Source of the DNA: Candidatus Woesearchaeota archaeon
Lineage (GTDB): Archaea > Nanobdellota > Nanobdellia > Woesearchaeales > JABIAG01
Direction: 5' to 3'
DNA: 64,000 nucleotides
Assembly: GCA_018653365.1 (NCBI GenBank)
Contig: JABIAG010000001.1
Location: forward strand, 326,951-390,950
In this document: piece after piece, positions 1 through 64,000 of the stretch
How the letters are laid out: the number at the start of each line of letters is the position of its first letter
Position numbering within the stretch: position 1 is the stretch's first letter
Notes under the pieces: model-generated
The model's database searches: none
The model's input: only the letters and a program-made list of their open reading frames with translations
What the model was told of the DNA's origin: nothing
Translations under genes and position numbers: made by a program

Positions 1-271
1 GAGGTTTGTTATCTATAACAACAAATGTACAACCAATTTTTTCTTTTCTACTTGGACGAGTATTCACACCAACCTTGGCTTGGACTTTGCCCGAATTAAC
101 AGAAACAATATCTGTTCTTTGCTCTAAATCATAATACTGTTGTAACCCTTCTTTCAAACCAGTAATTTTTAGGTAGTCCTTATCAACATCTCGTTCATCA
201 ACATCTCCAGTAGAAATTTTACCATCAACAGAAGAAATCATAAACAATGTGTTAAAAGTTCGGAGTTTCAT
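1..271 (-). CDS. N-terminal part of a RibD C-terminal-domain-like reductase (dihydrofolate reductase-like fold); the gene continues beyond the window start
   Basis: Minus-strand ATG at 269-271. Translation MKLRTFNTLFMISSVDGKISTG... resembles the RibD_C/DHFR-like N-terminus. Truncated by the window edge. Confidence 0.4.
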   Translation of the reverse strand, partial: MKLRTFNTLFMISSVDGKISTGDVDERDVDKDYLKITGLKEGLQQYYDLEQRTDIVSVNSGKVQAKVGVNTRPSRKEKIGCTFVVIDNKP

Positions 272-312
272 TTTTAATAAAAAAATAAGAGAACACAACT
301 TTAATAATGTTT

Positions 313-522
313 CTATAACACAATTCCAAATAAAGAAATTAGTAAAAGAACAATACCTGCAATTATCAATCCAAAACCAGTTATTCTAACAGTAAATTCA
401 CGAGAACCAATTCCCACAACACGAATCCATCTTTGTGTTGCAATCCATCCCGCGAATGGAATGAGAATAAAACCAATAACTATGAATAATATGCTTCCAA
501 TAAATTGTTCTGCAAGAGTCAT
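313..522 (-). CDS. small hydrophobic membrane protein (2 TM), hypothetical
   Basis: 69-aa ORF, strongly hydrophobic. 4-nt overlap with the SRP54 start, suggesting an operon. Confidence 0.3.
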   Translation of the reverse strand: MTLAEQFIGSILFIVIGFILIPFAGWIATQRWIRVVGIGSREFTVRITGFGLIIAGIVLLLISLFGIVL

Positions 523-1865
523 AACTTAATATTAGCTCCTTGTAATTTTTTCATCATGTTCTGCATCTTCTTTTCACTACCGCCCATGTTCTTCATTAAC
601 TTCTTACTTTGTTTGTATTGTTTAAGAAGTTCACGAACTTCATGAGTAGAGGTACCTGCACCTTTAGCAATTCTCTCAACTCTATCACCAGTAATAACCT
701 TGTCCGGTTCTTCAAGCTCTTCTTTAGTACAAGAATCCATTATAAACCGCCACTTCTTTAACTTACCTTCTTGAACTTGTAAAGCCTCTTTAGGCATCTT
801 AACCTGAGACATTCCAGGAATCATCTCCATTACCTTAGACATAGGGCCCATCTTCTTCATAGCCTGCATTTGTTCATATAAATCAATTAAGTTGAACTCT
901 CCCTTTAGTAATTTCTTTCCCAAATCTTGAGCTTCTTCCTCATCAATAGCATCTTTGGCCTTATCCATTAAAGCCTCAATATCACCCATGCCAAGAATTC
1001 TAGAAACAAAACCAGGTGGATTAAATATTTCTAAATCATCAACTTTTTCACCAACCCCAATGAATTTGATCGGGGCTTTAGTGATTGAACAAGCAGTTAA
1101 AGCACCGCCACCTTTAGCAGTACCCTCCATTTTAGTAACTACAACACCAGTAATTCCACAACTTTCATGAAATTGTTCAGCTTGCTTCTGAGCAGCCTGA
1201 CCAATATCTGCAGAAATAATTAACAATTTTTCTTGAGGTTGAACCGCTTTAGTAATATCCTCAATTTCCTTAATTAACTCATCAGAAAGAGCATCTCTAC
1301 CTGCAGTATCAACAATAACAAGATCATACTCTGAAATTTTCTTTTCAACATTCTTCCAAAGTTTCAATGGATTCTTTTCTTTTAAATCAATAAAAGAGTC
1401 AACCTGAGCAGACTTTGCAACCTGTTCTAGTTGCTTCATCGCAGCAGGTCTCCAAACATCTAAACCCACAACACAAACCTTCTTCCCACGTTTCTTATAA
1501 TATTTCGCTAGTTTACCAGTTGTAGTAGTCTTACCACTTCCAAACAAACCAACCAACATAATCTTAGCAGACTTAGTATTTATGTCTAATTCCTTTTTTT
1601 CTTCACCAAGAAATTTCACTAACTCTTCATAAACAATTTTAACAAGAACTTCCTTCTTGTTTAAACCAGGAGAATCATCTTTTAAAGCACGTTTCTTAAT
1701 CTCTTGAGTAAGTTCAAGAACCAGTTTAACATTAACATCAGATTGTAATAATGCCTTTTGGATCTCTTTAATAACTTCATTAATTAGTTTTTCATCTACA
1801 AAAATAGCTTTAGTGATCTTACTCAAAGTATCTTTTAAACTACTACCTAATTTTTCTAATACCAT
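519..1865 (-). CDS. srp54: signal recognition particle protein SRP54
   Basis: 448 aa. GTPase motifs GLFGSGKTTT, DTAGR, TKMEG. M-domain is Met-rich at the C-terminus. Archaeal-type N-terminus. Confidence 0.9.
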   Translation of the reverse strand: MVLEKLGSSLKDTLSKITKAIFVDEKLINEVIKEIQKALLQSDVNVKLVLELTQEIKKRALKDDSPGLNKKEVLVKIVYEELVKFLGEEKKELDINTKSAKIMLVGLFGSGKTTTTGKLAKYYKKRGKKVCVVGLDVWRPAAMKQLEQVAKSAQVDSFIDLKEKNPLKLWKNVEKKISEYDLVIVDTAGRDALSDELIKEIEDITKAVQPQEKLLIISADIGQAAQKQAEQFHESCGITGVVVTKMEGTAKGGGALTACSITKAPIKFIGVGEKVDDLEIFNPPGFVSRILGMGDIEALMDKAKDAIDEEEAQDLGKKLLKGEFNLIDLYEQMQAMKKMGPMSKVMEMIPGMSQVKMPKEALQVQEGKLKKWRFIMDSCTKEELEEPDKVITGDRVERIAKGAGTSTHEVRELLKQYKQSKKLMKNMGGSEKKMQNMMKKLQGANIKL

Positions 1866-1906
1866 AACTAAGATTAAAGAATAATATGTTTATAAAGGTT
1901 ATTGGG

Positions 1907-2530
1907 TTATCTATAATCTGATCTTTTTCTTATGACTGGACGTTTAGAACTAACTCTTTTAGCAGCGTTTGTAAGATATTCTGGAAATTCAAATGTTGAA
2001 TCTTCATCTCGGTTCCATAACTGACAATTTCGTCCTACACCCACATACTCAAGAAAATCATCAACAAATTCTGCTTGGGATGTTTCTAATCGTTTAATGG
2101 CACTAATTCTTATTTCAGCTCCTAATCTTGAATTACCTGCTCGTTCAATATTCTTCCAAGTACCAAGTATGCTTGTTGCTTCCTGTCTTAATGCTGAATC
2201 GTATTTCCACATTCCAACTATGTTTTTAGCAGTAGCAACATAAGTTAAAAAGCGTCTTGCTTCAAAATGATTAGTCTGGCCGATTTCGCTTAACTCCACT
2301 AGTTTATCTCTAGAATTTAAATATGAATTGTTAACTGATTTGATATTCTCCCAAACTCCATTTAATGTGATTTCAATAAGTTCAATCTCTCTACGACCTT
2401 GTTCAAGAACTTCTTCCCTATTAGTTTCAGTGAGTCTATCTTCCGAACGATGCCTAATTGTTCTTTCTGCCTGATTCAAAACTGCCTTAATTCTAGCAGC
2501 TCTCTTTCGTTTATCCCATGGATTTCCCAT
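1907..2530 (-). CDS. hypothetical protein (composition-atypical, R/E/A-rich)
   Basis: 207-aa ORF. No recognisable motif. Amino-acid composition unlike neighbouring K/I/N-rich proteins. Confidence 0.4.
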   Translation of the reverse strand: MGNPWDKRKRAARIKAVLNQAERTIRHRSEDRLTETNREEVLEQGRREIELIEITLNGVWENIKSVNNSYLNSRDKLVELSEIGQTNHFEARRFLTYVATAKNIVGMWKYDSALRQEATSILGTWKNIERAGNSRLGAEIRISAIKRLETSQAEFVDDFLEYVGVGRNCQLWNRDEDSTFEFPEYLTNAAKRVSSKRPVIRKRSDYR

Positions 2531-2627
2531 TTTAAACTTAGAGAGAAAGAATAGCTTAAAAAGCTTTCTTTATAAAGAACTACTGTAAAATAACAATATT
2601 TAAATACGCTAATACCGTAATTTAAGC

Positions 2628-3257
2628 ATGATTATCGAATGGCTAGGTCATGCCAGTATAAAGATAAAAACCAAAGACAAAGTAATATACATCGATCCTT
2701 ATTCTGGAGATTATACAAATGCAGAAAAAGCAGACATAATCTTAATAACACACTCACACTATGACCATTTCTCCAAAGAAAAAATATCACAAATAATGGC
2801 AGATGATACAATAATTGTAGCTCCTCTTACTGTTGGAACACAAATAGAAACCGAACTAATGAAAAACGGCGACAAAAAAGAAATAAACGGACTAAATATT
2901 GAAGCAGTACCCGCATACAATGTGACCAAATCATTTCATCCAAAAGGAGAAGGAAACGGGTACATATTTGAAATTGAGGGAAAAAAGATTTACTATTCTG
3001 GCGATACTGATTTAATACCTGAAATGAATTTAATGGAAGCAGACCTAGTCTTATTACCTATTGGGGGAACGTACACAATGGATGCAGAAGAAGCAGCATC
3101 AGTTGCAAAAGTAATCGGACCCGATCTAGCAATTCCAATCCATTGGGGAGAAATCGTGGGACACGAAGATGACGCACAACAATTCAAAGAAGAAATAATT
3201 AATGATACTGAAATAGAGGTTAAAATAATTAAACCTGGCGAAAGTATAGAATTCTGA
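2628..3257 (+). CDS. metallo-beta-lactamase-fold metal-dependent hydrolase
   Basis: ILITHSHYDHF (HxHxDH) motif, plus downstream His/Asp ligands. Confidence 0.7.
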   Translation: MIIEWLGHASIKIKTKDKVIYIDPYSGDYTNAEKADIILITHSHYDHFSKEKISQIMADDTIIVAPLTVGTQIETELMKNGDKKEINGLNIEAVPAYNVTKSFHPKGEGNGYIFEIEGKKIYYSGDTDLIPEMNLMEADLVLLPIGGTYTMDAEEAASVAKVIGPDLAIPIHWGEIVGHEDDAQQFKEEIINDTEIEVKIIKPGESIEF

Positions 3258-3361
3258 TATTAAGTCTTTTTTAAATTCGAAAAACTATTGTTCTACTTAA
3301 CAACAATGTTTAAAAAAGAATCTATGAGAAGAACAATATAAAAATTTGAAGGTGATAAAAA

Positions 3362-4537
3362 ATGGCATTTGAAAATGGAATATTTACTTCTGAAAGCGTA
3401 ACTGAAGGACATCCTGATAAGGTATGTGATCAAATTTCTGACGGGGTAGTTGATGCAGCGCTAGCACAAGATCCTGGAGCGCGAGTTGCGTGTGAGACCT
3501 CAGCAAAGGGAAATAATGTACTTTTGGCAGGAGAAATAACTTGTGATGGTGAGTTTGATGGAGAAATGATAGTAAAAAGCACTTTGGAAGACATTGGATA
3601 TGACCGAGATGAATTTGGAACAAACTGGGAAAATACCCAGGTTACACAATGGTTGACACAACAATCTCCGGATATTTCACAAGGTGTATCTTTAGGACAA
3701 GGCTTGTATGAAGAACAAGGTGCGGGCGATCAAGGGATGATGTTTGGATATGCATGTAATGACACTCCTGAATTAATGCCTTTACCAATTGCATTAGCTC
3801 AACGGCTAGCAAGACGATTAACCGACGTGAGAAAAACTAATGTAGTGGGGTATTTAGGACCTGATGGAAAATCACAAGTATCTGTTGTGTATAGTGCGGG
3901 AAGACCTGTAAGATTATCAAATGTTGTAATTTCAACACAACATCTTCCTGATGCAGAACACGGTCAAATAGTTGAGGATATGGCAAATTATGTAATCTCT
4001 GAGGTGTGTCATGGATGGATGGATGATGATACAATAATTCATGTAAATCCTACTGGAAGATTTGTATTGGGGGGACCTTTTGCAGATGCTGGATTGACCG
4101 GAAGAAAAATTATAGTAGATACCTATGGTGGAATGGGAAGGCATGGAGGGGGAGCATTTTCAGGAAAAGACCCTTCTAAAGTAGACCGTTCTGGAGCTTA
4201 TGCAGCAAGATTCATTGCAAAAAATGTTGTCGCAGCTAACTTAGCTGATAAGGCTGAAGTCCAAATAGCATTTGCTATAGGTGTAGCAGATCCTGTCTCT
4301 ATAGCAATCGAAACATATGGAACCGAACGTGTGTGTCCGGAAAAGCTAGAACGTGTTGTGAGGGAAACTTTTCCTGTGAAACCTGCAGATATACTGAGTC
4401 ATTTTGATTTAAGAGAACCACATCAAAATGGGTGGTCTTATAAGGACACTGCAGCATATGGACATTTTGGAAGAACTGATGTTGCGTTTCCTTGGGAAAG
4501 TACAGAAAAGGTAGCAGAATTAATTCGGAGATTTTAA
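3362..4537 (+). CDS. metK: S-adenosylmethionine synthetase, bacterial/eukaryotic type
   Basis: 391 aa. N-terminal FTSESVTEGHPDKVCDQISD, GHPDK signature, and the C-terminal glycine-rich MetK motifs. Confidence 0.9.
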   Translation: MAFENGIFTSESVTEGHPDKVCDQISDGVVDAALAQDPGARVACETSAKGNNVLLAGEITCDGEFDGEMIVKSTLEDIGYDRDEFGTNWENTQVTQWLTQQSPDISQGVSLGQGLYEEQGAGDQGMMFGYACNDTPELMPLPIALAQRLARRLTDVRKTNVVGYLGPDGKSQVSVVYSAGRPVRLSNVVISTQHLPDAEHGQIVEDMANYVISEVCHGWMDDDTIIHVNPTGRFVLGGPFADAGLTGRKIIVDTYGGMGRHGGGAFSGKDPSKVDRSGAYAARFIAKNVVAANLADKAEVQIAFAIGVADPVSIAIETYGTERVCPEKLERVVRETFPVKPADILSHFDLREPHQNGWSYKDTAAYGHFGRTDVAFPWESTEKVAELIRRF

Positions 4538-5664
4538 AGCCGTTTGTAAGAAGCATGCATCAACCTTAACATTTTTTTTATTTTTTTATCTTTTATTTTA
4601 AAGAAAAGCACAATTCGAATAAGTTGATAAGCCAACCTAACCTTAAACGGAGGTGGAGAATCATCCATTAAAGTCTCTGCTAATTGATTACTAGGAATAT
4701 TAAAATATTTTTCAAACTTTCTATTACTAAACCCTAAAACTATTGCAGTAGTAGCCATAATACTGCACTTAAGAGTATTACCCAAACTTTCTTTCCAAGC
4801 CAATTCATAATCTCTCATTTTACCTTTATTGTTAAGAACTCCACTAATAGTTTCAGCCGCAAGCTTTCCTGATTTTAAAGCAAGATAAATGCCCTCGCCA
4901 GTACCCGCACATGTTAATCCGGCAGCATCACCACACACTAACATTCGATTCGTATAAGTTTTTTTGATTGGGCCAGTAGTTGGAAAAGATCCACCAAAAG
5001 ATAATTTTCCTTCAAGACGTATACTAAATTTATCTAGTGAATCATAAAAAACATCTTTAATATTTAGATCAGAAAAGGGAAATATGCCAATCCCTGCATT
5101 AACTAAACTACCTTTAGGGAAAGACCAAGAACACGAATAAGTGCTTGGATCAAAGAAAAAAGACAAGTTATCACTCTTAGCTCCTTTAAACAATCCTCCC
5201 ACACAAGGAACTAAACAGGGGGGTTGGCTAAGAAGTTTAAACTTTTTTTGAATACCATAATGAATTCCATAAGCAAGCACAACATACTTTGCTTCAATAC
5301 TTCCTTTATTTGTTAATATCTCTAAATGAGTTTCATGTTCAACTAGGTCCTTGCAAAAAGTTTCAAGTTGAATATTTAATCCATTAGCTAACCACTGTTC
5401 AAATTTTGGACGATTAAGCATAATATAAGAAAGATCAAAGGTTCTCTTACTTTTACCAACAACAACATCTAATTTTTTACATTCATTCTCTACAAAGGGA
5501 TAATCTGTGTGTTGAAATAATTCTTTAAAACCTTTAGTTCTGATACCTTCACCACATCGTAAAGGCAGTCCTATTTTTTTACGAGAATCAATAACTAAAC
5601 AATTTAATTGCTTAGCAGCCATCAAGCCTGCAATCCCTGCACCAATAACTACAACATCATACAT
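4534..5664 (-). CDS. geranylgeranyl reductase family FAD-dependent oxidoreductase (archaeal lipid saturation)
   Basis: N-terminal Rossmann motif MYDVVVIGAGIAGL. Length about 376 aa, typical of archaeal GGR. Confidence 0.7.
   Translation of the reverse strand: MYDVVVIGAGIAGLMAAKQLNCLVIDSRKKIGLPLRCGEGIRTKGFKELFQHTDYPFVENECKKLDVVVGKSKRTFDLSYIMLNRPKFEQWLANGLNIQLETFCKDLVEHETHLEILTNKGSIEAKYVVLAYGIHYGIQKKFKLLSQPPCLVPCVGGLFKGAKSDNLSFFFDPSTYSCSWSFPKGSLVNAGIGIFPFSDLNIKDVFYDSLDKFSIRLEGKLSFGGSFPTTGPIKKTYTNRMLVCGDAAGLTCAGTGEGIYLALKSGKLAAETISGVLNNKGKMRDYELAWKESLGNTLKCSIMATTAIVLGFSNRKFEKYFNIPSNQLAETLMDDSPPPFKVRLAYQLIRIVLFFKIKDKKIKKMLRLMHASYKRL
4560..4600. terminator. T/A-rich bidirectional terminator region between convergent metK and GGR
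   Basis: TTTTTTTTATTTTTTTATCTTTTATTTT tract between convergent stops. Confidence 0.35.
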
Positions 5665-5689
5665 TATAAATAAAGAAAAAAGAGGTTAG

Positions 5690-7582
5690 TTAAAGCTTTT
5701 TCGCTTTCATCTCTTTAACAACCCGTTTAGCAAACTCTTCACTCTTAACAGCACCCTCAACCTGATTATCTCTGGTTCGTACAGTAACAGTTTTATCCTT
5801 AATTTCCTTTTCACCAACAACTAAGATATAATTATAATGTTGAAGTTCAGCATCCCGTACTTTTCTTGAAATACTCTCGGTTCGACCATCTACATCCGCC
5901 CTAATTCCCACTTCACGGAAAGATTGAGCAACCTTGTCAGCATATTCTTGAAATCGATCTGCCACAGGAAGAATCACAACCTGATTTGGATTTAACCATA
6001 ATGGAAACTTGCCAGAATAGTGTTCAACTAAAATTCCCATAAATCTTTCTAAACTACCATACACTGTTCTGTGAAGCATGATTGGACGGTGTTTTTTACC
6101 ATCTTTACCTTCATAAGACAAATCAAAGTTTTCAGGTTGAGCCATATCAAACTGAATTGTTCCACACTGCCAAGTTCTACCAATCGCATCCTTTAAATGA
6201 AAATCGATTTTAGGACCATAGAATGCACCATCTCCTGGATTAAGCGTGTAATCTATCTTAACCTTTTCTAGTGCTTTTTTAAGAGCATCTTCAGCAATCT
6301 TCCATTGTTCGTCAGTTCCAATACTTTTACTTGGGCGAGTTGAAAGTTCAACACTATACTCAAAACCAAATAGCTTGTAAAACTTATCTTCTAGGTTAAT
6401 GATATTGATAATTTCTTGTTCAACCTCTTCAGGAGTTGAATAAATATGTGCATCATCCTGAGTGAACACTCTTACTCTAAATAATCCATTAAGAACTCCT
6501 GACTTTTCATGACGATGAACAGTGCCAAGCTCACCAACTCTCATTGGTAAATCGCGGTATGAACGGATCTTAGTTTTGTAGATAAGCATTCCTCCCGGGC
6601 AGTTCATTGGTTTGATTGCATAGTCTTCATTATCAACTTTAGAGATATACATGTTTTCTTTATAATTATTCCAATGTCCAGATTGTTCCCACAAAAATTG
6701 TTTTAACATAATTGGAGTTTGAATTTCAACATAACCTGCTTTGGTGTGTTCTTTTCTCCAATAATCTACCAAAGTGTTCTTAATTACCATGCCTTTAGGA
6801 TGAAAAAAAGGAAAACCTGGACCTTCTTCATGAAAACTATACAAATCAAGATGCTTACCTATCTTAATATGATTACGTTTTTCTGCCTCTTCTAACAAAT
6901 TCAAATGTTGTTTTAGGAGTTTCTTATCTGGAAATGCAATACCATAAATTCGTTGCAAAGAATCATTCTCTGCATTACCCTTCCAATAAGCAGCAGAAGT
7001 TTTTGTTAACTTAATTGATTTAATGTATTTAGTGGACGGAACGTGCGGTCCTCTACACAAATCTCGAAAGTTATCATTAGTGTAAATAGTTAAATTATCT
7101 TTGTATTCTTGAATAAGCTCAAGTTTGTATTTATTATCCTTAAACATGTCTTCCGCTTCGCTCTTAGAAACTGAAACCTTAACAAAAGGAATATCTGCTT
7201 CAATAATTTCTTTTATCTTAGCTTCAATTTTTTCAAGATCTTCAGGTCTAAATGGTTCTGAAGCAAAGTCATAATAAAAACCATTATCTATTGCAGGGCC
7301 CATAGTTAGCTTAGCATCCGGATACAAACTTTTAACAGCCATAGCTAAAATGTGGGCAGAAGAGTGCCAGAATACCTGTTTGCCCTCTTCATCATTGAAT
7401 GTTAATATTGATACTTTAGAATCTTCAGTAATTGGAGTTGTTAAATCAGTAGTGGTATCATTAATTTTAATCGCTAAAGCATCTTTAGCTAATCGTTCAC
7501 CAATACTCTGCGCAACTTCTAATCCAGTAATTCCTGAATCGAATTCTTTTTTACTTCCATCGGGAAATTCTATATTTATCAT
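5690..7582 (-). CDS. thrS: threonyl-tRNA synthetase (bacterial-type, with N-terminal TGS domain)
   Basis: 630 aa. TGS-like N-terminus (MINIEFPDGSKKEF). Class II aaRS core, and an editing domain with HxxxH/CxxxH motifs. Confidence 0.9.
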   Translation of the reverse strand: MINIEFPDGSKKEFDSGITGLEVAQSIGERLAKDALAIKINDTTTDLTTPITEDSKVSILTFNDEEGKQVFWHSSAHILAMAVKSLYPDAKLTMGPAIDNGFYYDFASEPFRPEDLEKIEAKIKEIIEADIPFVKVSVSKSEAEDMFKDNKYKLELIQEYKDNLTIYTNDNFRDLCRGPHVPSTKYIKSIKLTKTSAAYWKGNAENDSLQRIYGIAFPDKKLLKQHLNLLEEAEKRNHIKIGKHLDLYSFHEEGPGFPFFHPKGMVIKNTLVDYWRKEHTKAGYVEIQTPIMLKQFLWEQSGHWNNYKENMYISKVDNEDYAIKPMNCPGGMLIYKTKIRSYRDLPMRVGELGTVHRHEKSGVLNGLFRVRVFTQDDAHIYSTPEEVEQEIINIINLEDKFYKLFGFEYSVELSTRPSKSIGTDEQWKIAEDALKKALEKVKIDYTLNPGDGAFYGPKIDFHLKDAIGRTWQCGTIQFDMAQPENFDLSYEGKDGKKHRPIMLHRTVYGSLERFMGILVEHYSGKFPLWLNPNQVVILPVADRFQEYADKVAQSFREVGIRADVDGRTESISRKVRDAELQHYNYILVVGEKEIKDKTVTVRTRDNQVEGAVKSEEFAKRVVKEMKAKKL

Positions 7583-7629
7583 TGTAAACTAAAGAAAAAG
7601 AAATTGATTAATAAATTTAACTATTACTT

Positions 7630-8235
7630 TTAATTATTGAGGGAATAGCGTAATTCAATTTCAGCTATTTCTGCAATACGCTCATTAAGGGTTTCAGTAC
7701 TTAAAACTGGAAATCCATGTTTTGAATGACTGAAGGAAGCTCGTGGAGTGTTTAATTGGTCCATTCTTTCAGAAAGTTTGCTTGCAGTAGCGTACTGTGT
7801 TTTTGCACGTTCAAGAACGATTCTGCTTCTTTCATTATGGCCGCGAGTTTCAAGTGTATGAGCAAGTCTCATATTATAAAGAGCAGCATGACAAATTCCA
7901 CTAAATTGAAGTACGATCGCTTCATCAATGTTTGCCTCACTTGCACCTTTACTTCTTAATTTGGCTTCTGCAATACGTGCACGAGCCCAGGCAGTTTTAA
8001 ATTTTTGAACTGCTAAAGCGGTATGTTCAATACAGTCTTTTGTAGAAATGTAGCCTGTAGGAGTGGCTTTTCCTTCCCCAATAAGCTGACCAATACCATC
8101 TAAACAGACATCATAACGTGGTTCAACTCGCTCTTGTTTAGGTGTTGCAGGTGTTGCAACTTCTTCAACTTTTGGAGCACAGCCTGTTAAAAAGGTAATA
8201 AGTCCTAAGCTTGTTATTAATCGTCTATTCATCAT
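7630..8235 (-). CDS. putative lipoprotein, hypothetical (composition-atypical)
   Basis: Signal peptide with lipobox-like LTGC. A/R-rich mature protein with 4 Cys. Last gene of a 3-gene operon, overlapping the upstream gene by 1 nt. Confidence 0.45.
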   Translation of the reverse strand: MMNRRLITSLGLITFLTGCAPKVEEVATPATPKQERVEPRYDVCLDGIGQLIGEGKATPTGYISTKDCIEHTALAVQKFKTAWARARIAEAKLRSKGASEANIDEAIVLQFSGICHAALYNMRLAHTLETRGHNERSRIVLERAKTQYATASKLSERMDQLNTPRASFSHSKHGFPVLSTETLNERIAEIAEIELRYSLNN

Positions 8236-8975
8236 TATCTCCAGACTAATGTGTCAACATTGTCTCTTTTTCCCTCGGTGTGACCCGCTTCTATAAGGGT
8301 ACTTAACGTCCAATTTGGCGCGGATGATATTTTTGAGCCAGTCTCACTAAAAGTTTTAGCCTTACCTGTATAGGTTCGATTCTCTCCTTCGGGAGAGGTA
8401 ACCTCTACAGAATAACTAAATGTAGATCCCATTTGGTTTCCAATAAGTGTTTGCTCGGGTTTGTTAGAGTGAATTGTAAGTGTTGCATTAGGAAATTCAA
8501 ATTTTTGACCATCTGCGGCAGCCATAATTAAGGGATCTAAATAAAGCATCCAAGATCTAATTCTTATTCTTCTTCGATCTTCTTCTGGTTGACGTTGATA
8601 AGCCTCGGTGGCAGTATATGCTGGAACTAGATGTGTTAGTGCCGCAGCACATCTTCGCCAATTATTTGTAAGTAGACTGGAGTCTACTTCGTTTTCTAAA
8701 GATGTAAGTAAATGAAATTGGGGTGATTGAGTGTTAGAAACATTAACAAGTTTAGCATATTGGGAAGGGTCCATTGGATTTTTGAGTTCATCACCTTTAA
8801 GACAATTATGATGAAAGTTTCCCCAAGCAAGCGCGGTTAAAATTGGTGCAGAAACAGCAACGATTACGCTTCCGATTGTGAGATTTCTTCTAAATATTCT
8901 TTTTTGCTCTGCTTTTTCTTCTGCTTGATCTCTTCGTTGAGCTTCTCTGCTTCCTGGACTAAATTCTTTATGCAT
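8235..8975 (-). CDS. membrane-anchored hypothetical protein (one N-terminal TM, large extracytoplasmic domain)
   Basis: 246 aa. Charged N-terminus, then TM LTIGSVIVAVSAPILTALAW. Composition-atypical. Confidence 0.4.
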   Translation of the reverse strand: MHKEFSPGSREAQRRDQAEEKAEQKRIFRRNLTIGSVIVAVSAPILTALAWGNFHHNCLKGDELKNPMDPSQYAKLVNVSNTQSPQFHLLTSLENEVDSSLLTNNWRRCAAALTHLVPAYTATEAYQRQPEEDRRRIRIRSWMLYLDPLIMAAADGQKFEFPNATLTIHSNKPEQTLIGNQMGSTFSYSVEVTSPEGENRTYTGKAKTFSETGSKISSAPNWTLSTLIEAGHTEGKRDNVDTLVWR

Positions 8976-8980
8976 TTTAG

Positions 8981-9385
8981 TTACCCCATTGAGTTTTCAC
9001 GAGCCCAATTTTCTTCATTAGGATCTCTATATTCACTTAAGTAACCCATCATACGTCTACCTACTTCTCCACTAGATGCATTTGCTGTTGCTTCTGCAAC
9101 ACAAAGGTTAACACCTCTTGGAATTACTACGGATTCTTCTTTGGGTACTTGAATTCCATATGCTTCTGCAATTCTTAAAGCATCTGATCTAAATCTAGGA
9201 TCGGTAATGTATTCGGTTATAAATAATTGTGCCATTTCATGATTTGGTAATCTTTGTTTAAGTGCACTTTTAAGGTTTACAACTGCAACGACTGGACTAC
9301 CAAGAACGGTATCTCTATCAACACTTCTTTCTAATTTAAGTTTTAGTTGTCTGGCCCGTTCGGGGTCAAATTTTGTGTTTGCCAT
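8981..9385 (-). CDS. hypothetical cytoplasmic protein (first gene of a 3-gene operon)
   Basis: 134-aa ORF, R/A-rich, no motif recognised. Preceded by a GC-rich palindromic leader. Confidence 0.4.
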   Translation of the reverse strand: MANTKFDPERARQLKLKLERSVDRDTVLGSPVVAVVNLKSALKQRLPNHEMAQLFITEYITDPRFRSDALRIAEAYGIQVPKEESVVIPRGVNLCVAEATANASSGEVGRRMMGYLSEYRDPNEENWARENSMG

Positions 9386-9419
9386 TTTGTGTATGTTTTA
9401 TTTTTTTTAAGTATAAAAA

Positions 9420-9545
9420 GGTTCCGTGCACATTTGAATGTACACGGAGATGTTTGAAAGTGGGTTTGCCCGGAAGAAATCGAGTGTGGGGGGATCAATT
9501 CCGGGCGACAAGCCTAGGCTTGTACCTATTAGTAGGTAGTGAATA
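9420..9545. other. GC-rich intergenic segment with four hairpin-forming palindromes (candidate structured RNA or operator cluster)
   Basis: TCCGTGCACATT/AATGTACACGGA, GCCCGGAA(23 nt)TTCCGGGC, CAAGCC-TA-GGCTTG, TACCTA-TTAG-TAGGTA. All lie within a divergent promoter region. Confidence 0.3.
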
Positions 9546-9626
9546 ACTGATATATAAATGTTTTGCTTTTATGCTACTATTGAGTGGTAAATCTTATTTA
9601 TATAGTTGTTTTTGAAATAATGCCCT

Positions 9627-10253
9627 ATGGTATCTGTTTTACGAGAATCTATTGGGGCTTTAGATAATATTGGATTCTTAAACGTACTATTGCCTTTCAT
9701 ATTTGTATATTTGATTGTGTTTGCTTTATTAGAAAAAACTAAAGTACTGGGAATAGAGAGAAATGGAAAATCAAAGAAAAATCTTAACGCAATGGTGTCA
9801 TTTGTACTGGGATTTGTATTTATTGCATCTACATCTCATGTAGTTAGTTTACTGCTTTACTTACAAATATTGGGAATGGCATTAGTGTTTGTAATGGCAT
9901 TACTTTATGGATTTGCAGCATTTAAGGAAGACAAGGCGTTTGAATTCAAAAATTTCATTTATGTAGTTGTGTTAATCTTCATAATTGTCGCATTCTTTTA
10001 TGCAATGGGCTTCCTTAACAACGCAAAATGGGATTTTGTACTAGAATTAATATTTAACCCAGTAGTTATTACTGTTGTTTGTTTTTATCTAATAATCATG
10101 TTCGTAACTGGTGGTGGGAAGAAGAAGGCGGGTACGCGTGGTGCAACAAGCAGTAAAACAGAAAAAGGTTATGTTGAAAGTATTGGTGAGAAAAAAGAAG
10201 AAGTTGATCATGCAGCTAGGGGTTCAGACTCTTCGGATGAAGAATCCTCTTGA
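9627..10253 (+). CDS. polytopic membrane protein with an acidic Ser/Asp/Glu C-terminal tail
   Basis: About 5 predicted TM helices. C-terminus ...ARGSDSSDEESS. Confidence 0.45.
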   Translation: MVSVLRESIGALDNIGFLNVLLPFIFVYLIVFALLEKTKVLGIERNGKSKKNLNAMVSFVLGFVFIASTSHVVSLLLYLQILGMALVFVMALLYGFAAFKEDKAFEFKNFIYVVVLIFIIVAFFYAMGFLNNAKWDFVLELIFNPVVITVVCFYLIIMFVTGGGKKKAGTRGATSSKTEKGYVESIGEKKEEVDHAARGSDSSDEESS

Positions 10254-11317
10254 GGTTCGGTTTCCGCAGGTTCTTCTGCTGGAAAGTCTATTGGTTCTGG
10301 AGCTTCGGGATTATCTTGGGGTGTTTCTTGGGGGGCTTGATTTTGTTGTAATTGGGCTTGTTGATCCATAAAACTATCCCAATGATCTTTACTGAATGCA
10401 ATTACTGGCTTACCATCTGTGGTTTGAAGTCTTTGGCTTGGAAGCGGAAAGCTCAAACATTTTTTGATATTTTCTGGAGTGTCATGGAAAGCAACAAATT
10501 TTTCTCCATTCTGGCCAGGTAATACGAATGGTCTGGATTTATCTTCATTAAATTCTTCTGGAGCTAAACGTTCTGCCTCTTCGTAAATCTTGCTAACAGA
10601 AACCTCGTAGATGGTATCTTTTGCTCCTTCGTGTAGTATAAAATATGCTGAACCTCGTTTTTGTTGAGTATAAGAACGTACTGTAGTTATGCCATCTTCG
10701 TTAGTGGTCTGGGGTTTGTGAGCATGACCACATAAGTTAATTAAGGGACGTTTAGCTGCCCGAGCTTTTGCTTTCTTATTTAATTTAGAATTGTAACTTG
10801 TTTTACCTGCACAACTTTCAGGGGTAATACCTTCGTGAGTAACAATCCAATCTGCCTTGTTTAATTTATCATCGAGAGTGGCTTCTCTTTCTTTAATTGT
10901 GCTATGTCTGTCTTCTTTTCGATTAAACACATTTCCAGATGAATGAGATATACCATAAACATTTCGACCATTGATTCTGTATGTTTTATCTTCTGCATCA
11001 AGAAAGGTCATGTTGGTAATCACTTCTCTTGCTTCGGGACAGTCGTTATTTCCTAAAACGCCATAAACCTCGGCGTCAAATTTACCTAGTTCTTCATTTA
11101 TTGCTTCATATTTTGGTCGACGTGAATCTATTGCTTCTGCAGGATCTAAAACTCCCTGTTGTACGCCCATAAATGCTTCGTCTTTACTTGAGAAATTACC
11201 ACCATGAATGACTGTGTGTTTGCCTTTGGATATCTTGTTAATGTGGTTACTAACTATTCTATACCTTTCTAAGAATCCACTGTCGTGATCGTCGGAAATA
11301 AATCCAGTGATGGCCAT
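10208..11317 (-). CDS. calcineurin-like metallophosphoesterase
   Basis: Motifs DDHDSG, GNNDCPE, GHAHKPQ. Acidic Pro/Glu-rich C-terminal tail. Confidence 0.6.
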   Translation of the reverse strand: MAITGFISDDHDSGFLERYRIVSNHINKISKGKHTVIHGGNFSSKDEAFMGVQQGVLDPAEAIDSRRPKYEAINEELGKFDAEVYGVLGNNDCPEAREVITNMTFLDAEDKTYRINGRNVYGISHSSGNVFNRKEDRHSTIKEREATLDDKLNKADWIVTHEGITPESCAGKTSYNSKLNKKAKARAAKRPLINLCGHAHKPQTTNEDGITTVRSYTQQKRGSAYFILHEGAKDTIYEVSVSKIYEEAERLAPEEFNEDKSRPFVLPGQNGEKFVAFHDTPENIKKCLSFPLPSQRLQTTDGKPVIAFSKDHWDSFMDQQAQLQQNQAPQETPQDNPEAPEPIDFPAEEPAETEPQEDSSSEESEPLAA

Positions 11318-11415
11318 GTGCTTAGTGACGTAGAACTAATATATAAATGTTTTGATTCTGTTGTCACTTTCAAGTAGTTATGCGAAAGATTTAAATAGTA
11401 ATCTGTGTTAATTCG

Positions 11416-12051
11416 TTGGATATGTTATACCTGGCAGTGAGACACGAAGGAAAAGAAGTTGGAAGAAGAGAGCTTGCTGAGAGAGTTATGATAAGTATGC
11501 GTGAAGGCGCAGCTTCTAGTGTAGGGGAATGTGTAAATGAATCTGACCGGTTGATTTTACCTTACGATCAACATGTGGGGGTATTAACACATGCATTAAT
11601 TGGGGTTGTAATTCCGAAAAAAGATGTTGCTTCTTTTATGCCTATGTTTGATGTTAAAACAATTCCTTTGCGTGTAGGTTATGAAAGAGTTAACGGAACT
11701 AACGTGAGAAATGTGGGAAATAATTGGGTGGCTTTAGATGGAAACGATACTATTGTTATGAGTGTGAAAGGAAAGCATCAAAGGACTTTGGTGAATGTTT
11801 TTGATTGGGATTTTATTCTGAATTATGAACCAGATCCCTTGCCGTTGGTTGTTGAAACACCAGCTTCATCAGAAACACAACACATGGATATTTCTGAATT
11901 GGGACTAGAAGTTAGACAACCTGTGGGAGATTCTCCTATGTCTAGAACACGACGAATGAATGTTGAAGATTTTAAATCTAAACCGCATATCTCAAGATGG
12001 CAGCGACTTTGCCAATATCTTTCAACTGTGCACCTTCCCGGGTCTCGGTAG
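11416..12051 (+). CDS. hypothetical protein (composition-atypical)
   Basis: 211-aa ORF. The 3' end converges on and overlaps aRF1 by about 74 nt. No motif recognised. Confidence 0.3.
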   Translation: MDMLYLAVRHEGKEVGRRELAERVMISMREGAASSVGECVNESDRLILPYDQHVGVLTHALIGVVIPKKDVASFMPMFDVKTIPLRVGYERVNGTNVRNVGNNWVALDGNDTIVMSVKGKHQRTLVNVFDWDFILNYEPDPLPLVVETPASSETQHMDISELGLEVRQPVGDSPMSRTRRMNVEDFKSKPHISRWQRLCQYLSTVHLPGSR

Positions 12052-13072
12052 AAATAATTTTGATTTCAGAAGACATCTTTTCTGCCTCAGCCTCAAACTT
12101 ATCAATTAATTCATCACTTAATTCTTCAGAAAGTAAAAGTGTATCAACTGCACCCATGCGAATTTTTTCTAAAACGTCATTTTCACCATAAGCTGTTTTA
12201 TCTGGTTCTTTAGCTAAAATATCAAAAAAATTTTGCATAATTTTTTTCTCTGTAGCTACCTCTGTTTCAGCTAGAATGTCTGCGGACTTTTCTAATAACT
12301 CTTGTAACCCGAACTCTCCAGTATAACTTAAATCTTTTATGGCAATGATTTTTTTCTTAACTTCATTAGTAATATAATTTCCATCAACAAAAGTGTACTT
12401 GGTCGGACCGGGACCACCAACAATGATTCCCTTAAGATTCTCCATCATAAGAAATTGTTCTTTAACATACTCACCAACTTTATTATAATGATCTTTAGCA
12501 GCACCCTCTCTTAATCGAGCAAAACGTTGTGCACTCTGACCTCCTGCTCTAAACTTTCCTGGAACTTCTGAATGTGTTTTCATTAAAGGAATGATTGTTT
12601 TACCTTTTAGTAAAGCAATAATTGCATCTCTCCTATCCATAATAATCATGCCGTACACTTCTTTAATTTGTAATTGTTCTAATAGGGGTTCAAGAATGAA
12701 TGTTTTATCACATCGATAAATTTTAGTTTTTAGGGGTGTTGGAGGTTCAATACTCCAAACTTGTAAATCTTGTTGACCCTCTTTTTTTGAAACATTACCT
12801 GAAAAAGCAGCTAATCCATGTTCAGGGGTGCGCTTGTAAAGTTTAAGATGTTGAAGCATTCTTTCCAGGGCATCAATAACATTTTTTCTATTAGTGGCAG
12901 ACTTAATATTAACGGCAGTTCCTTGTTCTTGAGATAATTGTTGGTTTATTTTATTAATATCATAACCTGCAGGAATGTAAACTGTAACTAATTCAGTATG
13001 GCGCCCTCTATGTGAACCTAATTCCTTAATTAATTTTTTCAGTTTATGCTTTTGTTGAGCATCAATTGCCAT
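11978..13072 (-). CDS. prf1: peptide chain release factor aRF1
   Basis: NIKS motif (TAVNIKSATNR) and GGQ motif (RAGGQSAQRF). The likely start is the internal Met (MAIDAQQKHKL...) at 13072 rather than the ORF-track start at 13138. Confidence 0.85.
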   Translation of the reverse strand: MAIDAQQKHKLKKLIKELGSHRGRHTELVTVYIPAGYDINKINQQLSQEQGTAVNIKSATNRKNVIDALERMLQHLKLYKRTPEHGLAAFSGNVSKKEGQQDLQVWSIEPPTPLKTKIYRCDKTFILEPLLEQLQIKEVYGMIIMDRRDAIIALLKGKTIIPLMKTHSEVPGKFRAGGQSAQRFARLREGAAKDHYNKVGEYVKEQFLMMENLKGIIVGGPGPTKYTFVDGNYITNEVKKKIIAIKDLSYTGEFGLQELLEKSADILAETEVATEKKIMQNFFDILAKEPDKTAYGENDVLEKIRMGAVDTLLLSEELSDELIDKFEAEAEKMSSEIKIISTETREGAQLKDIGKVAAILRYAV

Positions 13073-13106
13073 ACTGATTAGTGTAAGAAATGGGTTTATA
13101 AACATT

Positions 13107-13808
13107 GTGGTTAAAAACGGATTGTTTTTTCGATACATTTATATTGTGTTTGTACTAAAAATTAGTATGAATAAAAAAGAGAGGTGGATAATTTATTCAG
13201 GTTTTATCTTAGTTTATTTAATTTTCTTATGTTTTAATATTAGTGTGACATCTCAGTGGTGGATAGATAATGTTATGACAATTGCGATTCTTACTTTAGT
13301 AATACTAATAATTGAAAAGTTAGAGTTTGGACGAGTTGAATTCTGGTTATTCAATCTGGCATTCTTAGTTCATAATTTGGGAACATTTGGATTTTATGAA
13401 TTTCAGTGGGGGATCATAGCATATGATAATTTAACACACTTATTTGGTTCAATTGTTGCAGCATATATTGTATTCAATTTTGTATCTAAAAGACTAAAAC
13501 TAAAGTTAAAATTAAAAAAATCCTTCACGGGTGAATACAAAGTTATATTATTATTTTTAGTTATAGCATCGGTTGCAATGTTGGGAGTTGGAGTGGAGCT
13601 AATGGAATTCTTTGGATATAATTACCTTGGTCTAGGAGATGGAATCCTATTTGTGGGTTCAGGAGATTCAACTAGTGGAAATGCAGGACAATATCTTGAT
13701 ACGATGGGGGATATAATCATGAACACAATAGGGTCTTTTATAGGGGCGTTTATTTATTTAGGAGTTAAGAAAAAAAGCTTTTTGAATAGAGCGGGAGCGT
13801 TATTTTAG
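13107..13808 (+). CDS. polytopic membrane protein, hypothetical
   Basis: Multiple hydrophobic helices. Host-like K/I/F-rich composition. Confidence 0.4.
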   Translation: MVKNGLFFRYIYIVFVLKISMNKKERWIIYSGFILVYLIFLCFNISVTSQWWIDNVMTIAILTLVILIIEKLEFGRVEFWLFNLAFLVHNLGTFGFYEFQWGIIAYDNLTHLFGSIVAAYIVFNFVSKRLKLKLKLKKSFTGEYKVILLFLVIASVAMLGVGVELMEFFGYNYLGLGDGILFVGSGDSTSGNAGQYLDTMGDIIMNTIGSFIGAFIYLGVKKKSFLNRAGALF

Positions 13809-13866
13809 CATTCTAAACATAATTTACTACACAAATATTTATAAACTATTTTTTTAGAAAATAAGT

Positions 13867-14400
13867 ATGATAGGAACGAAAGAACTTCTAAGATTAGTAA
13901 AGGAGTGTAAATTAGTAGATGGGTTGTGTGATAGAGAGTTGAATAACCCAGAAGGTTCCGGATTTGATCTAAGAGTGGGAGAGGTATTTCAAATTAAAAA
14001 AGGTGAAGCATTTCTTGGAGAGGTAGATCGAAGTACACCTGATGTTAAATCAATAGCAAAATATGGAAAAGAAAAAGGAATTGTACTGAAGCCAGGAGAT
14101 TATGTATTAGTAAAAACAATAGAAACAGTAAATTTTCCAGAAAACATATCAGCAATATGCAGACCACGTACAACTTTACAACGAAGTGGAGTTATGCTAA
14201 TAACTGGAGCAACCGACCCAGGGTATTGCGGCGAGTTAACTTTTGCAATGTGCAATATGGGTAAATGTGATTTTAAATTAGAATTAGGGGCAAGAATAGT
14301 AAGAATGTTATTTTTTGAGGTAAGCGAAGTAGTTTCACAATATCGAGGACAATGGAAAGGTGGAAGAGTAAGTACTGGTGGAAAAGAAAAACAAGTTTAA
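13867..14400 (+). CDS. dcd: dCTP deaminase / dUTPase-family protein
   Basis: 177 aa. ITGATDPGYCGELTF motif, typical of Dcd/Dut beta-barrel enzymes. Confidence 0.75.
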   Translation: MIGTKELLRLVKECKLVDGLCDRELNNPEGSGFDLRVGEVFQIKKGEAFLGEVDRSTPDVKSIAKYGKEKGIVLKPGDYVLVKTIETVNFPENISAICRPRTTLQRSGVMLITGATDPGYCGELTFAMCNMGKCDFKLELGARIVRMLFFEVSEVVSQYRGQWKGGRVSTGGKEKQV

Positions 14401-15122
14401 ACTTTTTCTGCAATAAACACAATATATGGAGATAAAAATCTGGTTTTGATTTTAGTTTTGACTTTTTTTCCAATGAACTTTAAAATGTTAAAAAACATTT
14501 TTTGAAAATTATTAGAGAGGTTAGATAACCCCCATACTTTAAACAATCTTCCAGAATAATCCAGGTGTAAAACTTTGAGATTATATTCTTTAGATATTTT
14601 TTTATAATAAGATAAGCTCATTGTAGTAAGGTTGTGCTCTTTAAGCCGTTTCTTATCTAGAATGAAAAGAATCAAATATCTTAAATAACGAAAGTTTGGA
14701 ACAGTTATTATTAATTTTCCACCTTTCTTTAACAAGTCAATATGTTTTCTTATTACTTCCTTATTTGTTTTACCACTAAAGTGTTCAACAAAACCAAATG
14801 AACAAACCAAATCATATTTTTTATTGTTATTCCACTCTAAAAAGTTAGCTTCATGAATAGTACTTGTTTTTATTCCATTAGCACTAAGGGTTTTGTTAAC
14901 AATTGCTTTAGTGTCTTTTACATAATCAACACCTTCAGCAGAATACTGAAAAGTTTTACAAATATACGCTAAAAAAGAGCCTGGAACACACCCAATTTCT
15001 AAACAGGTCTTGTTTTCAACAGGAGTTAAATATTTATGAAAAATATCAGAAAAAACCACGGAATTAATCTCGCCTTTGCTTTTACGACCTTCCCAACCGC
15101 TTTTCGAACTTATCTGCGACAT
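14397..15122 (-). CDS. class I SAM-dependent methyltransferase
   Basis: LEIGCVPGSF (motif I) and a downstream acidic motif II. Confidence 0.6.
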   Translation of the reverse strand: MSQISSKSGWEGRKSKGEINSVVFSDIFHKYLTPVENKTCLEIGCVPGSFLAYICKTFQYSAEGVDYVKDTKAIVNKTLSANGIKTSTIHEANFLEWNNNKKYDLVCSFGFVEHFSGKTNKEVIRKHIDLLKKGGKLIITVPNFRYLRYLILFILDKKRLKEHNLTTMSLSYYKKISKEYNLKVLHLDYSGRLFKVWGLSNLSNNFQKMFFNILKFIGKKVKTKIKTRFLSPYIVFIAEKV

Positions 15123-15313
15123 TATCTTTCTTCTACAACTAACACAAAATCTACTTTAGCTGTTGCTCCCATAAGTTGAAAAGTGGGTTTAACATTCGGA
15201 ATCACGGCAAGAATCTTTCCATCAAGCCTATTTAAAAATTGTTCCAACTTATCCTGCATATTATCGCTCTTAACATCTAGGCGATGAACTTTGTATTTCA
15301 TTTTTTCTTTCAT
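15122..15313 (-). CDS. small hypothetical protein (63 aa), apparently translationally coupled to the methyltransferase
   Basis: ORF with a 1-nt overlap with the downstream gene. Confidence 0.3.
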   Translation of the reverse strand: MKEKMKYKVHRLDVKSDNMQDKLEQFLNRLDGKILAVIPNVKPTFQLMGATAKVDFVLVVEER

Positions 15314-15417
15314 ACATCACATATTAAAACTTTAGTATTTAAAACTTTCTTTATGAATCAAAACAAGTTTAGTTAAACAAAAAATTTATAGGTAATTAAA
15401 ACACAATTATTTTAGAG

Positions 15418-15846
15418 GTGAGAAAAATGAAAAAAATATTTTTAATAACTTTGGTTATAGCAATAGTTTTCATAGCTGGATGTGCAGTTGAAGAACCTGC
15501 GAAACAAACAAGCTCTGAAGACACAGAAAGTACAACATATATGGACGTATCCCCGGTAAAAGCTAAAGAACTTATTGAAATGAATCCTGATTTAATAATA
15601 ATAGATGTGTCTTCAAATTATGACAGCGGACATCTGCCTGGAGCAGTAAATTATTATCTGGGAGATGGATCTTTAGATGATGTAATACCTACTCTAAACC
15701 CTGAAGCCGAATACTTGGTATACTGCCATGTAGACTCAGTAGCAATAGCAGGAGCACAAAAGCTTATCGATGCAGGATTTACAACAGTATACAGACTTGA
15801 AGGAAACTATGCAGCCTGGGTAAATGCAGGATATTTAATAGAATAA
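15418..15846 (+). CDS. secreted/lipoprotein rhodanese-like domain protein
   Basis: Signal peptide plus FIAGC lipobox. Candidate active-site Cys in LVYCHVDSVA. Confidence 0.5.
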   Translation: MRKMKKIFLITLVIAIVFIAGCAVEEPAKQTSSEDTESTTYMDVSPVKAKELIEMNPDLIIIDVSSNYDSGHLPGAVNYYLGDGSLDDVIPTLNPEAEYLVYCHVDSVAIAGAQKLIDAGFTTVYRLEGNYAAWVNAGYLIE

Positions 15847-15901
15847 ATTTTTTTATTTTTACTTTCTAAATATTTATAAAACACGCCAATACTATTTATT
15901 T

Positions 15902-17128
15902 ATGAAATTTGCACATTTAGCAGACTGCCATATTGGTGGATGGAGAGATGAACGATTAAAAGATCTGAATTTAACAGCTTTTGTCACATCAATAGATAAA
16001 TGTATTGAGAAAAAAGTTGATTTTATTCTAATAAGTGGAGATTTATTTAATACATCCATACCAGGAATAGATAAATTAAAAGAGTGTGTAAAATGTTTAC
16101 GTAAACTAAGACGACAACAAATTGCAGTTTACATAATTGCAGGTAGTCACGATTTCTCCCCTTCAGGAAAGACAATGCTAGATGTACTAGAAGAAGCAGG
16201 ACTGGTTAAAAATGTTGTAAGTGGCGAAGTTGTAGAAGATAAACTGAAGTTAAAGTTTACCATCGATGCTAAAACAGGAGCAAAAATTACAGGAATGTTA
16301 GGAAAAAAAGGAATGCTTGAAAAAAGTTATTACGAAAATCTAGAAGTTTCAAATTTAGAACAAGAAGAGGGATTCAAAATATTCATGTTTCACACAGCAA
16401 TAACCGAACTCAAAACAAAAGAGATGGAAAACATGGACTCTGCACCAATTTCATTATTACCTAAAGGATTTGACTATTATGCTGGAGGACACGTACATAT
16501 TGTTAATAAGTTCCATTTTGATGATTATAATCACGTCGTTTATCCAGGACCAACATTTCCCAACAATTTCGGAGAACTAGAAAAACTAAAAAAGGGGGGT
16601 TTTTATCTTTACGAAGATGGATTAATATCATATGAACCAATTTCTGTTTGTAACGTATTCTGCATAAAAAAAGACTGTACTGAAAAATCTCCTGAAGAAA
16701 TAGAGGCCGAACTAAGAAGGGAGGTGTTAGAAAAAACATTTGACAACACAATCGTGCTAATTCGACTAAAAGGAACGTTGAAAACAGGCAGGCCATCTGA
16801 TGTAAACCTTAATGAAATTATTAAATTACTTTATGACAAATCTGCATTATTTGTGATGAAAAATACTAACGCACTAGAATCAAAAGAGTTTGAAGAGGTA
16901 AAAGTACAAGAAAGTTCTGTAGAAAAAGTAGAAGCAAAACTAATCAAAGAACATCTGGGACAGAATAAAGATCTAGGACTGGATGTTGAAAAAGAAGAAG
17001 ATCTAACAAAAGAACTAATCCAAGCACTATCTGAAGAAAAACAGGAAGGTGAGAAGGTTTACGAATTTGAATCTAGAGTTAAGAAAAATGCGCGAAGTGT
17101 TATAGCAAAAGAAATATTTCAGAATTAA
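15902..17128 (+). CDS. Mre11/SbcD-like metallophosphoesterase nuclease
   Basis: Motifs HLADCHIGG, DFILISGDLF, AGSHD. No Rad50-like ATPase adjacent. Confidence 0.6.
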   Translation: MKFAHLADCHIGGWRDERLKDLNLTAFVTSIDKCIEKKVDFILISGDLFNTSIPGIDKLKECVKCLRKLRRQQIAVYIIAGSHDFSPSGKTMLDVLEEAGLVKNVVSGEVVEDKLKLKFTIDAKTGAKITGMLGKKGMLEKSYYENLEVSNLEQEEGFKIFMFHTAITELKTKEMENMDSAPISLLPKGFDYYAGGHVHIVNKFHFDDYNHVVYPGPTFPNNFGELEKLKKGGFYLYEDGLISYEPISVCNVFCIKKDCTEKSPEEIEAELRREVLEKTFDNTIVLIRLKGTLKTGRPSDVNLNEIIKLLYDKSALFVMKNTNALESKEFEEVKVQESSVEKVEAKLIKEHLGQNKDLGLDVEKEEDLTKELIQALSEEKQEGEKVYEFESRVKKNARSVIAKEIFQN

Positions 17129-17496
17129 CCTTGTTGGGCTAAGGAGGCAAGAGTTAACATGCCGGCAAGAGAACTTACTGTGCTTTCGAGAGCAGGCGAA
17201 AGACGTCTGAACGCAACTCCGCTTTTTTCACAAACCTCTGCTAAAACTTCTTCAGTTCTTGCCTTAGTTGGAGCGGAAACAGTAAGTAACAAAATGTTTC
17301 CCGTTTGTGGTAATCTAGTCATACTAACCATATAACCGTGTTGTTCTGTGCCTCGTCTAACACAACAACCGTTATATCTTGGAAATTGTCCGTCAAGCTC
17401 TTCAAAATTAGGCTCGTATCTAGCAAGAACAGTTCTAACATCTGTTGGGTCATCGGAAACTCTAATTCCTATATTCGGTATTGGCATGATTGTCAA
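17125..17496 (-). CDS. hypothetical protein (composition-atypical)
   Basis: 123-aa ORF. Convergent 4-nt overlap with the Mre11-like gene. Confidence 0.35.
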   Translation of the reverse strand: MTIMPIPNIGIRVSDDPTDVRTVLARYEPNFEELDGQFPRYNGCCVRRGTEQHGYMVSMTRLPQTGNILLLTVSAPTKARTEEVLAEVCEKSGVAFRRLSPALESTVSSLAGMLTLASLAQQG

Positions 17497-17519
17497 GAAT
17501 GATTGAGGGTTTAAAAAGC

Positions 17520-18917
17520 TTACTCAAGAAGTTCTTTAATAATTTTTTGTACCTCTGCAGGGTTGGCAGCACCTCGAGTTTTACGCATTACAACACCCAC
17601 AATAGCATGAAATGCTTTCTCATTACCTGATTTGTAATCTTCAACAGCCTTGGAAGACTCTTTAATTGCTTCTTCACATAGTGTTTTTAATTCGCCACTA
17701 TCTGAAACAGCATTTAATTTATTCTCTTTAACATAATCTTCAACATCAAAAGACTCTTCAATCAGTTTTTCTAAAATCTTTTGAGCAACATTTTCAGTAA
17801 TTGTTTTCTTCTCAATAAGTTTTAGTAAATTAATCAGTTGTACTTCATCAAGTTTAACCTCTTCCAATGATTTCTTGTTATAATTAAGTACTCTATTAAG
17901 TTCATGACGAATCCAACTAACAGCAAGCGTTGGAGAAACGTGTTCAACTGCCTTTTCAAACAATTCAGCCAACTCTTTTTCTTGAGATAATACTAAAGCA
18001 TCTTCTTCACGTATTTTATGTTTTTCAACAAATTTTAAAGCCTTATCTCTTGCTAATTCAGGAAGATCTTGTTTAATCTTATTAATTAATGAATCCTCAA
18101 TTTTAGTGGTGGTAAGATCGGGATCAATGATGTACCCATACTCTTCTTCTGTTTCTTTTTTTCTTAAAGAACGAGTAACGCCAGTTTCAGCATCCCATGC
18201 ACGTGTCTCTTGAACAACATCTTCACGTTTTTGTCTCTCAAGTTCATAATTTAGGGCACGTTCAATTTCTTTAAAACCAGTAATGTTCTTTATCTCTACT
18301 CTAGTGTAATCTTTCTCTTTAATTGAAATATTAGCATCTGCTTTTATGATACAATTATCTTGATCAAATATTTTTAAGTAATTTAGGACAGCAATTAATT
18401 GTTTCATAAAATCTCTTGCTTCATCAGGACTAGTAAGTTCGGGTTCAGTGACTACTTCACATAAAGGATTACCGCTTCTATTATAATCAATTAAAACAAA
18501 CTTAGAATCAACCATGCCATTAGGATGTACTAATGCGGCAGGATCTTCCTCCATATGAACTCTAGTAATTCCAATAGTTTTACCTGATTTAAGATGTAAT
18601 TTGCCTTTAATACCTAGAGGAATTTCATACTGAGAAATTTGATAATTCTTTGCAAGATCAGGATAAAAATATGACTTTCGACTAAATGTTAAATTTGATG
18701 AAATCTCACACTCTAGCGCCAAAGCAAGCTTTAAAGCATACTCTAATGCCGCTTTGTTAAGAACGGGTTTAGAGCCGGGCATTCCTAAACAGACTTCACA
18801 CGTTCTAGTATTAGGTTCTTCACTGCCCTGAGTAGGACAAGAACAAAATAGTTTAGTTTTAGTATTTAATTGAACATGAATTTCAAGTCCGATAACTATA
18901 TCCGAAGTGAAATTCAC
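17520..18917 (-). CDS. gatB: aspartyl/glutamyl-tRNA amidotransferase subunit B
   Basis: N-terminal IGLEIHVQL...LFCSC motif. C-terminal YqeY-like tail. Confidence 0.85.
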   Translation of the reverse strand: MNFTSDIVIGLEIHVQLNTKTKLFCSCPTQGSEEPNTRTCEVCLGMPGSKPVLNKAALEYALKLALALECEISSNLTFSRKSYFYPDLAKNYQISQYEIPLGIKGKLHLKSGKTIGITRVHMEEDPAALVHPNGMVDSKFVLIDYNRSGNPLCEVVTEPELTSPDEARDFMKQLIAVLNYLKIFDQDNCIIKADANISIKEKDYTRVEIKNITGFKEIERALNYELERQKREDVVQETRAWDAETGVTRSLRKKETEEEYGYIIDPDLTTTKIEDSLINKIKQDLPELARDKALKFVEKHKIREEDALVLSQEKELAELFEKAVEHVSPTLAVSWIRHELNRVLNYNKKSLEEVKLDEVQLINLLKLIEKKTITENVAQKILEKLIEESFDVEDYVKENKLNAVSDSGELKTLCEEAIKESSKAVEDYKSGNEKAFHAIVGVVMRKTRGAANPAEVQKIIKELLE

Positions 18918-20218
18918 TTTTCCACCTCACTAGCAACCTGAATTATTTTACTTTCTTGTAAATGATCTCCCATGATCATAAAACCAATTGGAAGTGTTTG
19001 TTCTCCAACAGGAATAGAAATGTGAGGAAGTCCAGCTAAATTAGGACCACAAACCAAAACATCCATCATATAATTTTGTAAAGGAGTAAGTTTTTTTACA
19101 TCTTCAATTTTAGGCGCAACATTAGGCATCGTAGGACTAACTAAAACATCATAATTCTTGAAAAGTTCTTTATACTCATTTATTATAAGCGTTCTTATCT
19201 TAGCAGCCTTGATGTAATATGCATCCCTAAATCCCGACATTCTAGCAAAAGTACCTAGAATAATTCTTCGTTTAGCTTCTTCATTAAAGTTTTCACTCCT
19301 AACTTTAGAAAAGTATTCATTAAAATTTCCTTCAGGTTTTTCTTCAGCACCATATCTTATTCCACATAATTTAGCTAAATTAGTTGAAGCCTCACACATG
19401 GCAATTAAGTAATAAACCGAAATTCCATATTTGAAAGTTAATGGAAGAGAGACTTCTTCAACAATTGCACCTTTATCTTTTAGTTTGTTAATTGTTAACT
19501 CGAATGCAGCTTTAACTTCAGATTCAATACCTTCTTGTAAAGACTCTTTTATGATCCCAATTTTTAATCCTTTGATATCTTTGTTCAAGAATTTAGTATA
19601 TTGATCAACAGGGGCATCAATAGATGTTGAATCTTTTTCATCATGTCCCGCAACAATTTCTAAAACTTCCGCACATTGTTTAACGGTTTTAGCAATAAGC
19701 CCTAATTTATCTAAACTATTACCATAATCAATCAAACCATATCTAGAAATTCTACCATACGTAGGAGTGAATCCAACAACACCACAATAAGCAGCAGGAC
19801 AGGCAATACTCCCTCCAGTAGATTCACCAAAAGAAACATGATCAAAATCAGCAAGTTTAGTTAAACAAGCAGAACCCCCCGAACTACCTCCTGTAACTCG
19901 GGTTTTGTCAATTGGGTTTAGGGGTTGACTAAAACCGATTCCTGTATTCATAGAAAAACTACCAAAACCAAAACAGTCTTGACTAGTCTTACCAATGATG
20001 GTTGCACCCTCATTTAAAACCTTTTGAACAGCAGTAGCATGAAATACTGGTTTGTACCCCTCTAACATTTTACTGCCAGCAGCACTTTCCATATCCTTAA
20101 CACAAATACTATCCTTAACAGATATTTTTAGACCTTTTAATTTACCTTCCTCTTTTTCTTGAAGATCTTGGATTATGTTAAAACAATGATACTCTTGATT
20201 TAATTGTTCAAGATTCAT
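18914..20218 (-). CDS. gatA: aspartyl/glutamyl-tRNA amidotransferase subunit A (amidase)
   Basis: Amidase signature GGSSGGSA. Confidence 0.85.
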   Translation of the reverse strand: MNLEQLNQEYHCFNIIQDLQEKEEGKLKGLKISVKDSICVKDMESAAGSKMLEGYKPVFHATAVQKVLNEGATIIGKTSQDCFGFGSFSMNTGIGFSQPLNPIDKTRVTGGSSGGSACLTKLADFDHVSFGESTGGSIACPAAYCGVVGFTPTYGRISRYGLIDYGNSLDKLGLIAKTVKQCAEVLEIVAGHDEKDSTSIDAPVDQYTKFLNKDIKGLKIGIIKESLQEGIESEVKAAFELTINKLKDKGAIVEEVSLPLTFKYGISVYYLIAMCEASTNLAKLCGIRYGAEEKPEGNFNEYFSKVRSENFNEEAKRRIILGTFARMSGFRDAYYIKAAKIRTLIINEYKELFKNYDVLVSPTMPNVAPKIEDVKKLTPLQNYMMDVLVCGPNLAGLPHISIPVGEQTLPIGFMIMGDHLQESKIIQVASEVEK

Positions 20219-20951
20219 CTTTATACTCCTTCAGGTTTTTTGACTTGATGAATGTCTTTAATTCTTCAAGATTATTATTGATAATTAAATCTTCAGTTAG
20301 TCCTAATTCTTCTTTAAACTCCTCTAGTGCTGAATCATCCCCAAGTTCGTGAAGAAAATGAGTATCTGAATTTACAATAACTTTCTTGTTATTCTTTTTA
20401 ACAATTTCAATTATTTTTTTAAATCCTTCTTTGGTTTTTTCACAATTTTCTTTTTTCATATAACTTATTTGAGAAAGATTAATTTCTAAAAGAATGTTTT
20501 TTTCACATGCCTTTTCAAAAACTGCTTCTAGATCAAAGTCATAAATTTGATAGTGTGGGTGAGTCATAATGTGAAAGGGGTATTTGTCTAAACATTTTAA
20601 GATTACTTCAGTATTCTTTTCTTTTCTTTGATCAACAAACCCGTTACCTGGATGTAACCCAACATTAAGGAGGTCTAATCTATTAATTGCTTTTTCATCT
20701 AAATCAATTGTGCCATCACTTTTGAAGTTGGCTTCTGCCCCCCATAATATATCTAACCCTTTTACTTTTCTTGGCGCTCTATGTAATACATAAAATCCTC
20801 CAAGTGAAAGCGAATTAGGAGTTAAAGGGCCATGTTCAGTAATTGCTAAAAGTTTTAAACCCTTTTTTATGGCTTCGTCAATAAGCTCGTAAGCACTAGC
20901 AAATGCATGTCCGCTTAATACTGAGTGGGTGTGTAAATCTGCTTTTAACAT
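20208..20951 (-). CDS. PHP-domain phosphoesterase (histidinol-phosphatase-like)
   Basis: N-terminal DLHTHS...HG metal-binding motifs. Embedded between gatC and gatA with overlapping ends. Confidence 0.7.
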   Translation of the reverse strand: MLKADLHTHSVLSGHAFASAYELIDEAIKKGLKLLAITEHGPLTPNSLSLGGFYVLHRAPRKVKGLDILWGAEANFKSDGTIDLDEKAINRLDLLNVGLHPGNGFVDQRKEKNTEVILKCLDKYPFHIMTHPHYQIYDFDLEAVFEKACEKNILLEINLSQISYMKKENCEKTKEGFKKIIEIVKKNNKKVIVNSDTHFLHELGDDSALEEFKEELGLTEDLIINNNLEELKTFIKSKNLKEYKDES

Positions 20952-20952
20952 T

Positions 20953-21237
20953 TTATACTGATTTTGGTCCTACAAAATATCCTCCTTGTTTATTCTTAGT
21001 TTGAGAAAGTGATTGTTCTTGGGTTAAACACTTTTTAGGAACGTCTTCACGTAACGCATTACCTAATTTAACTGGTTGAATAGACATCTTAACATTCTCA
21101 GTATTAACCTCTTCTATCTTAGAGAATGCCTCAAGAACATCACTTAAATCTTTTTTTAGCTTACCAATTTCTAAATTAGTTAGGTTTAATCTAGCAACTT
21201 TAGCTATGTTTTTAACAAGTTCTGTATCGAGTTCCAT
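20953..21237 (-). CDS. gatC: aspartyl/glutamyl-tRNA amidotransferase subunit C
   Basis: 94 aa. Position directly upstream of gatA/gatB. GatC-like helical N-terminus. Confidence 0.65.
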   Translation of the reverse strand: MELDTELVKNIAKVARLNLTNLEIGKLKKDLSDVLEAFSKIEEVNTENVKMSIQPVKLGNALREDVPKKCLTQEQSLSQTKNKQGGYFVGPKSV

Positions 21238-21271
21238 ATTGTTTGGGATAAGAAGTGTTATTTAAAAGTTT

Positions 21272-21550
21272 TTATGTTTGATCTTTATACTGATCATGTA
21301 AGTCCCGATAGTGACATACTGTATTAATATGCCAAAACAAACCATGAACAACGGCTAGAGTGCCGCCTGCTACAGTCGAAATATACGGAAGTACATCTTT
21401 AGCGAACTCAAGTTGTTTTGGCTCTTGAATCTGGTTGCCAAGAAAAAAACAACCCGCACCAACTAAAGCAACACCTGCAATGGTCTCAAGAAGACTTATA
21501 GCCAGGTTTCTTTCTACTCGTTCAGGAGGTAAAATGTCTGTATTTGCCAT
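21272..21550 (-). CDS. small membrane protein, hypothetical
   Basis: 92 aa, with 2 hydrophobic helices. Confidence 0.35.
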   Translation of the reverse strand: MANTDILPPERVERNLAISLLETIAGVALVGAGCFFLGNQIQEPKQLEFAKDVLPYISTVAGGTLAVVHGLFWHINTVCHYRDLHDQYKDQT

Positions 21551-21585
21551 ATGACTTTAGAATCGAAAGTAGTTTATAAAGATAA

Positions 21586-21945
21586 TTAGAATTCGTCTAA
21601 ATCTTCAATTTTTTTCAAATAACCTTTTTTCTTTAAGAAAACAACTTGAGTAGGGTTGTACTTGTAAATAATATCTCCTTTTTCATCCCCGCCAAATTCC
21701 CAGGGTTTGATAATAACAAAGTTTCCTTCACGAACCCATAAATGTTTTTTCAATCTACCGGGAATTCGACAAATACGATTATGACCATCTAAGCATCTTG
21801 CTTTAACTCTAGAAGCACCTAAACGTTGTTCAACTAAGCCAAAAGTTTCACCCTCTCGTGGAAGTTTGATCCTAACTGGTTGATCAGTAGGAGGGCCATG
21901 CCTCTTAAGATTCTTCTTTTGGGGCTTTTTAGCTTTTTTATACAT
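21586..21945 (-). CDS. eif1a: translation initiation factor aIF-1A
   Basis: S1/OB-fold core (GETFGLVEQRLGASRVKARCLDG...RGRLKKHLWVREGNFVII). The true start is probably the internal Met (MYKKAKK...). The 31-aa hydrophobic N-terminal extension in the ORF track looks spurious. Confidence 0.8.
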   Translation of the reverse strand: MYKKAKKPQKKNLKRHGPPTDQPVRIKLPREGETFGLVEQRLGASRVKARCLDGHNRICRIPGRLKKHLWVREGNFVIIKPWEFGGDEKGDIIYKYNPTQVVFLKKKGYLKKIEDLDEF

Positions 21946-22053
21946 TAAGCATAAAAAATTGTATACGTTATATAAGTGTTTCGTAAAAACTACTATAAAA
22001 AAATTTAAATAAGACCTAGTTAAAGTTAATATAATCACTTTGGGGGTGGTAAC

Positions 22054-22218
22054 ATGTCAATAGTAGTAAAAGCCAAAATAAAAGAAATCGCAGAAAATTT
22101 TAATGTAGCTGGTGATTTTGCAGATGCATTAGATAAGGTTGTAGTAGAATTAGTTAAGAAAGCAACAGAAAGAGCAGAATCAAATGGTCGAAGAACAGTG
22201 ATGGCTAAAGACTTATAA
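22054..22218 (+). CDS. small histone-fold-like protein (54 aa), not in the ORF track
   Basis: GGTGG Shine-Dalgarno sequence 5 nt upstream. Helix-loop-helix-loop-helix pattern, with a C-terminal GRRTVMAKDL that resembles archaeal histone GRKTIKAEDI. Lies antisense to the listed ORF 22035..22253. Confidence 0.4.
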   Translation: MSIVVKAKIKEIAENFNVAGDFADALDKVVVELVKKATERAESNGRRTVMAKDL

Positions 22219-22713
22219 AGAATTTTTAAGTCTTTTAATTCTTGCTTTAACAATTTTTAATTGTTCAGAACTAACATTTTTGTTTTTAGATAATGCAAGA
22301 TATTTATCTTCTAACAATTTAACTTTTTTACTATAAATGCCTTTGTTCTGAGAGGTACGTTTAGATTTCCTGGTGGAAGTTGAATCTTTATTCTTAACCA
22401 GTTCTTCTTTTAAAATTGAGATTTCATCTTCAATCAATATATTCTTTTTAGTTAACAAATTAATAACGTCTTTTAATTGTTGAACTCGACTAGAATCAAC
22501 CAAATTATTGCGTGCTAGGTCAGTTTCTTTTTGCATTGCATTTTGAATTAAATCAGGAAGTTTATCTAAACTTGTCTTAGTTGGACGATTCTTTATTTTA
22601 TTAATATGTGCTCGAAGAGCTAATCTTGCTTGTTCTCTAGCATGTAACCTGTTAGAGATAGCACCAATCTTCTTAAGAAATACCCTTGCTTTATCCAACC
22701 CTTTTCGATTCAT
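22213..22713 (-). CDS. K-rich coiled-coil protein, hypothetical
   Basis: 166 aa, heptad-like charged repeats. Confidence 0.35.
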   Translation of the reverse strand: MNRKGLDKARVFLKKIGAISNRLHAREQARLALRAHINKIKNRPTKTSLDKLPDLIQNAMQKETDLARNNLVDSSRVQQLKDVINLLTKKNILIEDEISILKEELVKNKDSTSTRKSKRTSQNKGIYSKKVKLLEDKYLALSKNKNVSSEQLKIVKARIKRLKNSL

Positions 22714-23201
22714 TATTTAAAGAACCCCTTCTTCTCTTTCATAGGAGGCGGAGGGGGCATATTGCCAGGTGGCGGAGGAAGTGAAGGTGCTGGAAAATCA
22801 TTGAAAATTGGTTCAGGTCCGGCCGGAATTCTAGGTTCGGGCATTGGAGGATTAATTGGTCTCTGTACTGGTCGAGGTTGTTTCTTAATAATATCCGCTA
22901 ATGCAAGAATGCCTTCAGCTATATCTCTATTTTGATCTTCTAAAACATTCATCTTGTCAATTACTGGTTGAACTTTTTCTTCAAAACTTTTCTCCTCAAT
23001 TTTGTCATGTTCAATTTCAGTTGCAGCAACTTCAAATAATTGGAATAATTTTTCTAAACTACTTGCTAAACGTTCTAGTGTGTTAGAAATTGCAAATGCT
23101 GGAGATCCAGCTTTCTCTTTTTTTAATCTTTCAATTTCGTCTTTAAGTTTCTTAACTTCTTTTAAAGGAATAATTTCGTAATCTTCATTCATGCATATCA
23201 C
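22713..23201 (-). CDS. coiled-coil protein with proline-rich C-terminus, hypothetical
   Basis: 162 aa. C-terminal PPPPGNMPPPPPM. Coupled by a 1-nt overlap to the downstream gene. Confidence 0.35.
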   Translation of the reverse strand: MICMNEDYEIIPLKEVKKLKDEIERLKKEKAGSPAFAISNTLERLASSLEKLFQLFEVAATEIEHDKIEEKSFEEKVQPVIDKMNVLEDQNRDIAEGILALADIIKKQPRPVQRPINPPMPEPRIPAGPEPIFNDFPAPSLPPPPGNMPPPPPMKEKKGFFK

Positions 23202-23257
23202 CCACTTTTATTAACTAAATCTTGAATTATGTAGTATTTAAATGTTGCGAAAAGAAA

Positions 23258-23353
23258 GCGGGCCCCACGAGATTCATGTCATCACTTCACTTCGTTTCGT
23301 TCTGGACGAATCTCTAAGTCCCTTAAAAGAATTTGGCGGGCCCCACGAGATTC
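23258..23353. repeat. 18-bp perfect direct repeat GCGGGCCCCACGAGATTC (copies at 23258-23275 and 23336-23353); the second copy is the 3' end of tRNA-Lys
   Basis: Both copies read directly from the sequence. att-core-like duplication of a tRNA 3' end, with 78-bp spacing. Confidence 0.7.
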
Positions 23354-23426
23354 GAACTCGCAACCTTCCGATTTCTTTTTTTAAAATTAAGAGTCGGATG
23401 CTCTAACCAGATTGAGCTAGAGGCCC
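23334..23426 (-). tRNA. tRNA-Lys (anticodon CUU) with an intron of about 15 nt at the canonical 37/38 position; CCA encoded
   Basis: Reverse complement folds as acceptor GGGCCUC/GGGGCCC, D-stem GCUC/GAGC, anticodon stem UCCGA/UCGGA with loop CUCUUAA interrupted by AUUUUAAAAAAAGAA, T-arm GCGAG-UUCGAAU-CUCGU, then GCCA. Confidence 0.8.
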
Positions 23427-23533
23427 ATAATTTGAGATGTTTTTCTGGCATTTAAATAACTTTTCATCAAACCCTTTTTCTAAAGTATATGTTCTAAACT
23501 ATAAATATTTAAAAACAAAACAAATAAAGAAAA

Positions 23534-23580
23534 ACACAACATCTTGTGGTTTGAAACTGTTAGAACACAACATGTTGTAG
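23534..23580 (+). promoter_or_regulatory. two tandem NrdR-box-like 16-bp palindromes (ACACAACATCTTGTGG at 23534-23549; ACACAACATGTTGTAG at 23565-23580), 31 bp start to start, upstream of nrdR-nrdD-nrdG
   Basis: Matches the bacterial NrdR box consensus acaCwAtATaTwGtgt. Spacing of about three helical turns, as in bacterial NrdR operators. Confidence 0.55.
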
Positions 23581-23690
23581 TAACTGTCCAGTAGGACAAA
23601 CCAATTACTTTCCTTGGGTGAGTCTTAGGAAACACATAAATTCGGTCTCTCGCGTCATGCGAGAACCATTAATTATTAAGGAGATAAAAG

Positions 23691-24137
23691 ATGCGATGCC
23701 CATACTGTTTAAGTGAAAATACGAAAGTTGTAGATAAAAGAGATAGTGAAAACTTTACTAAAAGAAGAAGAGAATGTCTAAAATGCAAAAAGAGATTTAC
23801 AACACACGAACGAGTAGAAAGTGTTGATATGATTGTAGTGAAAAAAGCGGGCGAAAGAGAACGTTACGATCGAGACAAAATAAAACGAGGATTAATTAGA
23901 GCATGCGAAAAAAGACAAATTACGCTGGAACAAATTGATGATACTTTAGATAAAATAGAAACCGAATTAAGAAAATCAAACTCTACAGAAATACCCTCTT
24001 CCAAAGTCGGTAATGTAGTAATCAAATATTTAAAAAGATTAGATAAAGTAGCATACATACGATTCGCATCAGTTTACAAAGATTTCAAAGATGTAGAAGA
24101 ATTTCAAGAAGAACTAAAAACACTATTAAAGAGGTAG
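23691..24137 (+). CDS. nrdR: transcriptional repressor NrdR (zinc ribbon + ATP-cone)
   Basis: N-terminal MRCPYC...CLKC zinc ribbon, followed by an ATP-cone. 148 aa. Confidence 0.85.
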   Translation: MRCPYCLSENTKVVDKRDSENFTKRRRECLKCKKRFTTHERVESVDMIVVKKAGERERYDRDKIKRGLIRACEKRQITLEQIDDTLDKIETELRKSNSTEIPSSKVGNVVIKYLKRLDKVAYIRFASVYKDFKDVEEFQEELKTLLKR

Positions 24138-24144
24138 AGAAAAA

Positions 24145-27100
24145 ATGGCACCAGCACCACTAACAGTTGTAAAAAGAAAAAAACCCTGGGAAACAGAAAC
24201 TCGGGAAGAGGGTTATGATTCTGAAAGAATAATAGTTGCAATGCAATGCTCATTTCATGAAAAAGGAAAACAGGTTTCTGAAGACCAATTAAGAACAATG
24301 CTTCCAGCAATAGAAACAAGGTTAAAACCTACTAGAGCAGGAAAGGTGCACCGAGCTGCAATAGATCGAGCAGTAGTGGCGGTATTAAATGAATCTATGC
24401 ATGAAGAGGTGGCAGCGGAATATAAAAATTATGCAGAAACAAGATTAAAAGAATTACGAAGAATTAAAATCAAACCAGATGCAAAAGGATCAAACGCAAC
24501 AGATGCAATGTTATTAATTGAGAGTGCATCAAGTGGTACAGCATCACCTTTTGATAAGCATGCCATCTCAAAATATTTAAGAAGATCTGGCGCAGAAATG
24601 CCTGAACACCTAATTAAGAGCGTGGCAAGCGCGGTAGAAACCGATGTTCGAGAATGGATTAATGATGTTAAGGAAGATGGAGAAGTACTAGAATTAACTA
24701 CATCTGAAATACATGCACTTGCAACAGCAGAACTAATTAAACATGGAGTAAATCCTCAAGAACTTTTTGCTTCAAGAAACTTTGTGGTATCAAGAGAAAA
24801 TATAGATATGTTGATGGGCAGCAAATCTAATGAAAATGGAAATGTCAATTCAAACAATCCAGAAGCAGTTAATCTAGAAATTGCTGAATGGGTATTAAAA
24901 CGATGGGCACTGAGTTCCATATTTGAAAAAGATGTACGAACCGCACACGATGCTGGAGCAATGCATGTACATGATCTTGGGTATCCTCATAGGGTGTACT
25001 GTTCAGGACATTCACTAGAATATATAAAAAAATACGGACTAAGAGACCTACAAAACTTATCAACAAGATCATCTCCTCCAAAACACGCAATAACCTTAGT
25101 TGGACACACATCAACATTCTTGGCATCAATGCAAGCATATTATGCAGGAGCGTTAGGGATGGCTTATGTGAATCTAGCTTTTGCACCATTTCTAGAAGGT
25201 ATGTCGAGAACAAATGTTGGAAGAGTAAAAGAGGAAGTATTGGCCGCTCTTGTAGGGGATCAGAGTTTGCATGGACGATTATCAAGCTATCTTGGTGCTG
25301 CTGAAGATTGGAAAAGAGTTTCTGGAGAGTTAGCTAATCGAAGTGTATCTGATTCAGATTTAGAAACAATAGTGGGTTCGGTTTCAACAAAATTAGAGGG
25401 TAAACCAGAACTAGAACAATTTATGACTTTAGTTAATGATTATCGAGACATGCGAAGACAGGCAAAAGAACTGAATGCAATGTTAACAGACCCAACTCTT
25501 GTTGGAAGTTTAATGGAAGATATTCTTGAACGATTTGAGGGCAATGACGTGTTATCAGACGAATTCCAACGATTAATGGTACAATATACTGACATGAAAC
25601 AAATAGCGCAAAATTTTGTTTTTACACTATCACAATGCGCATTCTCTAGAGGAAGTCAAACAATATTCACTGATGCAAACTTACATACTGGAGTGCCAAC
25701 TGCACTGAAAGATATACCTATAGTAGTTCCAGGGGGAAGATATAGATTAATAGATAAAGAAACTGGAGAGACTGAAGATTTGCGAGCAAGAAAAGAACCA
25801 ACAAGTAAAGATGGGTTCATATATACTGATTCCGAAGGAAATGTATTCTTAGATGGTGAAGGAAATTTTAATTACAAACTTGCAAAAGAACAAGGAAGAC
25901 GATTTGTAACTTATGGAGATTATGAAGAGACCTCACAAGAATTTCTAGAAGCATTACTTGATGTTTACATGGAGGGAGATGAAATAGGAATGATGTTCCC
26001 ATTCCCAAAATGTGACGTACATGTAGATGCCAATACCTTCAAACACGAAAGACAAAGACAACTATTAAGAAAAACATGTGAAGTGGCAGCTAAAAATTCA
26101 AGCGCATACTTTATCTTTGACAGAGATGCAGTAACCCTTGCTGCATGTTGCAGATTAAAAACTGCAGTAGACCCAAAAGCATTAGAACATCCCGAATCAT
26201 TAAGATTTTGTGGATTCCAAAACGTAACCATAAACGTTCCACAAGCATCATACCGAGCAGCAGAAGCTGGAAATTTAAATCTTGATGGAATTATTGATGA
26301 AGTTTTAGAAACCATGGAAACAGCACTTCAAGCTCATATCCAAAAAAGAGTAAAAACAGAAGAATTAATGCAACCAGGAGGACCATTGCACCAAATTGGA
26401 AAACCAAGCATGGATGGAAATCCTTATGTTGACTTAGATAAAGCAACATACATAGTTGGAATGATTGGAGTAAATGACGCTGTCAAATTATTGACTGATT
26501 CTGAATTGCATGAAAATGAGGAATCAATGCAGGCAGGATTAGAGATCATTGCTGCAATGTATCAAAAAGCAAAAGAGATGAGTGAAAGAACAGGATGGAA
26601 AATTTCCCTAGAAGAAAGTCCTGCAGAAAGTGCAGCAAGAAACTTAGCATTAAGAGACTTACGTCATCCTGTTTACGGAAAATACGCAAAACAGGTAATA
26701 CAAGGAACTGAAGAGGACCCATACTATACAAACTCTGTACACCTAAGAGCAGATGCAAAAGATGTAGGCCCAATAGAAAGAATACAAAAACAATCAATGT
26801 TCCACCCAGTAATAGAATCTGGGGCAATTATCCATTTATTCACGGGCGAAGCAGATATAGATCCAGATGCATTATATGATTTAGTACAAAATATTTACGA
26901 AAATACACAATGTGCACAAATAACTGTATCTGGAACACATTCATTCTGTCCAGGATGTGGAACCCAAACAAGAGGAGAAGCGTTTGAATGTCCAAGATGT
27001 GGGACAGAAACAGATGTAATGCAAAAAGTTGTTGGATACAATTCTAAAATGGTAAATTGGAATGGATCAAAACGAAGAGAATCAGAGGCAAGAGGAAGAG

Positions 27101-27591
27101 GAAGTTATGCTGCAGATGCATCTGAATGTATTGCAAAAGGAGACGATCTTGCTGAAGCATTAATACCCGGACAACCCGCAGTAAAAGCAGTAGTATATGG
27201 AATAAAACATCACCATCATTGTGACTGGTGTGAAGACCTGAATGATGCAGTAACCAAATTGGTAGGAAACAATTACAAAGGAAAAGTAGATGTAGAATTT
27301 GTAGATGTAACTGCACCAGGAGTAGAGGGAAGACAAAACTTAGCAAGAGCAATGCGAGCAGGTATAAATATGGGTACTACTCCCGGAGTGGGATTCGAAT
27401 ATAATACTGAAGGAATTCCTAGGCCCGTAGATACCGTGCGACCTTTAGAAACAGAAAGTCTTGTACGACAAAATAGAGAAACTGGACACTTAGATGTGAA
27501 ATATAAATTTCTAGACAAAGCCGGAGCTCCAAAAGTAAGAAAAGCACTTGACGCGGTTCTTGCAGAAGCAGAAAGATATCTCACAACATAA
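24145..27591 (+). CDS. nrdD: anaerobic ribonucleoside-triphosphate reductase (class III, NrdD) with a C-terminal thioredoxin/NrdH-like extension
   Basis: Zn site CPGCG...CPRCG. Glycyl-radical motif KVVGYNSKMVNWNGSKRRE (RxxGY...N.GK..E). An extra C-terminal domain of about 180 aa carries HHHHCDWC, then a TPGV cis-Pro-like motif. Confidence 0.8.
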   Translation: MAPAPLTVVKRKKPWETETREEGYDSERIIVAMQCSFHEKGKQVSEDQLRTMLPAIETRLKPTRAGKVHRAAIDRAVVAVLNESMHEEVAAEYKNYAETRLKELRRIKIKPDAKGSNATDAMLLIESASSGTASPFDKHAISKYLRRSGAEMPEHLIKSVASAVETDVREWINDVKEDGEVLELTTSEIHALATAELIKHGVNPQELFASRNFVVSRENIDMLMGSKSNENGNVNSNNPEAVNLEIAEWVLKRWALSSIFEKDVRTAHDAGAMHVHDLGYPHRVYCSGHSLEYIKKYGLRDLQNLSTRSSPPKHAITLVGHTSTFLASMQAYYAGALGMAYVNLAFAPFLEGMSRTNVGRVKEEVLAALVGDQSLHGRLSSYLGAAEDWKRVSGELANRSVSDSDLETIVGSVSTKLEGKPELEQFMTLVNDYRDMRRQAKELNAMLTDPTLVGSLMEDILERFEGNDVLSDEFQRLMVQYTDMKQIAQNFVFTLSQCAFSRGSQTIFTDANLHTGVPTALKDIPIVVPGGRYRLIDKETGETEDLRARKEPTSKDGFIYTDSEGNVFLDGEGNFNYKLAKEQGRRFVTYGDYEETSQEFLEALLDVYMEGDEIGMMFPFPKCDVHVDANTFKHERQRQLLRKTCEVAAKNSSAYFIFDRDAVTLAACCRLKTAVDPKALEHPESLRFCGFQNVTINVPQASYRAAEAGNLNLDGIIDEVLETMETALQAHIQKRVKTEELMQPGGPLHQIGKPSMDGNPYVDLDKATYIVGMIGVNDAVKLLTDSELHENEESMQAGLEIIAAMYQKAKEMSERTGWKISLEESPAESAARNLALRDLRHPVYGKYAKQVIQGTEEDPYYTNSVHLRADAKDVGPIERIQKQSMFHPVIESGAIIHLFTGEADIDPDALYDLVQNIYENTQCAQITVSGTHSFCPGCGTQTRGEAFECPRCGTETDVMQKVVGYNSKMVNWNGSKRRESEARGRGSYAADASECIAKGDDLAEALIPGQPAVKAVVYGIKHHHHCDWCEDLNDAVTKLVGNNYKGKVDVEFVDVTAPGVEGRQNLARAMRAGINMGTTPGVGFEYNTEGIPRPVDTVRPLETESLVRQNRETGHLDVKYKFLDKAGAPKVRKALDAVLAEAERYLTT

Positions 27592-27592
27592 A

Positions 27593-28315
27593 ATGAATTT
27601 TGGTAACATATCTTCATCAGTGGATTTAGTCAGTTTCAGTAATGCAGAAGAACCCACAACAGTTCTATTTTATCAGGGATGCAATTTTGGGTGCGGGTAT
27701 TGTCATAATAGCAACTTATGGCATGCCGAGGACGATACGCTAACTGAAAAAGGATTAAACGCAGTACTTTCAACTGCAAGAAGCAGATGGGTAAAGCTCG
27801 TGAACGTTTCTGGGGGAGAGCCAACAGAACAATTTGGTAATTTATGGGATCTAACTGGTTATTTGAAACAACAAGGTTTTAAAGTAAAACTTGATACAAA
27901 CGGAAGTCATCCCGAAGTTCTAGAAACCTTACTTGAATATGCTTTAGTAGATTATGCTGCGATGGACATTAAAGGAACACTGGCACAGTATCCAGAAATA
28001 ACTGGGTTTAGTGATGTTGAAAAAATAAGAAACTCAATAGAGTTAGTACAATTTATGGGCAATCAAGGATTTGGTTACGAATTCAGAACAACAGCAGTTC
28101 CTGGCATTCATGGTGAATCGGAAATAAGGGAGATTGGGGAGATGTTACGCGGATCAAGAAGATATGCAATACAACAATTCAGACCTGATCTAGATGGGGG
28201 ATGCTTAAACCCCCAATTTTGCAAGAAAGAATCCTATCCTGGTGAAACATTAAGAGAGTTTGCAGAAGTAGTAAAAGACGATTTTGAAACAGTAATAGTT
28301 AGAGCAAGAGATTAG
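27593..28315 (+). CDS. nrdG: anaerobic RNR activating enzyme NrdG (radical SAM)
   Basis: CNFGCGYC (CxxxCxxC) motif. Start taken at the ATG immediately after the nrdD stop (the ORF track start 27548 overlaps nrdD). Confidence 0.85.
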   Translation: MNFGNISSSVDLVSFSNAEEPTTVLFYQGCNFGCGYCHNSNLWHAEDDTLTEKGLNAVLSTARSRWVKLVNVSGGEPTEQFGNLWDLTGYLKQQGFKVKLDTNGSHPEVLETLLEYALVDYAAMDIKGTLAQYPEITGFSDVEKIRNSIELVQFMGNQGFGYEFRTTAVPGIHGESEIREIGEMLRGSRRYAIQQFRPDLDGGCLNPQFCKKESYPGETLREFAEVVKDDFETVIVRARD

Positions 28316-28656
28316 AAAACACTTAAAGAACTAGTAATATCATCAATTTTTTCTTCTTTATCAGGACCAATACCCATACAGGTTTCAGTACCTGCTGGAA
28401 CCTCAGTTAAGCCTGCATCACTAATCACACAAGTCTTCAAACCAGCATCTTTAGCAGCTTGTTCATACTTATGAAGTTCACCATCATTTTTAACTTTAAG
28501 AACAACTTTTTTAGCACCAAAACTGTTCCACTCTCGAACAAGATCATTATCTGACTTCATAACACAATTAACAGCAGCATGAGCTACCTGAGCAGCCATT
28601 TTACCCGCAGACAATTTAATGTCTGTTCTTACCAAAATCACTTGTTTTAGTTCCAT
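28312..28656 (-). CDS. pth2: peptidyl-tRNA hydrolase, archaeal/eukaryotic type (Pth2)
   Basis: 114 aa, with the MELKQVILVRTDIKLSAGKMAAQVAHAA... Pth2 signature. Confidence 0.8.
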   Translation of the reverse strand: MELKQVILVRTDIKLSAGKMAAQVAHAAVNCVMKSDNDLVREWNSFGAKKVVLKVKNDGELHKYEQAAKDAGLKTCVISDAGLTEVPAGTETCMGIGPDKEEKIDDITSSLSVF

Positions 28657-28782
28657 AAAGCTATAGGTTTGAAAATGTATTTTTAAAGGTTTTTATTAAA
28701 AAGACAAATTATTGAGTTATTGACGTTTAACATATACTGTAAATTAGAAAGTTTTTTAAATAAACTCAAAAGGTAAATAGGT

Positions 28783-28977
28783 ATGGACGACGATTTTAAC
28801 CCTGAAGAAAGTGAGGAGAATGTTTACTCAGAAGAAGGACGAGAAGGCTACGTAGAAAGCGGTGAAATTTCAGCTGAAGAAGAAGCATTCATGAAAGGAT
28901 ATGAAGATGCGGAAGATGACAAAGACGATAAAGATGACAAAGAAGGCGAAGAAAATACCGACGAAGCCGAACAATAA
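28783..28977 (+). CDS. small extremely acidic protein (64 aa, D/E-rich)
   Basis: ORF with good upstream spacing. More than 45% Asp+Glu. Confidence 0.4.
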   Translation: MDDDFNPEESEENVYSEEGREGYVESGEISAEEEAFMKGYEDAEDDKDDKDDKEGEENTDEAEQ

Positions 28978-29031
28978 TTCTTTTTTGCAAATATTTATAA
29001 ATGTAGCTAGCTAATTTTTTAATGGATCAAA

Positions 29032-30690
29032 ATGGATTTTCAAAAAGAAATTAAGAAAGCACTAAAAAAAGAGATAGGAAAGGAATTAGACCTAGAAATT
29101 CCACCAAATCCTGATTTAGGAGATTATGCAATTCCCTGTTTTATTCTAGCAAAACAATATAAAAAAGATCCTTCAGAAATAGCTAAAGAACTAGCGGATA
29201 AGTTAGAAATAAAAGAGGTAAGAATAAATGCAACCGGACCTTATCTAAATTTTTTTGTTGATAAATCAACAACAGCAAAAAACGTCTTATCAGAAATATT
29301 CAAACAAGAGGATTATGGAAGTGGAAGTAAAAAGAAAGAAACAATAGTAATAGACTTTTCTGCGCCAAATGTCGCAAAACATATGGGCATACATAATTTA
29401 AGATCTACAGTTATAGGGCATGCCCTAAGTAATACTTACAAATATCTTGGATATAATGTAATTGGAGTAAATCATCTGGGAGACTGGGGAACCAATTTTG
29501 GACAATTAATTGTAGGAATAAAAAAACATTCTTCATTAAGTAAAATAAAAAACGTACAAGATTTAAACAAAATTTATGTACAATTTCATAAAGATGTAAA
29601 AAAACATCCAGAAATGGAACAACAAGCAAGAGACGAATTTGTAAATTTAGAAAATAAAAAACCAGAGGCAAAAAAGTACTGGCAAAAATTTGTTAATGTC
29701 TCTTTGAAAGACTATGATAAAATATATGATAGATTGGGCGTTAAATTTGAATCTACAAAAGGGGAATCAGAATACACAAGACTAGTTAATGGTGCAATTA
29801 AACTATTAGAACAAAAAAAACTAACCAAAATAAGTGATGGAGCACTAGTGGCAGATGTTGGAAAAGACATGCCTCCTTGTTTGCTAAAAAAAACAGACGG
29901 ATCGACTTTATACGGGTCAAGAGACATCGCAGCAGGTATGTTTCGATTAAAAAAATATTCTCCAAACAAAATTTTGTATGTTGTTGATGTAGCTCAATCA
30001 TTACATTTTAAACAATGGTTCAAGGTAATGGAAAAGTTAAACAAAAAAAATAAAACAATATTTGAACATATAGTGTTTGGAAGATTAAGTTTTAAAGATG
30101 GAACTATGTCAACAAGAAAAGGAAAAGTAGTAATCTTAGAAGATGTGTTAGATAAGGCTGCAAAAAAATCATTACAAATAATAAAAGAAAAAAATCCAAA
30201 ACTGAAAAATAAAGCCAAGGTAGCAGAAAAAGTGGGAGTTGGCGCGGTAATTTTTAGTGATTTATTTAATGATAGAATTCATAACATAACTTTTGATTGG
30301 GACAAAGTACTTGATTTTGAGGGATCAACAGGTCCGTACATTCAATACGCATATGCAAGATGTAATTCAATACTAAAAAAATATGATAAAAAAATTGATG
30401 ACAAAATAGCGTTTGAATTACTAAACGAAGATGCAGAATCAGCATTACTCAAAATGCTACAATTATTTCCAGAAGTAGTAGAAAGTGTAATCAAAGATAA
30501 CAAACCATCCTTATTAGCAAAATACTCAGTAAAACTAGCACAAACATTCAATAACTTCTATAGTGCTTGCCATGTAATCACAGAGGATGAAGAGTTAACA
30601 AAAGCAAGATCATTACTAGTTCATTGCACAAAAAAAGTTCTAGAAAAAGGATTAACTTTATTAGGAATAAGCGCACCTTCAGAGATGTGA
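29032..30690 (+). CDS. argS: arginyl-tRNA synthetase
   Basis: Class I HIGH-like SAPNVAKHMGIHNLRS. C-terminal DALR anticodon-binding domain. Confidence 0.9.
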   Translation: MDFQKEIKKALKKEIGKELDLEIPPNPDLGDYAIPCFILAKQYKKDPSEIAKELADKLEIKEVRINATGPYLNFFVDKSTTAKNVLSEIFKQEDYGSGSKKKETIVIDFSAPNVAKHMGIHNLRSTVIGHALSNTYKYLGYNVIGVNHLGDWGTNFGQLIVGIKKHSSLSKIKNVQDLNKIYVQFHKDVKKHPEMEQQARDEFVNLENKKPEAKKYWQKFVNVSLKDYDKIYDRLGVKFESTKGESEYTRLVNGAIKLLEQKKLTKISDGALVADVGKDMPPCLLKKTDGSTLYGSRDIAAGMFRLKKYSPNKILYVVDVAQSLHFKQWFKVMEKLNKKNKTIFEHIVFGRLSFKDGTMSTRKGKVVILEDVLDKAAKKSLQIIKEKNPKLKNKAKVAEKVGVGAVIFSDLFNDRIHNITFDWDKVLDFEGSTGPYIQYAYARCNSILKKYDKKIDDKIAFELLNEDAESALLKMLQLFPEVVESVIKDNKPSLLAKYSVKLAQTFNNFYSACHVITEDEELTKARSLLVHCTKKVLEKGLTLLGISAPSEM

Positions 30691-31466
30691 TAATTAAAAT
30701 TCCACTTTATGCTGGCGGCCTAGGAAAAACAAACGGGGTAGAGAAAGCTCCAGACAAAATCTTAGAAAAACTAAAAGAATTGAATTGTAATGAAGACGGA
30801 TTTAAAGCACCATTAAACGAACTCGAAATCCAAATTGATAACTCAAATATTGAAGCTAGTCAAAAAACCATTGAAGAAGAAATGAAAAAAGCCTTCACTA
30901 ATTATCCTTGTCCAATAATTATTGGGGGAGATCACTCTATTACCTATGCCACATTTAAAGCATTTAACCAAGAAAATTGTGGATTATTAATATTTGATGC
31001 ACATCCTGATTTGATGCAAGAATTTGATCCTGCAACACACGAAAATTACTTACGAAACTTAGTTCGAGATGGTTTAGATCCTTCTAACATAATCCTTGTG
31101 GGAACAAGAAATCAAGATGCAGAAGAACTGAATTTCATAGCTCAAAATAAAATAAAAAACTTTAACATGAAAAAAATAAGTTACATGGGAAAAGAAGAGG
31201 TGTGCGACGCGATTATGGAAACCTGTAATAAGTTTGATAAAGTATACCTCTCAATAGATATAGATGCAGTAGATCCATCATTCGCACCAGGAACAGGACA
31301 CTGTGAACCCGGCGGGTTAACATCACGCGAATTATTATACTTCTTACACCGATTGAAGAATTTAAAGAACATTAAGGCAATAGATTTAGTGGAGATCAAT
31401 CCAGAAAAAGAAGAACGCCTAACTATTGGATTAGGAGCTAAAATAGTTAACGAAATGATGAATTGA
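30687..31466 (+). CDS. arginase/agmatinase-family ureohydrolase
   Basis: Motifs GGDHSI, DAHPD, SIDIDAVDP. Probable GTG start at 30687, overlapping the argS stop (GTGA). Confidence 0.75.
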   Translation: MIIKIPLYAGGLGKTNGVEKAPDKILEKLKELNCNEDGFKAPLNELEIQIDNSNIEASQKTIEEEMKKAFTNYPCPIIIGGDHSITYATFKAFNQENCGLLIFDAHPDLMQEFDPATHENYLRNLVRDGLDPSNIILVGTRNQDAEELNFIAQNKIKNFNMKKISYMGKEEVCDAIMETCNKFDKVYLSIDIDAVDPSFAPGTGHCEPGGLTSRELLYFLHRLKNLKNIKAIDLVEINPEKEERLTIGLGAKIVNEMMN

Positions 31467-31505
31467 ACATAAATCTTTAAAAAAAGGTCTTTGTTACTAC
31501 TTTAA

Positions 31506-33209
31506 ATGGGGGATGAATCTTTGTCGGGAATGAACGCTTCAGTACAACAAACATATATTTCTTTAGATGAAAGAGCAGAACAAGTCTATCATAGTATTCT
31601 AGAAGGAAGTCCCGAGTTTGCATTGTGGATAACAACTCCAAAACAAATAACCTTTAATGATGAACAAAAGATGCAGATATTATTCTCAAATGCGTTAACA
31701 GCAGAAATGGCTTTGAAACGTTATGAGGAAGCATTAAGTGCAGCAGCAAGAAGAACAGGGAACTTTTCAGGAATGGATGTGCCGAGAGTTAGTAAGCTAT
31801 GTTATGATGCAATAGCACCAAAAGCTGATGAAACAGTTCCTGAGCCAAAACCTCGAAGAAAAAGTGAAATAAGTGCAGAAGGCCATTATGCTAACACCGA
31901 TTTTGAAGCGGCATTAGCAAAACTAACTGTGAGAGGTGCAATAGACCGATCAGAATACTTTCGTGGTGATTATAATGGAAGAGCATTTGCAAAGGGTATG
32001 GCCGTAATAGATAGTTTAAGATCAAAAAAAGCCATACGAAGAGCACTAAGAATCGTTGGCGATAACAGTTCAGGAAAAACAACTCTTCTAATGTACCTTG
32101 CGACCGTAGCAATAGAACATGGATTGACTCCTTTTTATTTAGATTTAGTGTACTTAGCAGATCAATATGATGCAATGGCAAAAAGTCCAACTAAGCCAAC
32201 AAAAGAAGACTGGGCAAAGGTGAATTACAGTCCACAAGCACAAGCAGCAGATCTGATCTTATTAGATGGTTGGGAAGGAATAATGAAAAAAGGGGATCCT
32301 AAAACAAATCAGGGGGCTCAAAGAAAAGCCCTTGAACTAACTAATGCAGGTTTAAGTAGAGGAAAAGGAGTTGTAATGGCATATTCCGGAGATGTGGCAA
32401 GCTGGGTTAAAATGATTGAAGGATTAAAAATTTTGGGAACCCAACAACCTGATGAACATTTTAGACATCTGTCAGCAAGAATGTCACGAGCAAGTCGCGC
32501 TGAATTACGTTATCCTTCTGTAGAAGAGAGACCTGATTTTATAAAAGATGCAATCCTTTCACTTACTGCAAGATGTAACGGACAATTAGATGAAGTTGCA
32601 GCACATTTGGACGGGATTTTAGGAAGAAATGCTGATCCTGGAACAATCATGGCAAATGTGGAAGATCTAGTGGACGAAGCAGATGATGAAGATTGTGAAA
32701 TAGACTTAGAATTTATCAAAGCAATATTGGGTGATGATCCAATCTTGGTGGAAGTCCCAGGACAAAGAGAGGATGCTATAAATGCATTAGTATTTAGAAC
32801 AGCTTTAGACGCTATAGGTTTACCAAAAAGTTATGTGACTGGGAAAGGACGAGAACCTACAAGAGTGAGAGCAAGAAATATGTTGTTAGCAGCAAGAAAA
32901 GCCTATACTGGTATGACTACTGCCGAACTAGTAGATGATTTACCAATAGGAAGAGCAACAGTAACACATAGTTTGAATAGTGTGGAAGAACAAGTGGGGG
33001 CAAATGACTTAGATGGATTCTTAACTCACATAGGTGCAACTCTTTTCGCAGCAGGATATAAAGATGTAGAACGAAAACCAATAACTCCTGGAAAAAGAGA
33101 TAAAAAACAACCAGCTACACAAACAAAACCAGTTAATGCAGGGTCTGGCGATCTTGGATTGAGTGGAAATGTTTCAGATGTTAAGGGAGGAAGTATTTTT
33201 CGTCGTTAA
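31506..33209 (+). CDS. P-loop NTPase with DnaA domain-IV-like C-terminal HTH (DnaA-like protein); composition-atypical
   Basis: Walker A GDNSSGKTTLLMY. Walker B-like LILLDGWEG. C-terminal GKGREPTRVRARNMLLAARKAYTGMTTAELVDDLPIGRATVTHSLNSVEEQ aligns with DnaA domain IV ([48 protein letters not shown]). Confidence 0.5.
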   Translation: MGDESLSGMNASVQQTYISLDERAEQVYHSILEGSPEFALWITTPKQITFNDEQKMQILFSNALTAEMALKRYEEALSAAARRTGNFSGMDVPRVSKLCYDAIAPKADETVPEPKPRRKSEISAEGHYANTDFEAALAKLTVRGAIDRSEYFRGDYNGRAFAKGMAVIDSLRSKKAIRRALRIVGDNSSGKTTLLMYLATVAIEHGLTPFYLDLVYLADQYDAMAKSPTKPTKEDWAKVNYSPQAQAADLILLDGWEGIMKKGDPKTNQGAQRKALELTNAGLSRGKGVVMAYSGDVASWVKMIEGLKILGTQQPDEHFRHLSARMSRASRAELRYPSVEERPDFIKDAILSLTARCNGQLDEVAAHLDGILGRNADPGTIMANVEDLVDEADDEDCEIDLEFIKAILGDDPILVEVPGQREDAINALVFRTALDAIGLPKSYVTGKGREPTRVRARNMLLAARKAYTGMTTAELVDDLPIGRATVTHSLNSVEEQVGANDLDGFLTHIGATLFAAGYKDVERKPITPGKRDKKQPATQTKPVNAGSGDLGLSGNVSDVKGGSIFRR

Positions 33210-33264
33210 TCAAAAAGTTTACCAATTAGTTAAATTTAAATAAATTCAATATATTTTCTAATTT

Positions 33265-34233
33265 ATGTATACGAAATATCTTTTTTTAGTGATGTTATTG
33301 CTTTGTATAAGTTTTGTTACAGCAGCTGAGAACGCCAATGTATTTCTTAGTTTGAAAGAGGCAACAACTAATATCGATATTAACAAAGTGGTTGTTTACA
33401 TAGAAGAAAATGAACAGGTCATGAATAAATATGTTCCTAAAGGAGAAATTCTAAAATTAAGTCTAGAAAATGGCGAACACCATGTTACAATCAAAGTTGA
33501 TGACCTAACAACCGAAGGAATAGACTATTTTGCTAAAACACAATTAACAGTACAAACAAGTCTGATTGAGGGAGTGTTTCTTTACTCTGTAGGTTCATTA
33601 AGAGGAATAGTAAAAGACGAACTTGATAATGTAATACCAAATGCTGAAATAAAAATCGAATGCGGTTCAGATTATGGATTAAACTTACCTACAAAAGCCG
33701 ATTCTTTTGGCACATTTAATACCGAAGTACCAATCGGGAACTGTAAGGTTTTTGCCCGGTCTGAAGAAGCAGTTAGCATGCAAGAATTTGAGGTAAGTAA
33801 GGGAGATGTGATTGATCTAGAACTAAATTTGGACAAAGTAAAAAAAGAAAAATCAAACCTGCTTGCCTGGAGTTTGATTATCTTGCTTGTAGTTATAATT
33901 GTTATCTTTCGGTGGAAACCGATTAAGAAAAAAACAAAAAAACCTGAAACGATCATTAAAAAAGAGGTAAAATTAGTAGAACGATCAAAAGATGTATACA
34001 ACACCTTAAAAGAAAAAGAAAAAGAAATAATTGACTTCATATTAGAGAGTAAGGGAAGTACAACCCAAGCAAAAATACACTATGGCACTGGAATTCCAAA
34101 AGCATCATTATTTAGATATGTACAATCATTAGAACAAAAAAATGTTATTCAAACACAAAAAATTGGAAAGGTAAAAAAAATCAGGTTTACCGACTGGTTT
34201 TTAGGTAAAAACACTTCTGAAAACGAACAATAG
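33265..34233 (+). CDS. single-pass membrane protein: signal peptide, extracellular CarboxypepD_reg-like beta domain, TM, cytoplasmic C-terminal winged-HTH (putative transmembrane transcription regulator)
   Basis: Signal peptide. TM LLAWSLIILLVVIIVIF. C-terminal segment ...QAKIHYGTGIPKASLFRYVQSLEQKNVIQTQKIGKVKKIRF, typical of wHTH. Confidence 0.5.
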   Translation: MYTKYLFLVMLLLCISFVTAAENANVFLSLKEATTNIDINKVVVYIEENEQVMNKYVPKGEILKLSLENGEHHVTIKVDDLTTEGIDYFAKTQLTVQTSLIEGVFLYSVGSLRGIVKDELDNVIPNAEIKIECGSDYGLNLPTKADSFGTFNTEVPIGNCKVFARSEEAVSMQEFEVSKGDVIDLELNLDKVKKEKSNLLAWSLIILLVVIIVIFRWKPIKKKTKKPETIIKKEVKLVERSKDVYNTLKEKEKEIIDFILESKGSTTQAKIHYGTGIPKASLFRYVQSLEQKNVIQTQKIGKVKKIRFTDWFLGKNTSENEQ

Positions 34234-34280
34234 TTCCACATCGTTCCAATCGTTCCACTCAACCTATTTATATAGTTCCA
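34233..34280 (+). promoter_or_regulatory. four direct GTTCCA(C) repeats (34233, 34243, 34252, 34275) flanking a TTTATATA TATA box; candidate operator/iteron array
   Basis: Read directly. Spacings of 10, 9 and 23 bp. The TATA box at 34266-34273 lies between repeats 3 and 4. Confidence 0.45.
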
Positions 34281-34304
34281 CCTTTCTAATTTTTATTAAA
34301 AATT

Positions 34305-36218
34305 GTGAGGTTAATCAAAATGAAAAAAATATTTGGTATAATGTTGTTGATGATGCTTGTACTCTCTATGAGCGCAATTGCAGATACAACTATAAAAGAA
34401 AAAAAATTACCTGCTTTTGTTGTAGCAATAGCGGAGGATGCACCTGCTTCAGATAGTGTATTGGGAACAAACATAGCAGTAGAACTAAAAAAAGCAGGAT
34501 ATGGAGATCTGCCTGTAAGTACATTTAAACTATTTAAAGATGTACAAAGAGGAGGCTTAGATGGCCGAGTAATCTTAGTATTGTATAAAGGTGAAGCAAA
34601 AATTATTGTTGGTTCAGATCTTGAATCCAGTGGTATATTGTTTGCTACAGACTTAGCAACAATTCTTAAATACTACTCTGTCGATGTTGGACAGATAATG
34701 TTGAGTAAAGAAACCTCTTCTGATCTTATATCTTTATTTGAAGAGGGTCACGTAGAGGATGTAATCATAACTAAAGAAACAGTTAAATGCGTATTTGAGG
34801 ATTCAAGTGAAAAACAAGAATGTTACTTGGATGAACAAAACGAAATTGGTTGCAGTGGCGAAGAAACATGCACTGTGGAATCAATTGGTGTTAAAGGAAC
34901 AAAACAAGTATGGAAAAGTACTTGTGGTGGTTATGCATATACTGTGCTTGATGGAGATAATGAATACGCAGAATTCGACTGTGGAATTTCAATTCCAGAA
35001 AAGATTGATCTAGTAATTAAAGAACTTGAGTTTGTTAGAAAAAGTGATAAATTGGCAACAATAGAATTTGATGTTGTTAATGCTGGACTAGCAGATGTTA
35101 AAGGATCTTTTGCAATGGCAGTATATATTAATGGAGAATTAACAACACATACTGCATATCATGGATATGATAATGAGTTAGATGCTGGAGAAAGTATGCA
35201 TAGATCATTAAGCAATTATTACTGGTTGAATAATGGAGAATACGAAATAACCGTTGTTGTAGATCGTTTTGAAGGGGGAGAAAAGGATAATCCTGTTTTT
35301 GATGGATTCTATGATAACATGGTTAAGGAATCTAACGAAGCAAACAATAAAGCAACAATAAGCGTGAACAATAAAATAGTTCATCATACGTTTGATCTAA
35401 CAAACTATCCTGAACTATTTATTAAAAATGGAAAGTTCAATGGATATATTGTTGTAGGAGACAATGCCCCTGCATCAGATGTGATCAGTGCAATTGATAT
35501 TGCTCAAAGCTTGCAACTTTATGATGCTGGCGAGGGCCAAATTGATGTTGGCGCAGCAAAATTAGCAAGTGAAATATCTGATCCCTATGCTATGAATGTT
35601 ATTTCTGTAGGAAATGCATGCACTAATGCTGTTTCCGCTCGATTATTGGGAGATAAAAAAATCGAAGCGATTAATCGTTGTTCTCAACACTTTCAGAAAG
35701 GAGAGAGTACAATAAGATTATTCAACAATAATGGAAACGCACAATTACTTGTGGCGGGATATGGTGAGGCAGATACAAGATATGCAGCGAAAATGTTGGT
35801 TAATTACAAAGAGTATGATCTGGAAGGAATGGAAGTTGAATTCAATACTATTTTTCCTGTTGAGGATAGTGTGGAAATCGAAATCTTAAATATTCCAGAA
35901 CCAACACTTTATCCAACAACTCCGGGAGAAGTTTCACCTTCATTACCTGTAACTGCAACATGTAATAATGGCTGTTTACTTGAAGATACTTGCTTGCCTT
36001 TCGGAACCAGATTAGTTGATAATGAGGTTGCTAAGTACTGCGCAATAACAAAAGAACTTGTTGAACAACAAGCAAAAGAAGCACAGTGTCAAAACAACTA
36101 TGAGTGTTCAACCAACCAGTGTAACGACGGAGCTTGTGGAAGTCTATCTGAAGAGTTAGAAGAAACAAGAGGTATGTTGAAACAGGTAATGAATTGGCTT
36201 TCAGGCTGGTTTAACTAA
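34305..36218 (+). CDS. secreted surface protein with CARDB-like domain and Cys-rich C-terminus
   Basis: Signal peptide. ESNEANN motif (CARDB E.NE.NN). C-terminal cluster of about 10 Cys. Confidence 0.5.
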   Translation: MRLIKMKKIFGIMLLMMLVLSMSAIADTTIKEKKLPAFVVAIAEDAPASDSVLGTNIAVELKKAGYGDLPVSTFKLFKDVQRGGLDGRVILVLYKGEAKIIVGSDLESSGILFATDLATILKYYSVDVGQIMLSKETSSDLISLFEEGHVEDVIITKETVKCVFEDSSEKQECYLDEQNEIGCSGEETCTVESIGVKGTKQVWKSTCGGYAYTVLDGDNEYAEFDCGISIPEKIDLVIKELEFVRKSDKLATIEFDVVNAGLADVKGSFAMAVYINGELTTHTAYHGYDNELDAGESMHRSLSNYYWLNNGEYEITVVVDRFEGGEKDNPVFDGFYDNMVKESNEANNKATISVNNKIVHHTFDLTNYPELFIKNGKFNGYIVVGDNAPASDVISAIDIAQSLQLYDAGEGQIDVGAAKLASEISDPYAMNVISVGNACTNAVSARLLGDKKIEAINRCSQHFQKGESTIRLFNNNGNAQLLVAGYGEADTRYAAKMLVNYKEYDLEGMEVEFNTIFPVEDSVEIEILNIPEPTLYPTTPGEVSPSLPVTATCNNGCLLEDTCLPFGTRLVDNEVAKYCAITKELVEQQAKEAQCQNNYECSTNQCNDGACGSLSEELEETRGMLKQVMNWLSGWFN

Positions 36219-36221
36219 TTT

Positions 36222-36247
36222 TTTCTTTTTTTCTTTTTTTCTTTAAG
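36222..36247 (+). terminator. oligo-T archaeal terminator (TTTTTTTCTTTTTTTCTTTTTTTCTTT)
   Basis: T-tract run immediately after the stop of the upstream CDS. Confidence 0.5.
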
Positions 36248-36313
36248 TTCTACATTTTAAGCATAAAGTTTATTGAGGAAAACTTTATAAATAGATTAAG
36301 GCTACTTTAGGGT

Positions 36314-36502
36314 ATGGGACGAATTAAAACACAACTAATAAAGCGAGTATCACATAAACTGATAGAAACCCATCCAACAAGGTTCAAAAAGACTTTTGAG
36401 GAAAACAAACAATTAGTGACAGAATCTGCAGACATAAAAAGTAAAAAACTACGAAATGTCATAACAGGATATGTTACCAGATTAGTAAAAACAAGGAGGT
36501 AA
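36314..36502 (+). CDS. rps17e: 30S ribosomal protein S17e
   Basis: MGRIKTQLIKRVSHKLIETHPTRF...SKKLRNVITGYVTRLVK matches the eS17 family. Confidence 0.85.
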   Translation: MGRIKTQLIKRVSHKLIETHPTRFKKTFEENKQLVTESADIKSKKLRNVITGYVTRLVKTRR

Positions 36503-36504
36503 AA

Positions 36505-36789
36505 ATGGCTGAGGACAACTCAATATTTATTGGGAACCGACCGTTTATGAATTACGTTACGGGAGTAGTAATGCAATTTACCACCAAGGGCGCAGAAGAA
36601 GTGATAGTGAAGGCAAGAGGTAAGTTTATTGCACGAGCTGTAGATGTATCAGAAGTGGCTGCAAAAAGATTTCTAGAAGGAAGTGTTGGAGTGAAAGATA
36701 TTAAAATTGATAGTGAAGAATTTGAAAATAAAGAAGGAAAACAAGTACGTGTTTCCACAATAGAAATCACACTAGAAAAAAATAAATAA
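36505..36789 (+). CDS. albA: DNA/RNA-binding protein Alba
   Basis: IFIGNRPFMNYVTGVVMQF...EVIVKARGKFIARAVDVSE matches the Alba (Sso10b) core. Confidence 0.85.
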   Translation: MAEDNSIFIGNRPFMNYVTGVVMQFTTKGAEEVIVKARGKFIARAVDVSEVAAKRFLEGSVGVKDIKIDSEEFENKEGKQVRVSTIEITLEKNK

Positions 36790-36857
36790 ATTATTTTTCT
36801 TTTTTAACTTTTATTACAACGATAAATTTATAAACATGTTAATGAAGAAAATGACTG

Positions 36858-37739
36858 ATGAAAAGAAGAAAGCTTCCTGTTTGGGTAATCATATTACTTG
36901 TTCTAATTATTCTCTCAGTTATTGGGTATATGATGCCCGAGCATAGTGGAAATATAGCACTAATAAAAGTTGAGGGAGTGATAACAACCCAGGGAATGAG
37001 TTCAATCTTCATGGACAGTCCATCATCAGTCAGTATAGTAGAAAAAATACAAAGTGCAGAAGATGATAGACGAATAAAAGCAATAATACTAGAAATTAAT
37101 TCTCCGGGAGGAAGCCCAGTAGGAAGTAAAGAAATTGTGGATACAATTATAAAAACAGAAAAACCAGTAATAGCATACGTTCGCGATGTTGGAGCATCAG
37201 GAGGATACTGGGTAGCATCAGCAGCAGACACGATCTTAGCATCAGAACTCTCATTAGTCGGAAGTGTGGGAGTAAACGGAGCATATCTAGAATTCTCAGG
37301 ATTACTTGATGAATATAATATTAGCTACGTACCTTTAACTTCAGGAAAATATAAAGATATCAAGAGCCCATTTAAAAATTTGGGAATGGAAGAAGAGATT
37401 AGACTAAGAGAAAAATTAGATTTAATGCATGAATATTTCATAAATTCAGTAAAAGAAAATAGGGGATTAACTGAAGAACAAGTTAATGAGATTAAAGAAG
37501 CAGATATTTATTTAGGACTACAAGCTAAAGACTTGGGCTTGATAGATGAATTTGGGGGAAGAGAGGAGGCTGTTAAATTAATCGAAGAAAAATTAGAATT
37601 AAACGCAGAAATAGAATTATTTGAAGACGAAGTAAGTTTATTAAGTTTATTTTCAAAAATAGTGGCAGAACAAAGTTTTAATTTCGGAAAAGGAATGAGT
37701 AGTAACTTATTCCAAAATGAAGGTTTAATGCTAAAATAA
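36858..37739 (+). CDS. sppA: signal peptide peptidase SppA (S49 family)
   Basis: N-terminal TM. Motifs ILEINSPGGS and VGASGGYWVASAAD. Confidence 0.75.
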   Translation: MKRRKLPVWVIILLVLIILSVIGYMMPEHSGNIALIKVEGVITTQGMSSIFMDSPSSVSIVEKIQSAEDDRRIKAIILEINSPGGSPVGSKEIVDTIIKTEKPVIAYVRDVGASGGYWVASAADTILASELSLVGSVGVNGAYLEFSGLLDEYNISYVPLTSGKYKDIKSPFKNLGMEEEIRLREKLDLMHEYFINSVKENRGLTEEQVNEIKEADIYLGLQAKDLGLIDEFGGREEAVKLIEEKLELNAEIELFEDEVSLLSLFSKIVAEQSFNFGKGMSSNLFQNEGLMLK

Positions 37740-37740
37740 A

Positions 37741-40700
37741 ATGAAGTGGGGGATAATATTAGTTTTATTGATTTCTTTAACTACCTTAGTTCTAGCTTCA
37801 GATAATGCAGGTAATGAAGAACTCCATGACGTAATAATCATGTTTGAAGACGGGGAAACTCTTGATTTACACTCGGCTACAACTCGAAGTGGATATTCAG
37901 TACAAACCCTTAATGAGGTAGTGCCTGGAAAAGAAATCGAACATGTATTTACTTCGTTTAATGGAATAAGCGGAAAATTCACAACTTCAGAATTAGAAAA
38001 TATTCGAAAAAATAAAAAAGTAAAAGCAATAGAAGAAACACAAGCATATCAAGCAACACTGGATGTTTCCGTACCGTTAATGAATTCAACTTTGTTTCAA
38101 AATGTATCATTTAATGGAACTAAATTAAACGGAACTGGCGTAACAGTATGTATTTTAGATACAGGAATCGATGACACTCATGCAGCACTGAATGCTTCAT
38201 TGATACCTGATGCTGGAAATTCAAGGGGGTTTGTAGGTTGGGACTATGTAAATGATGATGACTACCCTTATGACGATCAGGTTTTTAACACTTATGGTGT
38301 TCCCACTGTTGGAGGCCATGGAACACATGTGGCGGGAATAGTGGGTTCAAGAGATGCAACCTATCCTGGAATCGCTCCAGGTGTTAATATAATCCCCATA
38401 AAAGTGTTAAACGCATCTGGCGGAACAACAGTCACTCCTTTCTTAGCGGGAATAGAATGGTGTGTGAACAATGCAACACGTTTTAATATAAGTGTTATTT
38501 CAATAAGTATTGGAGGATCAACATATATTTCTGTATGTGATGGTGAGTCTATCCCTTCTTTGTTTGTTCCGGTAATAAATGAAGCAGTGTCTAAAAATAT
38601 CACGGTAATGGTCTCTGCAGGAAATGATTATAGTGCGTTGGGTTTGACTGATCCCGCATGTATAGCTAATGCAACGTCAGTGGGAAGAACTAATGATGAT
38701 GATACAATAAGTTCAAATTCAAAAACCGCTTCTTTTTTAGATTTTTTAGCACCCGGAACTGGAATTATATCCACAAAAAGAACAGGCGGATTTACAAGTA
38801 AAGATGGAACCTCAATGTCAACTCCTCATGTAGCAGCAACAGTAGCACTATTACAACAATACTATCATAAATATTATGGAAGATTTACAGACACAGAAAC
38901 AATCAAAGCAGCACTAAATGCATCTGGACCAAAAATAAATGATACCAGATTAGGCTTAGATCAAGAATTTACTAGAGTTGATGTATACGGTGCTTATGAA
39001 GCATTAATTACTGATGCACCTGTGTTAGCATTTATAGATCCAACACCTGCAAATGGTTCTGGGTTACTAACTTTGGATTATACTTTTAACGTATCAATAA
39101 ATGATACCTCTCATAACATATCTTATTGTTATTTGACCTTTAATTCAACACGATATGTGATGGGAGTAAATGACACAACAGTACAAAATGCAACTTGTAA
39201 TGTAAGTGTGAATCTAGGAATGCCAGAAAAAGGCAATTATTCATATTATGTAACTGGATTAGATGATAAAGGTGAATTGGGCATATCTGAAACCTGGCAA
39301 GTAGAAGTACTCAATACCCCTCCAACAATAAATAATGTTTCCGAATACGGAAATTTAAGTAGTAAAGAAACAGAATTATTAACACTAACAGTTAACGTAT
39401 CAGACTTTAATGGTGACACGTTAACATTTAATTGGTTATTAAATGAAACCAGTATAGCAACAACACAAAACCTAAGTCACACTTTTAATCATTCCCAAGC
39501 AGCAACATATTGGAATCTAACCCTAAACGTAAGCGATGGAGAAAATTATACAACTCAGGTGTGGAACGTATCAGTAAATAACACAAACCGTTTACCTGTA
39601 TTCAACAATCCAACTTCTTATGTTGTGAACGAATCTCAAATGATCAATATAACTTTAAACGTAACAGACAATGATGATGACGACACCCTAACTTATGGAA
39701 CAAATGCCTCACTGTTCACACAGAACGTCAATGATTTTAACTGGACAACAAACTATACTGATGCCGGAACATATTCAATACTGTTCAATGTGACTGATGG
39801 AACTGTGGTTGTAAATCAAACCGTAACACTTACGGTTAATGACAAAGCAAGACTTAACGCAAACTCATCAAATATAACCTCCTCAGTAGAACTTAACATT
39901 TTTGTTAATGGAAGTTTAAATGATACTGAACTAACTGAGGTTATTGCACTGAATTTAACAGATACATCAAATAATACATTAATAACTTTTGACTGGAACT
40001 TTAGTAGTGCAAATATGAGTGTAGATATAGACTATGTTGCAGGAAGTGGAACCTTGATTGTAAGAGGACTAGATCTAAGTTCACAAAGTGTTACAAAAAC
40101 AGTTTACGTAAACAAATCTACCTCTACTTTTGATTACGTTTGTGTAGTTGATAAAGAGGTTGACTCAATAGCAACTTTATCATCAGACTGTTCTAATGCT
40201 AACGAAACAAACGTACCCTGTCCCGGAACTAATGGCGCCTATTCTTGCGCTGTAGAAGGATCATATTTCAAAGTATCTGGACTAAATCACTCAGCAATAA
40301 AAGGCATGACAACACCTGCTGTAGGCGATCCGGGAGGAAGTGGAACGGGGGGCAGTGGTGGAGGAGATGATAGCGATGATGATGTACTTGTTGTATGTCA
40401 AGAAGATTGGATTTGTGAAGGATTTAAAGAATGTATTGATGAAAAGTTAACAAGAAGATGTTTTGATGGCAATAATTGTGGAACAACCCTACGACAACCC
40501 TTGTTAGAAAAAGAGTGTGTAGAAGAAACTTATCAAACACAAGAACCTGAAGTTGAACCAACGCCAGAAGTAGTTCCAGAAGTAGTACCTGAAGTAAAAA
40601 AATCAGGATTTCAACAAGTCATAAACAATATTGGGAACTGGTTTAAAAATCTAAATAAAGAAAAAACAGATACAGAAGAGGTAGACTCAAATAAGTTTAA

Positions 40701-40788
40701 CTTAGAAGGAAAAGGACAAAGAATATTACTATTCTTAATAGGAATATTTGCATTTTTATTAGTAATGCTTATCGTTTGGAAACGATAA
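37741..40788 (+). CDS. cell-surface subtilisin-like serine protease (S8) with a long glycosylated beta-rich stalk and C-terminal TM anchor
   Basis: Catalytic triad motifs VCILDTGID, HGTHVAGIV, GTSMSTPHVAA. Dozens of N-x-S/T sequons. PEV repeat linker, then a C-terminal TM. Confidence 0.85.
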   Translation: MKWGIILVLLISLTTLVLASDNAGNEELHDVIIMFEDGETLDLHSATTRSGYSVQTLNEVVPGKEIEHVFTSFNGISGKFTTSELENIRKNKKVKAIEETQAYQATLDVSVPLMNSTLFQNVSFNGTKLNGTGVTVCILDTGIDDTHAALNASLIPDAGNSRGFVGWDYVNDDDYPYDDQVFNTYGVPTVGGHGTHVAGIVGSRDATYPGIAPGVNIIPIKVLNASGGTTVTPFLAGIEWCVNNATRFNISVISISIGGSTYISVCDGESIPSLFVPVINEAVSKNITVMVSAGNDYSALGLTDPACIANATSVGRTNDDDTISSNSKTASFLDFLAPGTGIISTKRTGGFTSKDGTSMSTPHVAATVALLQQYYHKYYGRFTDTETIKAALNASGPKINDTRLGLDQEFTRVDVYGAYEALITDAPVLAFIDPTPANGSGLLTLDYTFNVSINDTSHNISYCYLTFNSTRYVMGVNDTTVQNATCNVSVNLGMPEKGNYSYYVTGLDDKGELGISETWQVEVLNTPPTINNVSEYGNLSSKETELLTLTVNVSDFNGDTLTFNWLLNETSIATTQNLSHTFNHSQAATYWNLTLNVSDGENYTTQVWNVSVNNTNRLPVFNNPTSYVVNESQMINITLNVTDNDDDDTLTYGTNASLFTQNVNDFNWTTNYTDAGTYSILFNVTDGTVVVNQTVTLTVNDKARLNANSSNITSSVELNIFVNGSLNDTELTEVIALNLTDTSNNTLITFDWNFSSANMSVDIDYVAGSGTLIVRGLDLSSQSVTKTVYVNKSTSTFDYVCVVDKEVDSIATLSSDCSNANETNVPCPGTNGAYSCAVEGSYFKVSGLNHSAIKGMTTPAVGDPGGSGTGGSGGGDDSDDDVLVVCQEDWICEGFKECIDEKLTRRCFDGNNCGTTLRQPLLEKECVEETYQTQEPEVEPTPEVVPEVVPEVKKSGFQQVINNIGNWFKNLNKEKTDTEEVDSNKFNLEGKGQRILLFLIGIFAFLLVMLIVWKR

Positions 40789-41932
40789 ACACTAAATCAT
40801 TCTTTCTAACTTTGGTTGTTTCAAATGTTACAGAACCTCGTTTAACGTTAGATACAGATCTATTATTTTGTACGAGCTTAATGGGCTTTAAATTAATAAC
40901 TCCTGTTGTAGGCCCTTGAATCATTAACTCGTCGCCTTTCTTGAACACATTACTTTCTACTAATATTTCAGCCACTCCCTTTTTGTTATAATAGTTGGTA
41001 ACTTTGCCAACATACTGTTTAGTTTTAGTTGATTTAGAACCATACGCGTTAGTAAACTCATTAACAGGTTGGTTAAGATAAAATCCTGATGAAAAATCAC
41101 GATTATAAACAGTTTTTAACTTTTTTATTAGTTGTTGAGTTCTGGTTTTTGTTAATTTAGTGTCAATAGCTTCACGATAAACTTCCGTTACAGTCTTGAT
41201 ATATTCAGGAGAACGATTTCGACCCTCAATTTTAAATGATGATATCTTTGCTTGTTTAAGTTTATCTAAAAATTCTAAAGTACAAAGGTCTTTAGCAGAC
41301 ATAACAAAATTATTATCCAGTTTAAGTTCAAACTTCTCATCAACATCTTTTATTGTATATTCTCTTCTACAGTTCTGTAAACACTCCCCTCTATTTGCAG
41401 ATTTACCAAAAGTAAATTGTGAAGTAAAACATCTGCCGGATACTGCTACGCACATTGCACCGTGAATAAAGACCTCTAAATCTATTTTTACTTTAGAACT
41501 TATTTCTTTTATTTGTTTTAGTGAACACTCTCTAGCTAGGATGATACGTTTAGCACCAAGCTTCTTGTAAAACAAAGCCGCTTGCGAATTCGAAACTGAG
41601 GCCTGAGTTGAAATATGAAATGGAACTTTATGTTTCTTACATAATTGAATGATACTAAGATCCCAACAGATTACTGCCGTGATAAATGGTTTAGCAGTTT
41701 TAATTATTTTTTCTGCTTGTTTTAATTCAGACTCGTATATGATTGTGTTTAATGTTAGATAACGCTTAACACTTTTACAAATTGTTTTAATTTTCTTTAG
41801 ATCTGATAATTTGAAATTCTTAGTACGCATATTTAATTTGTCAATTCCAAAGTAAACAGCGTCAGCACCGCCCTGAATCGCAGCCTTTAAACTAGTAAAA
41901 TTGCCAGCTGGAGCGAGTAATTCTGGTTTCAT
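40769..41932 (-). CDS. peptidase U32 family protein
   Basis: N-terminal MKPELLAPAGN...GADAVYFG U32 signature. Confidence 0.75.
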   Translation of the reverse strand: MKPELLAPAGNFTSLKAAIQGGADAVYFGIDKLNMRTKNFKLSDLKKIKTICKSVKRYLTLNTIIYESELKQAEKIIKTAKPFITAVICWDLSIIQLCKKHKVPFHISTQASVSNSQAALFYKKLGAKRIILARECSLKQIKEISSKVKIDLEVFIHGAMCVAVSGRCFTSQFTFGKSANRGECLQNCRREYTIKDVDEKFELKLDNNFVMSAKDLCTLEFLDKLKQAKISSFKIEGRNRSPEYIKTVTEVYREAIDTKLTKTRTQQLIKKLKTVYNRDFSSGFYLNQPVNEFTNAYGSKSTKTKQYVGKVTNYYNKKGVAEILVESNVFKKGDELMIQGPTTGVINLKPIKLVQNNRSVSNVKRGSVTFETTKVRKNDLVFIVSKR

Positions 41933-42576
41933 TGTAATTCAGAAATGTTTAAACAACAAAAATCCTCAATAATTCTGGGACAGGCAGTGTTAACCCATGC
42001 TTTAATAAATGGAAAATCTTCTAATGATTGGAAGTTAATATTGTTGGCAATTAAGATAAATGCAGTCTTCTTTTCTTTTTTTAGTTTTTCTTTTAGTTTA
42101 AGAGCAGACTTAAGATCTTCTTGGCCTGGTTTAGTGGAGACAAGAATTCCAATATTCTTAGCAGAATGATATTTTAGTAAAGCTGAACGCTTTTTAATTT
42201 CAATACGTTTGATCTCGTCTTGATTAAGCTTAGTTATGGTTCCATTCATTGGATTAAGTGTAAAAACTGGTTTGTTGGTTTCTAGTGCAGCATTAATGGG
42301 GTGAAATTTTCCTGTACCCATATATAAAATTGCATCAACATTAGGAATGTTAGCAGAACTAGATTCACAGCCTAAAACCTGTCCGGCAAAAGGTTGCTTG
42401 GCTTTATTTATGACGACTTTCTTTCCTGCTTTTTCAAGTGCAGATTTAACTTCCTTAAGTTGGTTAACAAATTGAATTGTTGTAATCAAGCCTATTTTAG
42501 TGGGAAGTTTAGTAAACGAAGATTTATTTAGTTTAATTGTTCCCTTGTACGCTGCGTTAACAAGTAGGGTTTTCAT
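41929..42576 (-). CDS. dph2: diphthamide synthase Dph2 homolog lacking the N-terminal domain (domains 2-3 only)
   Basis: FAGQVLGCESSS...GTGKFHP and VSTKPGQ...EDFPFIKAWVNTACPRI align with domains 2 and 3 of P. horikoshii Dph2. The first roughly 90-100 residues (domain 1, Cys59) are absent. Confidence 0.6.
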   Translation of the reverse strand: MKTLLVNAAYKGTIKLNKSSFTKLPTKIGLITTIQFVNQLKEVKSALEKAGKKVVINKAKQPFAGQVLGCESSSANIPNVDAILYMGTGKFHPINAALETNKPVFTLNPMNGTITKLNQDEIKRIEIKKRSALLKYHSAKNIGILVSTKPGQEDLKSALKLKEKLKKEKKTAFILIANNINFQSLEDFPFIKAWVNTACPRIIEDFCCLNISELQ

Positions 42577-42661
42577 GATTGTAAAATATAAGTTAGAGTA
42601 TATAAACCTTATCGCTATGAGGGCGGAATCTTTTTAAATGAGTCATCACTTTTGAAGTTTT

Positions 42662-43216
42662 ATGACTACTACAGACGCTGATGCACAAGTTCGTTTTCCA
42701 GGTATGGGAATAGCAAGTGAAGAAAGACTTGCGAGAACGGCTGAACTTTTTGGCGAAGTATTCTTAAATTATTGTGCAGGACTTGTTGGAGATGAACAGG
42801 CTTCTGATCTATATCAAGATGTTTTCCAAACAGCAGTAGAACAGACTGATAGTCTAGGCCCAGATCAAGACGCGCTAATTTGGCTTCGTAATATGGCTCG
42901 AAACAGAGCAAGAGGTTATCATAAATCTCGTGAAATGCAGCTAAAACGTTTTGGCGAAGCAGATGAAGCTGATCTTTCAGATGAGGGATTAAGTCCGCGT
43001 GATATGGCACAAAGATCAGACTTACATAACGCAGTAAGAGCACAAGTAGATGCTTTACAACCCACTTACCAAGAAGCAATTAGACTAACACTTTTAGAAG
43101 GTCATTCACAAAGACGGGCAGCAGAACTGGCAGGTTGTTCTCCAAGTACAATTCAATACAGAGTAGGAAAAGCAAAAGAGGCATTAAGAACCAGTTTAGG
43201 TCAAATTCTAGATTAA
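42662..43216 (+). CDS. ECF-type sigma-70 family protein (regions 2 and 4); composition-atypical
   Basis: Region 2-like ASDLYQDVFQTAV...WLRNMARNRARGYHKSR. Region 4-like YQEAIRLTLLEGHSQRRAAELAGCSPSTIQYRVGKAKEALR. Confidence 0.65.
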   Translation: MTTTDADAQVRFPGMGIASEERLARTAELFGEVFLNYCAGLVGDEQASDLYQDVFQTAVEQTDSLGPDQDALIWLRNMARNRARGYHKSREMQLKRFGEADEADLSDEGLSPRDMAQRSDLHNAVRAQVDALQPTYQEAIRLTLLEGHSQRRAAELAGCSPSTIQYRVGKAKEALRTSLGQILD

Positions 43217-44184
43217 TTAAAAAACAAAAATTGTCCAACTAAAAATATTATATAAAACAATATAAGAATAATTCCATTAAGCCGAGTTAAAGATTTCTTC
43301 TTAACAAAATAAAATAATAACATGCTTGAAGCCAGGGTTAATATTCCAATAAAAATAGCATTAAAAACACCAAACTCTAATGTGGTCATTAAAGCAAAGA
43401 TTCCAAAAAACAAAAGTGATTTAAGAATCATACTTCCAATAATGTCCCCAAATGCAACTCCTTCATGACCTTTATCGATAGAATTTAAACCCAAAAATAA
43501 ATCAGGAACTGAGGCACCTAAACCAATAAGAATTGTGGCAACAATGAATGCGGGCCAATTCATAATATAAGAAATTTGCATGGACGAATCAACTAAAAAT
43601 CTAGACGCAAGTAAAATTACAACTAAACTTAAAAGAAAAATAAGGGAATCTTTCCAAATAAAATTAATTTCAACTCCTTTCTTTAACTTGCCAAGCTGAC
43701 CCTCTCTTTTCCAAAGTAAAGAAACATAGAAAATGAACGCAACAAGCAAAACTCCGCCATCAATTGCGGTTAATTTACCATCCAATAATAAAAGAAAGGG
43801 CAGAGCAATAAGAATTAAAACATCCCACTTAGTTTTATCAAAAACTTTCTGATTCATTGGGATTTTTTTGCCAACAATTGCTAATAAACCAATAACTAAG
43901 GTAACACCTAATAGATTAGAACCAAAAATAGTTCCAAATACAATTGGGGAGGCACCATAAAAGACCCCGCTTAATGAGGCTAAAAATTCAGGTGCTGAAG
44001 CTCCTGCAGCAACAATAAGTAAACCAACTAAGTATTCAGAAATTCCAAGCTTCTTAGCATAATTTGAAATACTTAAGACTAAAAAATATGATGCTTTAGC
44101 TAATAATGCCAAAGAAACAATTACTATGATTAGATGATACCAAACAGGGAAATTAAAAGCAAATTGTTGTAATATGGAAATCAT
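43213..44184 (-). CDS. Na+/Ca2+ exchanger (CaCA family) membrane protein
   Basis: Alpha-repeat motifs GASAPEF and GASVPDLF. Confidence 0.7.
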   Translation of the reverse strand: MISILQQFAFNFPVWYHLIIVIVSLALLAKASYFLVLSISNYAKKLGISEYLVGLLIVAAGASAPEFLASLSGVFYGASPIVFGTIFGSNLLGVTLVIGLLAIVGKKIPMNQKVFDKTKWDVLILIALPFLLLLDGKLTAIDGGVLLVAFIFYVSLLWKREGQLGKLKKGVEINFIWKDSLIFLLSLVVILLASRFLVDSSMQISYIMNWPAFIVATILIGLGASVPDLFLGLNSIDKGHEGVAFGDIIGSMILKSLLFFGIFALMTTLEFGVFNAIFIGILTLASSMLLFYFVKKKSLTRLNGIILILFYIIFLVGQFLFFN

Positions 44185-46790
44185 TTTTTAAACACCTTAA
44201 ATATTTCGCCCCCAATTAAAACCGTAACTGAGGTTAGTAAAGCAAGCCCCCAATCTTTTAGGGTTAAAGGAACAGTACCAAAAATGTTTGATAAAATTGG
44301 TAAGTACACTACTCCTAATTGTAATAGTATGGAGATGGATACTGCTAATAATAAAAACTTATTACCAAAAAATTTGAGTTTGAAAATACTAACTTTTTCA
44401 GACCTATTATTGAATACATTAAACATTTGAAACAACATCAAAGTACAGAATGCCATTGTAGAGGCATAAGCATAGCCTTTAGGAAGATATTTTACAAATA
44501 AGAAAATAGTTCCTACCATCATAATAATTCCCACTAAGAACACAAATTTGGCTTCACTCTTTGTTACAATCTTTTCTTTACTATCCCTTGGAGGGCGTTC
44601 CATAATGTTTGGCTCTGCTTTCTCAACACCTAATGCTAACGCAGGAAGTCCATCTGTAATTAAATTAATCCATAAAATCTGAATTGCGGTAATGGGAAGT
44701 GCAAGACCCATTAACATGGCTCCAAAAACTGTAAATACCTCTCCCACGTTTGAACTAAGTAAATAGGAAACGAATTTTTTGATATTACTAAAAATTGTTC
44801 TACCCTCTTTAACTGCATTAACAATTGAGGCAAAGTTATCATCAGTTAAAATCATATCTGAGGCTTCTTTTGCAACATCTGTTCCTGTAATTCCCATAGA
44901 AATTCCAATATCTGCCTCTTTTAGAGCAGGGGCATCATTAACACCATCTCCAGTCATCGCAATAAAATAACCTTTATGTTGTAACGCATCAACTAATCTA
45001 GATTTGTGTTTTGGATCAACTCTTGCATAAATGTTAGTTTCATCAATGACATCTGTTAAATCAGCTAGTTTCTCTATCTCCTCACCAGTTAAAGAATTGC
45101 CCTCAATTCCAAGCTCATGAGCAATGGCAAGAGCAGTAGTTTTATGATCGCCTGTAATCATAACAACCTTAATTCCTGCATTTTTACATTCATGAATTGC
45201 ATTCTTAACTTCCTCTCTTGGAGGGTCAATCATACCTTGTAGGCCAAGAAAGATCATATTATTCTCAACATTTTTTCCTTTAAGAATTTTATACGCAAAA
45301 CCCAGTACTCGTAATGCTTCAGAAGCAAAATGTTCATTAACCTCAAGAAGATGTTTCTTCATATCAGGAGTTAAATGTCTAACTGTATTGTTAATAAGAA
45401 TTCTATCACACTGATTTAATAAAACATCTGGTGCACCTTTTGAAAAAGCAACCTTGCTTGTAGCGTGTTTATGAATTGTAGTCATCATTTTTCTTTCAGA
45501 AGAAAAAGGAACTTCATCAACTCGTGGATAATGTTCAGTAAGATGAGTTCGAGAAAATCCTGCTTTCATTGCAGAAACAACCAAGCAACCCTCAGTAGGG
45601 TCGCCCATGATGTTAAACTCTTCACCTTTCTTAACAAGTTTAGAATCATTACATAACATGCCTGCCATTAATAAATGGTGTAATTTTTTAGGATCATTAG
45701 AAAATTCACCCATTGGAGCATAGCCCGCACCCGAAACTTCGGTGACTTCAGTATTAGCATAAATCTTTCTAACGGTCATCTCATTATGAGTTAACGTGCC
45801 AGTTTTATCACTGCAAATAACATTACATGCACCCAGTGTTTCAACAGAAGAGAGTTTTCTAACTAGAGCATTCCTCTTAACCATCTTCTTAACACCAATT
45901 GCTAAGGATATGGTAACAACTGCAGGAAGTCCTTCAGGAATTGCAGCAACAGCTAAAGCAACAGCGAAAATAAACATGTTAATAATATTTTCAGTAGCAA
46001 ACCCTGAACGAATAACTCCTGTAGCAAAAATTACTGTTGCAATTATTAAAACAATAATTCCCAACCACTTAGCTAAATCTTTTAATTGTTTTTGTAGTGG
46101 GGTGATACCTTCTTCTGCATCTTCAATTAGTTTGGCAATCTTACCAATCTCAGAATCTTTTCCAATATGAGTAACTACAACTTTACATCTTCCCTTAGTA
46201 ACTATCGTAGAAGAATAAACTACATTCTTTCTATCTCCCAGGGCAAGTTCACCATTTAAAATTTTATTACTTTTCTCAACAGGAACAGACTCACCAGTTA
46301 AGGTCGCTTCTTGAATTTCTAGGTTTGACGATTCAATAATTCTTCCATCAGCAGGCACTTTATCCCCGGTCTCTAATACAATGATGTCACCCGGAACCAA
46401 GAACTTAGTATTAATAGCCTTAATTTGGCCCTGTCTTATTACTTTAGCTTGTAATGCCGACATTTTTTTTAAAGCATCAATAGCTTTCTCTGCCTTGAAT
46501 TCCTGAATAAAACCAAATAATGCATTAAGAATAAGAATAGTAAGAATAACATAACCTTCAGTAGTTTCTCCTAAAGCAAAAGAAATAACTGTAGCAGCAA
46601 TTAAAATCCAAACTAGGGGTGAATTGAATTGAGCCAATAATATTTTCAGAGCGGAAATTTTCTTTTTTTGTTGTAACTCATTGAGTCCGTATAAAGTTCT
46701 ACGTCTGTCAACTTCAGCATCAGAAAGCCCTTCTATATTAGTATTGAGTTCATGTAATGATTCTTCTGGACTTTTGTTGTAGTAAAACAT
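44181..46790 (-). CDS. P-type cation-transporting ATPase (type II, Ca2+-ATPase-like)
   Basis: Motifs CSDKTGTLT, MITGDHKTTA, TGDGVNDAPAL. 869 aa with 10 TM. Confidence 0.85.
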   Translation of the reverse strand: MFYYNKSPEESLHELNTNIEGLSDAEVDRRRTLYGLNELQQKKKISALKILLAQFNSPLVWILIAATVISFALGETTEGYVILTILILNALFGFIQEFKAEKAIDALKKMSALQAKVIRQGQIKAINTKFLVPGDIIVLETGDKVPADGRIIESSNLEIQEATLTGESVPVEKSNKILNGELALGDRKNVVYSSTIVTKGRCKVVVTHIGKDSEIGKIAKLIEDAEEGITPLQKQLKDLAKWLGIIVLIIATVIFATGVIRSGFATENIINMFIFAVALAVAAIPEGLPAVVTISLAIGVKKMVKRNALVRKLSSVETLGACNVICSDKTGTLTHNEMTVRKIYANTEVTEVSGAGYAPMGEFSNDPKKLHHLLMAGMLCNDSKLVKKGEEFNIMGDPTEGCLVVSAMKAGFSRTHLTEHYPRVDEVPFSSERKMMTTIHKHATSKVAFSKGAPDVLLNQCDRILINNTVRHLTPDMKKHLLEVNEHFASEALRVLGFAYKILKGKNVENNMIFLGLQGMIDPPREEVKNAIHECKNAGIKVVMITGDHKTTALAIAHELGIEGNSLTGEEIEKLADLTDVIDETNIYARVDPKHKSRLVDALQHKGYFIAMTGDGVNDAPALKEADIGISMGITGTDVAKEASDMILTDDNFASIVNAVKEGRTIFSNIKKFVSYLLSSNVGEVFTVFGAMLMGLALPITAIQILWINLITDGLPALALGVEKAEPNIMERPPRDSKEKIVTKSEAKFVFLVGIIMMVGTIFLFVKYLPKGYAYASTMAFCTLMLFQMFNVFNNRSEKVSIFKLKFFGNKFLLLAVSISILLQLGVVYLPILSNIFGTVPLTLKDWGLALLTSVTVLIGGEIFKVFKK

Positions 46791-46833
46791 ACACTAATTC
46801 TTGAATTATATGTATATAAATGTTTGGAAATGA

Positions 46834-47427
46834 GTGAATCTTTTTAAACACTACAAACTTACTTTTTTTATGGTAAATCCCTTATACTTAACCCCTCCTA
46901 CTGTTGGAGAACTTTGTTGGGCTTCATTAATTAGAAACGAGTCTCCCTTATTTGCTCTGGCAAAAATGAGGAGTCTTCTAGGTCCAGTAGGAGTGCCTAA
47001 TCTGCTCCGAGAACAGTTTGCAATGGATGAATTATGCAATGTTGTAGAACAAGAACCTAATGATGTACTAAGAGGTCTGACTTACATTGAACTTGATTTA
47101 CTGACGACGGGTGATAATGCTTTCGAACAATTAGCGGCAGTACAGTCCTTTTTATCTCCAAACGCAACCCTGCGAAGAGGGGGTGGCGATTGTAAATCCT
47201 TTGTTATATTATATGTGGCGTTACAAAGAGCAAAAGGAAGAGCAGCAAGGTTTGGAACTTATGAAGGAAACCATATAATTACAGAATTAGATGTTGAGGG
47301 GGGTTGTAATTCAAGAATGTGGTTAAGACACGATCCCCGATGGTTTCCCCTTACTGGACCTTTAACTAATTCTGATGAAGGTTATAGTGAAGCATACGAA
47401 ATAGCACTTGATATGTTAAACCAATAA
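46834..47427 (+). CDS. transglutaminase-like cysteine protease fold protein (composition-atypical); start uncertain
   Basis: GGGDCKSFVILYVAL (Cys), then GNHII (His) and a downstream Asp. Only 43 bp separate it from the divergent ATPase start, so an internal Met start is possible. Confidence 0.4.
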   Translation: MNLFKHYKLTFFMVNPLYLTPPTVGELCWASLIRNESPLFALAKMRSLLGPVGVPNLLREQFAMDELCNVVEQEPNDVLRGLTYIELDLLTTGDNAFEQLAAVQSFLSPNATLRRGGGDCKSFVILYVALQRAKGRAARFGTYEGNHIITELDVEGGCNSRMWLRHDPRWFPLTGPLTNSDEGYSEAYEIALDMLNQ

Positions 47428-47479
47428 CCTAAAGTTCTTTACCACAAACTTTTTATACACTCAGGAATGTCTTTCGTTT

Positions 47480-48913
47480 ATGAGTAAAGATGAAAAAGGA
47501 ATCACTGCAGAAAAAGATGAGTTTTCAGAATGGTTTACCCAAATCATGCTAAAAGCAGATCTAGCAGATTACACCAAAGTATCAGGTTGTATAGTATTCA
47601 AACCAACAGCCTGGGCAATATGGGAGAAAATAAGAGATCTAGTAGATATACGTATGAAAAAAATGGGAGTACAAAATGTTAGTTTTCCCTTATTCATCCC
47701 AGAATCATTACTAGTAAAAGAAGAAGAACACGTAGAAGGATTTACTCCAGAAGTAGCCTGGGTAACACATACAGGAAAAACTAAATTAGCAGAACGGTTA
47801 GCTGTACGTCCTACTTCAGAAGCAATAATGTACGATTCATTCTCAAATTGGATAAGAAGTTGGAGAGACTTACCATTAAAATATAATCAATGGGCAAACG
47901 TAGTAAGATGGGAATTTAAACACCCTGTGCCTTTTCTAAGAACAAGAGAATTTCACTTTAATGAAGGACATACCGTATACGCAACAGAAGCAGAAGCCGA
48001 AGCAGAAAAAGATCAGGTATTAGGTATGTATAAAGACATCTGTGATAATTATTTGGCAATGCCCTCTTTAATCGGTAAAAAAACAGAAAAAGAAAAATTT
48101 GCAGGAGCAGTATATTCCTGCTCATTAGAACATTATATGCCAAATGGCAAGGCAATCCAGGGAGCAGCATTCCATTCTGATGGACAAAATTTTGCAAAAG
48201 CATATGAGATTAAGTTTGTAAATCAAAAAGAAAAAAGCGAATATGCCTGGCAAAATACCTGGGCAATTTCAACAAGAACATTAGGAATAGTGTTTGCATT
48301 ACACTCAGATGATAAAGGATTAATTATGCCCCCAAAAGTAGCACCAAATAAGGTAGTAATAGTACCAATCATATTCGCAGATACAAAAGACAAAGTACTT
48401 GGTAAAGCAAGCAGTATAAAACAAAAACTCGAAAAGTACGGCACAATATTAGATGATCGAGAAGAATACAAGCCAGGATTTAAATTTAATGAATGGGAAA
48501 TGAAAGGAATTCCAATCAGAATAGAACTAGGACCTAAAGACCTAGAAAAAAATTCAGTAATGATTGCAAGAAGAGATACTGGAGAGAAGAAGAGTGTTAA
48601 AATAGATCAGGTTGAGGAAGAGGTAGAAAAATTACTCGAAGAAATTCAGATTAACCTATTCAATAAGGCTAAAAAATTGTTAGATGAAGCACAAGTTAAC
48701 GTAACTGATCTGGCTGAACTAAAAAAAGCAATTAAAGATAAAAAAATAGCAATAGCCCCTCTTTGTAAAGAGACAAGATGTGAAGAAGATCTTAAATTCA
48801 AGACTGGGGGAGCAAAAGTACTAAACATCCCTGATGAACAACCTGCTAAGACCAAATGTGTGATGTGTGGAGAAGACTCAGACTATGTAGCTAGAGTTGG
48901 AAAAAGTTATTAG
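47480..48913 (+). CDS. proS: prolyl-tRNA synthetase (archaeal/eukaryotic type)
   Basis: Class II motifs. Archaeal-type architecture with a C-terminal zinc-binding domain. 477 aa. Confidence 0.85.
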   Translation: MSKDEKGITAEKDEFSEWFTQIMLKADLADYTKVSGCIVFKPTAWAIWEKIRDLVDIRMKKMGVQNVSFPLFIPESLLVKEEEHVEGFTPEVAWVTHTGKTKLAERLAVRPTSEAIMYDSFSNWIRSWRDLPLKYNQWANVVRWEFKHPVPFLRTREFHFNEGHTVYATEAEAEAEKDQVLGMYKDICDNYLAMPSLIGKKTEKEKFAGAVYSCSLEHYMPNGKAIQGAAFHSDGQNFAKAYEIKFVNQKEKSEYAWQNTWAISTRTLGIVFALHSDDKGLIMPPKVAPNKVVIVPIIFADTKDKVLGKASSIKQKLEKYGTILDDREEYKPGFKFNEWEMKGIPIRIELGPKDLEKNSVMIARRDTGEKKSVKIDQVEEEVEKLLEEIQINLFNKAKKLLDEAQVNVTDLAELKKAIKDKKIAIAPLCKETRCEEDLKFKTGGAKVLNIPDEQPAKTKCVMCGEDSDYVARVGKSY

Positions 48914-48969
48914 TTTTTCTAAAATTAATTTAAATAAAAAAAATGGGTGTTAAAGTACACCCTAAAACT

Positions 48970-49122
48970 TTACTTAGCATTACCTAATATTTTGTACATA
49001 CCACAATTACAAACAGAACATTTGCCTTTCATAGCATTTCTTCCATTTTTCATGGTTACTTTTGTTGCACTTGCCATTTCTCTTTTTTCTTTACATTTAA
49101 CACAATATCCTTCTTCAGCCAT
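48970..49122 (-). CDS. small zinc-ribbon protein (50 aa; CxxC...CxxC), not in the ORF track
   Basis: Translation MAEEGYCVKCKEKREMASATKVTMKNGRNAMKGKCSVCNCGMYKILGNAK. Antisense to the listed ORF 48947..49153. Confidence 0.5.
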   Translation of the reverse strand: MAEEGYCVKCKEKREMASATKVTMKNGRNAMKGKCSVCNCGMYKILGNAK

Positions 49123-49376
49123 GTATATCACCTTTATAGTTTATAGAGAATAGATAACTGGGTCATTTATAAATTTTTAGAAAAAACAAGGCCAAAAACG
49201 AAAAAATGAGTTGTTTCTTGTGAGTGGTGTGAAAGTTAATTTTTGATGTTTTGATCTAACAAATTTGTCTTTTTTTGTGGATTATTCTTACTTGGTAGTA
49301 GATGCAGTTTGATCACAACATTTAAATATAATATGGTTAGGTTAGGACTTGGGGTGAAAAGATTTACATAAGTTTA

Positions 49377-50303
49377 TTGTGGTTAATACTATCTTTAGTA
49401 GCTTTAGTACTAAGTAGTCATTGGATGGTAAAATCTTTAGTAATCATATCTCGCTTCTTAAGAATGAGTGAATTTTTAGCAGCCTATATAATCATGGCAA
49501 TTTCAACTTCTCTGCCCGAGCTGTTTATAGGAATAAATGCGGCAATAAACCTGAATTCTTCTCTCTCACTGGGAAATGTAATCGGTGCAAATTTAGTTAA
49601 TTTATCTCTTGTAGCGGGAATTGGGTTAATTTTTGTGGGGAAGTTTACAGTAAAATCAAAAGAGATCAAACGTGATTCTCTACATATGTTCTTTATAGCA
49701 TTAGTTCCCTTGTTTTTGATGATTGTTGGGGGAGGACTGTCAAGAATTGATGGGGCAATATTAGTTTTTATCTTTGTAGTGTATAATTATTTGTTAATAA
49801 AAAAACAAGCAGCGCATACCAAATTACTTGAAAATCATGTAAAAAAATATCAGATGATTATCGCACCAGTTATTTTTGTTGGATGTTTGTTATTATTATT
49901 TGGAAGTTCACACTTTGCAATATTATTCGCATTAGAGGTATCGGGTGGGTTAGGTGTGCCAGCAATCTTAATTGGATTAGTTTTATTGGCTTTAGGAACA
50001 ACCCTTCCAGAACTATCCTTTACCTTGAGTTCTTTTATGAGCCATCATGGTGAATTAAGTTTAGGTAATCTGGTTGGATCCGTAATTACTAATTCAACGT
50101 TGGTTTTAGGAATTACTGCAATGATCTTTCCAATAGTTGCAGGATTTTTCACGTTTTTAATCGCATCATTGTTTATGGTGTTCGCGTTGTTCTTATTTGT
50201 GACTTTTATTGGTAGTGGAAAGTTGGGATATAAAGAAGGCATGTCTTTAGTGGGATTGTACGTGTTATTTATAATAATTCAAATATATGTTAATGTTTTA
50301 TAG
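49377..50303 (+). CDS. second CaCA-family cation/Ca2+ exchanger
   Basis: Alpha-repeats STSLPELF and GTTLPELS. 10 TM. Confidence 0.65.
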   Translation: MWLILSLVALVLSSHWMVKSLVIISRFLRMSEFLAAYIIMAISTSLPELFIGINAAINLNSSLSLGNVIGANLVNLSLVAGIGLIFVGKFTVKSKEIKRDSLHMFFIALVPLFLMIVGGGLSRIDGAILVFIFVVYNYLLIKKQAAHTKLLENHVKKYQMIIAPVIFVGCLLLLFGSSHFAILFALEVSGGLGVPAILIGLVLLALGTTLPELSFTLSSFMSHHGELSLGNLVGSVITNSTLVLGITAMIFPIVAGFFTFLIASLFMVFALFLFVTFIGSGKLGYKEGMSLVGLYVLFIIIQIYVNVL

Positions 50304-50451
50304 TCATATGTTGTGACTATAATGGGTGCAAGATGAAACTATGTTGGTTTCAGGGTGTTGCTTAAATAGTTATTGGTTGGCACCTAAATAGCTACAGGTT
50401 ATGACTATAAATCAAAAGGTTTAAAAGAGAAATCAGGTTAATTGAACTAGA

Positions 50452-50685
50452 ATGAAAAGAACTTACGACAAAATACGGAAATCAATCCTTGCAGCAATTG
50501 ATGGACCGCAAAAAATAATAAATGAAATTGCTAGAGTATCTAAGGTTAATTGGAAAACAGTACAAAGACATCTAACCTATTTTAAAGGAATGGGATTCAT
50601 AGAAGAAACATTCTCTTCACCGTATGTAAGAATATTTGAAATAACCGAAAAAGGAAAACAGGAGTTAAAAGAATGGAAATCCTAA
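50452..50685 (+). CDS. small winged-helix DNA-binding protein
   Basis: 77 aa. wHTH-like ...IINEIARVSKVNWKTVQRHLTYFKGMGFIEE. Overlaps the downstream glycogen synthase by 13 nt. Confidence 0.5.
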   Translation: MKRTYDKIRKSILAAIDGPQKIINEIARVSKVNWKTVQRHLTYFKGMGFIEETFSSPYVRIFEITEKGKQELKEWKS

Positions 50686-51875
50686 TGTTTGGATGGGAAT
50701 TTCCTCCAATGAAATCAGGGGGGTTAGGAACTGCTTGTTATGATCTATGTAAGGGTCTGTTTAAACAAGGAACCAAGGTAACTTTTGTAGTTCCAAGACT
50801 GCCCAAAACAATAAAAAGTAACTTTGTAAAATTATTAGGCGCAAATCAATATGCTAAATTAACTGAAGTGGATTCAATACTAACACCGTACATGACATCT
50901 AACCAATATTTGGATGTGTACGATAATCTTGATGTTGCAACAAAACAAAACTATGGGAAAAATCTTTTAGCTGAGGTAAAAAGATATACTCAAGCTGCAA
51001 TAAAGATAACTGAAAATGAAAATTTTGACATAATACATGTACATGACTGGATGACCTATGAAGCAGGACAGATCGCAAAAGAAAAATCAGGAAAGTCACT
51101 AGTTGCACATATTCATGCAACAGAGTTTGATCGAACAGGGGGCAATCCTAACATGGAAATTTCCCACAAAGAATATTTGGGATTGAATGCAGCAGATATG
51201 ATAATTGCAAACTCGGAATACACTAAAGATAATGTAATCAAAAACTATAAGGTCGATGCAGATAAGTTACGAGTTGTACACTGGGGAATAGCTGAAGACA
51301 GCCCAAGCTATCATTTGAATGCAGAATCTCCATTTAAAGACAGTAAAGTTGTTTTATTTTTAGGTAGAGTGACGATACAAAAAGGACCTGACTATTTTGT
51401 TGATATGGCAGAAAAAGTAAAAAAATACGTACCAAATGTTAAGTTTGTTTTTGCAGGAGATGGAGACATGTTTCCAAAAATTGTAGATCAGGTAATGGAA
51501 CGAGATCTAGCTGAGAATTTCGTATTCACTGGATTCTTAAGGGGAGAAGACGTACATAAAGCATTTCAAATGGCAGATTTATACGCAATGCCCTCTGTAT
51601 CTGAACCGTTTGGGTTAGTAGCACTAGAATCAATAAAAAACGGAACTCCTGTTTTGCTCTCAAAACAATCAGGAGTTGCAGAAGTATTAACCAATGCCTT
51701 TAAAGTTAATTTTTGGGATGTAGATGAAATGGCAAATAAAATAGTTTCATTTCTTAACCATCCTGCATTAAGTCATGATCTAAAAGCAAACACAATTGAA
51801 GAAGCAAAAGGATTTAATTTAGATGACCCTGCCAAAAAATGTTTGGACTGTTATGACGAGGTAAAAAAATGGTAG
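50673..51875 (+). CDS. glgA: archaeal-type glycogen synthase (GT5, Pyrococcus GS-like)
   Basis: FGWEFPPMKSGGLGTA (KxGGL motif) and SEPFGLVALESI match the P. abyssi glycogen synthase. Confidence 0.65.
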   Translation: MEILMFGWEFPPMKSGGLGTACYDLCKGLFKQGTKVTFVVPRLPKTIKSNFVKLLGANQYAKLTEVDSILTPYMTSNQYLDVYDNLDVATKQNYGKNLLAEVKRYTQAAIKITENENFDIIHVHDWMTYEAGQIAKEKSGKSLVAHIHATEFDRTGGNPNMEISHKEYLGLNAADMIIANSEYTKDNVIKNYKVDADKLRVVHWGIAEDSPSYHLNAESPFKDSKVVLFLGRVTIQKGPDYFVDMAEKVKKYVPNVKFVFAGDGDMFPKIVDQVMERDLAENFVFTGFLRGEDVHKAFQMADLYAMPSVSEPFGLVALESIKNGTPVLLSKQSGVAEVLTNAFKVNFWDVDEMANKIVSFLNHPALSHDLKANTIEEAKGFNLDDPAKKCLDCYDEVKKW

Positions 51876-53086
51876 ATATATGTTTTTATTTTCAGGTACA
51901 CCAACCCTTTAGAATGAAAAAATACTCTATTTTTCAAATAGGTAATGATGAAAAATATTTTGATTCAACAAAAAATCAAGAAATAATGCAAAAAGTAACA
52001 AAAAAATGTTATTTACCAACAAATAAATTGATGTTAGAACTTTTAAGAAAACATCCCGAATTCAAAATTGCATACTCCATTTCTGGAACTGCAATAGATC
52101 AATTTGAAAAATATAGTCCTGAAGTATTAGATACATTCAAAGAGCTAGCAAAAACAAAACAAGTTGAATTCTTGGATGAAACATACCACCATAGCTTGTC
52201 ATTTTTATACTCTAAAAAAGAATTTTACGACCAAGTAGAAATGCACACCCAGAAAATGCAAAAACTATTTGGAGTAAAACCCAAAGTTTTCAGAAACACC
52301 GAGTTAATATATAATAATGAACTTGCAGAATACGTAGAAAAAATGGGTTATAAAGGAATACTTGCCGAAGGTGCAGATCATGTTTTAGGCTGGAAAAGTC
52401 CGAATTTCTTATATCAACCAAGAAATACAAAAAAAATAAAATTATTATTAAAAAATTATAAATTAAGTGACGATATCGCATTTAGATTCTCAGATAAATC
52501 CTGGCCCGAACATCCACTTACAACAAAAAAGTTCGGGGGTTGGTTAAACAAAGTAAATGGAAATGGAATCTGTGTTAACTTATTTATGGATTATGAAACG
52601 TTTGGAGAGCATCAGTGGAGCGACACAGGAATATTCAAATTTATGAAAGGTTTACCTGCAGAACTATTAAAGCATCCTGATAACCAGTTTAAAACTCCGC
52701 TGGAGGTAGTAAACAGTCATGAAGCAGTAGACGAATTACATGTACCTCACACTGTAAGCTGGGCAGATACTGAACGAGATGTTTCAGCATGGTTAGGAAA
52801 CAAAATGCAACAAGCAGCAATATCTCGACTATATGCAATAGAAGAAGAGGTAAAACAATCAGAAGATAAAAAATTACTAGAAACCTGGAGAAGATTAACA
52901 ACATCAGACCATTTTTACTATATGTGCACTAAATGGTTCTCAGATGGAGATGTACACAAATACTTTAATCCCTATGAAACCCCCTACGATTCATTCATAA
53001 ACTTCATGAATATACTAAACGACATGCTTATCAGACTTAAGACTTCAAATTCACAAACAGGGATAGAAAAAGCTAAAGTATATTAA
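51869..53086 (+). CDS. glycoside hydrolase family 57 protein (alpha-amylase/glucanotransferase-like)
   Basis: N-terminal FQVHQP motif. DYETFGEH acidic catalytic region. Confidence 0.55.
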   Translation: MVDICFYFQVHQPFRMKKYSIFQIGNDEKYFDSTKNQEIMQKVTKKCYLPTNKLMLELLRKHPEFKIAYSISGTAIDQFEKYSPEVLDTFKELAKTKQVEFLDETYHHSLSFLYSKKEFYDQVEMHTQKMQKLFGVKPKVFRNTELIYNNELAEYVEKMGYKGILAEGADHVLGWKSPNFLYQPRNTKKIKLLLKNYKLSDDIAFRFSDKSWPEHPLTTKKFGGWLNKVNGNGICVNLFMDYETFGEHQWSDTGIFKFMKGLPAELLKHPDNQFKTPLEVVNSHEAVDELHVPHTVSWADTERDVSAWLGNKMQQAAISRLYAIEEEVKQSEDKKLLETWRRLTTSDHFYYMCTKWFSDGDVHKYFNPYETPYDSFINFMNILNDMLIRLKTSNSQTGIEKAKVY

Positions 53087-53114
53087 TGAGAAAAATAAAA
53101 AGAATAAAAAAGAG

Positions 53115-53573
53115 GTGAAAATGGCAAAGAAAACAGCAAAAAAAACTGCCAAAAAGAGTTCTAAGAAGAAAGTAGTCCGAAAACCAAAGAAAGCAGCAAA
53201 AATTGTAAAAAAGGTAAAAGTAAAACTTGTTAAGAAAAAAGTGGCAGCTAAAAAAGCTAAAACTCGAGTTGCAGTAACCGTAACAAGAAAAAGATTAGGA
53301 ACTGCACCCGAAGAATACCATTTTGTATTAAATGACGGGAATCGACTGAAAAACATACAGGAATTAACTGATGCTCTAGAAACAATGAGTGAAGATGTAT
53401 TCAAATATCACGCAAATGAATTCAAAAACGATTTTGCAAATTGGATCAGTGATGTGTTTGAGGAAAGCGATTTAGCAGAAGAAATAAAAAAAGCAAAGAG
53501 CAGAATAGAAACAAGAATAAAACTCTTGCAACGATTAGTAGATGAAGTAGTAAAACAAGGAAGAAAAAAATAA
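53115..53573 (+). CDS. protein with histone-H1-like lysine-rich N-terminal tail plus a helical C-terminal domain; hypothetical
   Basis: The first 55 aa are more than 50% Lys/Ala (AKKTAKKTAKK...). Sits inside the glycogen cluster. Confidence 0.4.
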   Translation: MKMAKKTAKKTAKKSSKKKVVRKPKKAAKIVKKVKVKLVKKKVAAKKAKTRVAVTVTRKRLGTAPEEYHFVLNDGNRLKNIQELTDALETMSEDVFKYHANEFKNDFANWISDVFEESDLAEEIKKAKSRIETRIKLLQRLVDEVVKQGRKK

Positions 53574-53585
53574 AAAAAGAGGGTT

Positions 53586-55385
53586 ATGATGAGTGAAAAG
53601 GCAAATGCAGATATATTACTAGAAGTAAGTTGGGAAGTTTGTAATAAAGTTGGTGGAATAAACACGGTTATTAAATCAAAAACTCCCCGAATACTTGAAC
53701 AGTATGGAGATAAAAAATATATTGCCATAGGCCCATATTTTGCAAATAAAGTTGCTGGAGAGTTCGAAGAGCTTCCTCACCCAAAAACATTTCACAAAAT
53801 ATGTAATGATCTTGAAAAAGAAGGAATAAAGTTACATTTTGGAAAATGGCTCATAAAAGGCGAACCTAAAACAATTCTACTAGATTTTCAAGATTATCTC
53901 AAGGCTGGAGACCAAATAAAAAAAGAGTTATGGGAAAAAAATGGCATAGATTCATTACGATCAGGATCAGATTATGGAGACCCCTTAATCTGGGGATATG
54001 CTGTAGGAAAGGTAATACAAAAAATAACTACTATTTTTCCAGACAAAAAATTAGTTGCACAATTCCATGAATGGCTAGCAGGATCAGCACTACTTTATCT
54101 AAAAAATAATAATGTTAAAATCTCAACCGTGTTCACAACACACGCAACAATACTTGGAAGAACACTAGCATCAAGCAATGTGGATCTGTATAAATATATC
54201 AAAAAATTTGATCCAACTAAAGAGGCATACAATTATGGAATAGAAGCCAAATTTTTACTGGAAAAGCAAGCAGCACAAAAATCAGATGTGTTTACAACAG
54301 TATCAGAAATAACAGGAATTGAAGCACAATACTTACTTGGTAGAAAGCCAGATGTCTTATTACCTAACGGATTAGACATGGAAAAATTTCCTACTTTTGA
54401 AGAAGCATCAATACAACATAGAATTACGAGAAACAGAATAAAATCTTTCTTATCATACTACTTTTATCCCTATTATCAAGTTAATATGGGTGATGTGCTA
54501 ATATACTTTTTAGCAGGAAGATACGAATTTAAAGATAAAGGAATAGATGTTTTCATCTCAGCATTATCAAAATTAAATGCTAAAATGAAAAAAGATAAGG
54601 TTAAAAAAACGGTAGTAGCATTCATTTGGGTTCCTGCAGATGCAGAAGCAATTAAACAACAAATTTTGATTAACAAAACAAACTTTGGGGATATAAAAGA
54701 CGAGCTAGCGGATGAAATGTCAGAAATAAATGAACGAATAATGTTTAACATATTAGCGGGTAAAGAGATCAAAACTAGTACTATTTTTGATTCTGCATTT
54801 ATTGCAACAACCAAGAAAAAAATAATGAAGTTTAAAGCAAAAGGTAACCCTGCAATGTCAACACACACATTGAGAAATAAAAATGACATAATCTTAAAAG
54901 AATTAGCAAAAGCAGGACTAGACAATTCTGAAAAAAATCCAGTGAAAGTAATATTTTATCCAATATATTTAACTGGAGCAGATGGTTTGCTGGACTTGAA
55001 CTATTATGAATGTATGCAGGGAAGTCATTTGGGAGTGTTCCCATCATTTTATGAACCCTGGGGATATACACCACTAGAAGCAGGAGCACTAGGCACAAGT
55101 TCAGTAACAACAGACCTAGCAGGATTTGGAAGATACATACAAAAAACTAAACTCAACCCAAAAACTCCCGGCGTTTTTGTACTAGAACGTGAAGGAAAAA
55201 GTGATGAAGCAATAAGTAATTCTTTAACTGACCTTATGTTCAAGTTTGCTAACTTTACTCGACATGAAAGAGTACAAAATAAAATTAATGCAAAAGCCAT
55301 AGCTGCGAAAGCAGATTGGAAATTTTTAATTAAAGAATACATCAAAGCACATAATTTAGCATTGAGGAAGATAGATTGGACCTAA
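53586..55385 (+). CDS. glycogen synthase, eukaryotic-like GT3 family
   Basis: N-terminal EVSWEVCNKVGGINTVIKSK, matching the GT3 glycogen synthase motif EVAWEVANKVGGIYTV. 599 aa. Confidence 0.8.
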   Translation: MMSEKANADILLEVSWEVCNKVGGINTVIKSKTPRILEQYGDKKYIAIGPYFANKVAGEFEELPHPKTFHKICNDLEKEGIKLHFGKWLIKGEPKTILLDFQDYLKAGDQIKKELWEKNGIDSLRSGSDYGDPLIWGYAVGKVIQKITTIFPDKKLVAQFHEWLAGSALLYLKNNNVKISTVFTTHATILGRTLASSNVDLYKYIKKFDPTKEAYNYGIEAKFLLEKQAAQKSDVFTTVSEITGIEAQYLLGRKPDVLLPNGLDMEKFPTFEEASIQHRITRNRIKSFLSYYFYPYYQVNMGDVLIYFLAGRYEFKDKGIDVFISALSKLNAKMKKDKVKKTVVAFIWVPADAEAIKQQILINKTNFGDIKDELADEMSEINERIMFNILAGKEIKTSTIFDSAFIATTKKKIMKFKAKGNPAMSTHTLRNKNDIILKELAKAGLDNSEKNPVKVIFYPIYLTGADGLLDLNYYECMQGSHLGVFPSFYEPWGYTPLEAGALGTSSVTTDLAGFGRYIQKTKLNPKTPGVFVLEREGKSDEAISNSLTDLMFKFANFTRHERVQNKINAKAIAAKADWKFLIKEYIKAHNLALRKIDWT

Positions 55386-56308
55386 GACGAGATTATTTTT
55401 TGGATAGATGGGTAATTATTAATCCTAAAAGAGGATTAAGACCACATCAGTTTACACATAAACCGAATCCAGGAAAAGCAAAAAAAGATTATTTTGCACC
55501 AGGAAATGAAATGACCACCCCAATGGAACTTGGGAGAGTTGGAACGGATAAAAAATGGGAAATAATGTGGTTCATGAATAAATTTCCAGCAGTACAAACA
55601 GACGGGGATTACACTATTCAAAGACACAACAAGTTTTACACTTTTTCTGCATCATACGGGTGGCACGAAGTAATCGTTGAAACACCTTCAGGAACAAAAC
55701 AATTATACAGTTTTACAAAAAAACAAGTAATGAAGCTATTGCGCGTGTATCAACAAAGGATCAAGGACGTACGTGGAAAAGAGGGAGTCAAATATGCCTC
55801 TCTGTTTAAAAATCATGGACCTGATGCAGGAACATCAATCGCGCACTCACATTCACAATTAATCGGCTATAATTTAGTGCCTGAAATAATAAAGCAAAAG
55901 TTAAAAAAATCACGAAAACACGGAAAGTGTTTGTATTGTGAAGTAATAGAGGCAGAAAAAGATTCTGATCGAAGATGTTTTGAAAATGAAATGTTTATAG
56001 CCTTTACTCCTTACGCATCTAGATTTAATTATGAAATTTGGCTAATGCCTAAAAAACACATATCTGACTTTAGTAAGTTAAATCCTTGGCAACTAGACCA
56101 ATTTTGTGATATATTTATGTTAATCTTAAAGAAATTAAAGAAAATAGGGTGTAGCTTTAATTTTTACTTTCAAAATTATGGCAAAATGCACTTTCATGTC
56201 GAGTTTTGTCCACGTATAGCAACCTGGGCAGGATTTGAATTTTCAACAGACACAATTATTAACTCAATGTCACCAGAAGAAGCAGCAAAGTTTTATCGGG
56301 ATAAATAA
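55376..56308 (+). CDS. galactose-1-phosphate uridylyltransferase-like HIT-family nucleotidyltransferase
   Basis: Zn Cys pair CLYCE. HIT-like AHSHSQL motif. 310 aa. Confidence 0.6.
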   Translation: MDLRRDYFLDRWVIINPKRGLRPHQFTHKPNPGKAKKDYFAPGNEMTTPMELGRVGTDKKWEIMWFMNKFPAVQTDGDYTIQRHNKFYTFSASYGWHEVIVETPSGTKQLYSFTKKQVMKLLRVYQQRIKDVRGKEGVKYASLFKNHGPDAGTSIAHSHSQLIGYNLVPEIIKQKLKKSRKHGKCLYCEVIEAEKDSDRRCFENEMFIAFTPYASRFNYEIWLMPKKHISDFSKLNPWQLDQFCDIFMLILKKLKKIGCSFNFYFQNYGKMHFHVEFCPRIATWAGFEFSTDTIINSMSPEEAAKFYRDK

Positions 56309-56323
56309 TTTTTTGGGGGAATT

Positions 56324-58033
56324 ATGAAGGTAACTTACAAACTAGGACAGCATGCCCTTTCTAAAGAAGGCAACGGAAACTTACTTTTAACTAATTCAAA
56401 AGGGGGATTTCTTAATTTAGGCCAGCCAACATCTAAGTTTCAGGGCTGGTTCATAAAAGATTCTGGAGTGTTTAAAATACTTGAAGAAATTAAATTAGAG
56501 GGAGAGGTTAAAGAGCTTATTAGTGAAGTATACCAAATAAAGCGTAAGAAAAGTGTTACAGAAAGTTATATGCTACCTAAAAACTTTAATTCATTAGTTT
56601 ACGAACTTAGTAAAGAGAGCGAGGTAGAATTAGTATTTGATGTACGAAAAGCATACGATCTTTCTGAAGAGGGAAGAGAATATAAACTAGATAAATACGG
56701 GAAAAAAATAATTCTTTGTTATCCAAAAGAAAAGATTTACGTTGTTATCGGGAATGTTAGTAAGTTTGAAGAAAAAAATGAATGGAAGGAATATGCGTAT
56801 TTAGAAGATGAAAAAAGAAATTCCCCTCCCTTCTCAAGATATAATTATCTTGCACTGAAGTTCAAATGTAAAAAAATAGTAATAACTGCAGGATGTAATA
56901 GAGTAAAAGTATTAGAAGAAAACGAACTAATCTTAAAAGACTTAAATAAAATAAAAAAAGCAGAAAAAAATTCTGTTAAACTTGTTTCTAAAGCTAAAAA
57001 GAATTTTGCAGTTAATCTAGCATCCAATTCAGTACTTGGACTTGTTGTAGAAGAGGGGATATACGCAGGGCTTCCTTGGTTCTTTCAAAAATGGACAAGA
57101 GATGAAATGATCTCACTCAAGTCACTAACATTAATTGGAGAAGAACAACTAACCAAAAAAATATTATTAGAACGAATAAAACAAATTAATAGCAATGGAA
57201 GGTTGCCAAACCGAATAGGGTTAGATGGGCTGGACTCTGCAGACTCAATAGGCTGGATGTTTCTACGATTTAATGATGTAATGAAATTACTTGATAAAAA
57301 AGAAAAAGAATTACTGAAAGTAGGATTAAAAAATTCAATAGAATTGATAATCAAAAACTATCATTTACACGGATTTTTTGTTAATGGACCAAAAGAAACC
57401 TGGATGGATACAGACTTTGGAGGAGATGTGCGGGGAGGGGTTCGTATTGAGATACAAGCACTAATGATAAACATGTTTGATCTTACGTTTAAGTTAACTA
57501 AATCTCAAATTTATGGAAAGCTACGTGATAGTTTAATACATAATGTTAAAGAGAAAATGTTTGATGGCATGTTACACGATGGAGCAGGGGACAGGACTGT
57601 ACGTCCAAACGTGTTTATTGCGTATTATGTTTATCCCAAATTGTTAAGTAAGAAAGAGTGGGGTATAGTTTTTGAAACTGCTTTAGATAAATTATGGTTA
57701 GACTGGGGTGGACTGAGTACAATAGATAAGAATAATTTATTATTTTGTTCCGAATACACTGGTGAGGATAATAAAAGTTATCATCGAGGGGATAGTTGGT
57801 ATTGGATAAATTGTTTAGCTGCAGTATGTATGCTAAAAGTTAATAAGAAAAAGTTCAAAGCATATGTTGATATGATATATTCTGCTACTGAACAGAATAT
57901 TTTGTTGCAAGGTGGATTGGGATGTTGTTCGGAAGTAAGTTCTGCTTCTAGTCAGACTGCAGATGGTTGCTTAAACCAAGCCTGGAGTAACGCAATGTTT
58001 ATAGAGTTATGGAAAGAACTTAATAAAAAATGA
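56324..58033 (+). CDS. glycogen debranching enzyme (amylo-alpha-1,6-glucosidase, GDE C-terminal-domain type)
   Basis: GLPWFFQKWTRDEMISL matches the GDE signature. (alpha/alpha)6-like length. Confidence 0.65.
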   Translation: MKVTYKLGQHALSKEGNGNLLLTNSKGGFLNLGQPTSKFQGWFIKDSGVFKILEEIKLEGEVKELISEVYQIKRKKSVTESYMLPKNFNSLVYELSKESEVELVFDVRKAYDLSEEGREYKLDKYGKKIILCYPKEKIYVVIGNVSKFEEKNEWKEYAYLEDEKRNSPPFSRYNYLALKFKCKKIVITAGCNRVKVLEENELILKDLNKIKKAEKNSVKLVSKAKKNFAVNLASNSVLGLVVEEGIYAGLPWFFQKWTRDEMISLKSLTLIGEEQLTKKILLERIKQINSNGRLPNRIGLDGLDSADSIGWMFLRFNDVMKLLDKKEKELLKVGLKNSIELIIKNYHLHGFFVNGPKETWMDTDFGGDVRGGVRIEIQALMINMFDLTFKLTKSQIYGKLRDSLIHNVKEKMFDGMLHDGAGDRTVRPNVFIAYYVYPKLLSKKEWGIVFETALDKLWLDWGGLSTIDKNNLLFCSEYTGEDNKSYHRGDSWYWINCLAAVCMLKVNKKKFKAYVDMIYSATEQNILLQGGLGCCSEVSSASSQTADGCLNQAWSNAMFIELWKELNKK

Positions 58034-58965
58034 AACTCGGAAGTCTAACAGTTAAAAACAAATTTCTTTTAGCACCAATGGATATGTATGCAGATAGTGC
58101 ATTTCGTAAATTATGTCATGATTATAACTGTGGATATTCTTGTACTGAATTAATCGCGACAGCAGGCTTTATACGTAAAAATGAAAGCTTTAGACGAAAA
58201 GTTGATCTGCACGTTAAAGGTGGGTTACAATTTGTTACTAATTCTACTTCTGAACTAAAAGAATCCATAAGAATAGTAAACGAAAAAGAATTTTATGCAG
58301 GATTAGGTAATGTAAATTGTATAGACATTAATTTAGGATGTCCTTCCCTGAAAATGATGAATCAGAATATGGGCTCAGCATTACTAAACCAACCAAAATT
58401 AGTTCGTTCATTGTTTAAGGTAATGAAAAAACATTCTTCTCTTTCTGTATCTGCTAAGATTCGTTTAGCTATTAATTCCAAACACAAAAAACAATCCAAA
58501 CCTTATCTGAAAATAGCACAAATAGCAAAAGAAGAAGGCATAGATTTTATTATAGTTCATGGTCGAACAGCTGGACAAATGTACTCGGGAGAGGTAGATG
58601 TTGAGGCAATTAAAGAGTTGAGTGAAAAAGTAGATATTCCGTTAGTTGGAAATGGGAATATAATTGATGAAGAAAGTTGTAACAACTTTGAATTTTGCGA
58701 TGCCGTAATGATTGGAAGAGAGGCACTGAAACGACCGTTCATATTTTCATTGTTACAGGGTAAAAAGTTTGATGATGAAAAAGAGAAGAAAAAATGTGTT
58801 AAACAGTATTTGAAGTATGCAAAAGAGTTAGATACTGGATTTCAACACATAAAAATTCACACTCAAGCATTTTTGAGAGGAATAGAGGGAAGTAAAGAGA
58901 TCATTCGTGCACTAACTCATACAAAAACACTTGAAGATATTAAAGAATGCCTAAAACAACTATAA
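58030..58965 (+). CDS. tRNA-dihydrouridine synthase-like TIM-barrel flavoprotein
   Basis: LAPMDMYADSAFRKLC is Dus-like. Has the conserved Cys region. Confidence 0.55.
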   Translation: MKLGSLTVKNKFLLAPMDMYADSAFRKLCHDYNCGYSCTELIATAGFIRKNESFRRKVDLHVKGGLQFVTNSTSELKESIRIVNEKEFYAGLGNVNCIDINLGCPSLKMMNQNMGSALLNQPKLVRSLFKVMKKHSSLSVSAKIRLAINSKHKKQSKPYLKIAQIAKEEGIDFIIVHGRTAGQMYSGEVDVEAIKELSEKVDIPLVGNGNIIDEESCNNFEFCDAVMIGREALKRPFIFSLLQGKKFDDEKEKKKCVKQYLKYAKELDTGFQHIKIHTQAFLRGIEGSKEIIRALTHTKTLEDIKECLKQL

Positions 58966-60004
58966 TTCCTAAAAGTAACATTACTATCCCCGCAATTAAA
59001 TGAAGCATTCTAAGATTTTTATCTTTCCAAGCATTAGCTTTTTTAACATCGGTTTTACCTATTGAAATAAGTACTGTGATAACAATTAAAGGAATTACAA
59101 AAAATAAATTATAAATTAAAAGAATGGGGATTGCACTCATTCGAGTAGTTTTTTCTGCTAATAGCCCTAAAATAAATAAGTATGGGCCACCGGTACAAGG
59201 GAGTTCAAATAAACAAACAACAAAACCAATAAGGAAAGCCCCCCAGGGAGTTGTAACCTTTCTTAGTAATTTTTTAAGCGTAGGACGCCATTTTCGAGGA
59301 ATTTCCATAACAAATCCTAACTTGGCATACCAAAAGTAATCTTTTAAATTAGCTAAACCAATAAGTATTGCAAGAACGCCCACAATTTTATAAAACCATA
59401 ATGACAAACCACTAACTTGAATGGCAGAAAAAAGACCTAAACCAAATAAAAAATAAATTACATAAATTGCAATGGTAAATGCAAAGCCTGCTTTTATGGC
59501 TCGCTTTTTATTACCTGCAGCTAAAAGAGCACTTAATAATATGAGTAAAACAGCAATAGCACAGGGATTGATGGAATCAACTAGTGCAGCACCAATAACA
59601 GTTAATAAAGAAAGAGACGAAATTTCTTGTTTTTCTGTTTGATTTAATAAGGGACAAGAAATTCCTGGATTGTTTTTGATGACGGGTTTTAGTTTTGAAT
59701 TAATCATGGAATCGCCAATGAGAATTTCATCTCCAACAATTACTGTTGGAACACCACGAAGATCTTTATCAACATCAAATTGATTAAAAAAATTTTGTAA
59801 CAACCCAATATTTGATCTATTATTATAAATCTCAAAAACATGTACTTCAACAGAGGAATTTGCTTTTAATTCATCCATTAAGGGATATGCTTTAGCACAA
59901 TGTTGACAACCATCTCCATGAAAAAAATAAACACAGGTATCTGCTAGAGCAATTCCTGAAAAGATAATAATAAAAATTAGGGGTATGATGATTTTGAGTT
60001 TCAT
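58940..60004 (-). CDS. thiol:disulfide interchange membrane protein (DsbD/CcdA-like) with N-terminal thioredoxin-like CxxC domain
   Basis: N-terminal CQHC. Membrane domain with conserved Cys in CAIAVL and LPCTGGPYL. Confidence 0.55.
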   Translation of the reverse strand: MKLKIIIPLIFIIIFSGIALADTCVYFFHGDGCQHCAKAYPLMDELKANSSVEVHVFEIYNNRSNIGLLQNFFNQFDVDKDLRGVPTVIVGDEILIGDSMINSKLKPVIKNNPGISCPLLNQTEKQEISSLSLLTVIGAALVDSINPCAIAVLLILLSALLAAGNKKRAIKAGFAFTIAIYVIYFLFGLGLFSAIQVSGLSLWFYKIVGVLAILIGLANLKDYFWYAKLGFVMEIPRKWRPTLKKLLRKVTTPWGAFLIGFVVCLFELPCTGGPYLFILGLLAEKTTRMSAIPILLIYNLFFVIPLIVITVLISIGKTDVKKANAWKDKNLRMLHLIAGIVMLLLGIIVVLGIL

Positions 60005-60294
60005 TTTAGTTTAAAATTGCCGCCCTCAATCTTAATGGCTTTACCATTAACAATTGCATCTGCGACTTTTTTTCTTGCCAACTTTACTAACCGATGAAAA
60101 GTGGGTTGAGATATGTTCATCTTATCTGCTGCGTCATTCTGATCTAATTCTTCTAAATCGTTTAATCTTAATGCTTCAAATTCTCCCAGGGTTAAGATGG
60201 AATAATCTAGTTTGTGCATTCTTACTCCTGCGGGTTTAAAAAAGTTAGAATGAGGCATTTGCCCCACTCTCCTACACATTTTTGGACGTGGCAT
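60001..60294 (-). CDS. DUF134 (UPF0251) putative DNA-binding protein
   Basis: MPRPKMCRRV...LTLGEFEALRLNDLEELDQNDAA..MNISQPTFHRLVKLARKKVADAIVNGKAIKIEGG matches the family pattern. Confidence 0.65.
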   Translation of the reverse strand: MPRPKMCRRVGQMPHSNFFKPAGVRMHKLDYSILTLGEFEALRLNDLEELDQNDAADKMNISQPTFHRLVKLARKKVADAIVNGKAIKIEGGNFKLK

Positions 60295-60296
60295 TT

Positions 60297-60461
60297 TTAT
60301 TCATCAATTGCTTTAGCAAAGCAGACCTCTATGCACTGTTTGCAATTATTACACTTTTTTTTGTTAATAATTGCTTTGCCGTTTTCAACAGTTATTGCGT
60401 CTTTTGGACATACGGCAGCACAAGCTCCACAACCAAAACATTTATCGTTTATTGTAGGCAT
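60297..60461 (-). CDS. 2x[4Fe-4S] ferredoxin (54 aa), not in the ORF track
   Basis: Translation MPTINDKCFGCGACAAVCPKDAITVENGKAIINKKKCNNCKQCIEVCFAKAIDE, with two CxxCxxCxxxC(P) motifs. The listed + strand ORFs here are antisense. Confidence 0.7.
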   Translation of the reverse strand: MPTINDKCFGCGACAAVCPKDAITVENGKAIINKKKCNNCKQCIEVCFAKAIDE

Positions 60462-60462
60462 T

Positions 60463-60714
60463 TTAGTTTAACTCCTTTAATTGTTTTTCGATTTCTTCTT
60501 GTTCTGCGTTGAGTTCAGCAAGTTCAGCTTCAAGAATTTTTTTCTTTTGTTCAGAACTAAATTCTATGGTTCTGGCAAAACCTCGACCAAAACCTCTTCC
60601 TCTACCGCAAGGTCCAAATCCTCGTCCACGAGAAAGTGCACCTTCACAATTTCCGAGTTGTCTTCCTGTTAATTTTCCTTTACCGGCAGGGCCGGTTCCA
60701 TCTAATCTTGGCAT
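60463..60714 (-). CDS. DUF5320-family protein (Gly/Arg-rich N-terminus, coiled-coil C-terminus)
   Basis: MPRLDGTGPAGKGKLTGRQLGNC... N-terminal signature. GGAGG Shine-Dalgarno sequence 9 nt upstream. Start taken at the internal Met, not the ORF-track 60792. Confidence 0.55.
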   Translation of the reverse strand: MPRLDGTGPAGKGKLTGRQLGNCEGALSRGRGFGPCGRGRGFGRGFARTIEFSSEQKKKILEAELAELNAEQEEIEKQLKELN

Positions 60715-60730
60715 TTTATTTTTCCTCCGT

Positions 60731-60805
60731 TTATTTACATGGGCCTTTTTTTCGCCCTGTTTTTGGTCCTTCTCCATCTGGTCCTGTTCCATCTCTATTT
60801 GGCAT
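60731..60805 (-). CDS. 24-aa upstream mini-ORF duplicating the DUF5320 N-terminal motif (MPNRDGTGPDGEGPKTGRKKGPCK)
   Basis: 35-bp direct repeat of SD + start + first codons (60691-60727 vs 60791-60828). Own GGAGG. Stop lies 17 nt before the main start. Confidence 0.3.
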   Translation of the reverse strand: MPNRDGTGPDGEGPKTGRKKGPCK

Positions 60806-60928
60806 TTTATTTACCTCCATAATGAATCCATATTCATTATTAGTAATGAATACTAATTCATAATACTATATAAAGCTTTTGTTTAAATTGTCAAAAAACA
60901 TATAAATCAGGAATAAAGTCCGTTAGGC

Positions 60929-61333
60929 ATGAGATATCGAAAAGTATATGGGCAAAGTAAGGTTGCAACTTGTATGTTCTGTTCAAAACAGGCAACAACT
61001 CAAAACGAACAAGAAATTCCTGTCTGTATAGCTCATAAAAATTCTGAATTAAACGCGTTTAAGTGCGCATGTGGCGACTATCTTGATTTAATGCATGGAA
61101 AGTATGGTCCTTTTTTTAAATGCGAAAGATGCGGCCTAATTAACATGAAAAAAGCATTAGAACTGAATGAAATAAAAGATTTAAGTGAACAGGCTGAGAC
61201 AGTAGAAAAAACAACGAATGATACTTCTTCTGAGTCTCAGGATAAGCCTAAGAAAGTAAACTTATTTGGTGAAGAAGATCCAGAAAATGCAGAAGAGATA
61301 GTACTGCCTGGAGATCCAATGTACTTTGATTAA
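60929..61333 (+). CDS. zinc-finger protein with topoisomerase-type C4 zinc-ribbon-like motif
   Basis: CMFC...C...H and KCACGDYLDLMHGKYGPFFKCERCG, resembling zf-C4_Topoisom. Confidence 0.4.
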   Translation: MRYRKVYGQSKVATCMFCSKQATTQNEQEIPVCIAHKNSELNAFKCACGDYLDLMHGKYGPFFKCERCGLINMKKALELNEIKDLSEQAETVEKTTNDTSSESQDKPKKVNLFGEEDPENAEEIVLPGDPMYFD

Positions 61334-61379
61334 AACATTAAAACAAACTTTTATAAAGGCCTTCTAACTTAGTTGACAT

Positions 61380-61823
61380 ATGAAACTAATGAAAATAATG
61401 TGGATTCTTTTATTGTTCATAATTATTGTTGGATTGTTCTATCCTTTGGTGGGATGGATAGTTCCCGTATTAATGATTATCTTATTAGTTACTGCATTTA
61501 AGAGAAAAAGATATTTTTGTTCAACAATGTGTCCAAGAGGAAGTTTTCTCTCAATGTTTATCAGAACAAAACGAGCCTCACCAAAACTATTTCATAAAAC
61601 AGGATTTAGGTTGGTAATATTATTAGTGTTCTTTGTACTGTTCACACTTAGAATGATGCGAACAGAAATGATATTGGAACAGCTAGGACTGGCATTTGTA
61701 ATGATTTGTCTAGCATCAACAATACTCTCTGTAATCTTGGGACTAATCTATAGTTCTAGAACCTGGTGTGTAATCTGCCCAATGGGACTAGTACAAGAAG
61801 GAATAAATAAAATTAAGAAATAA
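61380..61823 (+). CDS. small membrane protein with two CxxCP motifs
   Basis: 4 TM. CSTMCPRG and WCVICPMG. Confidence 0.3.
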   Translation: MKLMKIMWILLLFIIIVGLFYPLVGWIVPVLMIILLVTAFKRKRYFCSTMCPRGSFLSMFIRTKRASPKLFHKTGFRLVILLVFFVLFTLRMMRTEMILEQLGLAFVMICLASTILSVILGLIYSSRTWCVICPMGLVQEGINKIKK

Positions 61824-61827
61824 GTTT

Positions 61828-62280
61828 TTAATCTTGTTCTAATAATCTAAAGTGATATTGGGGGGTAATTGCAGTAAAGTTTTGTTTAGCAAGAAATGCC
61901 AATGCGTGAGGATTACCTTGTTCAACAATCCAATATAGTGCTTTACATCCAATTTCTAACGCATCTTCTGTTAACCTTTTGAGCGTTGCAGAGCCAACTC
62001 CACACTGTCTTAAATGCGGATTTTTGTGGGTTGCTCTACCATTAGGGAAAAATAAGTTGATGTTAGCAAGAAGATCATCATGAGAAAGGCCTGCTGCAAT
62101 AAGTTGCTGATATGAATTGGGTTGTTGTCGATCACTAACTGGACCAATAATAACTTGAGCATCTCCAGTAGGTCTTGTAGGATCAGAAAAAGTGGTATTA
62201 TAACAAAGTGTAGTTCGTTTTCCTACAAAAGGAACATATATTTCTCTTTCAGTTCTTGTAATATTAAATCTTGGAACCAT
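61828..62280 (-). CDS. GNAT family N-acetyltransferase (composition-atypical)
   Basis: RQCGVGSATLKRL...GCKALYWIV acetyl-CoA binding motif A. Start taken at MVPRF (62280), just after the upstream stop. Confidence 0.6.
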   Translation of the reverse strand: MVPRFNITRTEREIYVPFVGKRTTLCYNTTFSDPTRPTGDAQVIIGPVSDRQQPNSYQQLIAAGLSHDDLLANINLFFPNGRATHKNPHLRQCGVGSATLKRLTEDALEIGCKALYWIVEQGNPHALAFLAKQNFTAITPQYHFRLLEQD

Positions 62281-62281
62281 T

Positions 62282-63277
62282 TTAAGCACTCGCAGCAACT
62301 AAATACATTGACTGAGCCCAACCTAATGGAGTGTTCTCATTCTGAATAATTGAGTTGCCTAAGTATAATTCGGGCATTTCTTTATCAGGTGTCATAACAT
62401 CCAAAGTTTTACGCATATAATAAGCATACTTATCTGGCTTGTTAAGAACTTTATAAATTTGAGCTAACCAGGGAAAACCCATGGTCCAACTAGGTTCTTG
62501 ACCATTATTGTAGTACAAATCTCCAACATAACGAATAACGCCTTGTTTTCGAACTAACTTATTCTCAATGTTAGTGAGTATTTGTTCAGCCTGTTCTTTA
62601 GAAACAATGTTATAGGGATATATTAATGAAAGTAATGCTAAATCACAATCTTTGGTTGCAGATTCATTAGGTAATAATTTGTTTAATGTTTCTTCTCCTT
62701 TTTTAATAAGTGAGAGAGGGACATTAACAATTTTTGAAATCTTTTTTAAACCAGCAACGCAAGCACCAACGCTAGAAGCATGAACTTCTTCGTTTTCTTC
62801 CCACATACCATTATCTTTATCTTGCCAGTATTCGATTGATAATAAGTAATCAACTAATTTCTGTAAAATTCTTCGATGAACATCACTTCTAATTATTTTA
62901 ATGCCTTTTTCTTCTAATTCTCCAACTTTAAATAAGAAAGCACCAATAGCATCATTCTGCTTATTGCCCCAATCTTCATAAATTTCATCAAAAGTAATTG
63001 GATCATAACGAGCATGAATGTATTGATATTTCTCAGTTGGTTTTTGTTTTATTGCATGATCGATTTTATACTCGTGTTTTAAGAAAATCTCAAATAAAGC
63101 CCAAAACGCTTTCTTAACTTCTTTTAAATTTTTAGTAGCTTCTAAACCCAGACTTTCATAAATACAATCTCGGATCCAAGCTTTATTATACCCTGTAGAA
63201 ACCTCTTTTTTACTAGCTGAAAATAGGCCTGAGGGATGTTGTAGTTCTTTTAATATGGTGATTGATTTTTCTATCAT
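62282..63277 (-). CDS. (alpha/alpha)6-barrel glycoside hydrolase-like protein (GH15/glucoamylase-related), tentative
   Basis: YNKAWIRDCIYE and a W/Y-rich helical repeat pattern. Weak. Confidence 0.35.
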   Translation of the reverse strand: MIEKSITILKELQHPSGLFSASKKEVSTGYNKAWIRDCIYESLGLEATKNLKEVKKAFWALFEIFLKHEYKIDHAIKQKPTEKYQYIHARYDPITFDEIYEDWGNKQNDAIGAFLFKVGELEEKGIKIIRSDVHRRILQKLVDYLLSIEYWQDKDNGMWEENEEVHASSVGACVAGLKKISKIVNVPLSLIKKGEETLNKLLPNESATKDCDLALLSLIYPYNIVSKEQAEQILTNIENKLVRKQGVIRYVGDLYYNNGQEPSWTMGFPWLAQIYKVLNKPDKYAYYMRKTLDVMTPDKEMPELYLGNSIIQNENTPLGWAQSMYLVAASA

Positions 63278-63294
63278 TTGTTCCTCTGTCTAGT

Positions 63295-63402
63295 TTATAC
63301 TGTTGCTTCTTGTGATTCACTTGATTTAGTCCAACATTCATCACACATTGGTTGATCCAAGTAAATTATTTCAGCTTCTTTATTACATTTAACACATTTC
63401 AT
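63295..63402 (-). CDS. 35-aa zinc-ribbon peptide (CxxC-x15-CxxC), not in the ORF track; ATGA overlap with the upstream gene
   Basis: Translation MKCVKCNKEAEIIYLDQPMCDECWTKSSESQEATV. Confidence 0.4.
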   Translation of the reverse strand: MKCVKCNKEAEIIYLDQPMCDECWTKSSESQEATV

Positions 63403-63812
63403 TTGGTTCTCCTTTCTTTATGATAAATTTCTACTGTTTTTGCATCACCTGCTTTAAGTTTTCTAACCACATCAATTCCTACTGATGCTCCTGAATCAAG
63501 GTTATATACTGGAACGGGGTCATCAGCTCCCATTGGTTGGATGTGCGCAAATTTAGCAGTATGAGTAACTCTTCTAACAACATAGTGCATTTCAGGCGGT
63601 AGGCTGTGTTCAACTGCAATTATTGCTGGTTCTCTGTTGTCTCTTAATGTAGGATCTTGACTGGGAGTTGCTAGGTCTCTGATGCTTGTTGTTCTTAACG
63701 CAGCTAATTTTTCTTCAGACTCTCGTAAACCTCGAAGTGTTTTTTGTGTTTCTTCTCTTTCTCTTGCCCAACGTGCTTCTTTTTCTGCAAATGTTTCTGT
63801 TAAAGGGTTCAT
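63399..63812 (-). CDS. hypothetical protein (composition-atypical, R/A/E-rich)
   Basis: 137-aa ORF. Start ATG abuts the TAG of the upstream partial gene. Confidence 0.35.
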   Translation of the reverse strand: MNPLTETFAEKEARWAREREETQKTLRGLRESEEKLAALRTTSIRDLATPSQDPTLRDNREPAIIAVEHSLPPEMHYVVRRVTHTAKFAHIQPMGADDPVPVYNLDSGASVGIDVVRKLKAGDAKTVEIYHKERRTK

Positions 63813-64000
63813 CTAGTCCTCCATACAAGCGCAAGGTGCAAAACCTTTGTTTAAAGCATCAATCTTTGAACTAAATGCAATCTTATTCTTTGAAATAATT
63901 CGTTTAGCAACAGGGCAGTTTTCAACATGAACTTTTTTACCTTTAATTGTGGCAATGAGCCGTTTAGCTGATTTTTGCACCTTAATTGAGTTAAGGTAAG
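63813..64000 (-). CDS. 3' end of a hypothetical CDS that starts beyond the window (C-terminus ...KVHVENCPVAKRIISKNKIAFSSKIDALNKGFAPCACMED)
   Basis: Open frame to the window edge, ending TAG at 63813-63815. Confidence 0.3.
   Translation of the reverse strand, partial: YLNSIKVQKSAKRLIATIKGKKVHVENCPVAKRIISKNKIAFSSKIDALNKGFAPCACMED

Follow-up and report, generated by a model that had tools for sequence, protein, structure and literature searches.

Divergent DnaA homologue

In our study, an archaeal genome was found to encode a complete relative of the bacterial replication initiator DnaA. The gene was present at nucleotides 31506–33209 of the window (the whole stretch of DNA analysed, 64 kb), on the forward strand like all other features given below. 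Its open reading frame, profile and fold matches identify a divergent DnaA-family protein of 567 amino acids (P0001, MBT3304560.1). It is a full-length homologue in which domain I, a linker, the AAA+ domain and a domain IV helix-turn-helix are all present, fast-evolving but complete, in a small-genome Woesearchaeota archaeon. The locus as a whole is best explained, with moderate confidence, by a derived, co-opted DnaA-like protein and an independent cassette of a winged helix-turn-helix (wHTH) gene and an S-layer-like gene with a repeat operator. The host is archaeal; the NCBI label is Candidatus Woesearchaeota, and the neighbouring genes encode, among others, S17e, Alba, eIF-1A, diphthamide synthase and eRF1. 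The sequence-only reading had called a DnaA homologue unexpected in an archaeon, in agreement with a 2026 survey of 208 complete Nanobdellota genomes, which reported no dnaA.

P0001 alone matched no curated DnaA model and scored under every curated DnaA threshold. Against Bac_DnaA_C it reached E = 0.075 and 13.5 bits (cutoff 31.5), and a TFIIB repeat scored slightly above this model (E = 0.0023). The family was assigned to the DnaA type because eight relatives bridge P0001 to the DnaA models. The family profile matched, in the PDB, B. subtilis DnaA 8btg at 7.5e-35, T. maritima DnaA 2z4r at 2e-21 from end to end (profile positions 25–504 on chain residues 3–429), E. coli domain IV 1j1v at 2.3e-11, domain IV of M. 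tuberculosis 3pvp at 1.2e-8 and domain I of B. subtilis DnaA (4tps_B) at 3.2e-6. The hhalign comparison of P0001 and its orthologue P0002 with four canonical DnaAs gave a probability of 94.4% (E = 9.4e-8; 394 columns, Q37–498). The AF2 model of P0001 had a mean pLDDT of 73, and 10 of its 10 top Foldseek matches in the PDB were DnaA, the domain III structures 8bv3 and 2z4r matching the AAA+ part. The C-terminal likeness to DnaA domain IV noticed earlier is real; it was not significant for P0001 alone and becomes so through the relatives and profiles.

Profile, profile–profile and fold searches support the DnaA-like identity suggested earlier and show that the protein is none of Hda, DnaC, IstB and Orc1/Cdc6. 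Hda, DnaC/DnaI and IstB have an initiator/loader-clade AAA+ core related to that of P0001 but lack DnaA domains I and IV, both present in P0001. The AAA+ matches were weak: P0001 hit the Hda model at E = 0.018 and a relative hit it at 2.4e-7, with IstB at 3e-6 and DnaI at 6.5e-7. Foldseek matched the P0001 model to Hda 3bos at 3e-6. These identities were ruled out by domains I and IV and by scores far below those of DnaA. Archaeal Orc1/Cdc6, the expected archaeal initiator, also belongs to the initiator clade of AAA+ proteins. It contains a terminal winged-helix domain and no DnaA_N, whereas P0001 contains a helical domain IV of the DnaA type. The Foldseek matches to Orc1/Cdc6 were weaker (1w5t, 1e-6; 2qby, 1.5e-6) and TIGR02928 matched only one of the eight family members (1.2e-3).

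Domains and conserved residues

The N-terminal alpha/beta domain resembled domain I (aa 20–104; 31563–31817) by AF2, DnaA_N and 4tps_B matches, with a helix-helix-strand-strand-helix layout and block-mean pLDDT of 69–86, mostly about 80. A disordered linker comparable to domain II followed (aa 108–151; 31827–31958; pLDDT <50), variable and gap-rich in the family alignment. The AAA+ domain (aa 155–410; 31968–32735), placed by DnaA and family alignments, AF2 and Foldseek, contained conserved Walker A G185–T192, the Walker B strand LILLD254 and the arginine finger R325. Both Walker motifs named in the sequence-only reading are directly readable, as GDNSSGKT at 32058–32081 and LILLD at 32253–32267. 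In place of D-D the domain has D-G-W-E, with loss of the second acidic residue of Walker B; a Gly stands where sensor I has its Asp, and P0001 lacks the Arg of sensor II (NADPGTIMA). The domain IV-like helical DNA-binding domain (aa 420–515; 32763–33050), recognised by alignments and profile matches, contained R457 (32874–32876), the equivalent of E. coli R399, which was invariant across the family. The DnaA signature G-R-D-H-T-T-V reads P-I-G-R-A-T-V in P0001, and in the alignment with canonical DnaAs the DnaA-box-reading D433, H434 and T435 were substituted by G, R and A. The C-terminal tail (aa 529–567; 33090–33206; pLDDT <50) was disordered, basic and Lys/Gly-rich; by alignment it is absent from canonical DnaAs and partly kept in the orthologue.

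Bacterial DnaA (TIGR00362; DnaA_N, Bac_DnaA and Bac_DnaA_C; 8btg, 2z4r, 2hcb, 1l8q and 1j1v) was the best profile and fold match of P0001 by a wide margin, with collinear domains. Both contain Walker A, the Walker B Asp, the box VII arginine finger followed by a P-x-x-E-x-R motif, and the R399 equivalent. P0001 differs in its archaeal host, in the D-D to D-G change, the sensor I Asp to Gly change and the lost sensor II Arg, in the signature change from D-H-T to G-R-A and the extra basic tail, in its fast evolution and in having no DnaA boxes or oriC nearby. The family also has insertions of its own after Walker B and before box VII.

With an unaltered Walker A and Mg-binding Asp, nucleotide binding is probably retained, and oligomerisation would likewise be retained through the conserved arginine finger. 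Duplex DNA binding via domain IV is probable because the minor-groove Arg R457 is invariant. Control of hydrolysis is probably altered, as P0001 has neither the second acidic residue of Walker B nor the sensor II Arg, and DNA specificity has probably changed with the replacement of D-H-T by G-R-A. The role of the protein is probably that of a DNA-binding ATPase co-opted as a transcription or chromatin regulator, and not that of the main chromosome initiator.

Family, synteny and evolutionary rate

An exhaustive phmmer search found just eight relatives among 1.84 billion representative proteins. TIGR00362 DnaA matched six of the eight (best 2.1e-30), Bac_DnaA_C five (best 5.2e-18) and Pfam DnaA_N two (best E = 6.8e-5). 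The members were intact open reading frames of 500–567 aa in AT-rich genomes of at least eight lineages. The lineages were mutually just 20–25% identical with invariant ATP- and DNA-binding residues, whose positions coincide exactly with Walker A, the Asp of Walker B and the Arg that binds DNA. The more canonical members P0003 and P0006/P0014, the latter labelled Pacearchaeota, have the architecture and the family-specific insertions in common with P0001 (direct phmmer 7e-13 to 2e-4) and, like it, sit in archaeal gene neighbourhoods. They keep (R/K)DHTT and pass as Bac_DnaA_C, whereas P0001 and P0002 have lost this motif. Wherever the context was readable, family members were surrounded by archaeal housekeeping genes, one adjoining STT3/Spt5/L11 and another S27e/S24e/Spt4/Rpb7. 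These comparisons place P0001, strongly derived as it is, in a very rare branch of the DnaA family in archaea, and the family is chromosomal in Woesearchaeota- and Pacearchaeota-type DPANN archaea. It was most likely acquired from bacteria, as canonical bacterial DnaAs are the only detectable outgroup.

The close neighbours of the gene encode ArgRS, arginase, S17e, Alba and SppA, and the synteny is the same around P0002, a protein about 45–46% identical. In both genomes the gene lies between arginase and S17e, and the neighbours in the two genomes are about 79% identical. A TATA-like box, TTTAAAAAAA, was read at 31476–31485, about 26 nt before the ATG, and the orthologue carries TTTAAATAAT at equal distance from its DnaA-like gene. 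The box suggests that the gene has its own promoter, with a short or absent leader. The dN of the gene was 0.50 against 0.03–0.22 for its neighbours (about 3.5-fold) at similar dS, its dN/dS was about 0.44 against 0.04–0.17, and its protein identity to the syntenic relative was 45% against 69–95%. Its GC was 0.39, compared with about 0.33–0.35 around it (window bins 0.30–0.39). The identical protein was found on 31 contigs from several assemblies, with seven collection blocks having contigs >1 Mb.

The high dN, the loss of canonical catalytic and DNA-reading residues and the lack of a curated model matching P0001 would suit a functionless, decaying relic of horizontal transfer, with the repeats described below as an unrelated promoter feature or chance. 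This is very unlikely, since the intact reading frames persist across the lineages, dN/dS is <1, the invariant residues fall exactly on the functional positions, the gene's own TATA box keeps its position in the orthologue, AF2 folds the domains with confidence and the repeat cluster is statistically unusual. The persistence of the family and its invariant residues point to a selected function, which could still be in replication.

Replication origin and mobile elements

A bacterial-type protein working in an archaeal cell as the primary or a secondary initiator of chromosome replication would account for the full DnaA architecture, for the conservation of Walker A, of the arginine finger and of the Arg that binds DNA across a deeply diverged family, and for a stable chromosomal gene with conserved synteny that recurs identically across assemblies. 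However, no DnaA-box cluster was found near the DnaA-like gene or adjoining any family gene, and no AT-rich non-coding region adjoins any of them; at the locus itself no large non-coding region was found. The sequence-only reading had proposed a GC-skew check for a nearby origin; the cumulative skew showed no turning point at the locus. The gene also evolves faster than the neighbouring housekeeping genes, the family is extremely rare, and in P0001 both sensor II and the catalytic position of Walker B have degenerated. Orc1/Cdc6 was present in 206 of the 208 complete Nanobdellota genomes of the 2026 survey, and by extrapolation from these other Nanobdellota it is presumably present in the host. 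An initiator role is thus distinctly unlikely, and co-option remains the preferred reading of the DnaA-like gene.

DnaA-like AAA+ proteins are known from archaeal mobile elements, for example SSV1 B251. With this precedent, the slightly raised GC of the gene and the wHTH and S-layer genes forming an indel relative to the sister genome, the locus might be an integrated plasmid or virus remnant, the DnaA-like gene being its Rep and the repeats its iterons or origin. This earlier proposal of a remnant replication origin found no support and is extremely unlikely. No relatives were found in phage, plasmid or IMG/VR collections, and the public gene calls showed no integrase or att-like context around the gene; the sole tRNA is 8 kb away and unrelated to the locus. 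The same arginase–S17e position is occupied in both genomes, the 70-nt gap that holds the repeats is a promoter region, not an AT-rich origin, and the DnaA-box and non-coding-region searches were negative as given above. Orc1/Cdc6 was not found among the 20 large open reading frames scanned or in the public calls for 21.5–43.2 kb of the window.

GTTCCA repeats and the wHTH/S-layer cassette

The gene at 33265–34233 encodes a single-pass membrane protein of 322 aa, characterised by Pfam and a hydropathy scan. It contained a signal/transmembrane segment (aa 1–24), an extracellular carboxypeptidase-regulatory-like beta domain, a transmembrane helix at about aa 199–217 (about 33859–33915), a Lys-rich cytoplasmic linker and a C-terminal wHTH (aa 250–306; 34012–34182). 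Pfam matches were DUF7343 (1e-6; 28.9 bits, cutoff 27.6) and CarboxypepD_reg (5.8e-6), followed by HTH_IclR (1.5e-4) and TrmB (1.3e-3), in agreement with the membrane-anchored wHTH protein recognised earlier. The next gene (34320–36218) encodes a secreted S-layer/CARDB protein of 632 aa with the signal peptide MKKIFGIMLLMMLVLSMSAIA, supported by Pfam, TIGR, hydropathy and the public call. The CARDB assignment of the earlier reading was borne out (6.5e-9), and S-layer domains were found in addition (S_layer_C 9.9e-13 by Pfam; S_layer_MJ TIGR01564 8.2e-10). Its start had been placed at GTG 34305; it is most likely ATG 34320, which has GAGGT 8 nt ahead (34307–34311) and agrees with the public gene call. 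Its predicted archaeal TATA box, TATTTATATA, was read at 34265–34274 and compared with the S17e promoter GAAAACTTTATAAA; the 6 nt ahead of it (TCAACC) form a poor BRE.

Three head-to-tail AT[CA]GTTCCA copies were present at 34230–34257 (starts 34230, 34240 and 34249), beginning on the stop codon of the wHTH gene and ending 7 nt before the TATA box, beside the BRE position. The fourth copy, ATAGTTCCA (34272–34280), overlaps the last 3 nt of the TATA box at its 3' end. The direct repeats reported around the TATA box are therefore present, three upstream and one overlapping, all in the same orientation with spacings of 10, 9 and 23 nt; three copies end as GTTCCAC and one as GTTCCAA. The cluster was the only occurrence in the window of at least four copies of any 6-mer within 50 nt, and 3.3% of simulated 64-kb sequences contained any such cluster. 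The 9-mer ATMGTTCCA occurred 6 times against 1.04 expected, four of the six in this cluster, and GTTCCAC occurred 12 times against 4.5 expected, the remaining copies lying inside coding regions, four of them in a subtilase gene. The four repeats are thus non-random in the 64-kb window.

Given the TTCCA...TGGAA dyad of archaeal ORB and mini-ORB elements and the enrichment of GTTCCAC in the window, the repeats might be Orc1/Cdc6 ORB-like half-sites marking an archaeal origin. This is highly improbable, as the four copies run in one direction with no TGGAA dyad partner, the promoter gap holds no AT-rich unwinding element, no orc1/cdc6 was found among the 20 large open reading frames scanned or in the public calls for 21.5–43.2 kb, and the other GTTCCAC copies are in coding regions.

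DnaA proteins bind arrays of same-orientation 9-mers, and bacterial DnaA can act as a transcription factor. The DnaA-like protein might accordingly read the array as a diverged DnaA box and activate or repress the S-layer-like gene, one of the links proposed by the sequence-only reading. The head-to-tail 9-mers, which recur about every 10 bp, resemble DnaA-box arrays, TCCAC is common to GTTCCAC and the DnaA box, the DnaA-like gene lies 1 kb upstream on the same strand, and the invariant R399 equivalent suggests that DNA binding is retained. However, the orthologous locus has the DnaA-like gene without the repeats or either downstream gene, and no comparable array was found near any other family locus. 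The replaced box-reading residues leave the DnaA-box similarity without predictive weight. The TCCACA core claimed earlier is complete in the first copy only and not in the other three, and the wHTH gene ends exactly on that first repeat. We consider this link unlikely.

Between the DnaA-like and S17e genes of the syntenic relative, the block of wHTH gene, S-layer gene and repeats is missing and the DnaA-like gene stays, so that the repeats are most likely the operator of the cassette. As part of the favoured reading, the wHTH sensor-regulator and the surface protein would form a two-gene cassette, present here but not in the relative, and the four ATMGTTCCA repeats would be operator sites in the S-layer-like gene promoter, the three upstream copies in an activator-type and the TATA-overlapping copy in a repressor-type position. 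Their binder is probably the membrane wHTH protein encoded directly upstream, and its regulation of the S-layer-like gene is plausible. TrmB/MarR/IclR-type wHTH proteins usually bind palindromes as dimers. The head-to-tail sites differ from these, which counts against the wHTH protein as binder.

In another Woesearchaeote lineage, homologues of the wHTH protein were flanked by a different direct repeat, TTATTCTTRC; those loci have no DnaA-like gene and show, as here, a repeat-TATA-repeat order right after the stop codon. Bacterial membrane-anchored one-component regulators of the ToxR/CadC type bind direct repeats. The 322-aa protein resembles them in its single transmembrane helix, extracytoplasmic sensor-like domain and cytoplasmic wHTH, and its locus in the head-to-tail repeats at the adjacent gene's promoter, which are candidate binding sites read from the DNA. 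It differs from them in its opposite topology, in which the wHTH is C-terminal, and in the type of this domain, which is archaeal DUF7343/TrmB/IclR and not OmpR.

Genomic setting of the DnaA-like gene

The gene encoding P0001, the DnaA-like protein of the window (MBT3304560.1), is an ORF at 31506–33209 (+) with a product of 567 amino acids. The Walker A motif GDNSSGKT (nt 32058–32081, +) and the Walker B strand LILLD (nt 32253–32267, +) were read directly in the sequence. The region around the gene was found to be archaeal, containing ArgRS, arginase, S17e, Alba, SppA, and diphthamide synthase, and the gaps from the gene to its two neighbours were 39 and 55 nt. DNA identical to the window is present in an assembly that NCBI labels Candidatus Woesearchaeota; 31 contigs carry a protein sequence identical to P0001, with contigs longer than 1 Mb in 7 collection blocks. 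P0001 is annotated as hypothetical at NCBI and as "chromosomal replication initiation ATPase DnaA" at IMG, and this IMG COG label was the sole annotation pointing to DnaA.

Assignment of P0001 to the DnaA family

In our study, P0001 was identified as a homologue of DnaA rather than as an Hda, DnaC, IstB, or Orc protein. The sequence-only reading had described a DnaA-like protein in an archaeon, and this was borne out by the relatives of the protein, the family profile, the hhalign comparison, and the Foldseek search. When P0001 was used alone, searches against Pfam, NCBIfam, and PDB (phmmer) returned P-loop noise only, and TIGR00362 and PF00308 Bac_DnaA gave no match at the E-value limits used. 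The isolated C-terminus scored 13.5 bits (E = 0.075; cutoff 31.5) against Bac_DnaA_C (PF08299) and 18.3 bits (E = 0.0023) against the TFIIB repeat, which was likewise sub-threshold. A BLASTP comparison with an approximate E. coli domain IV sequence was not significant. The word-indexed homologue search found only a self-match with P0001 and ABC-F noise with the family alignment.

An exhaustive phmmer search of 1.84 billion representative proteins recovered a family of only 8 proteins at E ≤ 1e-3. P0001 failed the thresholds of the curated DnaA models (TIGR00362, PF00308, and PF08299), but relatives did give matches: TIGR00362 DnaA was matched by six of the eight family members (best 2.1e-30), Bac_DnaA_C by five (best 5.2e-18), and DnaA_N by two. 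The family profile matched B. subtilis DnaA 8btg at 7.5e-35, T. maritima DnaA 2z4r at 2e-21 from end to end (chain residues 3–429), E. coli domain IV 1j1v at 2.3e-11, and B. subtilis domain I 4tps_B at 3.2e-6. A profile built only from P0001 and P0002, its orthologue of 46% identity in a syntenic sister genome, avoids reliance on the more canonical relatives; against four canonical DnaAs, hhalign gave a probability of 94.4% (E = 9.4e-8) over 394 columns, with Q37–498 aligned on T24–438.

The AlphaFold model of P0001 (mean pLDDT 73; domain block means mostly 75–90) showed an N-terminal alpha/beta domain, a disordered linker, an AAA+ domain, a helical C-terminal domain, and a disordered tail, in this order. 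The four-part collinear architecture of DnaA (DnaA_N, flexible linker, AAA+ domain III, and HTH domain IV) is present in P0001. In the Foldseek search against PDB all of the best ten matches (10/10) were DnaA structures, and FtsH, Orc1/Cdc6, and Hda ranked three to five orders of magnitude below them.

P0001 was also compared with other AAA+ proteins. Orc1/Cdc6 consists of an AAA+ domain followed by a winged-helix domain, whereas the C-terminal domain of P0001 is all-helical and of DnaA type; Orc structures reached 1e-6 in Foldseek against 1e-10 for DnaA, and the Orc1/Cdc6 model TIGR02928 was matched by one of the eight family members, at 1.2e-3. Hda, DnaC, and IstB are stand-alone AAA+ proteins without DnaA domains I and IV, whereas P0001 has both, and their scores for the family were orders of magnitude below those of DnaA. 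Profile, hhalign, and fold thus all decided for DnaA in the comparison with Hda, DnaC, IstB, and Orc that had been proposed. A generic HTH in place of DnaA domain IV had some ground in P0001 alone, where the TFIIB repeat outscored Bac_DnaA_C with both sub-threshold; at the family level Bac_DnaA_C wins, and the generic HTH fails because the relatives, the profiles, and the model matches all point to DnaA. A TFIIB-cyclin reading of the C-terminus was dropped, as the relatives and profiles put the domain firmly in Bac_DnaA_C. An anti-phage reading, based on a weak DS8 match (3e-4), was also dropped, as the match was confined to the P-loop region and P0001 had no PADLOC hit.

Conserved and substituted residues

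Motifs were mapped in an alignment that combined the family with canonical DnaAs; the latter were located through P0003, one of the further family members. P0001 contained the Walker A motif and the arginine finger of box VII. In the alignment including the canonical DnaAs, G185, G190, and K191 were invariant and T192 and R325 nearly invariant, and the P-x-x-E-x-R motif after box VII R325 was kept in P0001. The first Asp of Walker B (D254) was conserved, with D-D substituted by D-G-W-E (LILLD-G-W-E). Sensor I T-S-D was substituted by A-Y-S-G with loss of the Asp, and sensor II N-V-R-x-L-E-G by N-A-D-P-G-T-I-M-A with loss of the Arg.

In domain IV, R457, which corresponds to R399 of E. coli, was invariant across all aligned sequences, and the H439 equivalent was present. 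The signature G-R-D-H-T-T-V was found as P-I-G-R-A-T-V in P0001 and as I-S-S-Q-M-V in P0002; (R/K)DHTT was retained in P0003 and in the family members P0006/P0014. The set of DNA-reading residues (R399, D433, H434, T435, and H439 in the E. coli numbering of structure 1J1V) was incomplete in P0001. P0001 represents a new and strongly derived archaeal branch of the known DnaA family.

Substitution rates were compared between the window and the syntenic genome holding P0002. The DnaA-like gene had a dN of 0.50, a dS of 1.14, and a dN/dS of about 0.44, against a dN of 0.03–0.22 and a dN/dS of 0.04–0.17 in ten neighbour genes. Protein identity was about 45% for the DnaA-like protein and 69–95% for the neighbours. 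The gene is under selection that is much looser than that on housekeeping genes, which is unlike the expectation for an essential initiator.

Distribution of the family

The neighbourhood of the P0002 gene was the same as that in the window: ArgRS, arginase, the DnaA-like gene, S17e, Alba, SppA, and subtilase. The P0014 gene lies between SpoIIM/STT3 and Spt5-L11, and that of P0007, another family member, is close to S27e, S24e, Spt4, and Rpb7. P0006 comes from a sequence labelled Pacearchaeota. No conserved partner gene emerged across the family loci. The contigs of P0003 and of the further member P0004 (L005 and L007) were left out of the archaeal count; the gene content of L007 is mixed, with Elp3 and a YlqF-like GTPase, yet also a GGDEF protein. 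This last is a stand-alone GGDEF diguanylate cyclase (8e-43; L007 4616–5227, minus), which the contig carries besides Elp3 and an MTAP-APRT fusion.

In a 2026 preprint covering 208 complete Nanobdellota genomes, Orc1/Cdc6 is reported in 206 and dnaA in none. The family of P0001 is rare and overlooked, as judged from its eight members in the phmmer scan and the missing dnaA in that survey of 208 genomes. Standard annotation based on thresholds misses cases like P0001. The family is also long-lived, with 20–25% identity between lineages and the ATP- and DNA-binding residues kept.

Search for an origin or a mobile element

The sequence-only reading had also raised a remnant plasmid or viral replication origin. 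The perfect DnaA box TTATCCACA was found once in the 64-kb window against 0.83 expected, which is chance level, and this copy sits inside the DnaA-like gene (31624–31632, minus) in the codons for ALWIT. No DnaA-box cluster at ≤1 mismatch was found in the window or at any family locus (loci of 2–21 kb). Genes for DnaB, a DnaC/DnaI loader, or DnaN were absent from the window ORFs scanned, and neither the scan of 20 large ORFs nor the public gene calls for 21.5–43.2 kb of the window showed orc1/cdc6. Non-coding regions in the window do not exceed 660 nt. The cumulative GC skew, proposed as a check for a nearby origin, climbs smoothly over 24–41 kb and gave no inflection at 31–35 kb.

Archaeal origins of ORB type have inverted ORB dyads on both sides of an AT-rich unwinding element, mostly next to an orc1/cdc6 gene. 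An ORB-type origin at the GTTCCA repeats finds no counterpart in their layout, as all four copies are direct, inverted ORB dyads are absent, and the gap between the genes is a promoter-bearing one of 86 nt. Phage and plasmid relatives of the family (tblastn) and IMG/VR relatives (scan) were not found, and the locus lacks the hallmarks of an integrated plasmid or provirus, its neighbours being housekeeping genes in conserved synteny. The plasmid or viral remnant is unsupported, and no result favours an origin at the P0001 locus, be it chromosomal, plasmid, or viral.

GTTCCA repeats and the wHTH/S-layer cassette

The GTTCCA repeats were present as described earlier and clustered beyond chance. 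Copies of AT[CA]GTTCCA, read from the sequence, begin at 34230, 34240, 34249, and 34272 (+), the first on the stop codon of the upstream wHTH gene (33265–34233). This was the only cluster in the window with ≥4 copies of any 6-mer within 50 nt, and 3.3% of simulated sequences have any; the 9-mer ATMGTTCCA was found 6 times in the window against 1.04 expected. The TATA box TATTTATATA lies at 34265–34274 (+), where copy 3 ends 7 nt before it and copy 4 overlaps its last 3 nt. It is followed by GAGGT at 34307–34311 and by the ATG at 34320 (+) of the S-layer/CARDB gene, also read from the sequence, whose product contains a signal peptide, S_layer_C, and CARDB domains. The transcription start of this gene is predicted at about 34295–34300. 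A scan of IMG/VR for GTTCCA-N3-4 triplets gave at least 120 matches, most of them exactly 24 nt long (9-nt period), which are presumed to be coding tandem repeats.

The upstream protein of 322 amino acids contained a signal/TM segment, a carboxypeptidase-regulatory-like ectodomain, one TM helix, a Lys-rich linker, and a C-terminal winged HTH; TM segments were located by a hydropathy scan. Its wHTH scored 28.9 bits against DUF7343 (cutoff 27.6), with support from HTH_IclR and TrmB. The protein thus passes the Pfam domain threshold for archaeal wHTH regulators of DUF7343/TrmB type and is predicted to bind DNA. By their position, the copies just upstream of BRE/TATA would be of activator type and the copy at the TATA edge of repressor type, a geometry that would fit an archaeal operator. 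The preferred reading of the repeats is a putative operator of the adjacent wHTH/S-layer cassette.

The sequence-only reading had offered both the DnaA-like protein and the wHTH protein as binders of the repeats. In the sister genome, S17e comes 140 nt after the DnaA-like gene, and the block of wHTH gene, S-layer gene, and repeats is missing as a whole. No comparable repeat array was found at the other family loci scanned, and other motif arrays near the family genes were coding repeats only. Homologues of the wHTH gene in another Woesearchaeote lineage (L012–L015) had no DnaA-like gene nearby and carried a direct repeat, TTATTCTTRC, that differs from GTTCCA. Two copies of it were upstream of the wHTH homologue, one of them inverted, and two bracketed a TATA-like box directly after the stop codon. 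The layout of repeat, TATA box, and repeat therefore travels with the wHTH gene, as it occurs at L012–L015 without a DnaA-like gene and is absent, along with the wHTH gene, from the sister genome. The repeat sequence at the wHTH loci also shifts together with the recognition helix. On this circumstantial evidence the wHTH protein is favoured as the binder, because the layout follows its gene and the repeat sequence its recognition helix. A coupling of the DnaA-like protein to the repeats was not upheld, since the sister genome keeps the gene without them and other family loci have no array. DnaA proteins bind arrays of 9-mers in the same orientation, so P0001 might still bind the repeats.

At L012, the four copies of TTATTCTT(G/A)C around the wHTH homologue (3800–3900 and 5110–5175) suggest that members of that wHTH family regulate their own genes. 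Downstream of the same homologue, an identity of 11 nt, AGTTCCACATC, was dropped as a conserved site because it is variable in L013 and lies within a conserved hairpin-like element. The region 3' of the wHTH homologue (L012 5110–5316, L013 3139–3359, L014, and L015) contains a conserved element of about 70 nt that has a TTTATAAA box of its own; this element includes a hairpin (GATGTG...CACATC) and a T-run (GGCTATCTTATTTCAAAGTTGGATGTGAGAACCAAAGTTCCRCATCTGCTTTGCATTTTTTG), is kept between lineages with differing flanks, and may represent either a small RNA or a terminator. Downstream of P0002 (L002 11669–11785 and L003 4194–4310), the sister genome has a stretch of about 57 nt (CATTTCATTTCGTTCTGGGCATAAAGTTTTTGCTAGAAAACTTTATA) in two tandem copies. 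This duplication doubles the S17e promoter exactly at the insertion point of the wHTH and S-layer genes in the window and may be the scar of an indel. The S17e promoter of the window (36263–36292) is a single copy of recognisably the same sequence as the duplicated unit.

Probable role of P0001

DnaA is regarded as a hallmark of bacteria, and Orc1/Cdc6 as that of archaea and eukaryotes. P0001 is a complete, collinear DnaA homologue fixed in archaeal chromosomes, and it is most probably a putative co-opted ATP-binding and DNA-binding regulator, not an initiator. P0001 shows that the bacterial initiator can pass from one domain of life to another and persist there, most probably in a new function. 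We consider it rather improbable that a domesticated bacterial-type initiator in a small DPANN clade still acts on the chromosome, either at a secondary DnaA-dependent origin beside Orc1/Cdc6 or as an ATP-switched array-binding regulator with ATMGTTCCA as a diverged DnaA box; in either form it would be the first DnaA-based system at work in Archaea. P0001 is a tractable test of the modularity of initiator proteins. It raises the questions of what job a DnaA has without DnaB/DnaC (absent from the window ORFs scanned), which sequence is read by the altered domain IV, and whether P0001 is switched by ATP. The neighbouring cassette is of lesser interest; it comprises a candidate archaeal transcription regulator tethered to the membrane and a putative operator before a surface-protein gene.

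Other features of the window

Away from the P0001 region, the window also carries eRF1 and an intron-sized tRNALys. This tRNALys (CTT; 23334–23426, minus) is 93 nt long, which is beyond the length of a plain tRNA and suggests an archaeal-type intron. A second regulator of bacterial style in this genome is NrdR (Zn-ribbon and ATP-cone, 148 amino acids; 23691–24137), whose gene is the first in an anaerobic ribonucleotide reductase operon followed by nrdD and nrdG (24145–28315). With 94.6% identity between the two Woesearchaeote genomes, it is among the most conserved genes of the region. An ORF of 184 amino acids (42662–43216) has a bacterial-looking HTH, with Pfam Sigma70_r4_2 and HTH_30 in public pre-computed annotation. 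A glycogen/starch metabolism cluster at 50673–58033 contained a GT4/GT5 glycosyltransferase, a GH57 enzyme, GalT/HIT-like and amylo-alpha-1,6-glucosidase-like genes, and a glycogen synthase of eukaryote type (PF05693, 3e-155). The subtilisin-like surface protease of 1015 amino acids (37741–40788) could hardly be aligned with the protein at the corresponding position of the sister genome, with a single BLASTP match of 21 amino acids against about 80% identity in the neighbours. GTTCCAC occurs 12 times in the window, and 4 of these copies are within the protease gene, on the minus strand.

Follow-up and report, generated by a model that had tools for sequence, protein, structure and literature searches.

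Within the 64-kb stretch of DNA analyzed here (the window), seven consecutive genes on the + strand are preceded by a repeat-containing region and followed by a gene for a tRNA-dihydrouridine synthase (Dus), as listed below.

50298-50410, no strand: candidate operator/promoter region 5' of the wHTH gene, from a repeat search
50452-50685, + strand: wHTH gene, encoding a 77-aa winged-helix protein (Pfam HTH_45, 4e-6)
50673-51875, + strand: GT4-like GT-B enzyme, 400 aa, retaining, with an N-terminal KxGGL motif
51869-53086, + strand: GH57, 405 aa (Pfam PF03065, 5.1e-77, full-length)
53115-53573, + strand: Lys-rich OrfY/DUF5752 protein (Pfam DUF5752, 7.6e-7)
53586-55385, + strand: GT3 glycogen synthase, 599 aa (Glycogen_syn PF05693, 3.3e-155, residues 13-596)
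55376-56308, + strand: GalT-like HIT-superfamily enzyme, 310 aa (GalP_UDP_transf, 6e-12)
56324-58033, + strand: amylo-alpha-1,6-glucosidase (GDE_C/GH133), debranching, 569 aa (Pfam PF06202, 2.1e-30)
58030-58965, + strand: Dus (Pfam Dus, 3.8e-54)

An initial annotation had described the seven genes as a glycogen metabolism island; its observations were confirmed in part and its interpretation is partly supported. All seven open reading frames are present on the + strand, the wHTH gene does overlap that of the first synthase, by 13 nt, and Pfam backs six of the seven gene labels, the exception being GT5 for the first synthase. The reading as a glycogen-metabolism operon is supported, and intergenic gaps or overlaps across the cluster are all ≤34 nt. 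Dus shares its first 4 nt with the end of GDE and is probably co-transcribed with the glycogen operon, but it is outside the conserved glycogen cluster and was not found at the corresponding position in the clusters of relatives. The term island, in the sense of recent import, is not supported, as GC content is flat over the window and the synteny of the flanking ProRS and Na/Ca-exchanger genes is kept in one relative.

We compared 80 related loci, with DUF5752 counts taken over 76 loci and with 26 loci bearing GT3. The conserved order is GT4-like - GH57 - DUF5752 - (DUF5752 paralog) - GT3 - (NTP_transferase or GalT-like) - GDE, and in 54 of the 76 loci the gene immediately before DUF5752 is GH57. 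The presence of two synthases, originally regarded as unusual, is in fact the rule within DPANN and CPR, where the GT4-like and GT3 pair occurs in 23 of the 26 GT3-bearing loci, and K00693 turns up in 68 of the 123 complete genomes of Woesearchaeales. The window GT3 has more than 100 DPANN homologs with 54-63% identity. GT3 in DPANN has also been published (PMC11046441; Chem Rev 2024, section 3.4), and where that review deals with these enzymes it puts them near those of PVC and eukaryotes, raises the primer question and handles them phylogenetically as a long-established clade with Bacteroidetes sequences nested inside. The cluster is the standard glycogen-storage gene set of Woesearchaeota-type DPANN, in which GT3 is already documented.

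The first synthase had been taken for an archaeal GT5 enzyme, an identity that we reject. Its N-domain matches Pfam GT4 and GT5 equally (76.8 and 73 bits), its score is far under the NCBIfam GlgA cut-offs, NCBI names it GT family 4, and its structural model is closest to GT4 enzymes, so that it is better described as GT4-like with a KxGGL motif. The GT4 family is functionally very diverse. The best PDB sequence match is GlgM, a maltose-1-phosphate synthase, and no GlgE was seen. We propose that this enzyme is an alpha-1,4-glucan synthase and/or primer synthase, which would make alpha-1,4-glucan de novo and probably supply the primer needed by GT3, glycogenin being unknown from these organisms; what points to the primer role is co-occurrence only. 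Three clusters (L007, L034, and L082) contain the GT4-like, GH57, DUF5752, and GH15 genes without GT3, which suggests that the GT4-like enzyme can work as a glucan synthase alone.

The second synthase is a genuine eukaryote-type GT3 enzyme, as originally proposed. It aligns end-to-end with human GYS1 (3e-118; 34.5% identity over 585 positions) and yeast Gsy2p (2e-117), and this full-length alignment, the PF05693 match and the catalytic residues exclude a coincidental N-terminal motif in a protein of another GT family. We tabulated residues in 47 prokaryotic GT3 sequences using human numbering and the residue roles of GYS1 (PMC9287172). The catalytic R331, K337, E510, and E518 are found in all 47. 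In the glucose-6-phosphate (G6P) pocket, R582 is kept in 46 of the 47 and H501 in 43, R586 is replaced by K in 46, and position 301 (K in human) is R or K in 46, whereas the phospho-sensing arginines (R580, R588, and R591) show no conservation across the set, in which lengths are 562-620 aa. Judged by its sequence, the window GT3 is full-length with intact catalytic residues and a retained G6P pocket, and is without phospho-regulatory tails. It would elongate chains and, because the pocket is kept, is probably activated by a sugar phosphate, while phospho-regulation of the eukaryotic kind would be impossible. In what PMC11046441 says of archaeal GT3 enzymes, there is no biochemistry for any of them.

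The GH57 protein is of the short, alpha-amylase-like type, with Glu145 aligned to Glu123 of the T. litoralis 4-alpha-glucanotransferase (1k1w), and is a candidate branching or trimming enzyme acting on the glucan polymer. The GDE_C/GH133 gene is present in 22 of the 80 related loci, where it usually closes the cluster, and its product would debranch the polymer in mobilization. The GalT-like enzyme matches Arabidopsis At5g18200 (PDB 1z84/2h39) over its full length with 2e-37, compared with 1e-12 for classical GalT, and bioRxiv 10.64898/2026.09.13.751320 cites At5g18200 as an ADP-glucose phosphorylase. The slot between GT3 and GDE is occupied by the GalT-like gene here and by NTP_transferase in other genomes. 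NTP_transferase is found in nine loci, GalT-like in five, and both together in none, a count that is not significant because the chance expectation is ∼1.7 co-occurrences; positional equivalence carries more weight than mutual exclusivity. We propose that the GalT-like enzyme interconverts NDP-glucose and glucose-1-phosphate (glucose-1-phosphate + NDP ↔ NDP-glucose + Pi), and that it would thereby take the role of the pyrophosphorylase of relatives, although it could equally work in catabolism.

Upstream of the wHTH gene is a perfect palindrome, TTATAGTCA-N7-TGACTATAA, at 50298-50322, and a second copy of its 23-nt unit, 78% identical, is located at 50388-50410, ∼42 nt before the wHTH ATG. There are three copies of TGACTATAA in the window, all within 50298-50410, and it is this clustering that matters, as the count alone is not significant. 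In a profile search the wHTH protein shows, besides the HTH_45 match, which is above the cut-off, a weak similarity to the Sso10a family, and in at least 12 of the 80 related loci the gene immediately before the GT4-like one encodes a homologous small wHTH protein. The wHTH protein is a probable transcriptional regulator of the operon, possibly acting via the palindromes, which we infer to be a candidate operator.

The Lys-rich protein consists of a disordered basic tail (∼residues 1-60; 53115-53294) and a single DUF5752 domain (∼residues 61-152). It is 100% identical to HN592_02710 (Ca. Woesearchaeota archaeon; 1.11-Mb contig), and as the NCBI protein has 150 aa the true start is likely the ATG at 53121. 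The tail contains 48% Lys over 50 residues, compared with at most 28% in the other ORFs of 140 and a proteome mean of 9%, and the first 57 residues of the protein include 24 K and 2 R with zero D/E. The Lys-rich tail of the initial annotation is therefore real and far above background, but it is K/V/A/T-rich rather than nearly pure Lys/Ala, and the histone-H1-like designation fits the tail composition alone, as the folded part is OrfY/DUF5752 and not a linker-histone winged helix. Of the two suggested tail ligands, a polyanionic glucan is chemically wrong, as glycogen is not a polyanion, while nucleic acid, probably bound non-specifically, is supported by the basic, D/E-free composition. In most archaeal orthologs the tail has 30-60% K+R and almost no D/E, five contain an AT-hook-like RKRGRP(P/A)K, and one (P0153) has an HhH motif instead. 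The CPR and some DPANN versions are nearly tailless, so the tail is accessory.

The DUF5752 domain is built of alpha-helices, which sets it apart from nearly all known carbohydrate-binding modules, and in the structural comparison of the head no match apart from OrfY gave a functional clue. It is often in tandem duplicate, including in OrfY, and is outside any glycogen context in 22 of the 76 loci. Its fusion partners include both halves of a split transketolase (L073, L010), TrxR-like flavoenzymes, a HerA/FtsK-like ATPase, and a FlaC-like coiled coil, and one protein (P0296) combines the domain with a coiled coil and a C-terminal membrane anchor. These fusions fit a tethered or recruited module, and those to non-glycogen enzymes count against a strictly glucan-specific role. 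The Lys-rich protein would be a non-enzymatic accessory within the operon, whose single OrfY/DUF5752 head may recognize either the glucan itself or one of the glycogen enzymes, GH57 being the likeliest. We consider it most likely a tether or adaptor for placing the glycogen machinery, which would parallel the granule-associated proteins discussed below.

Taken as a whole, we consider it likely that the region is an operon for alpha-glucan (glycogen) storage, typical of the Woesearchaeota/Nanoarchaeota-type DPANN lineage and also found in CPR, that works as proposed above, Lys-rich tether included; the model builds on observed gene identities and synteny, from which its biochemical steps are extrapolated. 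The idea that the cluster chiefly scavenges or degrades host or environmental alpha-glucans instead of serving the cell's own storage, with GH57, GH133, and the NDP-glucose phosphorylase being catabolic, would suit the mostly host-dependent DPANN archaea, the three hydrolase or phosphorylase genes among the seven, and the GH15 glucoamylase added in some relatives, but it is improbable given that the same operon conserves two synthases, that no signal peptide or membrane anchor was noted on its proteins, and that GT3 catalytic and allosteric residues are strongly conserved. Even less credible, and largely refuted, is an unusual island combining an archaeal GT5 with a GT3 recently acquired from eukaryotes. 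The full-length identity to GYS1 and the use of GT3 and GH133 types by animals and fungi might suggest it, yet the window has no compositional anomaly, synteny with distant relatives extends over the cluster and its flanks, the DPANN homologs are numerous and are handled in the phylogeny of PMC11046441 as an old, Bacteroidetes-containing clade, and the first synthase is not GT5.

Two other explanations concern the Lys-rich protein itself. DUF5752 could be a protein-protein pairing module, in which case the protein would serve GH57, or a different enzyme of the operon, as a regulatory or assembly subunit, and the tail would be a roleless low-complexity appendage of an AT-rich genome. OrfY as an internal tandem duplication, the two or three tandem DUF5752 genes of many genomes, the domain on both transketolase halves, which suits heterodimerization, its tightest linkage being to GH57 and not GT3, and the dispensability of the tail in CPR all fit, and we view this as a possibility worth keeping in mind. 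However, the glycogen enzymes of the window all lack a DUF5752 domain with which the protein could pair, the tail stands out strongly in composition from the background, and its replacement by an AT-hook or HhH in orthologs indicates selection for nucleic-acid binding. Basic tails, AT-hooks, and HhH motifs are all means of binding DNA, and with the deposition of OrfY (4cso) under the label 'transcription factor' and enzyme fusions that suit a small-molecule-sensing domain, they could instead point to a transcription factor or one-component sensor-regulator in which the domain senses a sugar or sugar phosphate and the tail, AT-hook, or HhH touches DNA; this we regard as doubtful. A tether within a storage operon is the reading that we prefer.

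Several known systems resemble parts of this operon. The window GT3 has the same fold along its full length as GYS1/Gsy2p (CAZy GT3, PF05693) and matches them in the residues for catalysis and for binding the phosphate of glucose-6-phosphate. Phosphorylation tails at the N- and C-termini and the phosphoserine-sensing arginines R580, R588, and R591 are missing from it, and it has no known glycogenin partner. At5g18200 (GalT branch, HIT superfamily) is the best structural-database relative of the GalT-like enzyme over its whole length and has the same conserved HSHSQ active-site motif, but its N-terminal CxxC is D..A in the window protein, in which one metal site is probably missing. The archaeal and DPANN clusters described in PMC11046441 likewise contain GlgA-GT3 and a 'GT4?' of unclear role beside GH57 and GH133, with no glycogenin; as far as that account of the clusters goes, it brings up neither a DUF5752/OrfY gene nor an HIT-type NDP-glucose phosphorylase standing where the pyrophosphorylase would, nor the G6P-pocket conservation or the occurrence of the operon in CPR.

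The conserved small protein with the histone-like lysine tail is apparently the sole unreported part of the cluster. Its folded domain is that of OrfY of Thermoproteus tenax (PDB 4cso; Pfam DUF5752). OrfY contains the repeat twice in tandem and is without a basic tail, whereas in the window protein the repeat is single and is accompanied by a Lys-rich tail of ∼60 residues. With linker histone H1 it shares a Lys-rich disordered tail free of acidic residues but not the H1/H5 winged-helix globular domain, its fold being DUF5752. H1-like tails are also known on the storage-granule proteins PhaF/PhaM (PHA) and AlgP (polyphosphate; PMC3574117, PMC7590123, PMC9239181). There is no sequence or fold homology to these, the tail of the window protein is N-terminal, and binding of DUF5752 to glycogen is putative, so the likeness is one of analogy only: in each case a polymer- or enzyme-binding part is joined to a disordered Lys/Ala-rich nucleic-acid-binding tail and encoded beside storage-polymer genes.

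The glycogen genes of the window form a compact cluster of seven, in which every gap or overlap between neighboring genes is ≤34 nt, and a Dus gene follows directly:

50452-50685, + strand, wHTH protein
50673-51875, + strand, 400-aa GT-B glycosyltransferase (the GT4-like enzyme)
51869-53086, + strand, GH57 enzyme
53115-53573, + strand, Lys-rich protein
53586-55385, + strand, GT3 glycogen synthase
55376-56308, + strand, GalT-like enzyme
56324-58033, + strand, GDE_C/GH133 debranching enzyme
58030-58965, Dus, overlapping the stop codon of the GDE_C/GH133 gene by 4 nt

All seven open reading frames of the initial annotation were found at these coordinates, and its account of the locus is essentially right except for the family label of the first synthase (GT5) and the suggestion that the Lys-rich protein might bind a "polyanionic glucan," a chemically wrong premise for glycogen. 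The term "island" is also not borne out, as base composition is flat over the whole window (GC ~33%) and the cluster is therefore not marked as a compositional island. HN592_02710, from Candidatus Woesearchaeota archaeon, shares 100% identity with the Lys-rich protein, and the nearest homologs of both synthases bear the names Woesearchaeota or Nanoarchaeota. No pyrophosphorylase, GH15, or second DUF5752 gene is present within the 64-kb window. The ProRS and Na/Ca-exchanger genes located 5′ of the cluster (47480-50303) occur in the same order at a related locus (L001:2986-5562; L008 and L001 are one contig) despite protein identities of only ~50-64%, and hence the operon has long occupied this place in the chromosome. 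Elsewhere in the window, a tRNA-Lys(CTT) gene (23334-23426, − strand) was called at 93 nt, with an Rfam match of 90 nt on a 71-position model, which exceeds the standard tRNA length and may reflect an intron or extension. A 109-aa open reading frame (60463-60792, − strand) has a Lys/Arg-rich N-terminus followed by an RG-rich stretch (GRGRGFGPCGRGRGFGRGF) and a coiled-coil-like tail.

The second synthase is a genuine member of family GT3. It matches PF05693 with 518.7 bits (cut-off 27, E = 3.3e-155) over residues 13-596, corresponding to profile positions 1-586 of 639, and it aligns end-to-end with human GYS1 (3e-118, residues 10-595 on chain residues 28-615, with 34.5% identity across 585 positions) and with yeast Gsy2p (~1e-118), so that a coincidental N-terminal GT3 motif is excluded. 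Animals and fungi rely on GT3 and GH133 for their glycogen, hence the interest in the origin of both families and in how GT3 is primed. A 2024 Chem Rev review (PMC11046441) records GlgA-GT3 from DPANN and from some Euryarchaeota, places the DPANN sequences close to those of PVC bacteria and eukaryotes with Bacteroidetes nested within DPANN, and shows "GT4?" genes adjoining GH57 and GH133 genes. The review also states that no glycogenin could be found in DPANN and that archaeal GT3 has no characterized member, and it asks where GT3 and GH133 originated and how a chain is started without glycogenin. The GT3-type KO K00693 is present in 68 of 123 complete Woesearchaeales genomes (2026 preprint). 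Hence the combination of two synthases, one of them of eukaryote type, that was initially regarded as an unusual island is already published and is common in this lineage. What is known of GT3 in DPANN is not altered by the operon but is sharpened into testable statements.

One such statement concerns regulation. We aligned 47 DPANN and CPR GT3 sequences with human GYS1, for which the roles of individual residues have been described (PMC9287172). The catalytic residues R331, K337, E510, and E518 (human numbering) are invariant in all 47 prokaryotic sequences, and the window enzyme contains the equivalents of the E-x7-E pair (E510/E518), of the GRYE Arg (R331), and of the catalytic Lys (K337). 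The residues that contact the phosphate of glucose 6-phosphate (G6P) are also retained, with R at position 582 in 46 of 47 sequences, K at 586 in 46, R or K at 301 in 46, and H at 501 in 43, and the predicted G6P pocket of the window enzyme comprises R559, R562, K566, R282, and H481 (human R579, R582, R586, K301, and H501, respectively). The phosphoserine-sensing residues R580, R588, and R591 are unconserved among the 47 prokaryotic sequences. These proteins are 562-620 aa in length, from which it follows that both phosphorylated tails are missing in all of them; the window enzyme stops four residues past the aligned core and lacks the N- and C-terminal phosphosite tails together with R580, R588, and R591. 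The features of phospho-regulation belong to the eukaryotic subfamily and not to GT3 as such, and the sugar-phosphate allosteric site is probably older than eukaryotic phospho-control, a prediction that is directly testable.

The assignment of the first synthase to GT5 did not hold up. The Pfam N-terminal models of GT4 and GT5 score about equally (76.8 vs. 73 bits), TIGR02095 (GlgA) gives 80.7 bits against a cut-off of 328, PRK00654 models give 43-48 bits against cut-offs of 459-616, and the protein is named GT family 4 by NCBI. GT5 enzymes are not its closest structural neighbors; GT4 members are closest in both sequence and fold. A profile of the 26-sequence GT4-like family matches GlgM (GT4) with 112 bits over residues 116-405 and the Pyrococcus abyssi GlgA (GT5) with 102 bits, the latter being the only full-length alignment of the two. 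The N-terminus carries a KxGGL motif (GWEFPPMKSGGLG), of which K14, G16, G17, and L18 do not vary among 33 homologs, and this nucleotide-sugar motif is typical of glucan synthases of the GT5/GT3 kind. Taken together, these results lead us to term the enzyme GT4-like and a probable α-glucan synthase. Three clusters (L007, L034, and L082) contain GT4-like, GH57, DUF5752, and GH15 genes without GT3, suggesting that the GT4-like enzyme can serve as the sole synthase.

The operon is widely conserved. Going outward from the Lys-rich protein, which contains a DUF5752 domain, to four homologs of increasing distance, we found the same neighborhood each time, and a scan of species-representative genomes starting from a 12-sequence alignment yielded 80 loci, the open reading frames of which were annotated by phmmer with the window proteins as queries. 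The recurrent gene order is (wHTH), GT4-like, GH57, DUF5752, (DUF5752 paralog), GT3, (NTP_transferase or GalT-like), and GDE. In 54 of the 76 evaluable loci the gene immediately upstream of DUF5752 is GH57, and GT4-like, GT3, and GDE genes are found at 42, 26, and 22 loci, respectively. A GT4-like gene is present at 23 of the 26 GT3 loci, and two of the three exceptions are on contigs that end at GH57; hence two synthase families in one operon are the rule here rather than an oddity. Because a GT4-like synthase almost always accompanies GT3, it is the obvious primer candidate.

Six of the loci are from CPR/Patescibacteria (L034, L048, L049, L056, L057, and L059), in Woesebacteria, Saccharibacteria, UBA6102, Jacksonbacteria, Paceibacterota, and Minisyncoccales. 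Five of them show the GT4-like, GH57, DUF5752, GT3, GDE order, in full or in the part that is visible, and the CPR GT3 enzymes are 44-50% identical to that of the window. This suggests that the whole cluster is shared between domains, by DPANN archaea and CPR bacteria, and would add to the instances of genes held in common by these two ultra-small radiations; the literature that we searched contained no mention of the operon in CPR. A locus from Candidatus Altiarchaeales (L043) has DUF5752, GT3, and GDE, but neither GH57 nor a GT4-like gene lies within 9 kb; it is both an exception to the GH57 linkage and an occurrence of GT3 beyond DPANN sensu stricto. Many loci of DPANN-type content, including L008, L010, L015, L016, L018, and L019, are titled "uncultured Methanosarcinales archaeon" (TPA assemblies), and the organism labels of such records look unreliable. 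Several relatives contain a gene of ~360 aa, in either orientation, between GT3 and NTP_transferase (L031:11980-13074, L054:6916-7992, L055:12555-13688, L085:5729-6802, and L041:5501-6574), which had no Pfam match except for a weak ATP-grasp in L031 and may be another uncharacterized component of the cluster. No phosphoglucomutase was found between GT3 and NTP_transferase in the relatives, where Pfam gave an ATP-grasp-like match, an NT5C match, and unknowns.

GH57 matches PF03065 with 259.5 bits, and its E145 aligns with E123, the catalytic nucleophile Glu of 1k1w. GH133 matches PF06202 with 106.3 bits (cut-off 21) and falls below the cut-off of the archaeal hypothetical equivalog TIGR01561 (48.7 vs. 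364 bits). The GalT-like enzyme, the gene of which has a TTG start and a 10-nt overlap with the stop of GT3, has the two-domain GalT fold, a GalP_UDP_transf match of 46.8 bits (cut-off 22.1), and HSHSQ as its HxHxQ active-site motif, but it scores below the models for true galactose-1-phosphate uridylyltransferases (TIGR00209, 86.4 vs. 102.1 bits; PRK11720, 93.6 vs. 448). Among solved structures it is matched best, along its entire length, by Arabidopsis At5g18200 (1z84/2h39; 2e-37), compared with only 1e-10 to 1e-12 for classical GalT structures, and At5g18200 is described as an ADP-glucose phosphorylase in a preprint (bioRxiv 10.64898/2026.09.13.751320). The N-terminal CxxC of At5g18200 is replaced by D..A in the window protein, so one metal site has probably been lost, whereas the GKCxxCE farther along is retained. 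The GT3-GDE slot is occupied in relatives by a GalT-like gene at five loci and by an NTP_transferase of the sugar-nucleotide pyrophosphorylase type at nine, and the lack of any locus with both is not significant on its own, as ~1.7 co-occurrences are expected by chance. Their positional equivalence suggests that both serve the NDP-glucose pool. Supply of NDP-glucose by a phosphorylase-type HIT enzyme in place of a pyrophosphorylase may thus occur, and would save an NTP in energy-poor symbionts.

The Lys-rich protein is a conserved component of the operon. Its tail reaches 48% Lys in a 50-residue stretch, its first 57 residues include neither Asp nor Glu, and the tail is a strong compositional outlier, which rules out ordinary low complexity of an AT-rich genome. 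The initial description of the protein as histone-H1-like holds for the composition of this tail and fails for the remainder, since no Pfam match to the H1/H5 winged-helix globular domain was obtained and the folded domain matches only OrfY, the DUF5752 protein of Thermoproteus tenax. The domain scores above the DUF5752 cut-off with the fold seen in 4cso, and covers only profile positions 9-85; it is a single-repeat variant, whereas OrfY and the 208-position Pfam model represent two tandem repeats. In many genomes the second repeat is a separate adjacent gene, unlike in the window. Our literature searches returned nothing on DUF5752 or OrfY; orfY is presumably linked to treT. A role as a glycogenin-like acceptor of glucosylation was rejected, as none of the conserved positions is an invariant Tyr, Ser, or Thr.

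Across orthologs the tail ranges from 0 to >60 residues, being nearly absent in CPR, and is basic throughout (K+R 30-60%, almost no D/E). The DUF5752 genes that follow GH57 at L041, L054, L055, L071, and L085 encode, instead of a plain Lys-rich tail, one with an AT-hook-like RKRGRP(P/A)K, and the homolog P0153 has an HhH motif (PF14520) upstream of the tail, at the same end. With three non-specific DNA-binding devices in the same position, the best reading of the tail is that it would bind nucleic acid. The DUF5752 domain itself is found in ~3,650 clusters at 50% identity (E ≤ 1e-3), often tandemly duplicated within one chain or as adjacent genes. DUF5752-like domains are also fused (L010:14528-15697, L073:8983-10095, L046:3023-4168, L050:7968-9137, L072:5101-9234, and L084:5424-6614) to the N- and C-terminal halves of a split transketolase, TrxR-like flavoenzymes, a 1377-aa HerA/FtsK-like ATPase, and a FlaC-like coiled coil. 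P0296 combines two DUF5752 repeats with a coiled coil and, at its C-terminus, a transmembrane anchor, and the high-scoring long DUF5752 proteins contained no further Pfam domains.

Four aspects of the operon appear to be unreported, namely the conserved DUF5752/OrfY accessory gene with its tail variants, the putative exchange of a phosphorylase for a pyrophosphorylase in the same slot, the family-wide retention of the predicted G6P pocket, and the occurrence of this operon among CPR bacteria. They are modestly interesting and directly testable.

For the Lys-rich protein we favor, by analogy, a "head-on-a-tether" function, in which the DUF5752 head would recognize the glucan or a glycogen enzyme, GH57 being the tightest genomic partner, and the basic tail would anchor the protein to nucleic acid. 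PhaF and PhaM of PHA granules and AlgP of polyphosphate granules, each with a histone-H1-like tail, are comparable only in architecture and operon context and share no homology with the Lys-rich protein. A role of the Lys-rich protein as a sensor-regulator is a live rival, but its reading as a transcription factor is disfavored by the dedicated and conserved wHTH gene of the cluster and by a candidate operator upstream of that gene:

50298-50410, perfect 9-nt palindrome TTATAGTCA-N7-TGACTATAA together with a second 23-nt copy, upstream of the wHTH gene

The second copy is located 88 nt downstream of the palindrome, and TGACTATAA occurs at only three sites in the 64-kb window, all of them in the palindrome and the second copy. 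That the Lys-rich protein is purely a pairing subunit is likewise a live rival to the tethering function.

A bolder extension of the tethering function, which we regard as speculative and rather unlikely to hold as a whole, is that DUF5752/OrfY is a hitherto overlooked, all-helical module by which DPANN and CPR recognize α-glucan or the glycogen machinery, and that the GT4-like enzyme is the long-sought stand-in for glycogenin, priming GT3 in prokaryotes. DUF5752 heads would be attached to the nucleoid by Lys-rich, AT-hook, or HhH tails, to the membrane by transmembrane anchors, and to enzymes such as transketolase by fusion, and the tethered heads would organize glycogen particles and recruit metabolism to them. 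If DUF5752 does organize glycogen particles, no factor of this kind would have been described in prokaryotes before it, and it would represent a prokaryotic counterpart both of the CBM20/CBM48-based scaffolding of glycogen by Stbd1 and AMPK-β and of the granule-nucleoid tethering of the PhaF/AlgP type.
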